DNA from: Podarcis bocagei
Lineage: Eukaryota
Assembly: GCA_964188305.1 (NCBI GenBank)
Contig: OZ076888.1
Direction: 5' to 3' (one strand)
DNA length: 64,000 bases
Part shown: one piece after another, positions 1 to 64,000 of the stretch
How positions within the stretch are numbered: position 1 is the stretch's first letter
Layout: each line of letters opens with the position of its first letter
Made by a program: the position numbers and the translations under genes
Notes under the pieces: model-generated
What the model saw: only the letters and a program-made list of their open reading frames with translations
Told to the model about the DNA's origin: nothing
Database searches by the model: none

Positions 1-28
1 ATAAATTTATCTGGTCTTCTTCTGGGGT

Positions 29-175
29 ACATAAGAACATAAGAGCCTGCTAAATCAGGCCAATGGCTCACCTAGTCCAACATCCTGGCCTCACAGGGGC
101 CAGCCAGATTCCTAAGGGGCACCTGCAAACAGGACATGAGCAAAACTGCATTTCTGGCCACCTGTGATTCCCAGC
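29..175 (-). mobile_element. CR1 LINE 3' end fragment
   Basis: cataagaacataag tail repeat followed by the typical CR1 3' UTR sequence; a second copy starts about 13417. Confidence 0.6.
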
Positions 176-1868
176 AAAACAACAACCCCCCCCCAGGCTC
201 TTTCATGAATAACTATTAAGACTCTTGACCAATTAAATAATGTTGAGTTGATTAAGCATCTTCATTTCAGCTTGTGAATTGGCTAATTCAATGTACATGA
301 ATCTGCATATTATAAAAACCCCAATATAGGAGCCTTTTTGAGAAAATGTAAGAAGCAAAATCTACAGTGCGACAAACAAAAGCTGCTATGGATATTTAGA
401 AGCAAGGGCCATCCTGGACAGATTTTTTAAAAATTCCTGTTACAGTAACATACTATAACCAAAATAATCCTTAAAAATAGACAAATGTACATTGTGGCTC
501 CACCAAGTAAAATTTGCTCTCACTTACTAAAATTGGCCCCTACTGATCAATCAATTAAAACTTCAGTTGATTAACTTAGAAATGCTACTGCTCAAAACTT
601 GCAGTTCTAGTGAATATATTACATGGATTAGTAAAATGTAAGTATGACTAGACAGATAAATGTAATCAGTACTTCTAATCCCTTCAAGAACATCCATCGC
701 TACCGTAACCCTGCCTAGCCTTGCTCAATAATTAGTGTAAAAGAGGGCTATGCAGACAAACAAGAGTAGATCCAGATGGGAAAAGGAAGGATGATGCTTT
801 AACAACAGCTAAAGAAGCTACTACTTTCACTGCTAAGCAGATTCAGAGAGAGACTGCTTTCATGCAACATATTTGCTCCATAGTTACAGCAATCTAAGGG
901 GGGAAACGTCTCATGCGCATGTAATTTCTGAGTTAGCCCTAAGCCTAAATCTTAACATTTTATTGTGGATCATCTAGGTCATAACATTCTATCAAAACTC
1001 TGCTTGCTATTCTGGTGAAGATAAATTCTTTTGCCCTATATTTAGTAAGAATCTAGCCAGCAGTCAAACTACAGCACTCTGAAACATATTTTACCCACCT
1101 CACTTTTTGTTAATTTTGCCTGCAACATATGCAATAATCAAACGAGAAAAGGTATCAGTTTTGCCAACAGTCTGCCTTGAAAAGATCAATGGTGCAATCT
1201 TAAGCATATATCTTCAGAAGTAAGTCCCACTGTGTACATATTTGCTACACACTCACCTGGGAGTAAGTCCCATTAAATTGAGCAAAACTTACTTTTGAGT
1301 AGATGTGCATCGGCTTGTGTGGCAAGTGTTACAGGCAGTTCTTGTTTTTAAATGACCCTGTCCTATGCTTCGCAAACCCTGGACAAAATCAAGTCATGCC
1401 CACTGTACAGCCTGTAGAAAGCAACCTGACTTCAGAGGACAGCAAACTCAAAACTAGTGATACCCACATACTGCATGGGGATTGGGATGTACCAAGTCCT
1501 CTTGACTGAAATCACTTAAATGCAAAAAGAAAATATTTTTAAAGACAAATTACCAGAATGTCTGGATGGATCCTATGATAAGTTAACTTAAGGAAACTAG
1601 GAATAAAAGTTTCCTGTCTCCTCTGCCCCACTTCGCCCCATCCCAGAAATGCAGGTGGCTGAAGCAGGAAGAAGAGGATAGGAAACTCTTCCTCCTAGCT
1701 AGCAGTGGGCAAAACAGAACCAGCACAGGGTGTGATCTAGGGAGAATCTCAAGGACCACATAAACAGGCTGGGAGCCACATTTGGCCCTCCAAGGTCCCC
1801 CAACCCTGTTCTAATGTTCTGAGTTGCAGACAGCAGCCAAGTTAGAACTTTCATATTTAGAGTTATCA

Positions 1869-1928
1869 TATATCTATATCTATATCTATATCTATATCTA
1901 TATCTATATCTATATCTATATCTATATC
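1869..1928. repeat. (TATATC)n microsatellite
   Basis: About 10 perfect hexamer units. Confidence 0.95.
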
Positions 1929-4263
1929 TTTATTCTGGTAGGGCTTCTGTGCTTTTGAAAGAGAAGCATAGCCAGCAAATGAAGCAGTTCCCTTTTCTGA
2001 ATTTTCATATTTGAGAAAAGCTCCACCAGTTGATTTCTGCTTTTTACAAAGGCACAGCTGCTCTGCCAAACATGAAATTGGCAGAATTACTTTAAAAATA
2101 ATAATAATAATAATCAGATGCAGAATTTGAAAATGCTACTTCTCCATCACTTGTGTAACCAGAAGGCAAGGAAGAAATTAACTAGCTTGCCACCCAGGCA
2201 TCATCACACAGTAATTGATCTTTACCCTCAAACCCAAATGGCAAAACCACAACAATGCTGTGGTTTAAATGAACAGAAAGCAAATCCTCTTTCAACAAGC
2301 CTCCTAACTGGAGATTTTTATCCTAGTCAGTATATGTATTAGATTTTAGGTTGTTTATATGTATACAATTTTAACTGTTTTTATACATGCTGTTGTTTTC
2401 TGTAAGTTTATTGTATTATTATTATTTTATTTTATTTAGCTCATGTGTGCCTAACATGTGCGCAACACAAAGCCAAAAACACTTCCAGCTATGTATCCTA
2501 GCCTGCTAGGTACATGACCTCCCACCCACCTGCTTTTGCAGTTTCAGATAGACAGTGACAGCTGGAAGTTTATGAAGTCACTGGTGGGCTCTGATCATCT
2601 TGGAGTATGTGTGTGTTACAGTTCTGCAGACCTGATTTTGGCTAAACACGAGGAAAAACTTGCCAGTATGATGAAGCCGTGGAACAACCCAACCAATGCC
2701 ACTGTAGAAGAATTTGTTTTGATAAGCTTCAGTACAAATACTGTGGCTCAGCTGAGCTGTGGAATGGGTGATACAATATTCAAGCATAAGAGTGATCTGT
2801 GCTGAATAGAGGGTGTCACATCCTACTTATGATGTTTGTGCATTCCAAAAATAGTCTCTCCCTGCAGAGACCAAAACACTGCTGGCATATATTTATAATT
2901 TGTGATCAGTTACAATCCCTGGGTTCTTTTACTGAAAAGTACTACATTCACCCTTTAAAAATATATGCATACATTAGTTTTTCAATCTTCACCTGATATA
3001 ATGCTTATACTTGCAAGTTGTTTTTGTTTTAATCCTTCCTTCCACAGCATTTACTGTTCTTTTTTTTCCTTTTTTCTTTTTGCTGAAAATAGCACCCAGT
3101 TCAGAGTCTATGCTCCAACTCTAATCTTAGTTTCTTTAGTATACTAGGACTGGGTTTTCAAGAGGCCCTGCCAAATAAATTTGTTTTATATACCTTTTAA
3201 TCCTGTTTTTTCACTGTTCTGATCTATATACCTTCACAATTATTTCTATTAAGTCAAATGGATTGCCATTTACTTTTTTAAGTGAGAGAAATAAAATAAT
3301 TATATTAAGCTTGCTGACAGAGCTATCCCTCTCTTAGGCTAACAGTCGGGTTTCCTCTCCCCTCCGGGCCTCCAGAATATTGAAATCAGTGATCATACAT
3401 TAGAACCATCATTGTACACCTCATCCTGCTTTAGTTAATAGGTTTTATAGGTTTTTGTAGGGCTACAAAAACCTGTAAAACCTGATCAATAGTAGAACAA
3501 AACACTATGTCAGCAAAAAAGAAAAGAAAAAAGAATAGGGCATAATTGCCTTGCTAGTCAAACTGCATTTTTTTAAGTACAGTGAGGAAAGACTACTGCA
3601 TCAGGTGCACTCAAGAGATTAGTCAAATATGCCTGATCGTCACTCACTGGTTCATCACATTACAACTCCCAAATGAATGAACAACCCGGTCTGTGCTCCT
3701 GCTGAAAAGTATTGTGATTTAGATGAGGTTCCATGAAATATCTGTTTGTAGTTTTTGACCTGTGATGGCTATTTCACATATATAGCCTATAAGACAACAT
3801 TTATATAGATACTGAATTATTAAAAAGGATGTGTGATCTCTCCTTAACAGCACAGAGCAGTTATACAATGAAGACAGAGGAATAGCCAGGGATTGGGCCC
3901 TGGGAGCTCAGCCGTAAAACGTGCACTAGTTGGTCATTTCAACTCAGCAGCATGGAAGGGCACTCTGCACATGTGCAGTGGCATTCTCCAGCAGGCATGA
4001 GCATACAAACAGTTGCTGCTCATGCTTAACATAGAAAGCTCACGTTGACTGATTTTTTTAAATAGATTATGGGACCAGATACAGTTCCCATTTAAAATTT
4101 TATGAAATGTAGATGGCAGGTATAAAATTGGGTTGTTTGGTTAATCACTAGAATAGGTAGTTATGCCCAGTAAACCTATATATCTTTTTAGGTTAAAAAC
4201 AGTGTCCCGTCCCCCCCCCCCAAAAAAGGAAACCTGCTTAGAGTGGGTAGAAGATTGACCTTT

Positions 4264-4462
4264 AGGTCACATCCACACCACACATTTAAAGCACTCTTAT
4301 ATGCAGTTTCCCCACAAAGAATCCTTGGGACCGTAGTTTGTTAAGGGTGCTGCTGGAATTGTAGCTCCATGAGGGGTCTTCTAACAACTCTCAGCACCCC
4401 TAACAGCCATGACTGTTCAAGTGGAATAAGAATGCATTAAATGTATGGTGTAAATGTGACCT
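4264..4462. mobile_element. MITE with about 35-bp imperfect terminal inverted repeats (TIRs)
   Basis: Left aggtcacatccacaccacacatttaaagcactctt versus reverse complement of right end aggtcacatttacaccatacatttaatgcattctt. Confidence 0.7.
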
Positions 4463-5071
4463 TGAAAGCATAAGCAAATGCATTATTATGCCACTTAACA
4501 TATCCTCATGAATCTCGTTATTCCAAAGGTAAGCCTTGTCCTAAAAAAAGGTTGTGGGGTTAAACTCTAATGAACCAACTCATATTATATATTGCCTTCT
4601 GTAAAAAGAAATGGAAAGTCAGGATTCTACTGCCCCCAAATATAGGCCACCCTGAATTCCTCTGCAGTTATGCTTCTTAGAAGTTGAAGTATGTAGTTTG
4701 GTCTTGTGCATACAGTGAAGAACAATTTCAGTTGCTAAAAACCAAACAACCTCTATTTTACTACTTCCCCCTCCATTCTCTTCTATTACAGCCATGCACC
4801 ACACAGATCTGTGGGCAGCTTGGTGGACAAGAACTGATGGCAAAATTCAGCCCACCAGCTCTTTAGTAGAGAGGAGGCTCAGCTTGTATACCTGTGTAAA
4901 TAAACCATATATCATAAAGACACCTCAGTCTCCACTGTGCCTCATTCCAAAAGGAAACACAAACCCTGGGTAAGAACCTGGAAGCCCTGGAATATCAGAG
5001 ACTGGGGTGGCGTGCAACAGTATAATTTCTACAGTAATTAGGCGGTGGTGGTGTTTTTACATGGATCACTT

Positions 5072-5343
5072 CATGGATCACTGCCTTATCATGGCGAAGG
5101 GGCTTGAATAACTCCAAGAATCTATGAGCTATGCTGTGCAGGGCCACCCAAGATGGACAGTTCATAGCCAAGAGTTTAGACTAAATGTGATCCACCTGGA
5201 GAAGGAACTGGCAAACCACTCCAGTAAGAAATCTCCATGGACATAAAAAAGGAGAAGCCTTGAGAAGAAAGTGAGAGTTTCCAAGGCATGCTCTGGTTCA
5301 TGGGGTCATGGAGAGTCGAATACGACTAAGACGACTAAACAAC
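5072..5343 (+). mobile_element. RTE/BovB-derived bipartite element (5' UTR joined to 3' end)
   Basis: gggccacccaagatggac...ggagaaggaactggcaaaccactccagt (BovB 5' region) followed by catggggtcatggagagtcgaatacgactaagacgactaaacaac (BovB 3' terminus). Confidence 0.7.
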
Positions 5344-5729
5344 TGCTATACTGAAGCTACTTTATTTGCAAAAAATTCCATTGGTTTCATTGGAGCCTAC
5401 TTCCAAATAACTGGATTCTGGTTTGTAGCCCAATGATCAGAAATAAAATAAATTCATTGATACAATTGTGAACTACTAGTGAACAACTGATTTCAGGATT
5501 GTAATGTTCTAAGCTGGATTGATCTGATACAAAATGGACTTCTGTATACTGATCTTTTTATGAACTCACACATTAATGCAATCCTGAATTGCTAATATTG
5601 TTTGATAGCTATTTTTAATGTCATTAACTGCATCTTAATGTATTAATTAAACTTTGGAGCCTCATAGAGGATAGATATAAAATAGATATAAGATATATAA
5701 AACATTTTACTTAATACCTCAAAATGTTG

Positions 5730-5732
<3 letters not shown>

Positions 5733-5769
<37 letters not shown>
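5733..5769. repeat. (TA)n microsatellite
   Basis: Read directly. Confidence 0.95.
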
Positions 5770-5773
<4 letters not shown>

Positions 5774-6419
5774 CAAACCTGAAAATTCTGAATAAGTGTT
5801 TACATTAATCATCCTCAAACATGGTTAAGCTGAAGTGCTACTGTTTAAGCTGACCAAATTTCATTGACTTCTGTGGGACAACTACTTTAAAGTATAATAT
5901 TTAAAATTAATTAAGTTGTGTACCACATTTCAAGGCATATTAATTATACAAGTTTTATTCCTAAAAAGACTGAGCTAGAATCCTGTAGCAATTTACTCTG
6001 GAGTAATCATACTTTGTTAGTAGAATCTTGGGTGGTTTCTTGAGAAATGCATTTTCACGGCCTTAAGGATGACATTTTAAACATCTTCATTCTGAAAGGG
6101 CGGCAAACATACCCTCTGCCACCATAGATAGCTTTAGCGTGGTGTTTACAGTTGAAGAGTTTAAAATGTATACGCTGTATTGCTGCATGGGGCTTTGCTT
6201 TACAAATCCAGGAACTTCTTTTTCAAGCTTATTTAAAATAATAACATTTCTGCTTGTGTAAATTGATATGTAACAACTGTTCCGAACAGATAACCAAAGA
6301 GTTTACTAAATTCTCTTTTATGTTGTTCATTCTTTTATTATATTTCACGATACTCTTTCAATTACTGCTTAATGTTGCAACATATCAGGCCAAACATTTG
6401 CCACTGACCATCAAAAACA

Positions 6420-6428
<9 letters not shown>

Positions 6429-6466
<38 letters not shown>
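6429..6466. repeat. (AG)n microsatellite
   Basis: Read directly. Confidence 0.95.
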
Positions 6467-6470
<4 letters not shown>

Positions 6471-6559
6471 GAGTTGGGGGTTGGGAGAGCAATGCCCTTC
6501 GAGCAAGACTGTTTCTGCAGCTGTTGTGTACATTAATCCACAGAGCAGATCTCCAAACC

Positions 6560-6569
6560 CTAAATATAG
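6560..6569. promoter_or_regulatory. MEF2 consensus site
   Basis: CTAAATATAG matches CTA(A/T)4TAG; a CAGCTG E-box lies about 40 bp away; about 0.5 kb from the putative exon. Confidence 0.35.
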
Positions 6570-7095
6570 CTTGCAGTATCATTTTACATGACACATACTC
6601 TCTCCCCCCCCCCAATTTTTTTTTAAAAGACTTTAAATATAGGGCAATATTAAACTAGACACTATGTATGTGTTTTCTTTAAGGAGGTAATGCTGATTAT
6701 TGGTGTGGATTTAGTGCTAGTGATTACAAAGCAATTGCTTAAAGTACGGTTAAGAGGGGGATTCAAAAGGGACATTTCTCATCCATGCAATTTATACATT
6801 TTTTTGCCTTCTGTTGACTCTACTTAGAATACCTAAACAGGCACAGAAGGAATTTGGACTCCCTCCCACCCTTCACACTCTGTAGATTCTGTAGATTATT
6901 TCATTTCCATTCAATCTTGTGTGCCTCTGCGCCATTTAAGAAAGAGAATTTTTAAAGTTTCTTGCTCACCTAATATGATTTATCAGCAACAATTATCATT
7001 CAGCTATAACATGGATTCTCTCCCTCCTGGACCCTCCGTGCACCTGCGCAATCTCATCGAAACACACACTCACTCTTGAAAGTTAAAGACATTAC

Positions 7096-7440
7096 CTTTT
7101 CTGATTTATCCAGTTGTTGAAATCCAACTCTGGCAACACAATCACGGTGATAAAGATTCCGAAGTAAGAGATTAAAATGACTGAAGCAATTCCTTCAAGT
7201 CCTTTGGAACCAAAACGTCTTGGAGTCCATCGGGTGGAGCGGGGGGGAAAGGCGTTAACCTTGGTTTTGGGGGGAGATGGCTGTAAGAAGCTGAACAACC
7301 TGTCACCACTGAAGCAATAGCATTTGTCCGTTTGCAGGTCCCAAGTTATTTTGAGACTCATAAACCATGTGCCTGTGAAACATTCCACCTCATTGGACAG
7401 GATAATATTGAGCAAAGGGATTCCATTGCTGTAACAGCAC
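7096..7440 (-). other. Putative non-coding 5' exon of a gene divergent from HERC4 (possibly MYPN)
   Basis: Acceptor ccccgtag|7440 and donor AAAAG|gtaatg at 7096; non-repetitive; no recognisable protein. MYPN lies head-to-head with HERC4 in human. The identity rests on synteny only. Confidence 0.4.
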
Positions 7441-10400
7441 CTACGGGGTATGTGTGTGTATGCAAGGGAGGGGGTCATCATTTTATCTCCTCCCAGAATG
7501 TCTTTGATGGATGCTCACGCTCTTGGCATGACTCATTCAAAATGGATTTTGTATTGTTTTACGCAAACTGTTGTCAAAGCAGGCACATTCATTTTAAAAT
7601 TAGAAAATAGTGGGATCTAAGCTCTTCCTTATTCTTATTGCTCAGAATATCTGAGATGCCGAAGATTACATACCACTAATAAAGGCTTAAGATTTTAACT
7701 AGTTAGATTCAAGGCTAAGAGTATATACATTAAAAAATCAAACAGTTTAAACATTGGGGGCATAATCCTGCTAAAGTTAAACCCTTTAAAGTCCCATTGG
7801 ATTCAGTGAGACATAATTAAGCAAGTGCTTAATTCTCCCATTGAAATCAAGGGCATTTAATTGTGCCTGGCTGATCCATTCAAATCAGCTTGCAGTGGGT
7901 TATCATCTTGCATCCTGAAAATGCAATCCTAAATACCGGCAGTGTCATATAAACCTACAATACCATTTTGCCTGCAACGGTTGCATGAGGTCATGGTTTG
8001 TAAGGTGCCACTTATGTTTTAATTAATAACTCCATCCTAAACATCTGTTGCTAGTACATGAAGCCTGAAGACATGTTGTCTGACTGAAATAAACAGGAAC
8101 TGTTTATGGGATTATGTCCCAGGGGCTTAACCTAAGATTTACGAAGCGAACACAGCACATTTTATCACTATTAAGGCTGTGAGCTTTTAAATATTTTGTT
8201 GCTGTTCTTATATACAGTATAATAAATCAGGTTGCATTCATGCTAATTAAGTCACAGTTAAGCTGAAATAAATATGAAAAATATCAGGACTAACCAATAA
8301 ACACATTTTTGTATGCAGTTTTTACAAATGTACACAATTTTGTATGTTGTTTTCACTAATATACTCATTTTTATGCTCGCTTCCCTCAATAGATGCATTA
8401 AAAACCCAACAATCTTGGTTGGCGAACTGCATTGCAAATTTCAGATGGGTGCAAATTTCAATGGATAGAAAAAGTATAGCTTGGTTTTGCTTCAACTGGG
8501 AAGAACTAGAGTTCAAGTTAGACATTGCAGGAGGCCACATGGTGGCTGTGAACTCTCATCTCTGAGAGCACATGCGATGACATAATCATACTCAGAGTTT
8601 CCCTACCCTTTGCATGGGGAGGTCAATGAAGTAAAACTGGGACGGGGAACTTAGAGTGTTATGGTACAGTGTCAATATGTGACTTTCAGTGTATATTACT
8701 GGGGGAGATAGGTCAGACACACAAATGCCATACGTTCCTTGTAGCATCTAGTTTGTTTCAATTGGATTAAACCAATGGCTTCAGAGGAAGGATGGACTTT
8801 AAGGAGCAATCTGAATGGCATTCAGAACATTGATTGGAGAAGTTCCTGGCTGGTTAAATATATTTTAATTTCCTGGTATTAGATGCAACTGTAAAAATAA
8901 AAGTATAGCATTCCGCAACTATTCTAGTCTCCAAGAATATCTTAGATACTGGAATAGTGAAGAAATTGGATGTTTATTTACATCATTGCAGACCCCTCCC
9001 TTCCACAAAGACATACAGACTCTTACATAGCTTTGCAGTACTGGAGAGACTCTTGAGGAGTTTCACAACTCTACACAAACTCTTCCGGAGGTTTTAAATC
9101 CTGCATGGAATCTCGATATGGATTATGCCACATTAGCACTCCACAAAGATAGCAATAAATACATTCCAACTTTTGAAACCAATAATGTATATCAGGGTGT
9201 CACCAAGCCATTTGTAAACATAATTTAAATACTTCCAACAGAAAACACTTGAAGACAGAGTTATGGTTATGCAGTTGTAAAGTTACTGTCATGTAGAGAT
9301 TGATCCCAGTCACATTTAAGTCAATGGCAATCCTCCACTATAATGATTACTGTGGCCCTAAAAAAAATGGCATCAGTAAAAAGGCTGACTATTCAACATT
9401 TGAAAAGCACAGTAAGAGAAAATAGGGCTGAGATCCTAAGCATACTACTGACATGAATAGAACCTGCTTTAAAATAAAGGTTTTAGGACTGGGGTGTTAG
9501 GCTCCATTGGAAAAAATCCAGGCTGAAATGTAACCAAATGAAATTAGGTTGGATACTCTAATATTTATATTATGCACGCACGCACACACACACATTAATT
9601 AACAAAAACTATTGTTAACAGAAATAAACCAGATGCATGCTGTAAAATCTGCTAGCTGTTCTGCTAGCTTGTTGTGCCGTACGGTAACATCCTGCCCACA
9701 CCTTCCAGGGGTTCTGCTAGCTGTATTGTACCACTAGCTGTATTGTACCATACGGTAACAGCCTGCCCACACCTTCCAGGGGTTCAGCTCTTACCTGTGT
9801 CTGGTTTCCTAAGAATCTGTAACAGTCTTAGAAAATTCACATTTTTACATGCTTGCACAGTAAGGGTGTGTGTGGAGCAATCAAATATACAGATAAAGTA
9901 TCGCTATGTTTGTATTTGATACTGTTTAAATGTATATGAACAGACCCTCTCAAAATATAGTTAAGGGTCATTATGACAAAGGCAGCCACTCCTCTACCCC
10001 TTCCTCTCTTTGCATGTTTGAATATTCCAAACTCTAAATGGCAAAGGGCTGCAAATTGCAAACATGCCCATTATTTGGTGGCCATCTCATTAGTAATAAT
10101 TTTTTACATTATCTGTCATCATCGTTTAATATAAATGATTTGTATCTGCATCTGCAATAGAAATAACTGTGTTGATACTAACTGAGAATATATTGCAGAC
10201 CAAATATGATGTGGCAACACCATTTGATGCATGTAGTATTACATTCCTCCACCCTACCAAACCAGCAATCTTGGCAGGATCAGGAGAATGTCAAGAGAGG
10301 AAGACAAGCGACAGCATATGTGAAGGTTATGTCCCCACCATTTTTTAGGATTAAGAATCCATATATCATTTCCTTGCCAGACATGTCCTAGTGAGGAGAG

Positions 10401-11456
10401 GTGTACATCTCCCTCAAAATGTCAAACATTAGAGGAAGACACAGTCTCCACACGTAAGTTCCTAGTGACTCAATCCAGAATCCCTTTTTCTGAAGTCCAC
10501 ACCACTAACTTCTTTGTCTATTGTTTTTAAGTGAGAGACAACATCTGTGTCTAAATGTCTGGAGGGAAGAATGTACAGCAGTGAACTCAAACTTGTTATG
10601 ATATATGAAGTTGATCTTTAAATTAATTTTCCTTTCATTTTCAAGGCACTGTACAAAATTTCAGAAAGCATACTATTAACAACAACAATCCAATTAAAAC
10701 CACATTCACCTCTTTAAAACTGAACAGCAGCAATTAGAATATCAGCAGTAATTAATAAACCATATTGGCTATGAGTCCTGTAAGACCTGCTCCCTGCCCT
10801 GGGAAAGTGAGGCCCTAAATGACTCCAGTTACAGAGGCAAGTGCAAGTGTGCAGCCTGCAAAAGGTGTCCCAAAATATGATGGCAAGTGCACCTACTTAA
10901 ACATAAGAAAGTGATACTCTATTAAAATAGACTGATGGTACACACCTAGCAGCATGAAAACAGCCAAACTGTTGTTATTGTTGGCATTTGTCTGTCTCAA
11001 GAGACAATGAGTTGCTTTTATGGTAACATACTAAACCCACTGGAACTTGGTACTCCCTTAAGAGTCATCATCATAAAAGAAATAAGACAACATCACACTT
11101 GGGCTGTTCTCAAGTTGTCATACTTTCTGGGTTTTCAAGTTATTAATTATATGCTATCTGCCTCATGCACTGGCACCATTCCTAGAATTGGATGCAGTAT
11201 TTCCATTAATGATACATGAAATCACTTCTATTTTCTTCATCATCTAAACAAGAGTTGTAAGGATGAATTGGTTAATATACGTATCCACAAATGTTTTATC
11301 CTTTCCACTGGGGTGTGGGGGTGTAAGAAAAACAAACAGGTCACGTTCCTGACAGCAACGTGCAACTTGATCTATAACACCACACAAATAAAACAAAGTA
11401 CTAAAATGCTATTGCCCTAATCCAGCAAGGTAAAGGTGCATGCCAAAATTACTCAC

Positions 11457-11590
11457 ATCTCTTGGTTCTGCCCACATGTTACCCTTTCCTCAAATCCTTC
11501 CGCTGGCTTCTCACCCCATTTTGTATTCAGCACAAATGCCCTGTCCTTTAGGAAGGCAGAAATTGCTGTCTTACTCAGTCCAGATTCATA
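11457..11590 (-). other. Putative upstream 5' exon of the same minus-strand gene
   Basis: Strong donor GAT|gtgagt at 11457; upper boundary is a guess. Confidence 0.3.
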
Positions 11591-13189
11591 GTAGGACTTT
11601 AAACAAGGCATATTAAAAAAAAAAAAACATTGCCATAGGAGTTGGCGTAGTGCCCTGTCAGAGATTTTTTTTTAAGGTAAAAAATATTAATCCTAAAATA
11701 CATTGCTCAGGAAACACATTATCAGAAACAATCACACTAATGGGGATTTTAAAAAAATGCAACCAGCTCCATGTACGCACATCTTCAGAAGTTCCAAAGT
11801 TCAGCATAAATTATCTCGCAAGAAAAGCAGGCAGCCTATCAATAGGTATTAAACAGGCACAGTTGGATAGTATGTTTTATGACAGGAATTGATACGTACT
11901 TTTGTATTACAAATGTGCTGAAGCAGCAAGCAGTCATTTCATTAGTGGCTGGATTTTAAATTTAAACCATTGTTTCTTTTCACTCTGATTGCTTGCCACA
12001 CTCCCTCTACTGTTCATGAGCATGTACTACATTTTGTGAAACCTCACATCATCACTCAAGGGGAGAACTCCAAAAAACAAGCATCAGTTTCAAATATTCA
12101 GTCTAAGGATGCTTTTGAATATGGATTATTTAACACCACCCAATCACTGCTGCTCCACTTTGAACTGGAAATGGAATAACAACTCTGCTTCCAAGCAGAC
12201 AGTTCCATTTCCCCCAACACCAGATGTTTGTATGGGTTATTATCATTCTTTGCGAAGAAAGGCTAAATACTCCCTCCCCTTTTTACTGAATTCCTGGTCA
12301 TGATTCTGCATCCCACCCCATTTAAGAAAATAGTTTGATAAAAAGGCAATACTATTTGGAAAGGGAAGAGTTAAAGTTATAGAGTTGGGGGAATAGGCTC
12401 AGTGAAATCCAGTCTTGTATATTTTCCTAATCTCAAAAACTATTCAGTCTAAAGTATTGTGAATTACTAATGTGGCAGAAAATTTGAAAAAAGAAGAAGT
12501 CAGGAGCTGCCAGATAAATCTGATATTATTGGTATATTTCTAGGATATTAGCAAACCAAGAAGCCAATTAAACAGCGCAATTCAAAACAGTGTCATACTT
12601 CAGCCTTTAACCTGAACTGATATTCTGACACTGAAAGAAAATACTAAGCTGGGGCAGAAGTTTCTATAAGACTTAACATGCTCCTCCTTTCACCATAAAT
12701 CTGGCATAGTTATTTCTTCATGCCAGTCAATATGGTTAATAATACTAACTTTGGAAAATGCTGTTTAGAGTTTCACCAAGTCTATTGAAAACTTATATGA
12801 CTGCATCAGCCTAAATTCCCTCCCTCTATTTTTTTCACTTATCTGACTGGAATTCTTCTTTTCCTTTGCTACTGAATCACTTCTTTGCTCTAGCCTTAAA
12901 TTTCATTCATTTACATGTAAAGTGAGTTGACAGCTGGTGTATACTATGAAAAAATATGCTGCAAAACATTTATATAGCAAATTAAAGAATTTGCCATCCT
13001 AGTGGCACTGTTTGCTCTTTGGGAAGGAGCCAATATATTGTCACAAGACGTAATCCATCAGGGAAGATCCTGAGTGGATTGGGTGCTGCTGTTGTAGATC
13101 CCATGGATAGATAATGCTTGAATCCTGCATTCAAGGTTGCATGCACAATTCACAATGTTTGTATGGACAGTGAATCCCATCTCTGTCAT

Positions 13190-13840
13190 GATCCTGTGAG
13201 GTTAAGTTAGGCTGAGAGGTATATGGCGGCCTCAAGGTCATCCACCAAATGTTATGGCTAAGTGAGGATTTAAATCTAGGTCATATTGGTCCTATTCCAA
13301 CATTCTCACCACTGTAATGGGGTGAACAACCTGTGGCCTTTCAAATGTTGTGAACTACAGCTCTCAGCATCCCCATCCATTGGTCATCTTGGCTGGGGCT
13401 GATGAAACATGGGAGTCATATGAACACAAGAGTCCTGCTGAATCAGGCCAATGGCTACCTAGTCTAGCATCCTATTGTCCCAGTGGCCAACCACTTGCCA
13501 GTGGAAAGCCCACAAACAGAATGTGAGTGCAGTAGGACTCTCCCCTCTTGAGATTTCTTTGTTTGTTTACTGCATTTATATCCCACTTTTTTATGTAAGA
13601 AGCTCAAGGTGGCATACATGGTTTTCTTCCTCCTTATTTAATCCCCACAACAATCTTAAGAGGTAGGTTAGGCTTAGAGGCAGTGAGTGGATCCAGGTCA
13701 TCCAGTGAGTTTCATGACAAAGTTGGGATTTAAACCTTGGTCTCCCAGGTCCTAGTCTAACACTAACCACTACATCACACCATCAATACCATCAGTAGCT
13801 GATGGCATTCACAGGCATGCTGCCTCTGGAAGTGGAGGAT
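13190..13840 (-). mobile_element. Nested cluster: SINE fragment, hAT-type MITE fragment, and a CR1 3' end interrupted by a Squam3-like SINE (about 13555-13780)
   Basis: CR1 sequence stops about 13555 and resumes about 13800; the intervening sequence is an inverted tRNA-headed SINE related to the copy at 31286. Confidence 0.6.
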
Positions 13841-16102
13841 TGCCATCTGTGAAGTGGGATATATGGCAGCTCTACTCACTAGTGATATTCACAGCTCCAA
13901 TCACCTATTGCTTTGGTGCCATTTCCCTACCCCCTGCCCAGCCGTCTTCTTCATTTTAGTAACAGCAGTGTTCCCACACAGCCCATAAGATATGACTATG
14001 GGTTGAGGTCACAAAGTTACATCAGAGAGAAGGCAATGTCTACTCAGGAAGCATTGCATTGTACCTCACTCTACATTAGCTTTGTTCACTCTCAGAAACA
14101 TCAAAGTACTGCCAAATCTGATTTGCTATGTGATGGTGTTACCGTTCTTAATAAGAAGGCATTTATAAAGAAAAAAATGGTGCTAAGGACAAACAGGATT
14201 CACAGTGAAGTGCTGCCTTTATGCCAAGTATGCAAAAGCAGGTTGGCTAACTGAATGCATACGGTGGTGAGCAGGCTGTCTAATTATACGCCAGCAAGAC
14301 CTTCTTTCTAGTGCCACCAAGGGAATGGCAAAAAGTGTCCCTTGGATAGCCAAAAGGGGTGTGCGTTTGTTGTGTGGTGGGTAACATTTAATGAAAAGCA
14401 CCTATAATTCCAGCTAATCCCTCCGTTTCCCATTAAACAAAAAACATATATCCCATGTACCCCACCACCACAGAAAAGTTGCTTAAATGCCTATACTATA
14501 AAGTTAAGGAAGAATATTTTCCTGAGCTTTTTAATTTGCTTCCTGAGCCAATGTGTTCCCTAATGCCTAAATTATCAGCTGAGTCACTATGACTGGGCAA
14601 AACGGAACAGGTCACAGCATTTAAAATATAGTCTGATATGACAGACCATGCATTAACATAAACCTTATTAGACTAGTTAGTACATGTGTGACCGAGGAGA
14701 AATCTCTCTAGCTATGAATTAAAGCTTCTTTTCCCAGTGATATGCATAATTGTTTTCTCCAACAAGGAAGAGCAGACCTGGCTCACAAGCTTAGAACGAA
14801 TGATCTTTTAAAAAACAATTATTTGGGTAAGTCTAAGAAACTCTAATTAAGCTATTAGAAATCCTACAGAGAAAGCAAAACAATAACCTTACTTAACAGC
14901 TGCTTACAACAGTAGCTGCCAGTTCCAATTATTAGAAAAATATTGTGTGTAGTTTTTAAAAAAAACACACACAGGTTGCAGTTCTAACGTTTTTAATTAA
15001 GATTTTATTGTCTATTAACATGAATGAGTTATGAGAGAGGTTGAAGAAACTGTTTGGCTTCAAGAGAATTGGTAGCTAAACAAATTTATGTAGGCCGCTC
15101 AGTTTTAACTTAAACTGAATCATTACTTTTATCATTCACTAGGCTTTGTTTTCTATCAGTTCAAGCACTCCTGAGAAATAAATCCTCCATACTTAGAATG
15201 AATTTTGAGATTACAATTTGAACCAACCCTTCAAATTGTGCCATATGTACAGAGTATATGAAATATAAATAAATGAGAAGCTGTCAGTTTTGTCATTTTA
15301 ATCTGGAAGATGCAACAGATTCATTTTATGATTTTCATTCAATTGTTCGTTGTATATGAAAAATAAGATGTGCTTTAGTTTGCTGGGTACCTATAGTGAC
15401 AGATTGCATGCATTTGTATCTTTGTATATTAGGCGGTGAACTGTTGATTTTTAATGTAAAGGCACCAGGTGGTGGTAACTGAAGTCTTTTGTTCAGATTG
15501 CTCTTTATAGAAAATCTATTAGGAGGGGCCTAGAGCGGAAGAAACGCTGTGTGTGAAGAACAATGTAGAAGTTTCCCATAGTATTTTAGATGGAGAAGGA
15601 CAAGGAAATAATGACCTTTACAAAACAAAAATATTTCCAGCCTATGCTTTATTGCAGCAGTCTTTCTTTCTTTTTTTAGCACCTTTAACGCCAATCTGCA
15701 TCACAGAACCCCTTTCTGCACTGTCTATTTCTTTGCTTCTCTCTCTTTCTCACCAGAAAAAGAGTGCTGGTGTGATCAACATGCTAAAGAAGGAATGTGG
15801 TGGGCTGGACAGGGCTCAGAGCATTTTTGGGTCCCAACCAGTGGCAAATCCTTGTGCACAGTGCACTAAAGAGGGGGAAATTCAGACAGCTACCAACTTG
15901 CAGGGGACAGAGAGCAGCTGGTAAAGATTCAGGATTTTTAAGGCTTTGAGGTTCTGGTACTAGTAAGCTGGTGCAAGAATACAAAAGGGGTTCACTCCTT
16001 GACCAAGCCTATGGTGGAAGCCAAGGGACAGACCTTAGAACTACATGGTTGTTTAGTGAAGAAAACTGGAGGGGTAGCATAGTAAGGCTGCATCCATCTT
16101 AC

Positions 16103-16722
16103 TGTAGCCTTATGAGACTTTGCCCGCGGGTGGGAAAAATATTGTGCCCGGGAAAGGGAGATGGGAGTCAACATACACTCAAGGAATAGTTTCGGAGAAA
16201 AAGCTTTATTTCTACCATCCATGAACTGGTAGAAGGAGCAAGTGTGATAGTTCACAAACAAGCACGAGTTCACAGTCATTTGCACAGAGCATATATTCCC
16301 TTTCTAGTTCCCTCCCCTTTCTCCTCCTCCTCTGAAGTCCTGCCTCGAGTTTCCCTGAGCATGAACAGAAAGCTGCTGTCTTGGGACTCTTTTGGACTCT
16401 TCCCAGGAAAGGGGGTGAGAAGCTGGGGGGGGGGGAGCCTTGTGGTTCAGCATGTCCAAGATGTTGCAACTGAATGAGATAAAAGTCAGTTCTCAGGCCT
16501 GCCCTGAACAGAGCCTATTCATTAGCTTTTTGAAGCCTTCTTGTACTGATAAAAGTAACGGTTTTGCTTATGCGGCAGCATCTTGTGAGAATCCACAGAA
16601 AAGCTGTAGCTGTGGATTTTTAGAAGACAAAAGGAATTTTGGACAGTTTTGAGGCCTGAGGTGATTATTGAGGGGTGTGTGACTTCGGGCCTAGGTGGGG
16701 TCACCTGTCCTCACCTCCTTCA
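16103..16722 (-). mobile_element. Solo LTR (620 bp)
   Basis: TG...CA termini, 4-bp target-site duplication (TSD) TTAC at 16099-16102 and 16723-16726, minus-strand AATAAA at 16205-16210 about 100 bp from the end. Confidence 0.6.
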
Positions 16723-17645
16723 TTACCATCCAAAATGACCACAATAAATCAGTGAATTTCACTTCTGAGAAACATTGTAAAGTCTAATAATATAACTGTG
16801 TTAGGTTATTTCCTAACCTTCTTAGGTTTTAAATATCAGTCATTTGACATGACTAGTATAATCACAAATATCCTAATTACTGGCACATTAAAATATTTTG
16901 TTTGGAATTTCACTAGAGATCTCCCCTGCCCTCCCCATCTGCTTCAAGTCAAGATACATAATACTCAGAGCCCGTCAAATTAATTTGGCACCTGAGGTGG
17001 GAAAATCCCACAAGTGCATGTTCCTCCCCCGTGACAGTAAAAAATACCAAAATTAAGTAAGTAACTATCAATTTGCTGCCCTTTCATGATGTCCAAAATC
17101 AGCTGCTTCACTCCACCTAACAGTAGGCCCAGCCCTGCCCAGGGCAGCAAAGAAAGAGTATCTTCTGCTGTGCACAGCATTGTGGACACTCCATTTACAC
17201 TTCTACACAAACACACCAAGATGCATATGAGCTTTGGGGTCAAATATTAAGTCATTACTAAGTGGGAAACCATGGCAGTAAGAATTGTAAGGAAGGCTCT
17301 TATGAAATTATGGTTGTGACAGCGGGTCAACACATTTTAAGATTTAAAAGTTCTAAGCAGGTGATAGTTGTTAAAAATTGTATCAAGTCTGTTGCCTATA
17401 AATATCTACTATTCATATGTCCCACACAATTTCTGTGGTCAGCTGAGGTTGGCCACTTGATAGCACTCTCCATGTGTCACATGCAAATGTAAAAGTTATT
17501 TAGAAAGTCACTCTTGCTTGCCACACCCTGGTTAAGGAACTTCCTTCCCCTGCCTATCAGGAATTCTCAATTGGGTAGTTATTTAGGGGCTGGGGATAAT
17601 ATAAGTTTGTATATAGTCTGTGAATGTACATTTAAGAGTCTAGAG

Positions 17646-17967
17646 CATGGGTAGGCAAACTAAGGCCCGGGGTCCGGATCCGGCCCAATCGCCTTCTAAA
17701 TCCGGCCCGCGGGCGGTCCGGGAATCAGCATGTTTTTACATGAGTAGAATGTGTCCTTTTATTTAACATGCATCTCTGGGTTATTTGTGGGGCCTGCCTG
17801 GTGTTTTTACATGAGCGGAATGTGTGCTTTTATTTAAAATGCATCTCTGGGTTATTTGTGGGGCATAGGAATTCGTTCATTCCCCTCCAAAAAAAAATAG
17901 TCCGGCCCCCCACAAGGTCTGAGGGACAGTGGACTGGCCCCCTGCTGAAAAAGTTTGCTGACCCCTG
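17646..17967. mobile_element. hAT (Charlie-type) MITE
   Basis: TIR-like ends catgggtaggcaaact / agtttgctgacccctg; perfect 8-bp TSD GTCTAGAG; internal duplication of about 60 bp. Confidence 0.9.
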
Positions 17968-20177
17968 GTCTAGAGCATATCATATGACACATTTTCATAT
18001 TTGGGTGAAGATAAACATATATTCTAAAGTATGCTGGAACATGCGCTCACTGCATTTCAAGGTTCTTATTGACATTCATTTGTGCACAAATGAACACGGA
18101 ATGCATGTTTGAGGGTAAACCTCTTGGCTGGCCTTCACTCTTTTAAAGGTAACATTTGCATGGGGTCTACCTGCACATACCTGAACGCATGAATGCATAC
18201 ACCTCTATGAGTGAACTGATACCCTGGAAAATGGAGATTCAGAGGTCTAGGCACATTCACTTGTTCAGAAATGAATGCCAGAAAAAGGATTCAAAATATT
18301 TATTTTTAGGGCACATCATATGTTGTTTGCTTTTAGGTCACGGAAATGTAGATTTTGACCTACATAAACAATTAAGTAAATTCCTTATACAGTATGCAGA
18401 ACTACTATCATGATTTATTTTAAAATGCTGGGGAGTAGGTGGATTTTGGGAATCCTTCCTATGCTGAGAGGAACTACAAGAAAGCACTTTCTTTGATCCA
18501 CAAATAGATAACCTGGCCTTACAGTTCAGACATCATAGCCTCTATGAAACTTCATAGTGTTGTGCGCATGAAACACCTGACCATTAGCAACTGCCTTAGG
18601 AGAGGTACAGCTAGTACCACCAAGCTTGCAGATAGAATGTAGAAGGTATCATCACTCACCAGTTCTTCGCTGTTCAGGATGAAATGAGGAACACGATGTT
18701 GGCTGGCTAATGTGCTGACCTGGCTGGCTTTGGAAACACAAATAGGTACAAACAGGGAACAGCATTTCATTATTTTGATCACAACCTATGGCTTCATTCA
18801 CTACTCCATTCTCTCACAAGAATGAGTGGCCAGTTATTTAAAATATGTAGATCTGCCTCCTGGGCCATAACTTATATTCACATGGGTGAAAAGGTCTCTT
18901 TTCTTTACTTCCAGGATTTTTTTTTTAATATCAAACTGGTTTTCTGGGGAATGTTCTATTGACTTCTATTACAGTAGGAAAAGTATCCCAGGGAAGCTTA
19001 AGAATATTATGGTTCATGGAAGGGGTTAAAGGGGTTAAAATTATTTCCATAATGAGCAGCTTTATTATGGTTGATATTTTTTTAATGGGGTTAAAGGATG
19101 CTTTTGGGAAACCTCTTCCTTCATCCCAGGAAGTTAAACATGGGAAGTCCTGTGACACTATCCCTGCTTTCCTTACATTGTTTTGGAACTGTTGCGTGTG
19201 GACAGTGGCCCTAATTTCGGTAATTTGTTCACTGTTCAACCATCCAAGCAGTTGTGCTGCTTATTGTCCTCCTTGCCTCCTTAAACAAATATTCTATAGG
19301 TTTCTTTCCCTCCTGCAGTTTCAGTATTTCTTCTTCTAGTCACATCCACAAAACATGTGACAACACATTAACATTCATTCTATGTCTCCCTGCCCCCACG
19401 GTCCCCATTTCCCTCACTTGCAACTATTTCTGCACCATTACAGCACTCTATTCCCAAGTGAATATTGTGGCTTCTCAGAAATATTCTGTGAGGGGAGAGG
19501 GAAACATCAGGGAAAATTCACTCTGGGAGCACAGGAAGAACAGGTTGTACATCCAATTTTTACTATCAACCCATTAAATTAAACTGAAGAGACTGGTTAC
19601 ATTTAAATAAATGTGCATTTACCTAAACCTCTAGTTACCGTAGGTACTTTTTTGAGATACTGAAGGAGGTGTGTAAGGTAACTTCCAAGTTGATAAATGG
19701 CTACCGCTCATTGTTAGAAGAAAAAGAGAGAGCCCAGCTTCATATTTCTCCCTTATTGTACAGTAGTCACACATCAAAACCATAATATTTCTAAACAAAT
19801 TGACAGTTCTGGACATACCTTTTCTAACTATTACTTTAGTTGTAAAGCTTGCTGTCCTAAGTTTTAAGGATAATCTCCTTCTATTCAATCCTTTTTCATG
19901 TGGTAAAGGCCCTTGAGGCAACTAGGCTTTGAACAAGCACCCTCAACTCCATTACAAAAACATGTGAGAATATAAAACCTACCCCTTTCTTTTAAAATTA
20001 AAACTGCCTTCATCCCACTGCTCACCCCACCAATTCTCAAGTAGTAAACAACTCTTCTTTTTCCCTGGTGCTCTCACTGTAATATTCTCCCTACCTCCAT
20101 CCCAGAACACTTGCACGCAATGGATCACATTTAAATAATCCATTGTGGAAATTTGAATAGAAGCCAGCTCAGCTCAC

Positions 20178-20290
20178 CGTGAGGGAAGTGGCGTGACCTG
20201 CTTGTGTGTGAGCGAGTCCCAGGTCTTTCCTCTCCAGCGCCTCTTTCGTCTCCCCACTGAAGGCTACTTGCTTCCCTGCATGCAGTCTTG
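20178..20290 (-). other. Putative distal 5' exon on the minus strand
   Basis: Donor ACG|gtgagc at 20178 in a locally CpG-retaining, non-repetitive patch; upper boundary is a guess. Confidence 0.25.
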
Positions 20291-20944
20291 ACAAAGTAGT
20301 AAGAAGGCTAATTTTAGGGTACTTCATCATAGTGCCATGCAAAGACATGGTGTCATTTCAAAATCAGCAGCATGTGGCACTGCTTTGAGCTCCCCCCCCC
20401 CTTTCCTGAATTGTGGTCTCACTTTGATCTACAGTAGGGCAGCACTTGGTACTTCGTGGCAATGCACATTAAGGTACTAAAGGAAATTTCTCAGGAGTAA
20501 GTTGCCAGACTGTGGAATTCCCTCTTCCAGCCTCTACTTTATTGGGCTTCTGCTGCCAGATCAAAACAAGAACTTTAGACAACAGAGGGTGCTAAAATTA
20601 TGATATTTGTGAAGGGAAGCAAAAGGAGATTGATATGTATCCAGTGTAGGGACTGAAGGGGGACATCTGTCCCCAGTATTTGTGAATTGTTTCCTGGCTT
20701 TGCTAATTTATTTATTTAGTAGACTTCTAAACTACCTGCCATTTGAAAAGTTCTCAGGGCAGTTCACAGGTCAGTTACTAAAAGCACAATTAAATACAAA
20801 ATAAACATCAAACCAACAATTTAAAAGAGTGCAAGCAGATATTCAAGTACTGTATGGAGAAAACACAGAAGCAGACTTAAAACTCTCTGTAATCCAAGAC
20901 CTCAGACATCTAAACAGAGAAGAGATGTGTTCTCCATTAACAGT

Positions 20945-21073
20945 GCAGTCCCACATGACCTGGAAAGCTGTCTGTGGACAACTGCTGGCTCCCTTGGCCT
21001 GAAGAGAGATGAGCGCATCACCACACATCTTTGACAGGACTTAACCATCCAGGGGTCCTTTACCTTTACCTTT
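20945..21073 (+). mobile_element. Sauria SINE (Squam1) 3' fragment
   Basis: Matches the 3' half of the 61350 copy and has an (ACCTTT)n tail. Confidence 0.75.
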
Positions 21074-24000
21074 TAGTCTGTTCAGTTCAATGGGGATTGC
21101 TCCCAAGAAAGTGTGCACAGGACTGACCCTGGCCTGAGCACTCACATTTGTTGGCTAAAACTTGCATCCAGAACATCTATGTGCTGCCACCTCTCTCCTT
21201 AAGACCTGTATCTAAACCCACAATTGCAGCTTAACCTTTGCAAGCAGAAACTAAGGTTAAGTATTGCACTGATGCATATTCTTCTCTTGTAATTCGCACC
21301 TCTGTCTTTTCATACCAAGTGGGCCACAAGAGTACTTCGACACAGAACCTGCAGACTGCACACTGATTTGTCACACTGCTGGGTGTGATAGTCCCTCACC
21401 CCTCCTTCCCAAAGCCCAATGCCTCACCTACACCAAGCTGGCCAAAAAAAACTATAACACTATTCATGTGTTCTAATCTCGTAACAAGATGAAGAGAGAA
21501 CAGGAAACAGCATAGGACTCTGCCTGCCATTGCAGCTCTGTATAATACACCCTGCACTGTTCAGGGCCCCTCAGTCCTATGAACAAGGTTTTAGAAGTAC
21601 ATGGGGCTATAGGGGTAAGGAGGGGGAGAGAAACATTGGCTGGGTAAGCTGCCTTCCACTTGGGCAACCATCAGATAGTGATACACACTAACATCAACAC
21701 CACCTGCATAAGTACAACTGCAGCAATATTTTAAGGGAAATTTCTTTAGCTAAGAGGGCTTGACAATTATTCATTATGTATGAACTGGCTTTTACATTGT
21801 AGTGCAGACAATTCAATAACTGATAGTACTGATAACTAAAGACTAGTACCCAGTAGAATGTAAAGATGTTAGCCCTTGCAGACTTGCAACAGATTATCAA
21901 ATCTCTTTACTAATTATGAAAAGAAGGCTTAAATACAAAAATATCTAAGTATTCTTTAATAGTCAAGTATCACTTCTTGTCTACATTGCCACTTGTTTCC
22001 ATAGGTCCTGATGGTAATTATGCTGTTGCTTTGTAGCATAAGAGTCTGGTTCCCTCTGCCTGCAGGCAAAGACATTGCTACTTGAACAGATCGATATAAT
22101 CACAACACAGAGAAATGTACTGAGTTCTTTTTATTCAGATGTGCTGCCACTGATTGTGATTCAAATGAGCAGAATTAAAAAAAACCAAGCGTTCACACTC
22201 ACCAGTATGGGAGGTAATAGGTAGGAACCAACTATTCCCCCAAGCAGTGGCATCCTAGCCTTACAATTTGATCATTAGCTGCTAGACTTGTGAGAACTGA
22301 GAATCTTTTGAGACAACCATTACTTTCCTCTACTAATTAATAACATTCCCTGTCACTTCTTTCATGTTTAAAAAATAAAAATGGATCCTCCAAACTCTAA
22401 ATAATTTCTGTGAACTGCAGCATGCTACTATGCTGTTCTGGCACTTTAAAGACAGTCACCAAAAAATGAGTAAAGTTACTGTTACTGCTTATTTCAAAGT
22501 GCTTTTCTGTTATGTTTTGTGTTCTGAAGATTTATGTGGATGTAATCTACCTGTATGTATTACAGCTGTCCAATTAATTTTTAAACATGTAACACATCTA
22601 ATGTCCACTGTACATACTGTTATGAAGATTTTATGCCTCACAATTCTCTGCTGAGCAGTGTGCAAGATTCCAGGGGGTTCCAGGTACTCAAGGTCTTGTT
22701 CCCACTGAGAAGCAAGGCGCAGCAGAGGCTTTAGCATCTTTTAGAAATATGCTTTAATTACACATATTTACACCTGTTGAGATGAAGGGTGTGCAGATCT
22801 TACAGCATTGTCATTTCAAGAGCAGCTTGTTCTTCAAAGCAGCCCAACATTGCAGACAGAGCAACCCTAAGCACCATCCCTTTGTTCCTGCTTCCCAGCC
22901 AGCTCCAAGATGGTTCTGACCTCCAGCCGCCTCACATAGGGTTCTACCTACTTCCTTTATTCTTTCCGGAAAATCCCTTGCCCAGGAATTCCGCCCCTTT
23001 TCTGTTCAGGGAAACCATTCTTCCATGTGGCCCCTGCTTCTTCAAAGCTCTCATTTCAAAACCAGCACAATTTTGTTTCACATCAAACCCCCTCCCAGAC
23101 AGGTTGGCAACCTCTGTCTGCCCAGGCCTAAGGATTCCTCTTTGATGGCCCATCAACACCTTTTGTCATGTTAACTCCTCTTTCCCAGGTGAAGCCCTGG
23201 CTTGGAAAGGAAGTAATAGCTTGCATTTTTCCACTGGCCTGGAATCTTACTCCAAATAGTACCTAGATTCTGACTTCCATTAATTTCTTGGGTCCCCTCC
23301 CCACAAAAAAAAAACACCCTTATAACATTATGAAAGTTTGAATAGGCAGCACAGAATTTACAACCTGATTCTAAATCCCACTTCCCCAAATAATGAGAAG
23401 TTCCAGGGGCAGTGCTAACTGCTTTTGTTTTGCTTTGGTGAGCACTGGAAACTGAGGATAATTTTGTAATATGTGCTTTGAAGGCAAAGAACATACATTT
23501 CTAACCAGGCAACAGATCTGCTACCTTACATGAGATTCCTTAAGAGATGCACCTTGCACCCCAAGATGCTTGTAGCTTTCAGGTCAATTTTCTCTCTTCA
23601 CCCTCTGGTTGAAAACCTGCTTCTTTTGCTCCTTCACATATATTTCTTAATCTAGCATTTGCTAGAAATGAAATGTGTCACCTTCACAGTTCTGATCTCT
23701 AATTATTTCCTGACCATTTTCTCCTATTGAGGAAACACTTTATCAACTATCCTGGCATGCAGTCTGCCTAACAAAGGAATGCCGCCTATAATGTGGAGGT
23801 TAATTAGACTGAGTTACAAAAGGAAAACAGGTAATTTGGTTTAGTTTTTTTAAAAGCAAGTTTTGAATTATTAAGGACCAAGCACAGCAGAAAGCTAGAG
23901 AAAAAATCCTTAATAAAGAGCCTTGCATCACATTCAAACTTCCTACAATTATACCAACAGAAATAGGTATATTAAGTGTCTTAGGCTGCAATCGTGAGCT

Positions 24001-24859
24001 TTCTTATTATTGCTTTACTCATAGTTTAACCATTTAGTGTCAATTTAGCACTTTTCACTGCTTGATTTGAAACGTGTCTCCAATTAACCAGTGAATTAAA
24101 AAAATGTTAACTACTTTCCATACAAGTAATTGCCAAAACCACAGATGGCAGGCAGCATGTTAGAACAGACCTTCCCTTTTCCTTCTCACGGGAGGAAACT
24201 TCTCTCCTACTGCTGGTGGTGCCTGCTGTGACATGTGTGTGCGCATCATAGGAAAACAAAGAAACAAAAGAAGTCCATGGGCGCTATTCTTCAGAACTAT
24301 TCCATCTAGTCGTATGCAAATCTGTGGGAATCAATTACTGTCACAAAATTGTTTTTACGATGCCTTTAAGCCGTATTATAGGGCATCCCTCAGCAAATAT
24401 ATTTGGGCGTTTTACAGTATTAACATAATAGTAGGCAGAAAAGGCAAGTCCCTGCACTGCCCTAAGACCATAGGAGGCAACTCCTAGGGGCTGAGGTCAC
24501 TTCGGCCCCCCAATAAAAAAATTGAGGCCTCCCTCCCCCCAAATTAATGGGCATTGCCATTCACACGGTGTTCACCCACTCCGTCTTGTGATCGATTATG
24601 CGGGGCTGGGCTTACCTCCCCCCCCCCCAATATTTTATAAAAGGCGGCATCCTTTGCCTAGGAGCCTTGCAGTCTAAAATAGCCCTGGGCCCTGATCCTA
24701 ATTTACTCAGAAGTAGGTGGGGGACTTACTCCACAGTGAAGTGGATCCCACTGAGTAACTTAAAAAGTGTGTGGAGACGTGAAAGGCCTTGCTACCATTT
24801 CCCTCAGCTTCTAGAGAGCGAGGCAGGGGGTAGATAATAAGCAACCCCATCTCTCCCCC

Positions 24860-25600
24860 CTCAGCGAAAGCAACACGAGGGGGAAAGTTCCCCCGGGCCC
24901 TTGAGCCTGAGCGTGCTTCCCGCCTGCCTCGGCTGCTCGACGCAGGCGGGCCCGGCGCTTGCGCACTGCGAGGGAGAGCGAGCAAGGCGAGCCGGCGCTG
25001 CTGGGCCTGTTTTCTCGGCGCGCCCGCCCGCCTGCTCTCCCGCTTCAGCGCTGCCGCACTCCGGGGCCCGCCTGGGGTGGAATCATCGGGCCGAGTCAGC
25101 CCGGCAGCTTCCTCCGTCGGAGGAGAGAAGCGGGGGCGGACGCTGTCGCGCAGGAGGCTGCCGCGAGTCGGGCGGGGCGGCCTTGCTCTGTGTGTGTTTT
25201 CCCGAGGGGGTCCACGCTGTGTTCGGGGGTGGAGAAGCGGAGGAGAAAGCGGGCTTTCTGGGCTGGTAAGGTGGCCGGCGGGAGAGCGCGGACCTCGGGG
25301 TGGAGCGCGGGGCCTGGAAGAGGGGAAGGGGAGGGTCAGCGGAGCCCTGCTACCTGCGGGAGAGAGTTGGGGCTCTCCGGGGCCTCGGTCGGGGTGGGGG
25401 GTCGGGGGCTTCTCTTCAGCCTCCTCGTGACTCACGAAGAGGCGGCGGTGGGCGGAGGGGCAGCGCCGCCAGGAACGAGCCTTTTGGGGTCTGGTGGGGT
25501 TTGACAGCTGCCACTCGCCCCTCTTCCCGAGGGGTGCGTGAGGAAAAAGTGGGGCGCTCCACATGCAGCGCTGCCGAAACCTCCGGGGGGAACGAACCCT
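24860..25600 (+). promoter_or_regulatory. CpG island: HERC4 promoter and non-coding first exon ending about 25265
   Basis: Abrupt GC/CpG-rich tract, GC boxes (gggcggggcgg about 25170), strong donor ctg|gtaagg at 25265/25266. A possible second UTR exon at 25639-25738 has weak support. Confidence 0.85.
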
Positions 25601-28600
25601 GCTAAATAATTATATATATGTTTTGAATCCAGTCGCAGGCCTTTTAGATGAAAAAACCGTTGTGTTGAGCAAATGCAGGATGGTGTGTTTTCGTGACTAA
25701 AACACCAGCAGCCTAGAATAGCCGGAGCCTACATACAGGTAGTTGGGTATATCTAAAGTGAAGACAGTACAGTACTCGGTTAAATATATTTACATTCTTA
25801 TTTTGTTAATAAGTACCCAGTGCTTACTGAGTGACCTTTGCATCATTGGAAGGGACATCTGAAGGCAAGAGCTTTGCTTTTCTTTTTTACTTCTTAGTGA
25901 GCAGTTGGTTAGAAGGCTACCAATACGCTTTTCCTCATACAAGTAAGAAACAAGTGACAGCAATGTTACAGTTTATTTATTTGCCACTGTTAGTCCAAAG
26001 GTTACCAGAGCTGTGAACTGCATAGTAAATTCAAATTAAATATACATTAAAAGTACAGTAATTCAAAATAAGATAATACAGCAAACTCCCAAAATACCCA
26101 TCTAGATGGGAATCCTAGTTAGCCTTGCTGCAGAAGTACAGAGGGCTTCTGTATTGAAATGAAAGCTGAAACTTGAGAGAAGGAGCTTGAAATGAAACTG
26201 AGGGCCCAGTTTCACCTCTGTTCAGGGCAATGATCTGTCAAGGCCCGAAAGAGCTGACCTTACAGAAAATATGCACCCCAGCCTTTTATTCAAGTAGGTC
26301 CAGAAGTACTCAATGATGCTTACTTCCAAATAAGTGTATCTAGGACTGCAACTATGCTTCTCCTACATCTGGATGCTTACTAATGTCAAACTCCGCCAGC
26401 TTCACCAAAAATGGGAAGGGGGGCGGGGACAAAAGAGCTACTGTAAAGTTGTTGGAGACTTGACTTGAGCCCTGTGTCAGAAGGTGCTCACTTTTTAATG
26501 CTACCTGTCCAAACACATAGCCTTCAGCCAATGCTTAAAAGGTTGACCTAGATAATCTATATAAGCTCAACTGGTTACTCAGTGGGTCTCATCATATTCT
26601 GTAAGGCTTACTTCCAAGTAAGTGAGCATAATATTGTAGCCACAGTGCTCCCTCATCCAATGATTCTTTTAGCGCAACAGTTCCTGTTAACCTAGAACCA
26701 CAGAGATAGCAAATCATAGCATTTCTATTCTCCTTCTCCCCATTAGACATGCTTAAGGTATGTTGAGTTGCAAGTGGGTGTTTTGCAATTTATTTGGTAC
26801 TAGTCAGAGTTGTTTCATAACTGCAGCTGCCAAGTCAGAGTTACACACCCTTTGAAGGGTTAGTTTGCTAAGCCCCATCCATGGCTTAGAATATAAATCA
26901 TCTGTGTGTGCCTTTAACCATACCAACTAATTTTCATCTTTGAAATAATTTGAATTTTTAAACTTTTATGGTGATGCAGTAGTTACACATGTGGATCAGG
27001 AAATTCTAGCAGACATATACATTAACTCCCTGCTACATTAAGTTGTGAGCTTAATGGAGGTAGGCATAAAGGAGATATGTTTTGGAAGGTGCAATAGTTT
27101 GAAAATGAAAGTTGTGGTCCTTTTTTAAAAAACCATTTTGGAACTTGGCTTTGCACTGTTTTTCATCCAGAGTTGACAGAAAGCTCTTGTGTGTAAGTTT
27201 ACCCTCCATATTAATGTGCTCTATGTGGGGCTTCCCTCATGCTTGAAATTGGGAAGCTGCAGTTAGTACAGAATGCTACAGCATGATTGCTGACAGTAGT
27301 GACGCCTTGTCAGCATGTAATATCTGTGCTTAGAAATCTGCCAATTTGCTGCTGGGCAAAGTGCAGAAAGAGTGGGGCAAAAGATGTGGATAAGCCCCTA
27401 GTCTTTAGACATCTGGAGATTTAGATATTGCTAGTGTTCATCCACAGCATTACTGTGCTTCGTATAAGTGATGTAGCAACAATGATTCATACTATAGGTG
27501 CTTCTGGAAAGCTCTAGGTTCATACAGTAAATCTTTTCAGAGTTATTGGGTGTATGACTAAAACAAACCATTATTCATCTAAATAGAAAGAAATACAGTA
27601 AAGCTTTGTCGTATTACGGCCCCCCTACCCTTTCTAATTCAGGAATTTTTGCTTTTTAATCTTCTAATAATAAAAATGTTTATACAACTATATGGCATGG
27701 CAGGACAGCACAGCCCCTGAATTAGTGAGAGAATAAATTTGCTTGATATTGCCATTATAGTGTTCATTCTAGTGGATGATAAAGACTTCCTTGTATCTAG
27801 TGTTCAAAAATATTGATCTGGTTGTTTAGCCTTGTCATTATTGTTTTATGTCAATTCCTATTGTTTTATGCCAAATCCTGTGAAATGGAACAGTATAAAT
27901 TCAGCAAAAGAACTTAACTATCAAAGGTGAGCACAAAGAGGAGTGTCTTCTTCAGCATATGGTGAAAGCTGTATAGTGAAGACCCTAGATGCACCCCTAT
28001 GGGAAGGAAGTCCATAATTTAGGGGCCACCACAGAGTAAGCCATCTCCCAAGCTGCCACTTCTCACACTTCTAAGCATGGCAGAGCTACCAAGAGAGCTC
28101 CCTCTGCACATCTTAACACCTGAGAAGATGAGTATGGATAGAGGCTATCTTTCAGATATCTAGGATCTAAGTTGTTTAAAAGAAATGGTGAAAATAAATC
28201 ATAGAAATATACATAAGCGTGCTGAGAGCTATATAGAAAACTCTCTGGATCTGCTTGAGTAACCTTGTGTTGCTGTGTGCCTGTTTCATTGCACTGAAAG
28301 TAGAATAAGCCCTTTTATTTTTTCTGAAGAAGGGTGATATATATTTTCTAGCACATTTTAATCTAATTATTATTTTTGTTATTTATTAAATTTCACTCCT
28401 GCTGTTTCTTTGAAAGGTGCTCAAGGCAGCAATTAACCAAGCAATAAAACAATATAATGAAAATTGAAAGACGTGTTTCAAAACATTTAAAAACAATTAG
28501 AAGATCTAAAAAAAGTTAAAGCCAGTCAAATAGCCTCATATCTAATGATTTCAGGGTTGCCAAGAACTGTTTCTTTCAGCCACTATATGCCTGGGTGGAC

Positions 28601-29028
28601 AAGAATGTTTTTCACTTCCTCTTGCATTTTAATAATGAAGAAGACAGACATACCTAACTGGGGAAGGGTATTCCACACATGGGGAACCACCACTAACAGC
28701 ACCCCCCCCTTGCCAGTTGTAGGGCCTGAATGGTTGATACTGGAGGAAGCGAAGATTTACCATGCTTTTTCAGCTAGGGGCTCTCTTTAAATTCTATTTT
28801 CAGTGATATTCAAGTGGGGGGAAAATATGTGATTGTGTTTGGAGAAATGTGAATTCCCATAACTTTTACCTAATTATGTTCTTATAACATAGCTTGAATT
28901 TGCCGTGATTGGCATGGATGTCTGAAGGCCACTTTTTTACAAGTATGTTCCAGCTCTTGGCAGCACCATCTTGAGTGTCTCGTAAGTGTGGCTGGATTTT
29001 GTTAACTATCTTGCGGTTTTCAGTCTAA

Positions 29029-29120
29029 AGCTGCAATCCTATGCATACCTAGCTAGGAGTAAATCTCCTGGAACTCAGTGGGATCTACTTATCAAGTAAA
29101 ACATGCTTAGGATTGGGCTA
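29029..29120. mobile_element. Short palindromic MITE-like repeat (gcaatcct...aggattg); many degenerate copies, e.g. about 1190-1310, 7760, 9430, 24690, 26300, 43290, 53830
   Basis: Recurring hairpin core like tactcagaagtaagtcccattga...tgggacttact; superfamily uncertain (Harbinger-like). Confidence 0.55.
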
Positions 29121-29734
29121 AATATAATCTTAGGGGTTGACTTAAATGTAAAGGCATGGGAGAAAATGTGTAAAAATGGTGGGGAAGAGAGAACTGTTCT
29201 TTTCCAAGTCTCAAATGTCCAGAAAATTTAATCTCCATGCTGAATTTGTAGTCAGCACAAAAATTTGTCTTGCACAAAAAAATCCTTTCAGATTTGCCAT
29301 TTTGGTGCTTTCTATCCTGCTGTCATTACTGGTTTCATAAATAGTTCTGGTTTTGCCTTTTCGCATCTTACTCGCTTGTAGGAGTAACACACAGCCACCA
29401 CATTTGGCCTGCAAGAAATGTTTGCAATTTTGATATTTAGAGGTCCAAAAATACTAGCTCTAGCAAAATACTTATTTAAAATTAGATGATTAATATTTTA
29501 GAGAACATGTAACAGTCATATTTACATTTTTCTGCTGTAGAATTCTTCTAATGAGACGTGAAATTCTTGGTGTTTTTGTTTGGGCTAATCACAATAATTG
29601 AGAGATGAAATTTGTGAATCCTATTATAAATACCAAATCACCTGTATTCTAGTACTAACTTATTTTCTACTCCATTACAGTGATGCTGGACGTTTGAATG
29701 CTGAAGCTGGCAGATCATTGAGAGGGCTGGCAAC

Positions 29735-29960
29735 ATGTTATGTTGGGGAAATGCCTCTTTTGGACAGCTTGGATTGGGGGGCATTGATGAAGAAGTTGTC
29801 CTAGAACCCAGAAGATGCAACTTTTTCATAAACAAAAAGGTTCGAGATGTAGGCTGTGGACTAAGACACACTGTGTTTGTCTTGGATGATGGGACTGTGT
29901 ATACATGTGGATGTAATGATTTAGGACAATTAGGACATGAAAAATCCAGGAAACGACCAG
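29735..29960 (+). CDS. HERC4: HERC4 coding exon 1 (exon starts at 29681)
   Basis: Branch point TACTAAC 29653-29659, acceptor ttacag|29681, MLCWGNASF...KSRKRP, donor AG|gtaagt. Confidence 0.96.
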
Positions 29961-32900
29961 GTAAGTTAAAACGGTGCCTGTTAGATAATCGTATTGCTTT
30001 AGGTTCTGTATGTGGGTGCCAGTTATACTTGCAGCAGCAGTTGCTTAGATTATGGAAGTGTTTCTAGAATTAGTAGAGCTTCTAGGACCTCTTTTTTCCC
30101 TTCTGACTTTTGTACCACTGCTATTGCGTGAAAGCCTCTATTTATATGGAACTGAAAACGCAACAAGATATTTTGTTAAGAAATTGTTGGAGATCTGTTT
30201 TTATATTATTTTTAATTTCTAGAGAACTGTAGCCCATTCAGAGGCAGTATTTAAAATGTATTGTTGACTTTTTATTTTTGTCTGAGAAATTATGTATTAA
30301 CATTAGTTAATCATTAAGTGTGTTATATTTTAAATTCTTAAAGCAGCAGCAGCTTGATTTCAGTGCTTGGAACCACTGAGGTGCTTTTTTCTATTTATGC
30401 CAAGACACACTAATTGGACTAAACATGAAGTAATTTTTGGTAATACGAAGTGGGGTCTCTAGAAATAGATTTATTGAAAATGCTTTAGTCTACAAAACTG
30501 CCTAGTCCTCAGTTGCCACTGTGTCTACCTCATGTACTGCTGCTGATTGATAGCACTGTAGTGTTCAACTCTGTTCTAAAATAGAATTCACTAGATAGCT
30601 ACTAAGGTGCAACTACATATGATTCAGGAGATAGAATCTTCAATTTTTATTGGGGCTCCCTCAATCGGATAGGGACCATGGCACTGAGAGACAGCATCCG
30701 CTGTGTCACTTTAGTGATTAAAATTACCTCCCCCACCAAAGCAGTTACTTCACCCAAGGATGAAAATATATAGGTAGCATAAGTTTGGTTCTTAAGAGAG
30801 GAAGAAAAACTACAATCCTTATTAGGCACAGATTAATAGTGAAGTGGTTTCCTACAAGCCAGTGAATTGTGGCTTGTAGCACCTCTGACCTCAGGTAAAG
30901 GAGATCTGACATGTTTGTAGGAACACATTTTTGCTAGTTCAGTTGTGCAGTCCATGGAAATGTTTGGGCAAGAGCAATGTAACATTATGCTGCTTTTTCT
31001 CTTGATTACAGAGCAGGTGAGTGCCTTGGATGCTCAAAATATTGTAGCGGTTTCATGTGGAGAAGCCCACACATTAGCATTAAATGATAGTGGTCAAGTC
31101 TATGCTTGGGGTTTTGCTGCAGATGGACAACTTGGCTTGCCTGGAACTGAGGAGTATACCAGAGTGCCCAGGTAAAACTAAATGATAACATAAGCTTTTT
31201 TGTTGTTGTTGTTTTGAATAAAAAAAAACTTTCATCTTAGAAAAATTGTTCCTTTTGCTTTTGTAAAAAGGGCTTATTGCTTATTGAGAGCCAGTGTGGT
31301 GTAGTGGTTAAGAGCGGTGGACTCGTAATCTGGTGAACCGGGTTTGCGTCTCTGCTCCTCCACATGCAGCTGCTGGGTGACCTTGGGCTAGTCACACTTC
31401 TCTGAGGTCTCTCAGCCCCACTCACCTCACAGAGTGTTTGTTGTGGGGGAGGAAGGGAAAGGAGAATGTTAGCCGCTTTGAGACTCCTGAAGGGGAGTGA
31501 AAGGCGGGGTATCAAATCCAAACTCTTCTTCTTCTTCTTCTTCTTCATCTTTGCATCTTTGTAATTTTTCAAGCTCAAACTAGTATGGCTAGTTTAACAA
31601 GTCAACAGTAAACTATTAGTAGTTTATGAATCTGGCTTGTTTAAACTAGCCATAGATAATGTTAATCCCAGTTCTGGGTGCAGATTCATAAACTACTAAT
31701 AGTTTACTGTTGACTTGTTAAACTAGCCATACTAGTTTGAGCTTGAAAAATTACAAAGATGCAAAGACTCAAAGAGTCCAACACTTCTGCAGCTCATTTA
31801 CATCACACTGAACTGTAATGTTGAAACATTAAGTTGCATTTTCTGTAAGGAAATAAAGCTTTGTGTTTTTATAACATTTTGTGCAAAGGCTGTTCATTTA
31901 ATTATGTCTTGTTATTCCTACAGAAACATAAAAAGCTTGTCAGACATCCAAATAGTGCAGGTTGCCTGCGGCTACTATCATTCCCTTGCACTCTCCAAAG
32001 GTAATCAATCTCTGGACTGTCTGCTTGTTTTTCTGTATAAATTTAAAATACTCTTACAATGACAATAGAAAAAACCACACTAAACATTTCACATCGTAAA
32101 ATAGCCAGTGTTCGATAGCTTTGAGAGGACAGAAAGAGTAAACAAGTTTTCAGCTTTGCTCATGTTAAGGAAAGGAAATGTGTGTATTATGAGCATTTAT
32201 GTTTGCCACTGATCTCCAAATTCTAAAATGTACAGAGATTCCATGCAATACCTGGAACTATTAATATATTGAGAATTGGGCTTTACTTGGAAATGTGTGT
32301 GTAGGGTAGGACTTGTTGCCTACCCTACTTCTTTAGCATTTAATTTCAAAAATACCCCTTTTTCTTGGCTGAAAAATTATTGCCACCATTTGAATTCTGT
32401 CGTGTATGATAGTGGAGTAATTTTAATTCTTAGAGTGACGTAAATTCCTACAGTTATTCTTCATCTTAAATGTGTGTCTTTTCTTCAACAGGTAGTGAAG
32501 TCTTTTCCTGGGGACAGAACAAACATGGTCAACTAGGTTTAGGTTATGAATTCAAAAAACAGACTTCCCCACAACGGATAAAATCTTTGCAAGGGATACC
32601 TTTTGCACAAATTACAGCGGGCGGAGCACATAGCTTTGTGCTTACTCTTTCTGGAGCAGTTTTTGGGTGGGGACGCAACAAATTTGGCCAACTTGGTCTT
32701 AATGATGAAAATGGTAAGTACACAAAATTTAAAACTATGAACTATATTACTTTCCATTTTAGTTATGATCAGATAATGTGTGCTTATTTTTGTAAAACCA
32801 AATTATGCTCCTCTGCTGAATTGATGCTTGGAGCGTCTGTGTTAGTGGATGAGAAATCCACTGAACTGAAAGTTGCTGAAAGGAACCGTGGATATTACTG

Positions 32901-35900
32901 CAGTGCAGAACTACAATAACTTTGAAATGCTTTGCATGCTTTAATTGTAGGAAATAACGGTACTTTCAAAATAGTGAATAAAATACTACATAACTTCCAG
33001 GCACTTTGCTATTTGTTGCACTGTAGTGCTTCTCTGAACAACATGTACTGTGGAATTATAAACCTCAAAGTGCAACAAAGCTATTTGTTATATAAAATAA
33101 TAATAGTTTATAAACTAAATCAGTAGTTTATAGTATTTATTTTTATGTAATTTTATGTAATTTGTTGCAAAGTGTATATTACACTTCCTGATTTATTACA
33201 ATTTTCAGATAGATATGTTCCCAATCTTCTAAAGTCACTAAGATCCCAGAAAATTGTTTACATCTCCTGTGGAGAAGATCATACTGCGGCTCTTACAAAG
33301 GTACTGTAGTAGAAATACTGTATTTCAACTAATTAGTAGATTTGATAGCTTTTCACATGCAGGCTGACTGCTTCAGTAGTGAGGGATTCAGCAGTCCATA
33401 GGAGAGAAAACATGTTCATGTCACCAGTTGGTCTGCTTTTTTGTAACCCTCACTCTTGTCAAGAGAGAATGGTTGCCCAATATTGGGTGTGAACTCCTCC
33501 CGCACCAACCCCTTCATTTGAGGGACGATTCACACATTACAGTTGTACTGAGCCACTAACTTGGGCAACGTCAGTGAACCTGCCAAGATCACATGTTGCA
33601 TCGGCCTGCTCACACCAGCATTTATATAAGCTCGGGGGGCGGGGGGAGAGCTGCTGAAATGTAATGTGTCACTTGCTGCTGACTTGCAGAGGAGGGGAGA
33701 AAGAAAGGAGAACTTGTGCTTATTTTCCTTCAGAGCTTTACAAGTTCATGTTTAGAAATATTCCATTGCATTCAGCCAAGCTCTAATAACCATGTGGGCG
33801 GCTGCTCCGCTGATGGATGCCATCTCTCTTGCTAGTGCTGAAGCACAGTTTATAGTCTTGTGTGTGTGTTGATTTAATGCAACATACTTTGGTTTATTTA
33901 CACATTCAGAATTGGAATATGACATTTACAGTATCTGCAAACAGAAGAATAGTTTAGGTTTTTTGTAAACAAATACGGTTTGCTTTCTCAGTATATAACG
34001 TAAAGCTTATATTTAAAAACCTGTGGGATTTTAAATTCAAAATTGAACTCTTGCTTCAGGTAATGTGGAGAAATGCACTTTCTATTCTCTTGAGCAATTA
34101 TTGCTCTGCAGTTGAAGTCATTCTTGAAACAAATAAATATGAAAGTGAAAATAGTAGTCCTACTATATTGGGCAGGGCACAATGTCCACTAATAGCATTT
34201 TACATTATCTTGTTTATCAGTCTGATATTATCACTAATTTAGGATTTTTTTTAATCAACTATGTGTTTTTAAGTTGGAACTCAGCTAAAGATTACATGAT
34301 TTTTTTGCATGGGTATTTTTTATTACTTGAAATTAAAAATCTGTGTTTTTTAAAAAAGTTTATGTGATTTATTTTTGGTGTACAGGACTACTGTGAATTT
34401 ATTTTATTGTTTATACTCTTACACAGTGAGGATGTTGTGCAGAGACTAAACTATCTATGAAGATAAGCATGTTTGTAAAGGCAATTTATTTTTTATATGT
34501 GTAGGGCAAATATCTAGTGCTTCTCCACAGTTGTAATTATTAATGTTTGTACATAAAAAGTATTGGAGTCATCTACAAGTTGCATTCTAACTTCAAATGT
34601 TTTTTAGGAAGGTGGGGTGTTTACTTTTGGAGCTGGAGGCTATGGGCAATTAGGTCATAACTCTACTGGCCATGAGATAAACCCAAGAAAAGTTTTTGAA
34701 CTTATGGGGAGCATTGTCACACAGATTGCTTGTGGAAGGTAAGACCACAGAATGGAATAATTTTATGGGGTGTTTAGCAACTTGAAAAGTGTAAGAAGCA
34801 AGTTTACCTCTAGCTGCTGTGGAATTCTCAAAATCTTGTTGGGCACCCCAATTATGTGCCATTATAAAGAAAAGACTGCTGTAAGTTAGCTAGCACATTA
34901 GTTTATGCAGCCCAGTGAATTACTTAATTGGATTGGCATGAAGGCTGTTCTATAGGCACAGTAGCCTTCCATCTCAATGCATTACAAGTTCTGTTTTAGA
35001 GGCCGCTCCCTCTTAATACCCGGAACAGAACATTGCAACTGTCTTCTCTTAAATTACTGAGGATAGATAAGTCACATATAGCATGTGTAATGTACTACAG
35101 CATTCTCAGTTTCTTACTTCTTGAATTTCTATTCTTTCTTTGCACTAGGCAGCACACATCTGCATTTGTCCCTTCAACTGGAAGAATTTATTCTTTTGGC
35201 CTTGGAGGTAATGGACAGTTGGGCATGGGATCAACCAGTAACAGGAAAAGTCCCTTCCCAGTGAAAGGAAACTGGCTTCCTTATAATGGAGACATCCCAC
35301 TAAATTCAGGTAATAATGCTTTCTTTAGTTGTATATATATTTTGGGAGTGTTGGGGGCAATTATTTTAAGAATAGTTATATTGTGATAATGGGTAAGGGA
35401 CTGGGTTTGCCTCATGAGATTTTTGTGTTTACTATAGAAGCAATAAATGCTGCACCAATATGTTGCAAATTGGAAACAAGGACCCCTAACATATCATAGT
35501 AACTGCTGCAAGAACAACTATTGCCAGGATATGGAAACCATTACAGTTATTAACTATGGACCAATGGTATAATGCAGTTTGGCAATCAGCATTATTAGAA
35601 AAACTGAGAGCAAAATTAAAAGTAGCAAGAGGCCAAAATAAACACGACAGATTTTTGCAGTCTGGTGTGACTTTATTGATTACAGAAATAATGAGACATA
35701 ATGTAGAACAGTATCCATAGTTTACAGCACAGTCTGGTGTGCGTGAAGTACAAGTTTTATTATTCCCCCCTTCCCATAAATTCCTATAAATTCTGATGGT
35801 TGTTGATACAAAATACCTTTGAATTTTGATCACTGATCTAAGCAATGCACATAATAACTAATAATTTTGGTATATACACTGACAAAATTTTGTTAATATA

Positions 35901-38900
35901 TTCAGAAATGTGTATCTGTTTATTGTTGTGTTGTTTTACTTTTTTACTTTTAACTTTAATTATATATAATCACAGCATGTTATGCTCTAATGTAAACAAA
36001 GATATATCTCAATGCAACTATGGTAAACAGTTTAAAGATGAAAATGAATAAAAATTCTTACCAAAAAAAATAAATAAATGCTGCACCATTTTCCATACAA
36101 GTCAACTCTAGTTTTTCTCTGAATGAACTTGTTGATCTATGAGAGTGCAGAGCAATAATTGTGAATGTGATTCGAAAAGGAAGGTTGCTGTGTGTGGTGC
36201 AAAATGCTAGTATGCAGACCTGCTAATGGCAAAAGTTACCTGATGTTCTTGCAAAAGTGGCTTCCCTCAATTTCATTCCTACCTAAATAAAAGACAAATT
36301 CTTTTCAAGCTATCCTCTTGATGTTAACATCATGCTATTTCAATTATAGATCGTGAAGAATATTATTATGTACATAGGATTTTCTCTGGTGGAGACCAAA
36401 GCTTTTCACATTACGTTACTCTACAGGTAGTTCATCTCATTTTTAAAATCCATAAGCTGACTTCTGTGTTTACTCAGTAAAGTGCTTAGAACTGAATCTG
36501 ATACTTGGAACTTTAACTTTGTATTAGTGTTGCTTTCCATTTGCTTCACTAGAGTATTCTTTAAAATATAGTGCAACTAGTGTAGCTTCAGTTGTGTATT
36601 ATTGTACCTTAAGATAAAACTTTTTTCCATATTTTAAGTGGTCAAAATGCTTTAGGATTTGGTGTTAAAGTATCTGAAATTTGTTATTTGTAAATTGTTT
36701 AGAGAAAATTAAGCTTCATTTTGTTAGCTGATAAAGCAAAACTCAGTTCCTAAACATAGCAAAGTTCTTTTTGAGGATTGGTGTGCATACATAATATTTA
36801 GAGTTTAGTGACTGAGACAATCCTTATTTTAAGTTAGGGAAAGCTGTAAACTAGAAGTATGGATTCATAGAAATACAAAGTTTTATTGGAACTGTCTGCA
36901 TTCTTTAAATATAATTTTATAACCGTTTTAAATTTGATGTATTTTTATCTGCTTTGTTTCATCACAGTATATTTTATGTTTTGTTCATCACCCTGGATGA
37001 AGTGCAGAATATAATTTTTTCAAGCAAATAAAATAAAAATGCCTTCTATATCACACACAGGATATGAATGTCCATTATGGTAATGTCAGCTTGTTATGTA
37101 CATCCTGGCTCTCCACCTATGAGGATGGGAAACTTTTGACCCTTCCAAGTGTTGTGGGACTTTAACTCCCATCATCCCTGACCATTGGCTATGATGGTGG
37201 GGGCTGGGGGGAGCTGGAGTTCAAAAAGACCTAAAAGACCACATGTTCCCCATCCCTGTTATATCATATTGTTAAAAACAGCCCATTCAGCCTTTAATTT
37301 AGATGGAGGATACCTTGCCCTGAAATGCCCTACTGCAGCAAGGGAAATCTGTGAAGCACTGATGTGAGTGTATGAATTAATCTGTGGGTGATAGTTGCAT
37401 GCAGGAAAGCATGACTACAGCTGGATTGGGGCCATTATGTATGCTGAGCTCCACTTAGCACTCCTGAAAAAAGGGAAATTTTAAAACAATTTTTTAAAAA
37501 GCATTTTATATAAATCTTCTCAGATAATATAGAAACCAACCAGCTTGTGTGCATAATGCTTATTTGCAACAAGTTCAGAAGCAAAATGTGTGGACTGCTC
37601 AAGAGTAAACATGAAACAAAGTTGTATGGTGTAGCAACTCTAAATATAGGGATTTCTGGAAATTAGCCATAGTTAATAGGGGGAAATATTTCTATGTATA
37701 ATTTGCCACTCAAAATGTAGGATTTGGAACCTCCAGATGACTTCAGATACCCATGTGCTTCGAAGCAAATCTGGACTGTGAACGAAGGCTTCATTCAGAG
37801 GTTGCTGCACTGCTCATCTTCAGGATCAGGGAGGCTCCCTGCAGAGATAGCAAAGTAAGAATGGTTGTTGTTGCACTTTTGGGCATATCTTGCAGATGGT
37901 GGTGTTGTGTGCTTAACTTTACAGAACCATCCACTTGGCTCCTGCGTTTGAATGTATTACTCTTACCTCATGGACACTCAGCTTAGTTAACATAGGAAGA
38001 GCTCTGCTTAAAGGAAAGGATTACAGTAAGAATGGGAGAGGGAAGGAAACGCACTTGACAATGTCCGTTAAATTCACTAAGAAGTATGATTGAGCTTTGT
38101 AGAAAGTTTCTCTCCTTTTAGTCTTTTCAAGTGTAGTGTATGTTAAGCTATGTTTTCTTGTAACATAGGATGTTTCCTTTCAGTATGGCTATCTATGTAT
38201 TGCTACCTTTATTGGTTGATCTGCCCTTTGCAGAACTGAACTATTTTTTAAATGAAATTGGAATTTTTTTTATAAACGTGTAAGAAGTGAAAAGGTATCC
38301 CCTTAATTCTACTCCTGTACTGTCTTCTAGTGGTCATGATTCCAGTATCTCTCAAGCATATCATAGCTCTATAATGAATAGATAGGTGTCTGACTCTAAT
38401 AATAAATAGAAATATGCTGAATTGATGCTTTTCTGTAAACATTGGCTTACACGCTCCATTTCACCTATTAATATACATACATTCTTCATTTCGATCCAGA
38501 GACTCACAAAAACATTTTCAAAAGCAAAATAAAACAGAAATACAGGGCAAGGATTCCAAGGCGGTTACTATGTTTTATCCAGAGCATGTAGGTTTCTGTT
38601 TCTTATTCTTTCCAAGAGGAACTTAGCCATAGCCAGGATAGTATCATTTGACATATCTCCAAGGAGGTACTTAAGATAGAAGGTTTTGGATTTTCCAGTT
38701 TACCGAAAGGGGTTTAATTAATTGATCCCTGGCTTGTTTGAATTGCTCACAGTGTAGTGGGATATGTTTCATAGAGTCAATACTCTGAGAGCATAAGGAG
38801 AGCCTGTTCTGATAGGGTATACCAGACAGTCTGCCGTTTAGTACTTCTGAAGGGATTACATTTAATCTGGCTTTGGTGAATAATTGGCAATAGTTAGGTT

Positions 38901-41900
38901 CAGACAGATTCATGAAATACGATGGTAACTGAAAATCATGGCCATAGTGGATTCCAGTTGCAAACGGTCCACAGGTTACATAAGATATGGAATGAAGATT
39001 GCTGTATAAAATATCCCATAACCTTTGCCTCAGGGATTTAAGGGCAATGTCGTAGCTCAAATGATGTAAAAAGGATGGTGAAAGACCAGTTGATGAGGCT
39101 TTTCGGATCATAGTTTTCAACCATGAACTGACAGACTCTTTTTTGGTTAGATGTAAAAGTAATCCCTTCCCCAGGCCAAATACCAGTATTTCAAGGCAGC
39201 CCACCACACTTTATTGGAGAGTGGACATTCACCTGTTTCCAAAAATAGAATTGAATTAGGGACACAATTTGGGACCTGAAGTAGGAGCCAAAGGAACTTA
39301 GTCTGGAACCCATCTAACTTAGAAAATAGACCATTGTACCAGACATTTGAAGCATAAAGGAGTTGGGAAACAGATTTTGTGTTAAAGGCCCTTATGGCTG
39401 ATAGAACATAGTGAGCTCTCTTTGTGAAAAAGAAACTGAGTATAGCAACGGAATACAGTATTGCTCATCTCCGCCTTCTGACAGATACTCTGCCAGTGGC
39501 AATTCCAGGACTTTGTGTGGTGAAACAACTGCCGTTGACTAGAATATCAACAGTGATTATTACAGACTTTTAGAACATTGTAGTAAATTTAACTTTGTGT
39601 ATATATTTTTTCTTATTCTTTTTTTAATAGTGAAATCGATGGAACGTTTTCCTCAGCTGGCTGTCTAAATGGAAGTTTTTTAGCTATCAGGTCAGTGGGT
39701 GATACACAATATTTTAATGCCCAAGCCACAAGATTTAATGAAAGTTTGGAAATAATTAAGAATTACATATTCATTTAACAGTATAGAGAATAAGTAGTGG
39801 AAAGCAGAATTTACTTACTGCTTTTTGTTTTCATAGCCATGATGATCATTACAGAACTAGTGCCAGATACTCAGGGATTGACATGAATACTGCTCGACTT
39901 CTGTTTCACAAACTTATACAGCCGGAACATCCTCATATATCTCAGCAGGTTTGTCCTGAAATCCTTACTGCACCTAGTTTCAAATCCCAGGTATTACACT
40001 GTGTTAAACAATTGGTGGTTCTTTTTGCACAGAACTGGTAAATTTAGGTTTGTAATGCAATGCTTGATGCTTTGTTGAAATATTCTATACTTTTTAAAAA
40101 ATGTAAATTGTAGTAGCTCCACAGAGTTGTCAACATTTTGAGATTTTTTAAATGTACTTCAGTTAGTGTTTCAATGGCTGGATTTGGGAATAACACTCAG
40201 CCATGGGTTGTTCAGGTGAGTTCTGCCTATGCCTGTGAGCATCCTGGCCAACCATTTATGGTTTGTTTGTGCCCAACAAATCATGATCTCAAACTATGTT
40301 TTGAAGTTGGCTTGTGAATCTCTGCTTTTAGTTACCTCTGAACTTCAGATCCTTAGATTTGAGCTTAGTTTGTCACATCGCTCAGAAGCCCTTGCCTGGC
40401 AACAGAGGTGTAAGGGAAAAACAGCTAGAAAATGAAATTGTTCATGCAACTAAGAGGTTATCACTGATACTTTTAACAGATCTCTCCATCCTTCACTACT
40501 GTGCCCAGTAACAGGCTCATTACCCTGCATGCCTCATTGCTGATGAGCCCTATGAGAAAGAAAAGTAGTAAGAGACCACGAGCATTTCCCCCCTAATATC
40601 TAATGAGAGATAATGTTTAAAAGCTCACCTTTGTTCTTAGGAAGGACTATACTAACAGTTCAACAAATGCAGTTCCAGATTTTGATCTAAAAGCTTCCCC
40701 TGTCACCCATTCACTTCCTGATAAACTCAGTTCATTCCTAGTTCTGAGAAACACTTGTTGTTACTGAAAGAATAGCTAGAGCAGACAGAACTTTTGCTCA
40801 AGAGGATTGCAAGGAAAGGGTTGGTTGATAGTACCTTTAGGACTATTACTTTGCTCAGGGGCTTTTGGAGCCATTAAAGGATCTTGAGCAGAATGTTCGT
40901 TTCCTGTCTGCAGTTGGCCAGTGGCAAAAGAAGTGGTAAGTTGATAAGTTGATTGTCACAAAGGCCTTCTGCTCAGCAACCATCTATTCACAAGAGGATT
41001 TGGGGGGGGGGGGAATCACCAGGCAAAACAATCCACAGTTTCTTTGATCATCTGTGGTTGGGGTCCTGGTTTCTTCAGCAAACCATGGTGATAGCAAACT
41101 ATGGCTTAGTTTTATGTCTGACTAGAATGGCTCCAACCCCTGAACAGAAACACTCCATAGTATGAAACTGTGTTTCAGGGCCGCATTTCTCATGTTGTAA
41201 TTGTGTTGTACTCCAGAACAGATATGAAAGGTAACTTTCATCATTCTTGTAAAATAGCTGTTATAAAAAACATTTATTGTGATTAAGGAGCTCTGGGTTT
41301 TGTTTTGTTTTTAAAAAAACAAGTTTATGTTCAAATTCATTTTTTAAAAAAGTGTAAAATGAGTTATTATAATAGAAAATGATTTTAGTTTAAAACCAGA
41401 ATCAATTTTGTACCACATTCCCAGGTTGCAGCTAGTTTGGAAAAGAACCTTATTCCTAAACTGACTAGTTCCTTGCCTGATGTTGAAGCCCTAAGACTGT
41501 TTCTAACCCTGCCAGAATGCCCACTAATGAGTGACGCAAACAATTACATGACACTAGCTATCCCATTTGCAACTGCTATTGTGAATCTAGAAAAGGCTCC
41601 ACTGAAAGTACTTGGTAAGGTTTCTTTTGTTTAATTTGTATGTCTTAATCTGCTGCAAGGGTGTGGCAGCTTGCAAAACTAACTGTGGGCATATATAATC
41701 TCTCAAACTGTTCTTGCTATCAGTTTTCACCTTCTGTTCATTGCACTACTAAAGGGAAGTGCTGTTGCATATAGATATTCTTGTGTAGCTCTATGAGCAA
41801 GTGTTGCTTTGTTTGCATACCACTGTAAAGCTTTATTAATCGTTTGCCATGAACACACTGCCTCTGGCCACTTATTCCTCCACATTCACGATGGGTGGAA

Positions 41901-44900
41901 ACAGTGATCCCTGGCATAGCATTAAATGCAAACTAGAAATTGTGGTTTATGTCAGTCCTAAGGTTTGTTTTTTGCTTACTGATAGTGTTTGTTGGAGTGA
42001 AAAATACGTAATGTATTTCCTCTTGCCATTAGCAGGTACAGTGGTACCTCTAGGTGTGGACTTAATCCATTTCGGGTTGCTGTTTGCACCCTGAAAAGTC
42101 CGCAACTAGAGTGCCTCTTCTGCGCATGTGCGCGGTGCAATCAAGCACATGCGCAAAGCGCGCAGATCGCTTCTGAGCATTCACAGGCAGTGAGCCCGGA
42201 AGTAAACACTTCTGGGTTTGCCACGTTCGTAAGCTGAAAGTCCGTAACAAGAGCGGAATGCAACACGAGGTATGATTGTACGAGGCAAATATACCAGAAA
42301 GGCATAATAGTAAATTATAAATAATAGTAAATTATCAACTATGCTCTACTGTGATACAGATTTATAATTTTGAGGACAAGTTATTTTTTAAATCCGAAAT
42401 TGCTCAAGTGTCCAATGAAATTTCTTAAACTGTCTTTTTGAATTCATGATAGTTAATAAGCAGGGTTTCTTGCGACTGTTTGAGAGATATCTCCTCAGGG
42501 ATAATAAACTTTGCACTTCCCTTTGTAACATCCAAAAAACTATGTCTCCTATTCTTACATATTAAAAGGATGTTGATATGGAGTGGAAAAATGGATGGTC
42601 TAATTTATTCATTGCTGAACAACTAATGAACTTGAGATCTAGACAGTATTAGTTACATATAAGTCCTGTTAAGTTGTGCAATGTTTTCATCTGCTAGATT
42701 TGCTTTTCCCTTTTATTGATAGAAAACTGGTGGTCTGCATTGGAGCCTCCATTGTTCCTTAAAATAGTGGAACTTTACAAGGATGTTGTTGTCCACCTTC
42801 TTAAAATGTACAAGATGGGCATTCCAACTTCAGAGCAAAGAATCTTCTCTAGCTGCCTGCACTCTTCTCTCAAGGTTTTGGAAATTTTGCACAGGGTAGG
42901 TCTTTGCAGTTTGTATCCTTATTTCTGCTGCCAGATACATTTTGGTTGATGTGCTGTATCATTGATGCAATTGATTTTCACTGAGTCTAGAGTTTAGAAG
43001 TCTGAACTTTCACAGTAAGTTGTGGCTGTGTGGACCATTGGGATTTGTTTGGAATCCGTATAATCATTGGATGGAGTATTTCCTCATGTTCTCATGAAGA
43101 GACATGCAAGACCATTCTTTGATTTAATGTAACATCAGAACTGAGATCAAAGTATACGGCTCTCAGTATATGGACTCACCCAAACCACAGAAGTTGAAAG
43201 TTCATGCCAATATTACAAATGGAGTCAAAATTTATTTTGTGAACAACATACCTTCCTTTAGCAAAGGCAGAACCACAAAAGAGAAATCACTAAGGCTGCA
43301 ATTCTATGCATACATGCATGCATTCTGGTTCAATGTCTTAAGATCTGACACTGCATATCGAAATAGCTGACAAGAAACATGTGGAACCCCACTTTTCAAA
43401 TAGTCTTACTCACAGGCTGCCTGGTAATAGCAAGTACTTTTATTATCAAGTTGGTTTTTGGAGTGCATCTTGGAATAAAATGCATGGTTGTTTTTACACT
43501 AACCTCTTAATGTTTACAACTTAATATATATAAACAGTATCATTCTATAAATAAATAATTTAAAACACATTTTCTCTTGCTGCTTATCAGTTATAAATAA
43601 CCTTGGTCACATTCAGCAAACAAATACCAACCCCTAAAGTGGGAGGGAGAAAGCATCATATCAAAAATGTCCTTAAAACATCAGCCTGTTCCAGCCCCTC
43701 CCCATTCTGTGGCTGAAAGCGGTGCACACAGAAAATGGCTGTTCCCTGTAGTTTATAACTAAATCATTGTGTGACTCTGACATATTCCAGTCTTGTTATG
43801 CTTTGGGAAAAGACCTATATTTATAAATGAAAATAGTTTTAAGAGTTCAGACAAATTATTCCTCTTTGTGAAGAAGGCTGGCTAACGTAGACAGCAACTT
43901 CCAGACTCCATAGTATGGTAATACCTTTATTAGGCCAGCCAAAATATTGCAAATAGCATTTCATATACAAGTCTGAAGAAATAGTTTTAATAGAATAGAG
44001 TGAAATGTAAAATATTCTCAGTGACAAACTGCATTCTCTTTAAAATGCAGGTAAATGAAAGAGGTGGGCAAATCATACAATATGATAAATTCTACATACA
44101 TGAACTACAGGATTTGATAGACATAAGAAGTGATTACTTCCACTGGATTCAGCAGCAGGCATATGGAATGGTAAATGTCCCATTTTTGTTTTCACTATGC
44201 GTTATAAAATACACTGCATGGGCTTGAATTCATATTGCATAGCTGCTCAGTTGGATGAATTGTATGGCTTAGTGTTCCCAATACAATAAATAAATTCCTG
44301 CAAACAGATAGCTAGGTGTGGGAGAGAAGGGTGTTCTGCTTAACATGCTAGATTTCTATGGATGGTATTCAACCAAAATTTCACTCAACAGTGTACCCAT
44401 TGAAATTAATGAACATGACTATGTTAGGTCCCCTGCTCCTCCACCACAGTCTGAAGCAGTGCAGGCCAAGAACAGTTTAGGTTGTGACAAGTGCTCTATT
44501 TAGAGTGGTTCTTAGTGTATGTCAGTTTTGGGTTGTGGGTTTTCTTTTTCTTTTTAGTTTTTCCTAGACAATGTCCTTTTTATGAAGTTTTCTGAAACAT
44601 TACATCCATGCAGAGTAAAAAAGTTGGTCTTTGATAAGCGTTAGAGAGAGGGCTAGTTTTTCTTCTTTTCCTTTAAAGAATACAGAGTGTACATCAAATG
44701 ATGCACTGCTTGGTTTGGATATACTGGCAAATCATGCTGTACCACAGTCACATCTTGGCACATGAGTTCTTCCTGAAGCTAACCGCCAAAATCCCTAGTC
44801 CATTCATTTGCACTGAGCCTAGACTGTTCAAAAGCAAAACCAGACTTGGTGCAGGTTTTTCTCCTGGCCTAACAAGAATTGGTGAGGCGAGCATGCAGGC

Positions 44901-47900
44901 CAGTGCTTTGCTCAGGGTTCAGGGAGATTTGTTCATGCAGCACTAAGCCATGGTATAGTGACAGACATGAATAACCTGAACTATGATTCACCACTGATCA
45001 TTGGTGATGCTGTCTGAGGCTGGTGGGAGTTGCAGTTGAGCAACAGTTTAACCACCCCTGGTTTGGTGTGAACTGGACCATAGGGTCCATAAGGTAGTAA
45101 TAGAGTTGGGCTTTTAAACAAACAAGAATATTTTTGGAAACTATTTAAGGTAGGCAACAGGAACCAAAATTCCAGGTTTATTAAATGATGGTGATCAAAC
45201 ACTAACACCTTTTTAAAATGTCATCTGCCCTCATGCATCTCTCCTCATGAGTTACTCAAATATATTACTTTTATGGGAGAATACCTGTATTCTACATCCC
45301 ACCATTGCAATTGTGCATATAATTCATTGTTCCTCTACTTCTTCTATTCAGTAATCGTGGTGTTCTCAAAGGAAAGGTCCCCACCCTTATTTAAAACTAC
45401 TCCCTAAAGTATCAGTTTTATTTTTAGCTCAGAAGTGTCTCTTTCCCTGCTCATATATCTCAAGTTGGGCATCTGAAGTATTTTTGTAATGGCTTGGAGC
45501 AGAGCCTAGAAACAGTGTAGGTTAAATAGGATCTGTGGTTTCGGAATACTGATTGTGAGAAATGCAATCTGCTTTTTAAGACTTTGAAAATGAAAAAGAT
45601 TATTCATAAATGTATTAATTGAATAGATAAGTTGTGCTCATGAGTGCTCTGTGTCCATTATCAACATGTTGATGAAGGATGAAACTAAAAAACTACCTAG
45701 GCTAGATTTTTGCGCCTGTGACATTTGGTTTTTAGGCACATTAATAGTTTAGTCATAATTTGGAGGTGGGCCACAATAAAGTTTTAGAAATGAGCTGGGA
45801 TAGATGTTTGAATAAACCAATCGTAAAGTTGGAGAATTGCACAGTTTAGGACCAAACCTCTCTGTGAACTTTTATTTATCCCTGTTTTCTAAGGCGCAAC
45901 CACTGCATCTTGTGGAAGTGAATGTGTGCCAGGCATGACTTTGGTAGAGGCTCCATGCATTTATTAGCAGTGAATCTGTATGTGGGCACAGTTATGCCAT
46001 GTACCTCCCTGAGATCCATGTGCATTAGCATACATTGTTCTCTACACTGCTCTGTGTACATAGGACATAAAGGTAAAGGGACCCCTGGCCATTAGGTCCA
46101 GTCGTGGCAGACTCTGGGGTTGCGGTGCTCATCTCGCTTTATTGGCCGAGGGAGCCGGCGTACAGCTTCCAGGTCATGTGGCCAGCATGACTAAGTCGCT
46201 TCTGGCAAACCAGAACAGCGCACGGAAATGCCATTTACCTTCCTGCCGGAGCAGTACCTATTTATCTACTTGCACTTTGATGTGCAAAGCACCATCCTAT
46301 GTACAGCGCCACCCGCGTCCCTGTACACAGGACATAGAGAGAGGTATTTAACTAAATTTTGCTCAAAATAGACCCATTGACATTCATGAAAGTGACTTAA
46401 GTTAGGGCTTGTCCACACTTAGAAAGCATGGGCCCAAGCAGTTTCCACCTTGTCCCGCTCCTTTCCCAGGGAAAACCTGCTCTTAACTTTAAATTGGAAC
46501 AAAGGGCAATCCACGGAAAAACTATTTGCTCCATTTGAGTACTAAAGAGCAGTTTTGCTTGGGGTAGGGCAGGGAAGCAGCGGGACAAGAGGAAGCTCTT
46601 AGGTTCATTAATTTCAGTAGCTCTACTCTGAATGCCACACAGGCATTAGTCTGTGCCCATCTTTTTTTAAAAAAATGCAGGCATCTGCATGAAGGCTTTT
46701 GGGGGTGTGGAGGAAAGTGGAGAGGAACCTAACAGTGTTTTTTTCCTTTTAATTACTGCTGCCTCTTATGCACTCTTTTGGTAGGATATCAGCCATGGAT
46801 TAAATGAGGTAAGAAGTTATCTGATTTCCACAGTAAAGTTTTGGAAACTAGACCCAAAGATTCTGACATCAGGTTTATCCATGGGCCTTGAATTCTGATA
46901 ATCTTGAAATAAATTCATGGATTAGATATATCTAAAACTGTTTAAAATATATAAACCTCTTCATAAGCTGGATATCCTGTATTATATCTCTCTGTCAAGT
47001 AAATGTTGCATAACTGCCAAAAGAAAATTTATATATACTGTTGCTAATACTGCACATGCTAACAGCTTTTTCTATTGCCTTTCTAGCTAGCAGATGTGCC
47101 AGTTACAATTTGCACCTACCCATTTGTGTTTGATGCACAGGCAAAGACAACACTCTTGCAGACAGATGCAGTCTTACAGATGCAGGTAAAACAGTAATTT
47201 AAAAATAAAATACTTTAAAACACTGTAGTTATTCCTGGATTGATATAACTTAGGCCCTGTTTATATTAACTGGCTTGTATCACAGTTGCTCAGTGTCTTT
47301 GGATATCAAAGATTCAGGCATTACTGCATTAGTATAATCACAAGCTGGAAATATTACTAGGAATTGTAGATTCTCTTGAGCATCCAGTGTTTATTACTAC
47401 TGCTGCTGCCACTAAGGTTTTTACTTGGTTTTTCCCAGATGGCTGTTGACCAGGCTCACAGACAGAATTTCTCATCTATTTTTCTCCCAGTATTTGAATC
47501 TGTCAATCCATGTCTGATCTTAATTGTGCGCAGAGACAATATTGTGGGGGATACCATGGAAGTCCTAAGAAAAACAAAAAACGTTGACTACAAAAAGCCT
47601 CTTAAGGTATAGCCTATATGCATGCATGTTTACCTTTTTGTGATGCACACCTGGCCTTCAGTTTTCTCTTCTTCTCCACCCCCTACCCCCTGCTTTTCCC
47701 ATGGCAAATATTTGTCCTAGAATTGGGTGAAGGGAGAATTCTGAGCAGAAAACAGCTGGCCAAGAAAAGGGTTCAGCACTCACTTCCTCCCATCATTCAA
47801 AATCACAACTACCTAAGGCTCCTTTTGGTGCATTTTCTTTCTTTTCAATTGTTGGAACTTTAGTATACACACTTGCATATAATTCATAACTTGCCCCTCA

Positions 47901-50900
47901 ACATTCATTCATAGAGTTGAGGCTGCTCCAGGTTAATGAAAAATGTACCTGTATAACCTATATACCTGTATAACATATGTCTTTACAAATATGCATTTGC
48001 CGTGTTCATATTTTATTTAATTATTTATTATTACCCCACCCATCTGGCTGGGTTTTGCCAGCCACTCTGGGTGGCTTCCAGCACATAAATAATAATAATA
48101 ATAAAACATTTATAAAAACTTAAAACACATTTTACAACTTTAAAGTACAATGTATGAAGTGGCCTTTAGTCAGACTCCTTATTGTAAATGTCATTAGCCA
48201 AGTAATAAATTGAGCACTTGTGGATAGCTCAGTTGGTCAGAGTCTGGTGCTGATAACGCCAAGGTCGCAGGTACGATTCCCTTACAGGACAGCTGCATAT
48301 TCCTGCAACGCAGGAGGTTGTTCTAGATGATACTCAGGGTCCCTTCCAACTCTACAATTCTATGATTCTATGAGTATGTGTGGTATTTTATTTTTTAAAA
48401 ATGTAATGTTCTAACTGCATTGCCAATGTTAGGTTATTTTTGTAGGGGAAGAAGCTGTTGATGCAGGAGGAGTTCGCAAAGAATTTTTCTTGCTTATCAT
48501 GAGAGAGCTGTTAGATCCCAAGTATGGAATGTTCAGGTACGATGAACAATCAAGGCTCATCTGGTTCTCAGATAAGGTATGCAATTTGTTGGGTTTTGTG
48601 TATTTATAGTGGAAATGGATATCTTGATTTACTTTCAGCCTATGGTATCTTTGAGAATATTACTACTATGATATAGTTGCACCAGTGCACACTGCATCCT
48701 TTAGACTGTGATAGCATTTGTTATGTTAGCCCTTTGCTCTTGATCCTGAATGTGCTCATTTCTGTCCCCTTTCCCTGGTGGTCACAGAAGGCCATGAATA
48801 CAACAGCACTTGATTAAGTCAGTGTGTTTTGTGGCTGCTGCATGGCTGTGTTTTTGTAGAGTCTGCTGGGGCCAAAATAAAAGTATCATTGCATCTTAAA
48901 GTCTTATGGCACAAGTTTTCATGGAGTACAGATCACTTCATTGGGTACATGAAGTGTTCACCTGAGTTGTTTGGAGGAAGGATTGTAAATCATGAGGTGA
49001 GAGGGAAATGAAATGTAGAACATATGATGTCACAATTACATTTTTAACGGTGGCCATTCACAAAACTCTTGTTGGTGACAAAAGAGACACACTACATGTG
49101 TTAAAAATGCTAGGGTAATAAAATAATCCAAATGTAGTGTGATAAAAAGCATTCCCACAGAAATATTCTACACCAGATGTGCCGCAACAAAAAATACCCT
49201 TTTCCTTTGTCATAACTGGCTTCACCAAGGTGTCTCAGAGAAAGGACTTCAAGCATGATCTTAGAACTTGAGCTGTAGGTTTCTGCAGAACAAAGCAGTC
49301 TTCCTAAGCTGATTAAAGTTCTAAAGACAAGAACCAGCACCTTAAACTGTGCCAGAGATGCAGCTAGTGCAGTTTTCTGTTGAGATATATTGCATTCAGT
49401 TGGTCTCTGTTAGTAACCTAGGCATTGTATTCCGTACTAGGGCCTCTCCTCCTTCCGGAGGGGAGGAGTTGTGAGCAGGAGGCGATTCCCGCGTCACGCA
49501 GGGGGCGTTCTGCCCACTGCCCCATTCACATGGCTGGTGCGCCACGCCCCTGGTCGAGCACCCAATCGGGGGGCTCTTGGCGGGGGCATGGTTTGCTGCT
49601 CAAATGCAGCTGCGCCAGCCATTCTGCCCATTGTGCTCACCTTTTCGCATCGAGTCTAGCTGAAGTTTCCTAGTTGCTTCAAAGGCAGCACCCAGGACTG
49701 CATTAATACAGGATGTTACCAGCAGTGGCGTAGCGTGGGGGGTGCCAGGGGGGCCGGCCGCACCGGGCGCAACATCTGGGGGGGGCGCGCTCGCTGCCTC
49801 CGGAGTCGCCGAAGAGCCTCTGGCGCAGGCTGTAGCAGAGCCCCATGTCTCGTGGAACCGACGAGCTGTGCGCGCGCCCGGGCTGAAGGCGTCCGGCAGG
49901 CAGCGGCTCTCAACGCTCGTCGCGGTCCCCGCGCATCAGGGCCGCGGAGGACGCGCCAGGCAGCCCCTACTCACAGCCCCGCCTCCGCTGCTGCTGCAGC
50001 TGCTGGGCCATGTTGCATTTTCCTCGCCTCTCTGCCCTCCTCCTCCTCTGGGCAAGCGGCGTGGTTTGGGCGGCAGCGGCAGCGGCAACTCGCCTCAGAT
50101 CACCTGACGCGGCAGGTTAGGGGTTAGGGGGGGTGCAAATTACTTGCCTTGCCCCGGGTTAGGGGGCGCAAATTACTTGCCTTGCCCCGGGTGCTGACAA
50201 CTCACGCTACGCCGCTGGTTACCAGATCATAGATAACAATCATCAGGACATCTCTCTCTAGAATGCCAACCCTCAAAACACTGGTTCCTTGCCACTTGAG
50301 TTGTTGCCTCGCTACACTAGAGGGGATTGCAAAATCAAATACAAAGCAATTAAACACCCTTTTCTGTAACCCTTGAAAAAATGGCTTGATGAGTTTTTAA
50401 CCCTATAGATCCCAACCTCAAACATATACATGAGTAATAACTGAGTGTACTAGCTTGCAAAATTATTGTGATTCCACTTGAAGTCTAGCAGCAGTTGAAT
50501 GCAAGCATGGCCTCTAAAGCAATGTGCATGTTTTTGTAAGCTTTTAAAAGTTTAATTTCAGTTTTTTCATATTTGCAGACCTTTGAAGACAGTGACTTGT
50601 TTCATCTGATTGGTGTTGTCTGTGGGCTAGCAATATATAATTTTACTATTGTAGAGCTTCACTTCCCCTTGGCTTTATATAAGAAGCTCCTGAACAAGAA
50701 GCCTTCCCTGGATGACCTCAAAGAGCTAATGCCTGATGTTGGCAGGTGAGCACATTACAACTGAAAGTACAGTAAGTAGATTAACATTTCTGTGCATCAT
50801 AACTTCTTTGACAGTGCAAAGAAATAATTCAATACCGTGGTGCCCCGCAAGACGAATGCCTCGCAAGACGGAAAACCCGCTAGACGAAAGGGTTTTCCGT

Positions 50901-51970
50901 TTTGGAGGTGCTTCGCAAAACGAATTTCCTATGGGCTTGCTTCGCAAGACAAAAATGTCTTGCAAGTTCCTGCGGGGGTTTTTTCCTCCCCCCCCCTTTT
51001 CCCAAGCCGCTAAGCCACTTATCAGCTGATCCGCTAAGCCGCTTATCAGCTGATCCGCTAAACCGCTTATCAGCTGATCCGCTAAGCCCACTAATAGCGC
51101 TAAGCCGCTAATGGGCTTGCTTCGCAAGACGAAAAAACCGCAAGACGAAGAGACTCGCGGAACGGATTCTTTTCGTCTTGCGAGGCACCACTGTACCTTG
51201 TTAAGGAGATGAGATACAAGATTTAGAGTGTCTTTATTTCTAGCTGACACACTTGAAACAAATGTAGGTTTTTTAGGATTGAAATCCTTTCAGGGCAAAA
51301 AAAACTTGAATAGATATTGACTTCTCAGTAGCTGCTAGATTTTTTGCTAATCTAAACTGTAAATTTCTGTGGAAGAATATAAAACCATTTCAGTTCTGTA
51401 AGTTTCTGAATAAATTGTGCTGTTACAACTTGTGATGAGAGACATTTTATTCTCAGGAGTATGCAGCAGTTATTGGACTACCCAGAAGATGATATAGAAG
51501 ATACCTTCTGCCTCAACTTTACAGTAAGTGTGAGATCATCCATTGCCACCTTTTTAATGCCGGTGTAATGAGTAATAATATGTAATCGAGTTTCTCTTTT
51601 CCTGTTAAAATGCTATACTTTGCATAGCATGCTTCACTTTCCTGTATTGAATTATAGATTCTATTCTGCAACAAAAAGTAAAATACACTCTCATGTTCTA
51701 AACAGATCACTGTTGAAAATTTTGGTACCACGGAAGTTAAGGAGCTAATTCCTAATGGTACTGATATTCCTGTTGTCAAACAAAATAGGTAAGTTTTAGC
51801 ATGGTAGGTTGACAGAAGTTTCCCTTTGCTTAATTTTATCAGGGAGAAATACTTTTTTCATTTCATGCAGGTTCTTAACTCAGAATTGAACTATAAGGGG
51901 TGTGGGTGTGGTGGGGAGTTATACCCAACTTCTGAGATATTTATTCCAAACCTGTAATCTTGCAAAAGAA

Positions 51971-52023
<53 letters not shown>

Positions 52024-54718
52024 GTGGTGATAAATAGGCAAAATATTTTAAGAAACGAGTTTTGCCCTCCTTCTGCTTCTCTTCTTGGTGGTTCCTTACT
52101 GCAGCCACCAAGACATTGGCAGCATTTGAATTATCTTTCCTGGCTTCATAAACCATAGCTTAGGAAGTTAGGAATTACAGTGATACCTCGGGTTAAGAAC
52201 TTAATTCGTTCTGGAGGTCCGTTCTTAACCTGAAAATGTTCTTAACCTGAGGTATCACTTTAGCTAATGGGGCCTCCCGCTGCTGCTGCACTGCTGCCAC
52301 ACAATTTCTGTTCTCATCCTGAAGCAAAGTTCTTAACCCGAGGTACTATTTCTAGGTTAGCGCAGTCTGTAACCTGAAGCGTCTGTAACCCGAAGTATCA
52401 CTGTAGTGTCAAACTTGCCTGTTCCTTTCTCATGCCTCCCCTCTTTGCTTTGTGTGCTGGATTCAGTGTGACATTCATGTTATAGTTCTTAACTAGGAGC
52501 TATCTGAAGATAATTGTTGGCAGTGCTAAAATGGTTGCTGTTCATTGCTAGTGGAGTTGTGGTTGAACATTCTCATCTTCTGAAAACATGGTGCCTTTTC
52601 TTCTCATTTGATCTTTAGGCAAGAGTTTGTGAATGCCTACGTGGACTACATCTTCAATAAATCTGTGGCTCCTCTCTATGACGCATTCCATGCAGGCTTT
52701 CACAAGGTGTGTGGAGGTAAAGTTCTGCAGCTCTTCCAGCCCAATGAACTGCAAGCAATGGTGATTGGGAATACAAACTATGATTGGAAAGAACTAGAGA
52801 AGGTATGTTACTAGTCCAGACATTAGCAGCTACTGAACACTAAAGAACCCTGTATAATTAAGCGATTGCCCAAAATAGAGCTTTTCTGTATTATGTAGAA
52901 AAACACTAAAATACATAAAATTCTATAAATACGTTTACACATAGGTATTTTTGTTTGTTCAATATACAACATTTTATTTGTAAATTTGAGGCAGGTATAT
53001 TGTGATTTTGATTTGTTGTTCTTAGAATACTCAATACAAAGGAGAATATTGGGCAGAGAATCCAACAATTAAAATGTTCTGGGAAGTTTTTCATGAGTTA
53101 CCACTGGAGAAGAAGAAACAGTTTTTATGTAAGTATACAAAACTGTGTAAGAAAATAAGAAATCTAAATAGAAACTCTAGAGCAATTGTTACCATTGGCT
53201 TATTTTTCATGTAACACTAGGTCATAATTTAGCACTATATGCTAAGCAGCAGTGAGCCTCGGGCCTGTGGAGCTTCCTTCAGCACAGCCGGCTATCGGAA
53301 GTATCTACCTATGGTTTTAAACAATCTACATCCAAACTTGGAACTGTGGTTTGTTTAGCTGTGGTGTGTTCAGACAAGCCAGGATCAATATGTAGTTTAT
53401 GATCCTGTCTTCTTATCAAGTTATAGTGTAATCTGTCCCCAAATTTGGAAGTAAGAACTCCAGTTTAAGAGCGGCAGCAGCAGTTTCTTCTAATCACTTC
53501 AGGACTGGAGGTTAGGGGAAAATGCAGGCAGCCCCCTTCATGGGAATTTTGTGGGTTGTCAACCACCCAGGGCCCCAGGGAGTTGGCACCTATGAATGTG
53601 AGTGTAAGGCTCAGTGCTGTTCATGGTTTACATGTAAGCCTAAGTGTTAGTGTTGGGTTTGGGTTTTTTGAATGGTTAAAATGCTAAGTTGACTTTGGAT
53701 TCTGTCCAAGGGAGAATTTGCATTTTCACTTTTTAAAAAAATGAATATTTTAAACAGAAATAAACAACAATTACTAGGATCAGGTCTGCAGGTTGCTTAT
53801 TCACTTATGTTTCAAATACTATCTGTTGGATCCAGACGTTTTTCGGCTGGTTTCAATGGGAATGAAGCACAACATGCATCATGATTTGGCTCACTTGATT
53901 GATTTCAGTAGGACCTAAGTTAACTTAAGTCTGGATTCTGCCCAGAGTTTTGAATGTGTGAGCACCCTAACATGCATACAGGCACATATATGAATAGATT
54001 AACTGCAGCTGTTTCTGGTGAAACACATCATACCAGTTGAAAGCACCCATGCAGCTACTCTGCTTGATTTGATGATTCATTAAAGGTTGAAAACCTTACT
54101 TTAGGTGCAAGCACACCTGTTTCCAAGCAAATAATTATTTATTTAGCCAAGAGAAACTGTTAACTTAATTAAATCACTTTACACCACACTTGTTTTTTAG
54201 GGTTGGACTCAGGAGTGTTATATGGATTTTCTGTTTTTAGTTATATTTCCCCCCCCCCCCCAAGAACCTCTGGGTGAAGCAATGAACAAATATAATAAAT
54301 AAGTTCTCTAAACTATAAAATTTGTTTAGAATAACTTTAAGCAAAAACAGTGAACTATAAACAATTTCATATGGCTATAACTGCCTTACATTTTCAGAAT
54401 TTTAGATTTGGGCTATATCAGTCTAAAAAGTAAAATGAAAATTATAGCACAGCACTAAATTTTTGGCTTTTGTACCCAGGCTTCTTACTTATTTATATTT
54501 TCTTGGTAGTATTTTTGACAGGCAGTGATCGCATTCCTATTCTTGGGATGAAGAGCCTTAGTCTTGTCATTCAGCCGACTGGAGGTGGTGATGAGTATCT
54601 CCCCGTGTCTCATACATGTTTTAATCTTCTTGATCTTCCAAAATATACAGATAAAGAAATACTCAGATCTAAGCTGATCCAGGCTATTGATCACAATGAA
54701 GGTTTCAATTTAGTATAA
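29735..54718 (+). CDS. HERC4: HERC4 E3 ubiquitin ligase (RCC1-like domain + HECT), 24 coding exons, 3183 nt, 1060 aa (1052 without the microexon)
   Basis: Exons assembled by hand with GT-AG boundaries and consistent phase; lengths 226,160,77,222,92,131,161,77,134,60,112,190,173,120,24,99,168,144,167,67,83,184,103,209. N-terminus [26 protein letters not shown] matches HERC4 as recalled. RCC1 repeats present; HECT catalytic motif [15 protein letters not shown]; ends EGFNLV*. Confidence 0.97.
31012..31171 (+). CDS. HERC4: HERC4 coding exon 2
   Basis: [24 protein letters not shown]...YTRVPR, AG/GT flanks. Confidence 0.95.
31286..31546 (+). mobile_element. Squam3-type tRNA-derived SINE, full length, (CTT)n tail
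   Basis: Pol III A-box tggtgtagtggtt, B-box-like gggtttgcgtctc, about 260 bp, simple-repeat tail. Confidence 0.85.
31548..31767. repeat. Perfect 87-bp inverted repeat with 46-bp spacer
   Basis: 31548-31634 is the exact reverse complement of 31681-31767. Confidence 0.95.
31924..32000 (+). CDS. HERC4: HERC4 coding exon 3
   Basis: [25 protein letters not shown]. Confidence 0.95.
32492..32713 (+). CDS. HERC4: HERC4 coding exon 4
   Basis: [18 protein letters not shown]...GQLGLNDEN. Confidence 0.95.
33209..33300 (+). CDS. HERC4: HERC4 coding exon 5
   Basis: [31 protein letters not shown]. Confidence 0.95.
34608..34738 (+). CDS. HERC4: HERC4 coding exon 6
   Basis: [43 protein letters not shown]. 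Confidence 0.95.
35149..35309 (+). CDS. HERC4: HERC4 coding exon 7
   Basis: [25 protein letters not shown]...DIPLNS. Confidence 0.95.
35458..36072 (+). mobile_element. 5'-truncated L1/Tx1-type LINE
   Basis: 16-bp TSD AATAAATGCTGCACCA at 35442-35457 and 36073-36088; ORF2 C-terminal remnant [15 protein letters not shown]...W...LEKL; AATAAA plus A tail. Confidence 0.85.
36350..36426 (+). CDS. HERC4: HERC4 coding exon 8
   Basis: [26 protein letters not shown]. Confidence 0.93.
37120..37259. mobile_element. Old hAT-type MITE (aactcccatcatccct family); related copies about 13320, 44980, 60298
   Basis: Internal palindrome and a ttccccatccctg terminus. Confidence 0.6.
37721..37854 (+). CDS. HERC4: HERC4 coding exon 9
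   Basis: [44 protein letters not shown], donor AA|gtaaga. Confidence 0.92.
38400..39510 (-). mobile_element. Degenerate non-LTR retrotransposon ORF2 3' region
   Basis: ORF 38671-39207 contains [17 protein letters not shown]...C...H...HC, a degraded C-terminal zinc knuckle; clade and boundaries approximate. Confidence 0.7.
39631..39690 (+). CDS. HERC4: HERC4 coding exon 10
   Basis: [19 protein letters not shown]. Confidence 0.93.
39837..39948 (+). CDS. HERC4: HERC4 coding exon 11
   Basis: [37 protein letters not shown]. Confidence 0.93.
41425..41614 (+). CDS. HERC4: HERC4 coding exon 12
   Basis: [33 protein letters not shown]...APLKVL. Confidence 0.95.
42039..42278. mobile_element. Tc1/mariner (Tigger-like) MITE
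   Basis: TA|cagtggtacctc...gaggtatgattg|TA. Confidence 0.8.
42723..42895 (+). CDS. HERC4: HERC4 coding exon 13
   Basis: [20 protein letters not shown]...LEILHR. Confidence 0.95.
44051..44170 (+). CDS. HERC4: HERC4 coding exon 14
   Basis: [40 protein letters not shown]. Confidence 0.95.
46070..46321 (-). mobile_element. Sauria SINE, internally deleted
   Basis: Both termini present; 15-bp TSD TGTACA(T/C)AGGACATA; about 100 bp shorter than the 61350 copy. Confidence 0.85.
46785..46808 (+). CDS. HERC4: HERC4 24-nt frame-preserving microexon (DISHGLNE)
   Basis: ttttggtag|GAT ATC AGC CAT GGA TTA AAT GAG|gtaaga, phase 0/0; resembles the 8-aa alternative segment recalled from human HERC4. Confidence 0.85.
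47087..47185 (+). CDS. HERC4: HERC4 coding exon 16
   Basis: [33 protein letters not shown]. Confidence 0.95.
47439..47606 (+). CDS. HERC4: HERC4 coding exon 17
   Basis: [32 protein letters not shown]...YKKPLK. Confidence 0.95.
48218..48373 (+). mobile_element. tRNA-Ile-headed SINE with CR1-type 3' tail
   Basis: tagctcagttggtcagag...gctgataacgccaaggtcgcaggt head; ggtcccttccaactct...(attctatg)n tail. Confidence 0.8.
48433..48576 (+). CDS. HERC4: HERC4 coding exon 18 (HECT)
   Basis: [48 protein letters not shown]. Confidence 0.96.
49723..50217. mobile_element. GC-rich non-autonomous hAT element
   Basis: TIR CAGTGGCGTAGC / GCTACGCCGCTG; perfect 8-bp TSD GTTACCAG. Confidence 0.9.
50579..50745 (+). 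CDS. HERC4: HERC4 coding exon 19 (HECT)
   Basis: [38 protein letters not shown]...MPDVG. Confidence 0.96.
50835..51193. mobile_element. Tc1/mariner (Tigger-like) MITE with internal 24-bp tandem repeat
   Basis: TA|ccgtggtgccccgcaagacgaa...ttcgtcttgcgaggcaccactg|TA. Confidence 0.85.
51457..51523 (+). CDS. HERC4: HERC4 coding exon 20
   Basis: [22 protein letters not shown]. Confidence 0.95.
51706..51788 (+). CDS. HERC4: HERC4 coding exon 21
   Basis: [27 protein letters not shown]. Confidence 0.95.
51972..52023. repeat. (TTTC)n microsatellite
   Basis: Read directly. Confidence 0.95.
52178..52403. mobile_element. Tc1/mariner (Tigger-like) MITE
   Basis: TA|cagtgatacctcgggtta...taacccgaagtatcactg|TA. 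Confidence 0.85.
52619..52802 (+). CDS. HERC4: HERC4 coding exon 22
   Basis: [16 protein letters not shown]...YDWKELEK. Confidence 0.95.
53026..53128 (+). CDS. HERC4: HERC4 coding exon 23
   Basis: [34 protein letters not shown]. Confidence 0.95.
54510..54718 (+). CDS. HERC4: HERC4 last coding exon (HECT catalytic Cys)
   Basis: [16 protein letters not shown]...[15 protein letters not shown]...EGFNLV then TAA. Confidence 0.96.
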
Positions 54719-55840
54719 CTTGCAGAAGCTAAGAACACAGCAACTCTTTAACGTGGGAACATTGAACTAATTTTGCATCTATCTTGCAGTGTCACATAAG
54801 GTAAAAAGCCTGGCAGCGGAGCTATTATAAGAAATGCTTGTAAACATGTTCAGTGATCGGATCCTCTAATGGCACCCAAAAATCCTTACACTAATAAACT
54901 GTCTTGATATGAATGCTGGAGCCACATTTTGCCATCTTAATAAAAATTCAACTTTGGAATAAAAGCAATGGTTTCACCAACTAAATTTTAGTACTTCACA
55001 TATTGCAAAATGACTTGCTGTGTGTGTGAAAGGTGTGCTTACTCCCCCCCCCCCATCACTGCAACAGTCACATTAGGTTTTTCATTTTGTAAATATATTT
55101 TTTTTGTAATAAAATACCTGTGCTCCAATAGCAGTAGAGTATCTATTGCTTGTAACTGAATTGGGGCTTATTTTATAAAAAGAGACACACACCCAAAAGG
55201 CGTTAACATTTGAGCTGATAAATTAAGAGATATGCATCTCTTGTCTTTTTGTAAAAATCTAACGAGGAGCCATAAATTTTATGTCAACCCTTTCATACCG
55301 GAACAAATATGGCTCCTGTTAACATAAAAAAAGTGATCAAGACAATGTGAAAGATAATTTGTCTGATAATCTCATGGCAGCATGAAGCAACTATCAGTTG
55401 TTAAAATTATGAATGGAACCCATTATTTAATCTTGGAATTCAATCCTTGGCAACTGTTGGTAATTAGAATAATCAAGGAATGCCTGGCTTCAGCTCCACT
55501 TTTTGCCTTTTACCTTCAGTAGAGCTGAGAATTTTATCCTTTTGTTCCCATTCACAAATGTTGAAAGAGCAGTTTTGCAGTTCTGGTTCAGTTTACACTT
55601 TTTCAGATAATTGTTAAATGCTCTCTTTTTAAAAGACTTTTTGGATTTCAGTAAGACATCTCTTGATGATATTGAATTAAACATGAGGATTGAGGGGGTG
55701 GGGGCTAGCTTAAGTTCCTGAATGTTTACATGTTAATGGATAGTATGTGACTTTCAGCTGTGAAATATTTATTTTTTTTTAGATTTATAAACTGCAGTGA
55801 AACAATTCAAGCATCAAATAAAAAAATTCTTGAATGAATT
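54719..55840 (+). terminator. HERC4 3' UTR with candidate poly(A) signals
   Basis: AATAAA at 54893, 55108 and 55817 among others; which site is used cannot be determined from sequence. Confidence 0.55.
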
Positions 55841-56208
55841 ATGTACAAGTGTGCATGTAGGTGTTTCATTCTTTCAACAAATTTGATTCTGTGCAGGAGT
55901 TAGCATAGCAGTGTGTCACTTAGCACACATCTCTGTGATAATTATTTTGAGGTTCATATGAGGTTCAGCCTTAACTCCCAGTTCTGTCTGGACTGCGTCT
56001 GCATAATTGACAAGACCCATGTAGGCTCTGTAGTCTGCATGACTGAAGTCCATCTGGCAATGTCACATAAGAGTGAAGCAGGGATACTGTCAATGCAATA
56101 CTGTCAATTTATATTGATACGCTGAAATGACAGGACATGGTTTAGCAAAGGATCAGATACACATGGACCAAGCTTATGCATATGTTCAGTACTTTGTATG
56201 TTATAATA

Positions 56209-56564
56209 CAGGGGTTGGCAACGTGTGGCCCATGGGCCGGATGCAGATCATGAAGACCATTTGACTGGCCCCCGAGCCACCCGCTCAGCGAGTCCCCTGC
56301 GTGCTGTGCAGGGAGTGTCCGAGCATCGCCGGAAATCACGTCTGCACACATGCAGATACTGGAAATCACTTCTGCACATGCCCAGACGCTGAAAATCGCT
56401 TCTGCGCAGGTGCGATTTTTGGCGTCTGGGCATGCGCAGAAGTGATTTCTGGTGCCACGGACACGCGCAGATGTGATTTCCAGCATTGCACTGTGCCGGT
56501 CTGGCCCACGGCAATGTCTACAGGAGTGATCCAGCCCATGGCCGGTAAGCCTTGCCAACCCCTG
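56209..56564. mobile_element. hAT MITE with long internal palindrome
   Basis: 13-bp TIR CAGGGGTTGGCAA / TTGCCAACCCCTG; TSD TTATAATA / TTATAATG. Confidence 0.9.
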
Positions 56565-57303
56565 TTATAATGGAAGTGGGGAAAGCGGTAACCCAAGTTA
56601 CTCGTTACAATGAATGGGTTCTTCCTTGCATATACCTTGTTAAGTAAGCTGTCTTTCCTTCCTACTAAGTTCCCAACATATCACTACTTCCCTTGCAGAT
56701 GTTTGTTCCATAACCATGTGTTACATTGTAATAATGCTCAGCCTAGACATCTGTTACTTTGACCAAGCGTGCCATGTGAAGCTAGGTTCTTCTACCATTC
56801 TGTTGGTTGCAGTTTGGATCATCTCCATTATTGTAGTTCACAAATAACTTGTTGAAGTAGTTCCTGTGAAAATGATGAGCTTTTTGAAGGAATCTTTTGT
56901 GTGTCAGCAGGAGTTTTAAGAATGAAGGCAGGCATGTGTGTCTGTGTCTGTGTGCACGCACACACACACACATATGCTGTTATTACACTTGAGGTGGTAG
57001 GAGATTATGAGCAATGCGGGTGCATGCATTGCTATCAAGGTCCTAATTGTACCTCATCCACCAGCATATAGGCACTTGTATGTTTCCCCTAATGGGGTAA
57101 ATAGCAGCTATAGGAGGGTGGGAGTGATTTTAAAAATAGAAAAAACAGCACAGCTGCAGCCATAATCCAAACCAGACCTACTTTGGCTGCTTTGATCCCA
57201 AAAAAGGGATACTGTTCAGAGCTCCTGTATGGTATTTCTGTCTCAGCTTTTAGATGCAGGTGCAATAAAGTAACTAAGGTTGATGCAGCTAAAGGCAGGC
57301 AGA

Positions 57304-57309
57304 TTTATT
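57304..57309 (-). terminator. Poly(A) signal of the COX5B-like gene
   Basis: Minus-strand AATAAA about 55 nt after the stop codon. Confidence 0.7.
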
Positions 57310-57362
57310 TAAGTCTACAATGAAAGAAAGAAAGAAAAAACACCTTTTCTTGGTATCAGTTC

Positions 57363-57475
57363 TCAGTGGGGGAGTTCATAATGAGTTAGCTTGTAGTAAG
57401 ACCCACACTGAGGGCAACGGTGGCTGTCTCCTTTGTGTACCCAGAACCAAATAATAGTGGAGTTATCTTCCTCAC
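57363..57475 (-). CDS. COX5B: COX5B-like exon 4
   Basis: tttctgcag|GT GAG GAA GAT AAC...CCC CAC TGA. Confidence 0.95.
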
Positions 57476-60400
57476 CTGCAGAAAGAAAGAAAAAATTCCA
57501 TTATCTGTTAATTAAGAACCCACATTTTAGAAAGCTTGAAGGACTTTAGAGAAGGACCAGTTACATTTGACAACAGTTTTGGTTCCCTAGAATAGTGGAA
57601 CAGCAGCCTTTGAAGCTGGTCTATTTTTGAAGTTGGTTATGGCATCTTTCCTACCAGATCAGTGGGAAGTAGTTTTGCATGTTGCTGCATCTTTTGTGTA
57701 GTTATCATTGTAGGACATAACTACACAGGGACTCTGGGAAAGAGACTCCCAAATGCATGAATGTGGGGGAGAATTGGCAGGAAATGTTTAACTTGTCACC
57801 CTGCTGACTGTTAGTGTCAGACAAGAAAACAAGCCCAGAGAGTGAAAACAACCTGGGAAAGAGCCAATAGCTCCTTGGTGTTTCAAAGCAAGAATCATAG
57901 AAAATGCCATGTTTGTATCTTAATATAGTATGCATCTTCTACCAAAGACTCAGGCTGTGCATATTTTACATGCCGCTTCATTTGTAACAGGGTCAATAAG
58001 TATGCCTTTACAGTATTTTTAAAATTTCTTAAAGCACTCACACCCAACTCAGCGAGAAACCACTGTTAAAAATCAACACGATTACCACAGAAATTTTGCT
58101 GTAGGTAATTTATAAGATATGGATGGAATACTTACACCCACTCTTACCCTCCTCAGCTCCCCTTGGGTTCAGTGGATTCTTCCCCTTGTGCATGCACACA
58201 GGCAGCCCAGAACAGGGAATGGGAGGCCTGAGCATGCTGCCTCTATAATTATCCCACTTTGAGTGCATGCATGCACTGATGGATGTGTTGAAGGGGAAAG
58301 GTTCTACTTGAATCAAAAGACGATTGCTTCACCATGGTGGGACGGGATTGCACCTGAAATGTCTGGTGCTTAATAGGTTTTACAAGACTATGCAATATGA
58401 GAATCAGAAAGACAGTATGTACTGAAGTCAAATGAATTCTGATACCTACAGATACAACCCACTAGTCTCTTGTCCCCAATTGATGGAACAATATGAGGCT
58501 CTTCTCTGGTTCCTGGATATTTCTTGGGCTTCAAGACGTTGTATGGATCCTTTATAAAGAAGAAATGTGTTAGTTAGCAGCACAGTTGTTCTATATCCCC
58601 TCCTGCCATGTTTTTCCTTTACTGAATGACCAAGGGTTGATTTTTAAAGAACTAGAATACAGTGGAAGAACAAAAAAGTTATAAATCTTGGGTGACTGAA
58701 GTAAGAGTTTAAGGCTGTATTCCACTCCAACCTTGGTTCATCTGCATGAATTTCATTGCTTTTAAATTCAGCTTGATGTGTAAATTAAGTGATGCTGAGA
58801 AAAATCTACAGGGCCTGTAAAGACTTGAGACCTCTAAGTCACAGTGCATGATGAGACCACAGCCAATGGTGTAGTCAACAAAAGCAATGGGAGATGTGTT
58901 GGGCTGGAGGTTAAATTTCTTTTTTAAATCTTCCACTGATAGTGATAGTTATTAGTCAAGAGTGTGAAACCAAACAAAATCATATTTCAGTGAAACTCTT
59001 CAATTGCTTTAAACTTACTTCCCCTCTCTTCAAGGCTTGCATACTTTTCAGTTCAAGCCCAGTAGCTTGCTCTTCATCCGTAGGGATACCTGAAAAGAAC
59101 AATGAAAACCCCCAGATTTGATTGCCTTTCTGACACTATGCACTGATATGCAAACTTAAACCCATTTAAATCAACTGTTAAGTGTAGGGTCAACTTGGGC
59201 TTAAGTACGCAAATCTCAGGCCTTCATAGCAAATGCAGCTAGCTCTTTCTTTTGTAATTGCCATCTCTCTTTATGCACTGATGGAGATTCTCTCTATGTG
59301 TCATTCTACATTCTGCTTTGTTGGCATTGATGATAACAACTACAGTCATACCTCTTCTTGTGAATGCTTCATGTTGCATTTTTTCAGGTTAAGAACACAG
59401 CAAACCCGGAAGTTTCGCCACACACGCAGAAGCATTCTGCACAGTTCACATATGCGCAGAAGCGCTGCTCTGGTTGCTGACTTTTCGGGGCGCGAATGGT
59501 ACCCCGGAACGGATTGTGTCCACAACCAGAGGTACCACTATACCTTTGGGCAGAGGCATAACTAGGCTCCCTTGTGTCCTTAGCAAGGAGACACATCAGT
59601 CTGCTGCCTCCCCTTTCCCTTGCGCTTTTGGCAAGGAGCTGTATTGGGAGAGACCATGGACCAGAAACTCAAAACGGTTGCTTTTCATTGGCTTTTGCAC
59701 TCAGCCAGTGACTTCCTCCACAGACATTGGGGTTGAGTCTGCTCTGCCCTGCCTCCCCACCATCTCCATTAGTCCATCTTCCTGACTTCTGCCTCTTTTC
59801 CTTCTGCCTCCATTCCACTCTTGCCCTCTCCCCTGCTGGGTGCTCTACTCACACTTCTAATAGCGCTGCCAGCCGACTGGGGAGGGGGGCCCTCAGGGCT
59901 GCAGCAATCTGATTTCTCCATCCTGGCACCCAGAGGAGCCTGCATATCTCACCCAGCCATCCAGGAGGAATGGCCTGAGGTGTACATGGATGATCAGGCT
60001 CCCAGCCACTCTGAGCCAACCTATCCAATCACTAGGCATGCCCCCGCCTCTGGGTAACTAACAGGCCATGTGTGAGGGGATTCTATATGAGCAAAATCCC
60101 TGCCATCAGTGCCTCTTCCTCTTAACAACTGCTGTAGGAAAAATTCTAGCACCAAACTGGAGTCTGCTGCTGTCATAGTTTCCAACTCTTCTTTTACACA
60201 CCTATTTGCATGCTTAGATATATCTATCCTTAACTGCTGAGCAGGTACTGGCTGAAAAAAAAGTCTTTAAAAACCCTGTAACTCACACATTAAATCAAGG
60301 ACAGCCAACTTGATGCCCTCCAGATACTTTGGACTATAATTCCCAACAGCCCCAGGCAGCATTGCCAATGATAAGGGATTATGGTAGTTGTAGTTGAAAA

Positions 60401-62504
60401 CAACTGGAAGGCACCATGTTGTCTATTCCTGTTTTACAGAATCCCCACTTTAGGGCACCTGCATTATGGTTTGACGAGGTGTACTGAGATATTAATGAAA
60501 AAGAGTGTGAAAAGAGAAATCCATGCACATTCCCACCTACTGGGTATACCACTTCTCTTGAAGGTGCCACCAAACTCAGCTGTCCTGTGTATTTCCCAGT
60601 CTTTTCTGTTTTTGCTTCAGGCAAATTGAAAATTTGTTTTAATTTCCAAAATCTGAGCTTCATGGGCCCTTTGAGGATGTAGCAATTTAATATTAAATGT
60701 TGAACCAACTAAATGAACCCCAGGAAGAAGTGGAGAATGAAACAATCCCGATAAAATTAAGCACTTCTAAATCATACTGGTTTGAAGGTGATATTTTAGG
60801 ATGCACTACATATTCTTTACCACCACCCCTGCTAAGTACACTGATCAGATGGGATATAGCAGGGTCTAATTAGGAACCTGGGGGTCATGGCAGAGAGCTC
60901 AATGAAATTATCAGTACGTTGCAGTGAATAAGACAGCTTCAGATGATAAAGAAATGAACTGAAATGAAAACTGAGAGTACCACAATGTCCTTACACAATA
61001 CATTATAGCTTAGTCGGTAGAGAACGCAATTCTTAATCTCAGGATTGTTGGTTTGAGCCTCACCTTGGGCAAAGGTTTGCTGCATTGCAGCAGGTTGGAC
61101 TACGTTGTCCCTTTGAACTCTCTAATTCTGATTCTGTGATCTATGGTGTTGCCACATTTAGAATGTTGTGTACAGCTTTAGCTGTAGCTCAAAAAGGATG
61201 TTGTAGAGATAGAAACAGTGCAGAAAAGGGAGCATATTTCCATCACTAGTTACATCAGAGAAAGTATTCCATTGAATCCCAGTTACTGGGCTATTGCCTT
61301 CAGGCTCTGTTCAGGGACATGATGTTTGCAATTTGGTAAGTGGGGTGGTGGGACACGGGTGGTGCTGTGGGTTAAACCACAGAGCGTAGGACTTGCCAAC
61401 CAGAAGGTTGAAAATTCGAATCCCTGCGACGGGGTGAGCTCTCGTTGCTCAGTCCCTGCTCCTGCCAACCTAGCAGTTCGAAAGCACGAAGTGCAAGTAG
61501 ATAAATAGGTACCGCTCCGGCGGGAAGGTAAACGCCATTTCCATGTGCTGCTCTGGTTCGCCAGAAGCGACTTAGTCATGCTGGCCACATGACCTGTCTG
61601 CGGACAAACACCGGCTCCCTCGGCCAATAAAGCGAGATGAGCGCCGCAACCCCAGAGTCGGCCACGACTGGACCTAATGGTCAGGGGTCCCTTTACCTAA
61701 GTGGGGTGGTAGGAAAGCATACTCCTAAATTACTCCATATCCCCTAGACACCAGCAGAGTTAACCAAGGAAGGGGGCTGGGTGGCAGAACTGTGGTGAGA
61801 AGGGGCCATTTCGTAACCTTTGGCTTCCACCCACAGGTCAAACGAGAGTTACAACAGAGCCTCAGCAGAAAACAAACAAACAATCCTTTTGCTTTGGGCA
61901 ATTGTAAAGTTTAGATAATAATTATTAATCATTAGCCGGCTGGTCGCCAATGGTGACTCCCTCCCCCCTCCCCCCAAATCTCACGTGCAGCTCTGCAAAC
62001 AGACTATTGCCTGCCTCACTTCAAAGGCCATTTATGGGGGGCTGTTCCACGTGTCTTCCCCACAGGGCACGTGATTCCCTTCAATAAGAGGGAAGCAAAG
62101 GGGCCTGGTGCCAGGGGCGGCTCTTGCCTGCCATACGCCCGGGGTAGGGGGGTGGGCTTTGGTTTCTTGGCGGAAAAGCAGGCAGGAGCGCCCGGGGGGA
62201 CAGGCCCTCGAGCGCCCAGCACGACCTCATAACCCCGAGGACGCGCCTCCTGGACGGGGCGGGGGGTGCCGCGCTTTGGTTTGATTTGAGGTCACCTTGC
62301 CGAGGTCTGCGAGCGCCAGGCAAAAGCAGCCCCTCGCTCCCCCAGAGCGCGCTCTCGCAAGCCCAGCAGAACGCGCTCAGCCCCGCCGCCGCCGCCCCTC
62401 GTCGGCCTGTACGCACCCCCGGCGCTCATGGCTCGGATGGAGGCGGGCGCCGTGGCCCGCACAGCTCGCGGGAAGAGCCGGAGGAGCAGCAGCCTGGTCG
62501 CCAT
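57363..62504 (-). CDS. COX5B: Cytochrome c oxidase subunit 5B-family protein (probable COX5B2-type paralogue), 4 exons, 123 aa
   Basis: Join of 62504-62417, 59089-59019, 58549-58450 and 57475-57363 (88+71+100+113 = 372 nt) gives [123 protein letters not shown]. Arg-rich mitochondrial presequence, [11 protein letters not shown] motif, four Zn-binding Cys (CxC...CxxC), perfect Kozak gccATGG. Confidence 0.95.
58450..58549 (-). CDS. COX5B: COX5B-like exon 3
   Basis: aaag|GAT CCA TAC AAC...GGT TGT ATC T|gtaggt. Confidence 0.95.
59019..59089 (-). CDS. COX5B: COX5B-like exon 2
   Basis: ttttcag|GT ATC CCT ACG GAT GAA GAG CAA GCT ACT GGG...GGG GAA|gtaagt. Confidence 0.95.
59343..59540. mobile_element. 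Tc1/mariner MITE, same family as 42039, inverted
   Basis: TA|cagtcatacctc...gaggtaccacta|TA; shared gcgcagaag core. Confidence 0.8.
61000..61146 (+). mobile_element. tRNA-Lys(CTT)-headed SINE with CR1-type tail, degenerate
   Basis: tagcttagtcggtagag...tcttaatctcagg...ggtttgagcctcaccttgggc head; attctgattctgtga tail. Confidence 0.7.
61350..61697 (+). mobile_element. Full-length Sauria SINE (Squam1)
   Basis: gggacacgggtggtgctgtgg...ggggtccctttacc; 13-bp TSD TAAGTGGGGTGGT at 61337-61349 and 61698-61710. Confidence 0.92.
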
Positions 62505-62700
62505 GGCGGAGATGCGGGGATCCGACGGCGGAGCAAGGTCAGCCAGCCTTGCAGCTGTCGCCGGCGCTCACGGGAGGCGGCCACTCCCACCAGAGGGAGG
62601 GGCAGCGGGCCACCGCCGGCAACACCAGCCCGAAGCGGGGCTGAGCGCCCCCAGGCTCAGGGCTGTGGGTCATTCATGGGCTTCCCCCCCCCCCAAGTTT
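62100..62700 (-). promoter_or_regulatory. CpG island / promoter of the COX5B-like gene
   Basis: GC/CpG-rich tract over exon 1; ERR-type half site CAAGGTCA 62534-62541; YY1-like ATGGCGG core overlapping the start codon. Confidence 0.8.
62417..62504 (-). CDS. COX5B: COX5B-like exon 1 (mitochondrial presequence)
   Basis: tccgccATGG...ATG AGC GCC GGG G|gtgcgt. Confidence 0.9.
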
Positions 62701-62751
62701 TCGCCAGCTTGGTGCTCCCCCCCATCGTGAAGAGCACAACTCCCATCATCC

Positions 62752-63192
62752 CATACCTGCCAACATTTCTCCGATGACAACAGGGACGTCCCATTTCATA
62801 ATGATAATTTTACTATTTATACCCCACACATCTTACTGGGCTGCCCCAACCTATAGCTGTCAACTTTCAGATTTGAAAATAAGGGATCAGCAGCCTCACC
62901 TGTCCCGGGGACAGTCTACGGGATATCTAACAATCCGGGGAAGCAGCGCTGGAATAAGGGAATTTCCCACAAAAAAAGGGAAGGTTGACAGCTATGCCCC
63001 AGCCGCTCTGGGCAGCTTCCAACATATATGAAAACGTAATAAAATATTAACTCCATATCCTCCAAGATTTCTCCCAATGGAAATAGGGCCGTCCTAAGGA
63101 AAAGCGGGATGTTCCCGGGATCAAAGCAGAAACCAGGACGGCTTCACTAAATCAGGGACGTCCCTGGAAAACGGGGACACTTGGAGGGTCTG
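62752..63192. mobile_element. Nested hAT-like elements with a LINE-tail fragment
   Basis: Inner element 62852-62996 (tatagctgtcaac / gttgacagctatg, TSD CCCCAACC/CCCCAGCC) splits a LINE-tail-like sequence also seen about 48010-48105; outer ends catacctgccaac...ttggagggtctg. Confidence 0.7.
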
Positions 63193-64000
63193 TCATCCCC
63201 AGTGTCTGGAGGTTACCAGGCTGGGGAAGGCTTGGTTAACCCAAGGAATGGAGGAAGGGGGGATTTGCAATGCAGCACCTACACAGAGGCAAGGGCCAGG
63301 AAGGGTTGCACCAGTGCTTTCTTTCTAGAAAAATAGGTGCTGGTACTCACAAAGAAGTTGTTACAGTAAGTGCCACACTTTTTAACAGGAGGTGACGTTA
63401 TCTGTTTCAGAAGATGAGCAACCGCCTCCAAGAATGGTCTTAGAACTCAGGTATGTCCGTGTGGAATAAGATGACCCTTACTGGGTGTTTCACATGGCAA
63501 GGGGGCTCACAGAACAGTTTGCTATGAAATACAGCTAGGGCCAGAGAAAATGACAAGTCAAAGGTCTCCCCACTTAAAAAACAAAGACATTCATGCTCCT
63601 TCACATCATATGGGAATTTAGGCAGGTGCACCTGTCCAAATGCTCAGAGCTTTGTTATTATCCTGCCCATATTAACTGTCCTATTTTCTACTCTACAGGA
63701 GTCTCACTCCTAAAAAAGACAGGCAATCCTTGATCACACAACTACATGCTCCTTAGGTCTTTTATAGTTGCAGTTGCACAGCTGCTCTTACGGTTTCATA
63801 AATACAAGGTTATCAGATTAAAATATTTACATACAAAGTATTAATTGCATTTTATCATTTTATTAATGAGCCACCCAGTGAACACTGTTTTTGAGTGGCC
63901 TTATATATTATTAAAATAAAAATCAGAAAGAAAAATTCCTTTGTTTTTACTTTGAAAGTTACATTGCTGAACTGTGGCAGATTCTCCTCCATCTGTTGAG

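Follow-up and report, generated by a model that had tools for sequence, protein, structure and literature searches.

A transcribed second COX5B gene in the SIRT1–HERC4 interval of Podarcis bocagei, a probable orthologue in tetrapods of the cox5b2 gene of fishes and sharks

Subunit 5B is usually taken to be single-copy in tetrapod complex IV. Other nuclear-encoded accessory subunits of this enzyme exist as ancient vertebrate paralogue pairs, COX4I1/COX4I2, COX6A1/6A2 and COX7A1/7A2, in which both members are under purifying selection and act as tissue- or oxygen-dependent isoforms. The 5B pair described here is alike in its age, in the kind of subunit that it encodes and in being under purifying selection; to our knowledge its second copy is, unlike those of the COX4I, COX6A and COX7A pairs, absent from mammals altogether, and we know of no tetrapod in which the two 5B copies are reported to differ in expression or in kinetics. 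An extra 5B copy was reportedly ascribed to teleosts in the survey of COX paralogues by Little and colleagues of 2010. The teleost gene, cox5b2, is matched by the lizard gene analysed here in family, in its four exons (x/71/100/110), in its slot between sirt1 and herc4 and in the side of the tree on which it falls, with about 59% identity over the whole protein, but the zebrafish locus differs on the sirt1 side, where sirt1 is inverted and a DnaJ gene intervenes. Canonical COX5B (human 2q11.2, by ACTR1B; bovine Vb) likewise shares the Pfam family, zinc cysteines, length and intron positions of the lizard gene and has a presequence where the lizard protein has a putative one, but is neighboured by an ACTR1B-like gene rather than by SIRT1 and HERC4. 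The NCBI name for the shark gene is 'cytochrome c oxidase subunit 5B2', whereas the lizard gene is merely 'COX5B-like'. We found no paper that treats the lizard gene as an orthologue of cox5b2; in the literature searched, names of this kind were used only for fish, plant and yeast genes, and for no tetrapod COX5B2.

The window, a stretch of 64,000 nucleotides from P. bocagei, contains such a gene on its minus strand, convergent with HERC4 (Table 1). We propose, with a probability of roughly 90%, that the gene is transcribed and functional and encodes a second 5B isoform, COX5B2, that it is the tetrapod orthologue of the cox5b2 of fishes and sharks, and that the slot between SIRT1 and HERC4 in which it lies is ancestral. 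Rebuilding the gene model from sequence gave the 372-nt CDS of a 123-amino-acid COX5B in four exons, as the original prediction had it. All three introns have GT..AG borders and a pyrimidine tract. The predicted poly(A) signal and CpG-island promoter were likewise recovered, the CpG o/e of the promoter region standing against 0.23 in the gene body. What did not hold was the description of the gene as hidden: its protein is 100% identical to the RefSeq entry 'COX5B, mitochondrial-like' of three Podarcis species. As RefSeq already annotates the gene as 'COX5B-like', the gain is a name and an evolutionary placement and not the discovery of a gene.

Table 1. Positions in the window of the COX5B2 gene, its promoter region and its convergent neighbour
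Feature	Position	Strand	Length	Remarks
COX5B2 exon 1, coding part	62504-62417	-	88 nt	ATG at 62504; putative presequence; ends in phase 1
COX5B2 intron 1	59090..62416	-	3327 nt	GT..AG; carries SINE-like element at ~61248-61799
COX5B2 exon 2	59089-59019	-	71 nt	Mature protein begins here
COX5B2 exon 3	58549-58450	-	100 nt	End falls within Cys codon of C-I-C motif
COX5B2 exon 4, coding part	57475-57363	-	110 nt + TGA	TGA at 57365-57363; zinc-ribbon end, C-P-Q-C motif
COX5B2 3' UTR	57290..57362	-		AATAAA at 57309-57304; transcript contig stops at ~57290
CpG-island promoter region around COX5B2 start	62100..62800			GC 0.70, CpG o/e 0.74
HERC4	29705..54718	+		Pfam RCC1/HECT matches on exon ORFs; gene calls in collinear Podarcis loci
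Candidate alternative 3' UTR intron	54635..57343	-		GT..AG; donor 19 nt past COX5B2 stop

The protein matched Pfam COX5B (PF01215) over residues 27–117 with 91.7 bits (cut-off 31), each exon piece matched the family alone, and COX5B chains in the PDB matched at an E value of 1e-46. The four zinc-ligand cysteines that had been predicted, C85, C87, C107 and C110, aligned with those of bovine and other solved COX5B proteins and were invariant across ten sauropsid proteins of the same kind (hereafter type 2, canonical COX5B being type 1). Residues 1–30, the putative presequence, contain five Arg and no Asp or Glu and can be aligned to the presequence of the bovine precursor. The segments that had been flagged as unlike mammalian COX5B, LTHYELPH among them, did differ from the bovine protein in the alignment.

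The origin of the gene is most clearly read from its position. The order SIRT1, COX5B and convergent HERC4 was found in three Podarcis assemblies, in Lacerta and in the elephant shark Callorhinchus, so that the comparison around HERC4 bore out the expectation of an old paralogue like fish cox5b2 and went further than the original prediction. HERC4 is also convergent with COX5B2 in Elgaria, Varanus and Chrysemys, in which the HERC4 side was examined; HERC4 was not adjacent to the copy of the frog X. tropicalis. The presence of the gene in the same slot in shark and lizard implies that the COX5B duplication predates jawed vertebrates, and the second 5B copy is thus much older than teleosts. Exon lengths of x/71/100/110 are common to all copies, and exon 2 is of 71 nt in each of the 13 vertebrate COX5B genes that could be solved, a set without the second elephant shark copy, for which there was no GT-AG solution.

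The tree is consistent with this origin. It contains a starred split (97/98). On one side is a canonical clade made up of mammals, birds and crocodilians, the canonical copies of turtles, squamates and frog, and teleost 5B1; on the other are the window gene and the 5B2 copies of turtles, amphibians, shark and teleosts. The grouping with mammalian COX5B that the original prediction had named as counting against it was thus not recovered. Squamate type-2 proteins form a clade with support of 100/99; in a tree rooted on lamprey, without an invertebrate outgroup, the type-2 copies as a whole are a grade and not a clade. An alternative explanation is that the window gene arose from canonical COX5B by a lineage-specific duplication at the DNA level, within squamates or sauropsids, and came to lie beside HERC4 by chance. 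The AU test rejects a duplication specific to squamates (p = 0.023), but with the 129 columns of the alignment a grouping of squamate type-2 with amniote canonical proteins was not rejected (p = 0.2). The sites that separate the two types are also few and weakly diagnostic; the best is His118, in a C-terminal motif where canonical COX5B mostly has Pro, and no functional difference is evident from them. Since the test on sequence alone is weak, orthology is carried by the synteny, and here a chance origin would need independent insertions into the same slot in lizards, in elephant shark and in zebrafish, where an additional gene is present. In addition, the mature parts of type 1 and type 2 are 71–78% identical within species in all lineages, shark to lizard, and the window gene falls outside the canonical clade in the free tree. 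We regard a lineage-specific duplicate as very improbable.

That COX5B2 is a working gene is indicated both by its expression and by the constraint on its sequence. Expression is robust, strand-specific and correctly spliced. All three junctions, for which the original prediction required spliced reads, were crossed at the exact exon borders in the raw reads of two stranded RNA-seq runs (14–32 reads each), with 32 and 21 reads at 62417|59089, 17 and 14 at 58549|59019 and 28 and 17 at 57475|58450, and the crossing reads had a single orientation throughout. Intron depth in these raw reads was zero except over the SINE-like element of intron 1, which is highly repeated and attracts loose-ended reads of both strands. 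Two further runs gave spliced contigs with an exon depth of 250–675 against 6–12 in the introns. At the 5' end an RNA contig extends beyond the ATG to 62509, with a depth of about zero above 62536, and at the 3' end a contig from run X1 covers 57290–57475 at a depth of 485.

Pairwise dN/dS values, based on nine solved sequences, were 0.20–0.36 for the whole CDS and 0.09–0.24 for the mature part, indicating purifying selection, and the differences in COX5B2 among four Podarcis genomes and the RNA reads were synonymous only. Among squamates the mature domain is 82–96% identical in type 2 and 77–91% in type 1, and type 2 is therefore conserved as much as the canonical copy. Taken together, these dN/dS values and a conservation equal to that of canonical COX5B argue for a working gene. 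One could still suppose that COX5B2 is transcribed yet redundant or decaying, its product not serving complex IV, as a whole-CDS dN/dS of about 0.3 is not extremely low and the product is known from gene and RNA. Such redundancy or decay would be hard to reconcile with the constraint on the mature part and with robust, correctly spliced expression. It would also have to accommodate a gene retained from a time before cartilaginous and bony vertebrates diverged, and type-2 genes with an intact ORF, zinc ligands and exon structure in lizards of seven families and in over ten turtles. We give a redundant or decaying gene very little credence.

Canonical COX5B is present in lacertids alongside type 2. 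It was found in P. muralis, Lacerta and Zootoca, and the Lacerta copy has four exons and adjoins a gene for a 376-amino-acid protein of the actin family (ACTR1B-like). Both types coexist in these three and in Elgaria, Varanus, Hemicordylus, Sceloporus, Tiliqua and Carettochelys, a coexistence known for the window gene from close relatives only. That the window gene is the sole orthologue of mammalian COX5B, relocated beside HERC4, has family membership alone in its favour and is ruled out by this separate canonical copy and by the position of the window gene outside the canonical clade. A retrocopy is ruled out as well, as had been argued from the introns: the window gene has three of them, GT-AG and in ancestral positions, together with an intact ORF and its own CpG-island promoter. 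A true retrocopy is found near MED30 in P. lilfordi; like the window gene it holds a COX5B ORF, but it is of canonical-type origin and intronless, has kept the UTRs of its parent and a poly(A) tail, and is flanked by a ~19-bp target-site duplication.

For COX5B2 as an ancient isoform gene, we propose the following history. COX5B2 and canonical COX5B arose by a duplication that preceded the divergence of cartilaginous from bony vertebrates, most likely in one of the genome duplications early in vertebrate history, and COX5B2 has since kept its original place between SIRT1 and HERC4. On import into the mitochondrion the Arg-rich presequence would be removed to leave a mature protein of about 93 amino acids, and this protein may replace canonical 5B at the matrix-side position of complex IV to give an alternative form of the enzyme.

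More speculatively, there could be a further layer to the biology of COX5B2 in an alternative 3' UTR that is antisense to the last exon of HERC4. In the window the RCC1 repeats of HERC4 lie at ~29.7–35 kb and its HECT exons at ~48–54.7 kb, the stop codon TAA is at 54716–54718, and the stop codons of the two convergent genes are ~2.6 kb apart. The acceptor of the candidate 3' UTR intron would join a stretch that lies antisense to the final coding exon of HERC4; the candidate comes from a single X4 contig with a depth of 167, in which 27 letters that map uniquely to 54608–54634 directly abut 57344.

Lizards, turtles and amphibians still have a second COX5B that is expressed and whose sequence is under constraint. 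Among annotated proteins no type-2 protein was found for snakes, geckos, birds, crocodilians or mammals. COX5B2 appears to have been lost from the SIRT1–HERC4 interval in mammals as well as birds, and some other sauropsids have probably lost it too. In the human genome SIRT1 directly meets HERC4, which fits the loss of a gene that once lay between them, and this junction may be seen as the scar of that loss. The isoform switching in reptiles that the original prediction drew from the gene is an extrapolation. It is tempting to go further and to propose that COX5B2 is an ectotherm isoform of complex IV whose tuning depends on oxygen or temperature, and that it has persisted from the early vertebrate genome duplications onwards in fish, amphibians, turtles and most lizards and was independently lost in the two endothermic lineages, mammals and birds; this remains speculative, and we consider it unlikely. 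If it were true, lizards and turtles would remodel subunit 5B of their cytochrome oxidase in hypoxia, in cold or in brumation. Reptile physiology in any case now has a definite second isoform of 5B that can be measured under changes of temperature, in hypoxia and through brumation.

The COX5B gene beside HERC4 is a real, expressed and constrained COX5B2 (type 2), the orthologue of cox5b2 in fish and sharks. The minus strand of 57000-63000 was read and a model put together by script, and this rebuilt the four-exon, 123-amino-acid protein of the original prediction from a CDS of 372 nt with a TGA stop; all introns start with GT and end with a pyrimidine tract and AG, and the window contains no runs of N. 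From its sequence, membership of the COX5B family is clear. Every exon piece separately matched Pfam COX5B, the last exon by itself matched solved COX5B chains (E 4e-15), and the full protein scored 91.7 bits (cut-off 31) and aligned with the bovine COX5B precursor at E 1.5e-46. The four zinc-ligand cysteines that had been proposed were recovered in this alignment, C85/C87 and C107/C110 matching the bovine zinc-ligand positions, and the putative presequence, residues 1-30 with five Arg and no acidic residue, aligned with that of the bovine precursor. The proposed CpG-island promoter and poly(A) signal were also located, the island having a GC content of 0.70 and a CpG o/e of 0.74 (gene body 0.23). 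The gene cannot be called hidden, as it had been, since it is already annotated in RefSeq: its protein is 100% identical to 'COX5B, mitochondrial-like' of three Podarcis species.

Coordinates of features in the window and in two other loci
Feature	Sequence	Position	Strand	Remark
COX5B2 exon 1	window	62504-62417	minus	sequence model
COX5B2 exon 2	window	59089-59019	minus	sequence model
COX5B2 exon 3	window	58549-58450	minus	sequence model
COX5B2 exon 4	window	57475-57363	minus	sequence model
Junction	window	59089/62417		reads 32 (X23) + 21 (X24)
Junction	window	58549/59019		reads 17 (X23) + 14 (X24)
Junction	window	57475/58450		reads 28 (X23) + 17 (X24)
CpG island	window	62100-62800
Poly(A) signal AATAAA	window	57309-57304
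Candidate 3' UTR intron	window	57343..54635	minus	canonical GT..AG; 27 letters of one X4 contig
SINE-like repeat, intron 1	window	61248-61799
HERC4	window	~29.7 kb (RCC1 repeats) to stop 54716-54718 (HECT domain)	plus
COX5B retrocopy	P. lilfordi L008	9980-10560		intronless, ORF intact; near a MED30 gene
HERC4 call	Chrysemys picta L004	4303-26401
COX5B-like gene	Chrysemys picta L004	10001-16401		opposite strand to HERC4 call

Expression was examined in two raw stranded RNA-seq runs carrying the same species label (X23 and X24), in which reads crossed three of three introns at the modelled exon borders. The first mate lay on the plus strand in all junction reads which, assuming the usual stranded libraries, indicates minus-strand RNA. 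Raw-read depth in the introns was zero except at the SINE-like repeat, and spliced contigs in two older runs had an exon depth of 250-675 versus 6-12 in introns. The reads differed from the window at two exonic positions, 59070 and 62468, both synonymous by codon reading. RNA and contigs covered the repeat itself very deeply on both strands and showed many loose ends there; the repeat belongs to a high-copy transcribed family outside the COX5B2 mRNA. At 57321, the (GAAA)n tract in the 3' UTR was one GAAA unit longer in 4/4 and 6/6 RNA reads; its length is polymorphic between the assembly and the animals sequenced. In run X1 the 3' UTR was unspliced and ended near 57290. In run X4, one contig (depth 167) joined exon 4 and 19 nt of 3' UTR at 57344 to 54608-54634, which lies antisense to HERC4's last coding exon; these 27 letters of one contig may represent an alternative 3' end overlapping HERC4 antisense. 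The Chrysemys HERC4 call spans the entire COX5B-like gene, which suggests that the annotation includes a HERC4 isoform whose terminal exon lies far downstream; the two genes would then overlap in sense and antisense in turtle as well.

Synteny provides the decisive evidence for orthology. Identity to the window over ~16 kb was 96.8% for P. lilfordi, 96.5% for a third Podarcis assembly (GCA_964188315.1), 94.9% for P. raffonei and 91.5% for Lacerta agilis. Three Podarcis assemblies, Lacerta and Callorhinchus (elephant shark) share SIRT1, then COX5B on the same strand (~4.5 kb downstream in Podarcis), then convergent HERC4, and SIRT1 would lie just past the window end. In Elgaria, Varanus and Chrysemys HERC4 is convergent with COX5B, with no SIRT1 seen within the 10-kb flank; zebrafish cox5b2 is flanked by sirt1 and a DnaJ gene and by herc4, and the X. 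tropicalis copy has moved. Zebrafish cox5b1 sits beside an ARID gene and GINS4. Exon lengths of x/71/100/110 are common to all COX5B genes with solved structure, the last exon being 107 in the canonical Lacerta copy.

A second, canonical-type (type 1) COX5B was found in P. muralis (P0127), Lacerta, Zootoca, Elgaria, Sceloporus and others and, with the synteny, this supports the proposal of an old paralogue akin to fish cox5b2. The Lacerta canonical gene has four exons and is convergent with a 376-aa actin-family gene, an arrangement that matches human COX5B-ACTR1B. The P. lilfordi protein annotated as COX5B (P0131, 132 aa) comes from a processed retrocopy of the canonical gene, which has kept both UTRs of its parent, ends in a poly(A) tail and is flanked by a ~19-bp target-site duplication (dS 0.077 and dN 0.017 to Lacerta canonical COX5B).

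An IQ-TREE analysis of 78 vertebrate COX5B proteins (129 columns, lamprey root) set off a canonical clade of 44 rows by a starred split (97/98). It held mammals, birds, crocodilians, salamanders and coelacanth, the canonical copies of turtles, squamates, frogs and caecilians, and teleost 5B1, as well as copies from sturgeon and paddlefish and a single copy from each of Callorhinchus, Polypterus and Amia. The window gene fell outside this clade, and so apart from mammalian COX5B, within a squamate 'like' clade (100/99); turtle and amphibian 'like', shark/chimaera 5B2 and teleost 5B2 copies also lay outside. Joining squamate type 2 to the amniote canonical clade was 14.9 log-likelihood units worse and was not rejected by the AU test (p=0.2). 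A squamate-specific duplication was rejected (AU p=0.023). With a short protein and a lamprey instead of an invertebrate root the tree is not decisive, and is consistent with the COX5B2 reading. The canonical-side Callorhinchus milii protein (P0214, locus L009) had a long branch (0.49), its CDS was not rebuilt by the GT-AG splice finder, and its neighbours are an intermediate-filament and an LGI-like gene, a setting that differs from the ACTR1B or ARID one seen elsewhere.

Since chimaera, Polypterus, Amia, teleosts, caecilians, frogs, turtles and squamates have both types, the duplication is older than jawed vertebrates. Human 2q11 and 10q21-24 share several gene pairs, among them ACTR1B/ACTR1A and ARID5A/ARID5B, in keeping with a possible origin of the COX5B pair by early whole-genome duplication in vertebrates.

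Pairwise Nei-Gojobori dN/dS confirmed constraint: values for the window gene against Elgaria, Varanus and Chrysemys were 0.20-0.36 for the whole CDS and 0.13-0.24 for the mature part, with the lowest pair, Varanus versus Chrysemys, at 0.09, and at most one synonymous site differs among four Podarcis. Squamate mature-domain identity was 82-96% for type 2 versus 77-91% for type 1, type 2 being as conserved as type 1; between the two types of one species, identity was 71-78% throughout, from shark to lizard. Searching with a profile of ten sauropsid type-2 proteins, and looking up cluster members, placed type 2 in seven lizard families (Lacertidae, Anguidae, Varanidae, Cordylidae, Teiidae, Phrynosomatidae and Scincidae) and more than 10 turtle species. 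Among annotated proteins in the best 120 matches none was seen in snakes, geckos, Anolis, birds, crocodilians or mammals, a lead to absence rather than proof.

Comparison of type 1 and type 2 sequences gave no clear functional distinction; the best marker is His118 in type 2, mostly Pro in canonical copies. A protein labelled COX5B2 by the authors of a crucian-carp proteome rose 7.7-fold in anoxic liver (PMC10007964), which is a lead. COX5b1 and COX5b2 appear among 'conserved vertebrate paralogs' in a sea-bream study (PMC4398389), which refers to Little et al. 2010 for this. Our literature search found no paper on tetrapod COX5B2. From its family membership, intact zinc site, putative presequence and constraint, we infer that COX5B2 would take the place of canonical 5B in complex IV. 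Little and colleagues reportedly assigned the extra 5B copy to teleosts; on the present data such a teleost-only assignment would need revision.
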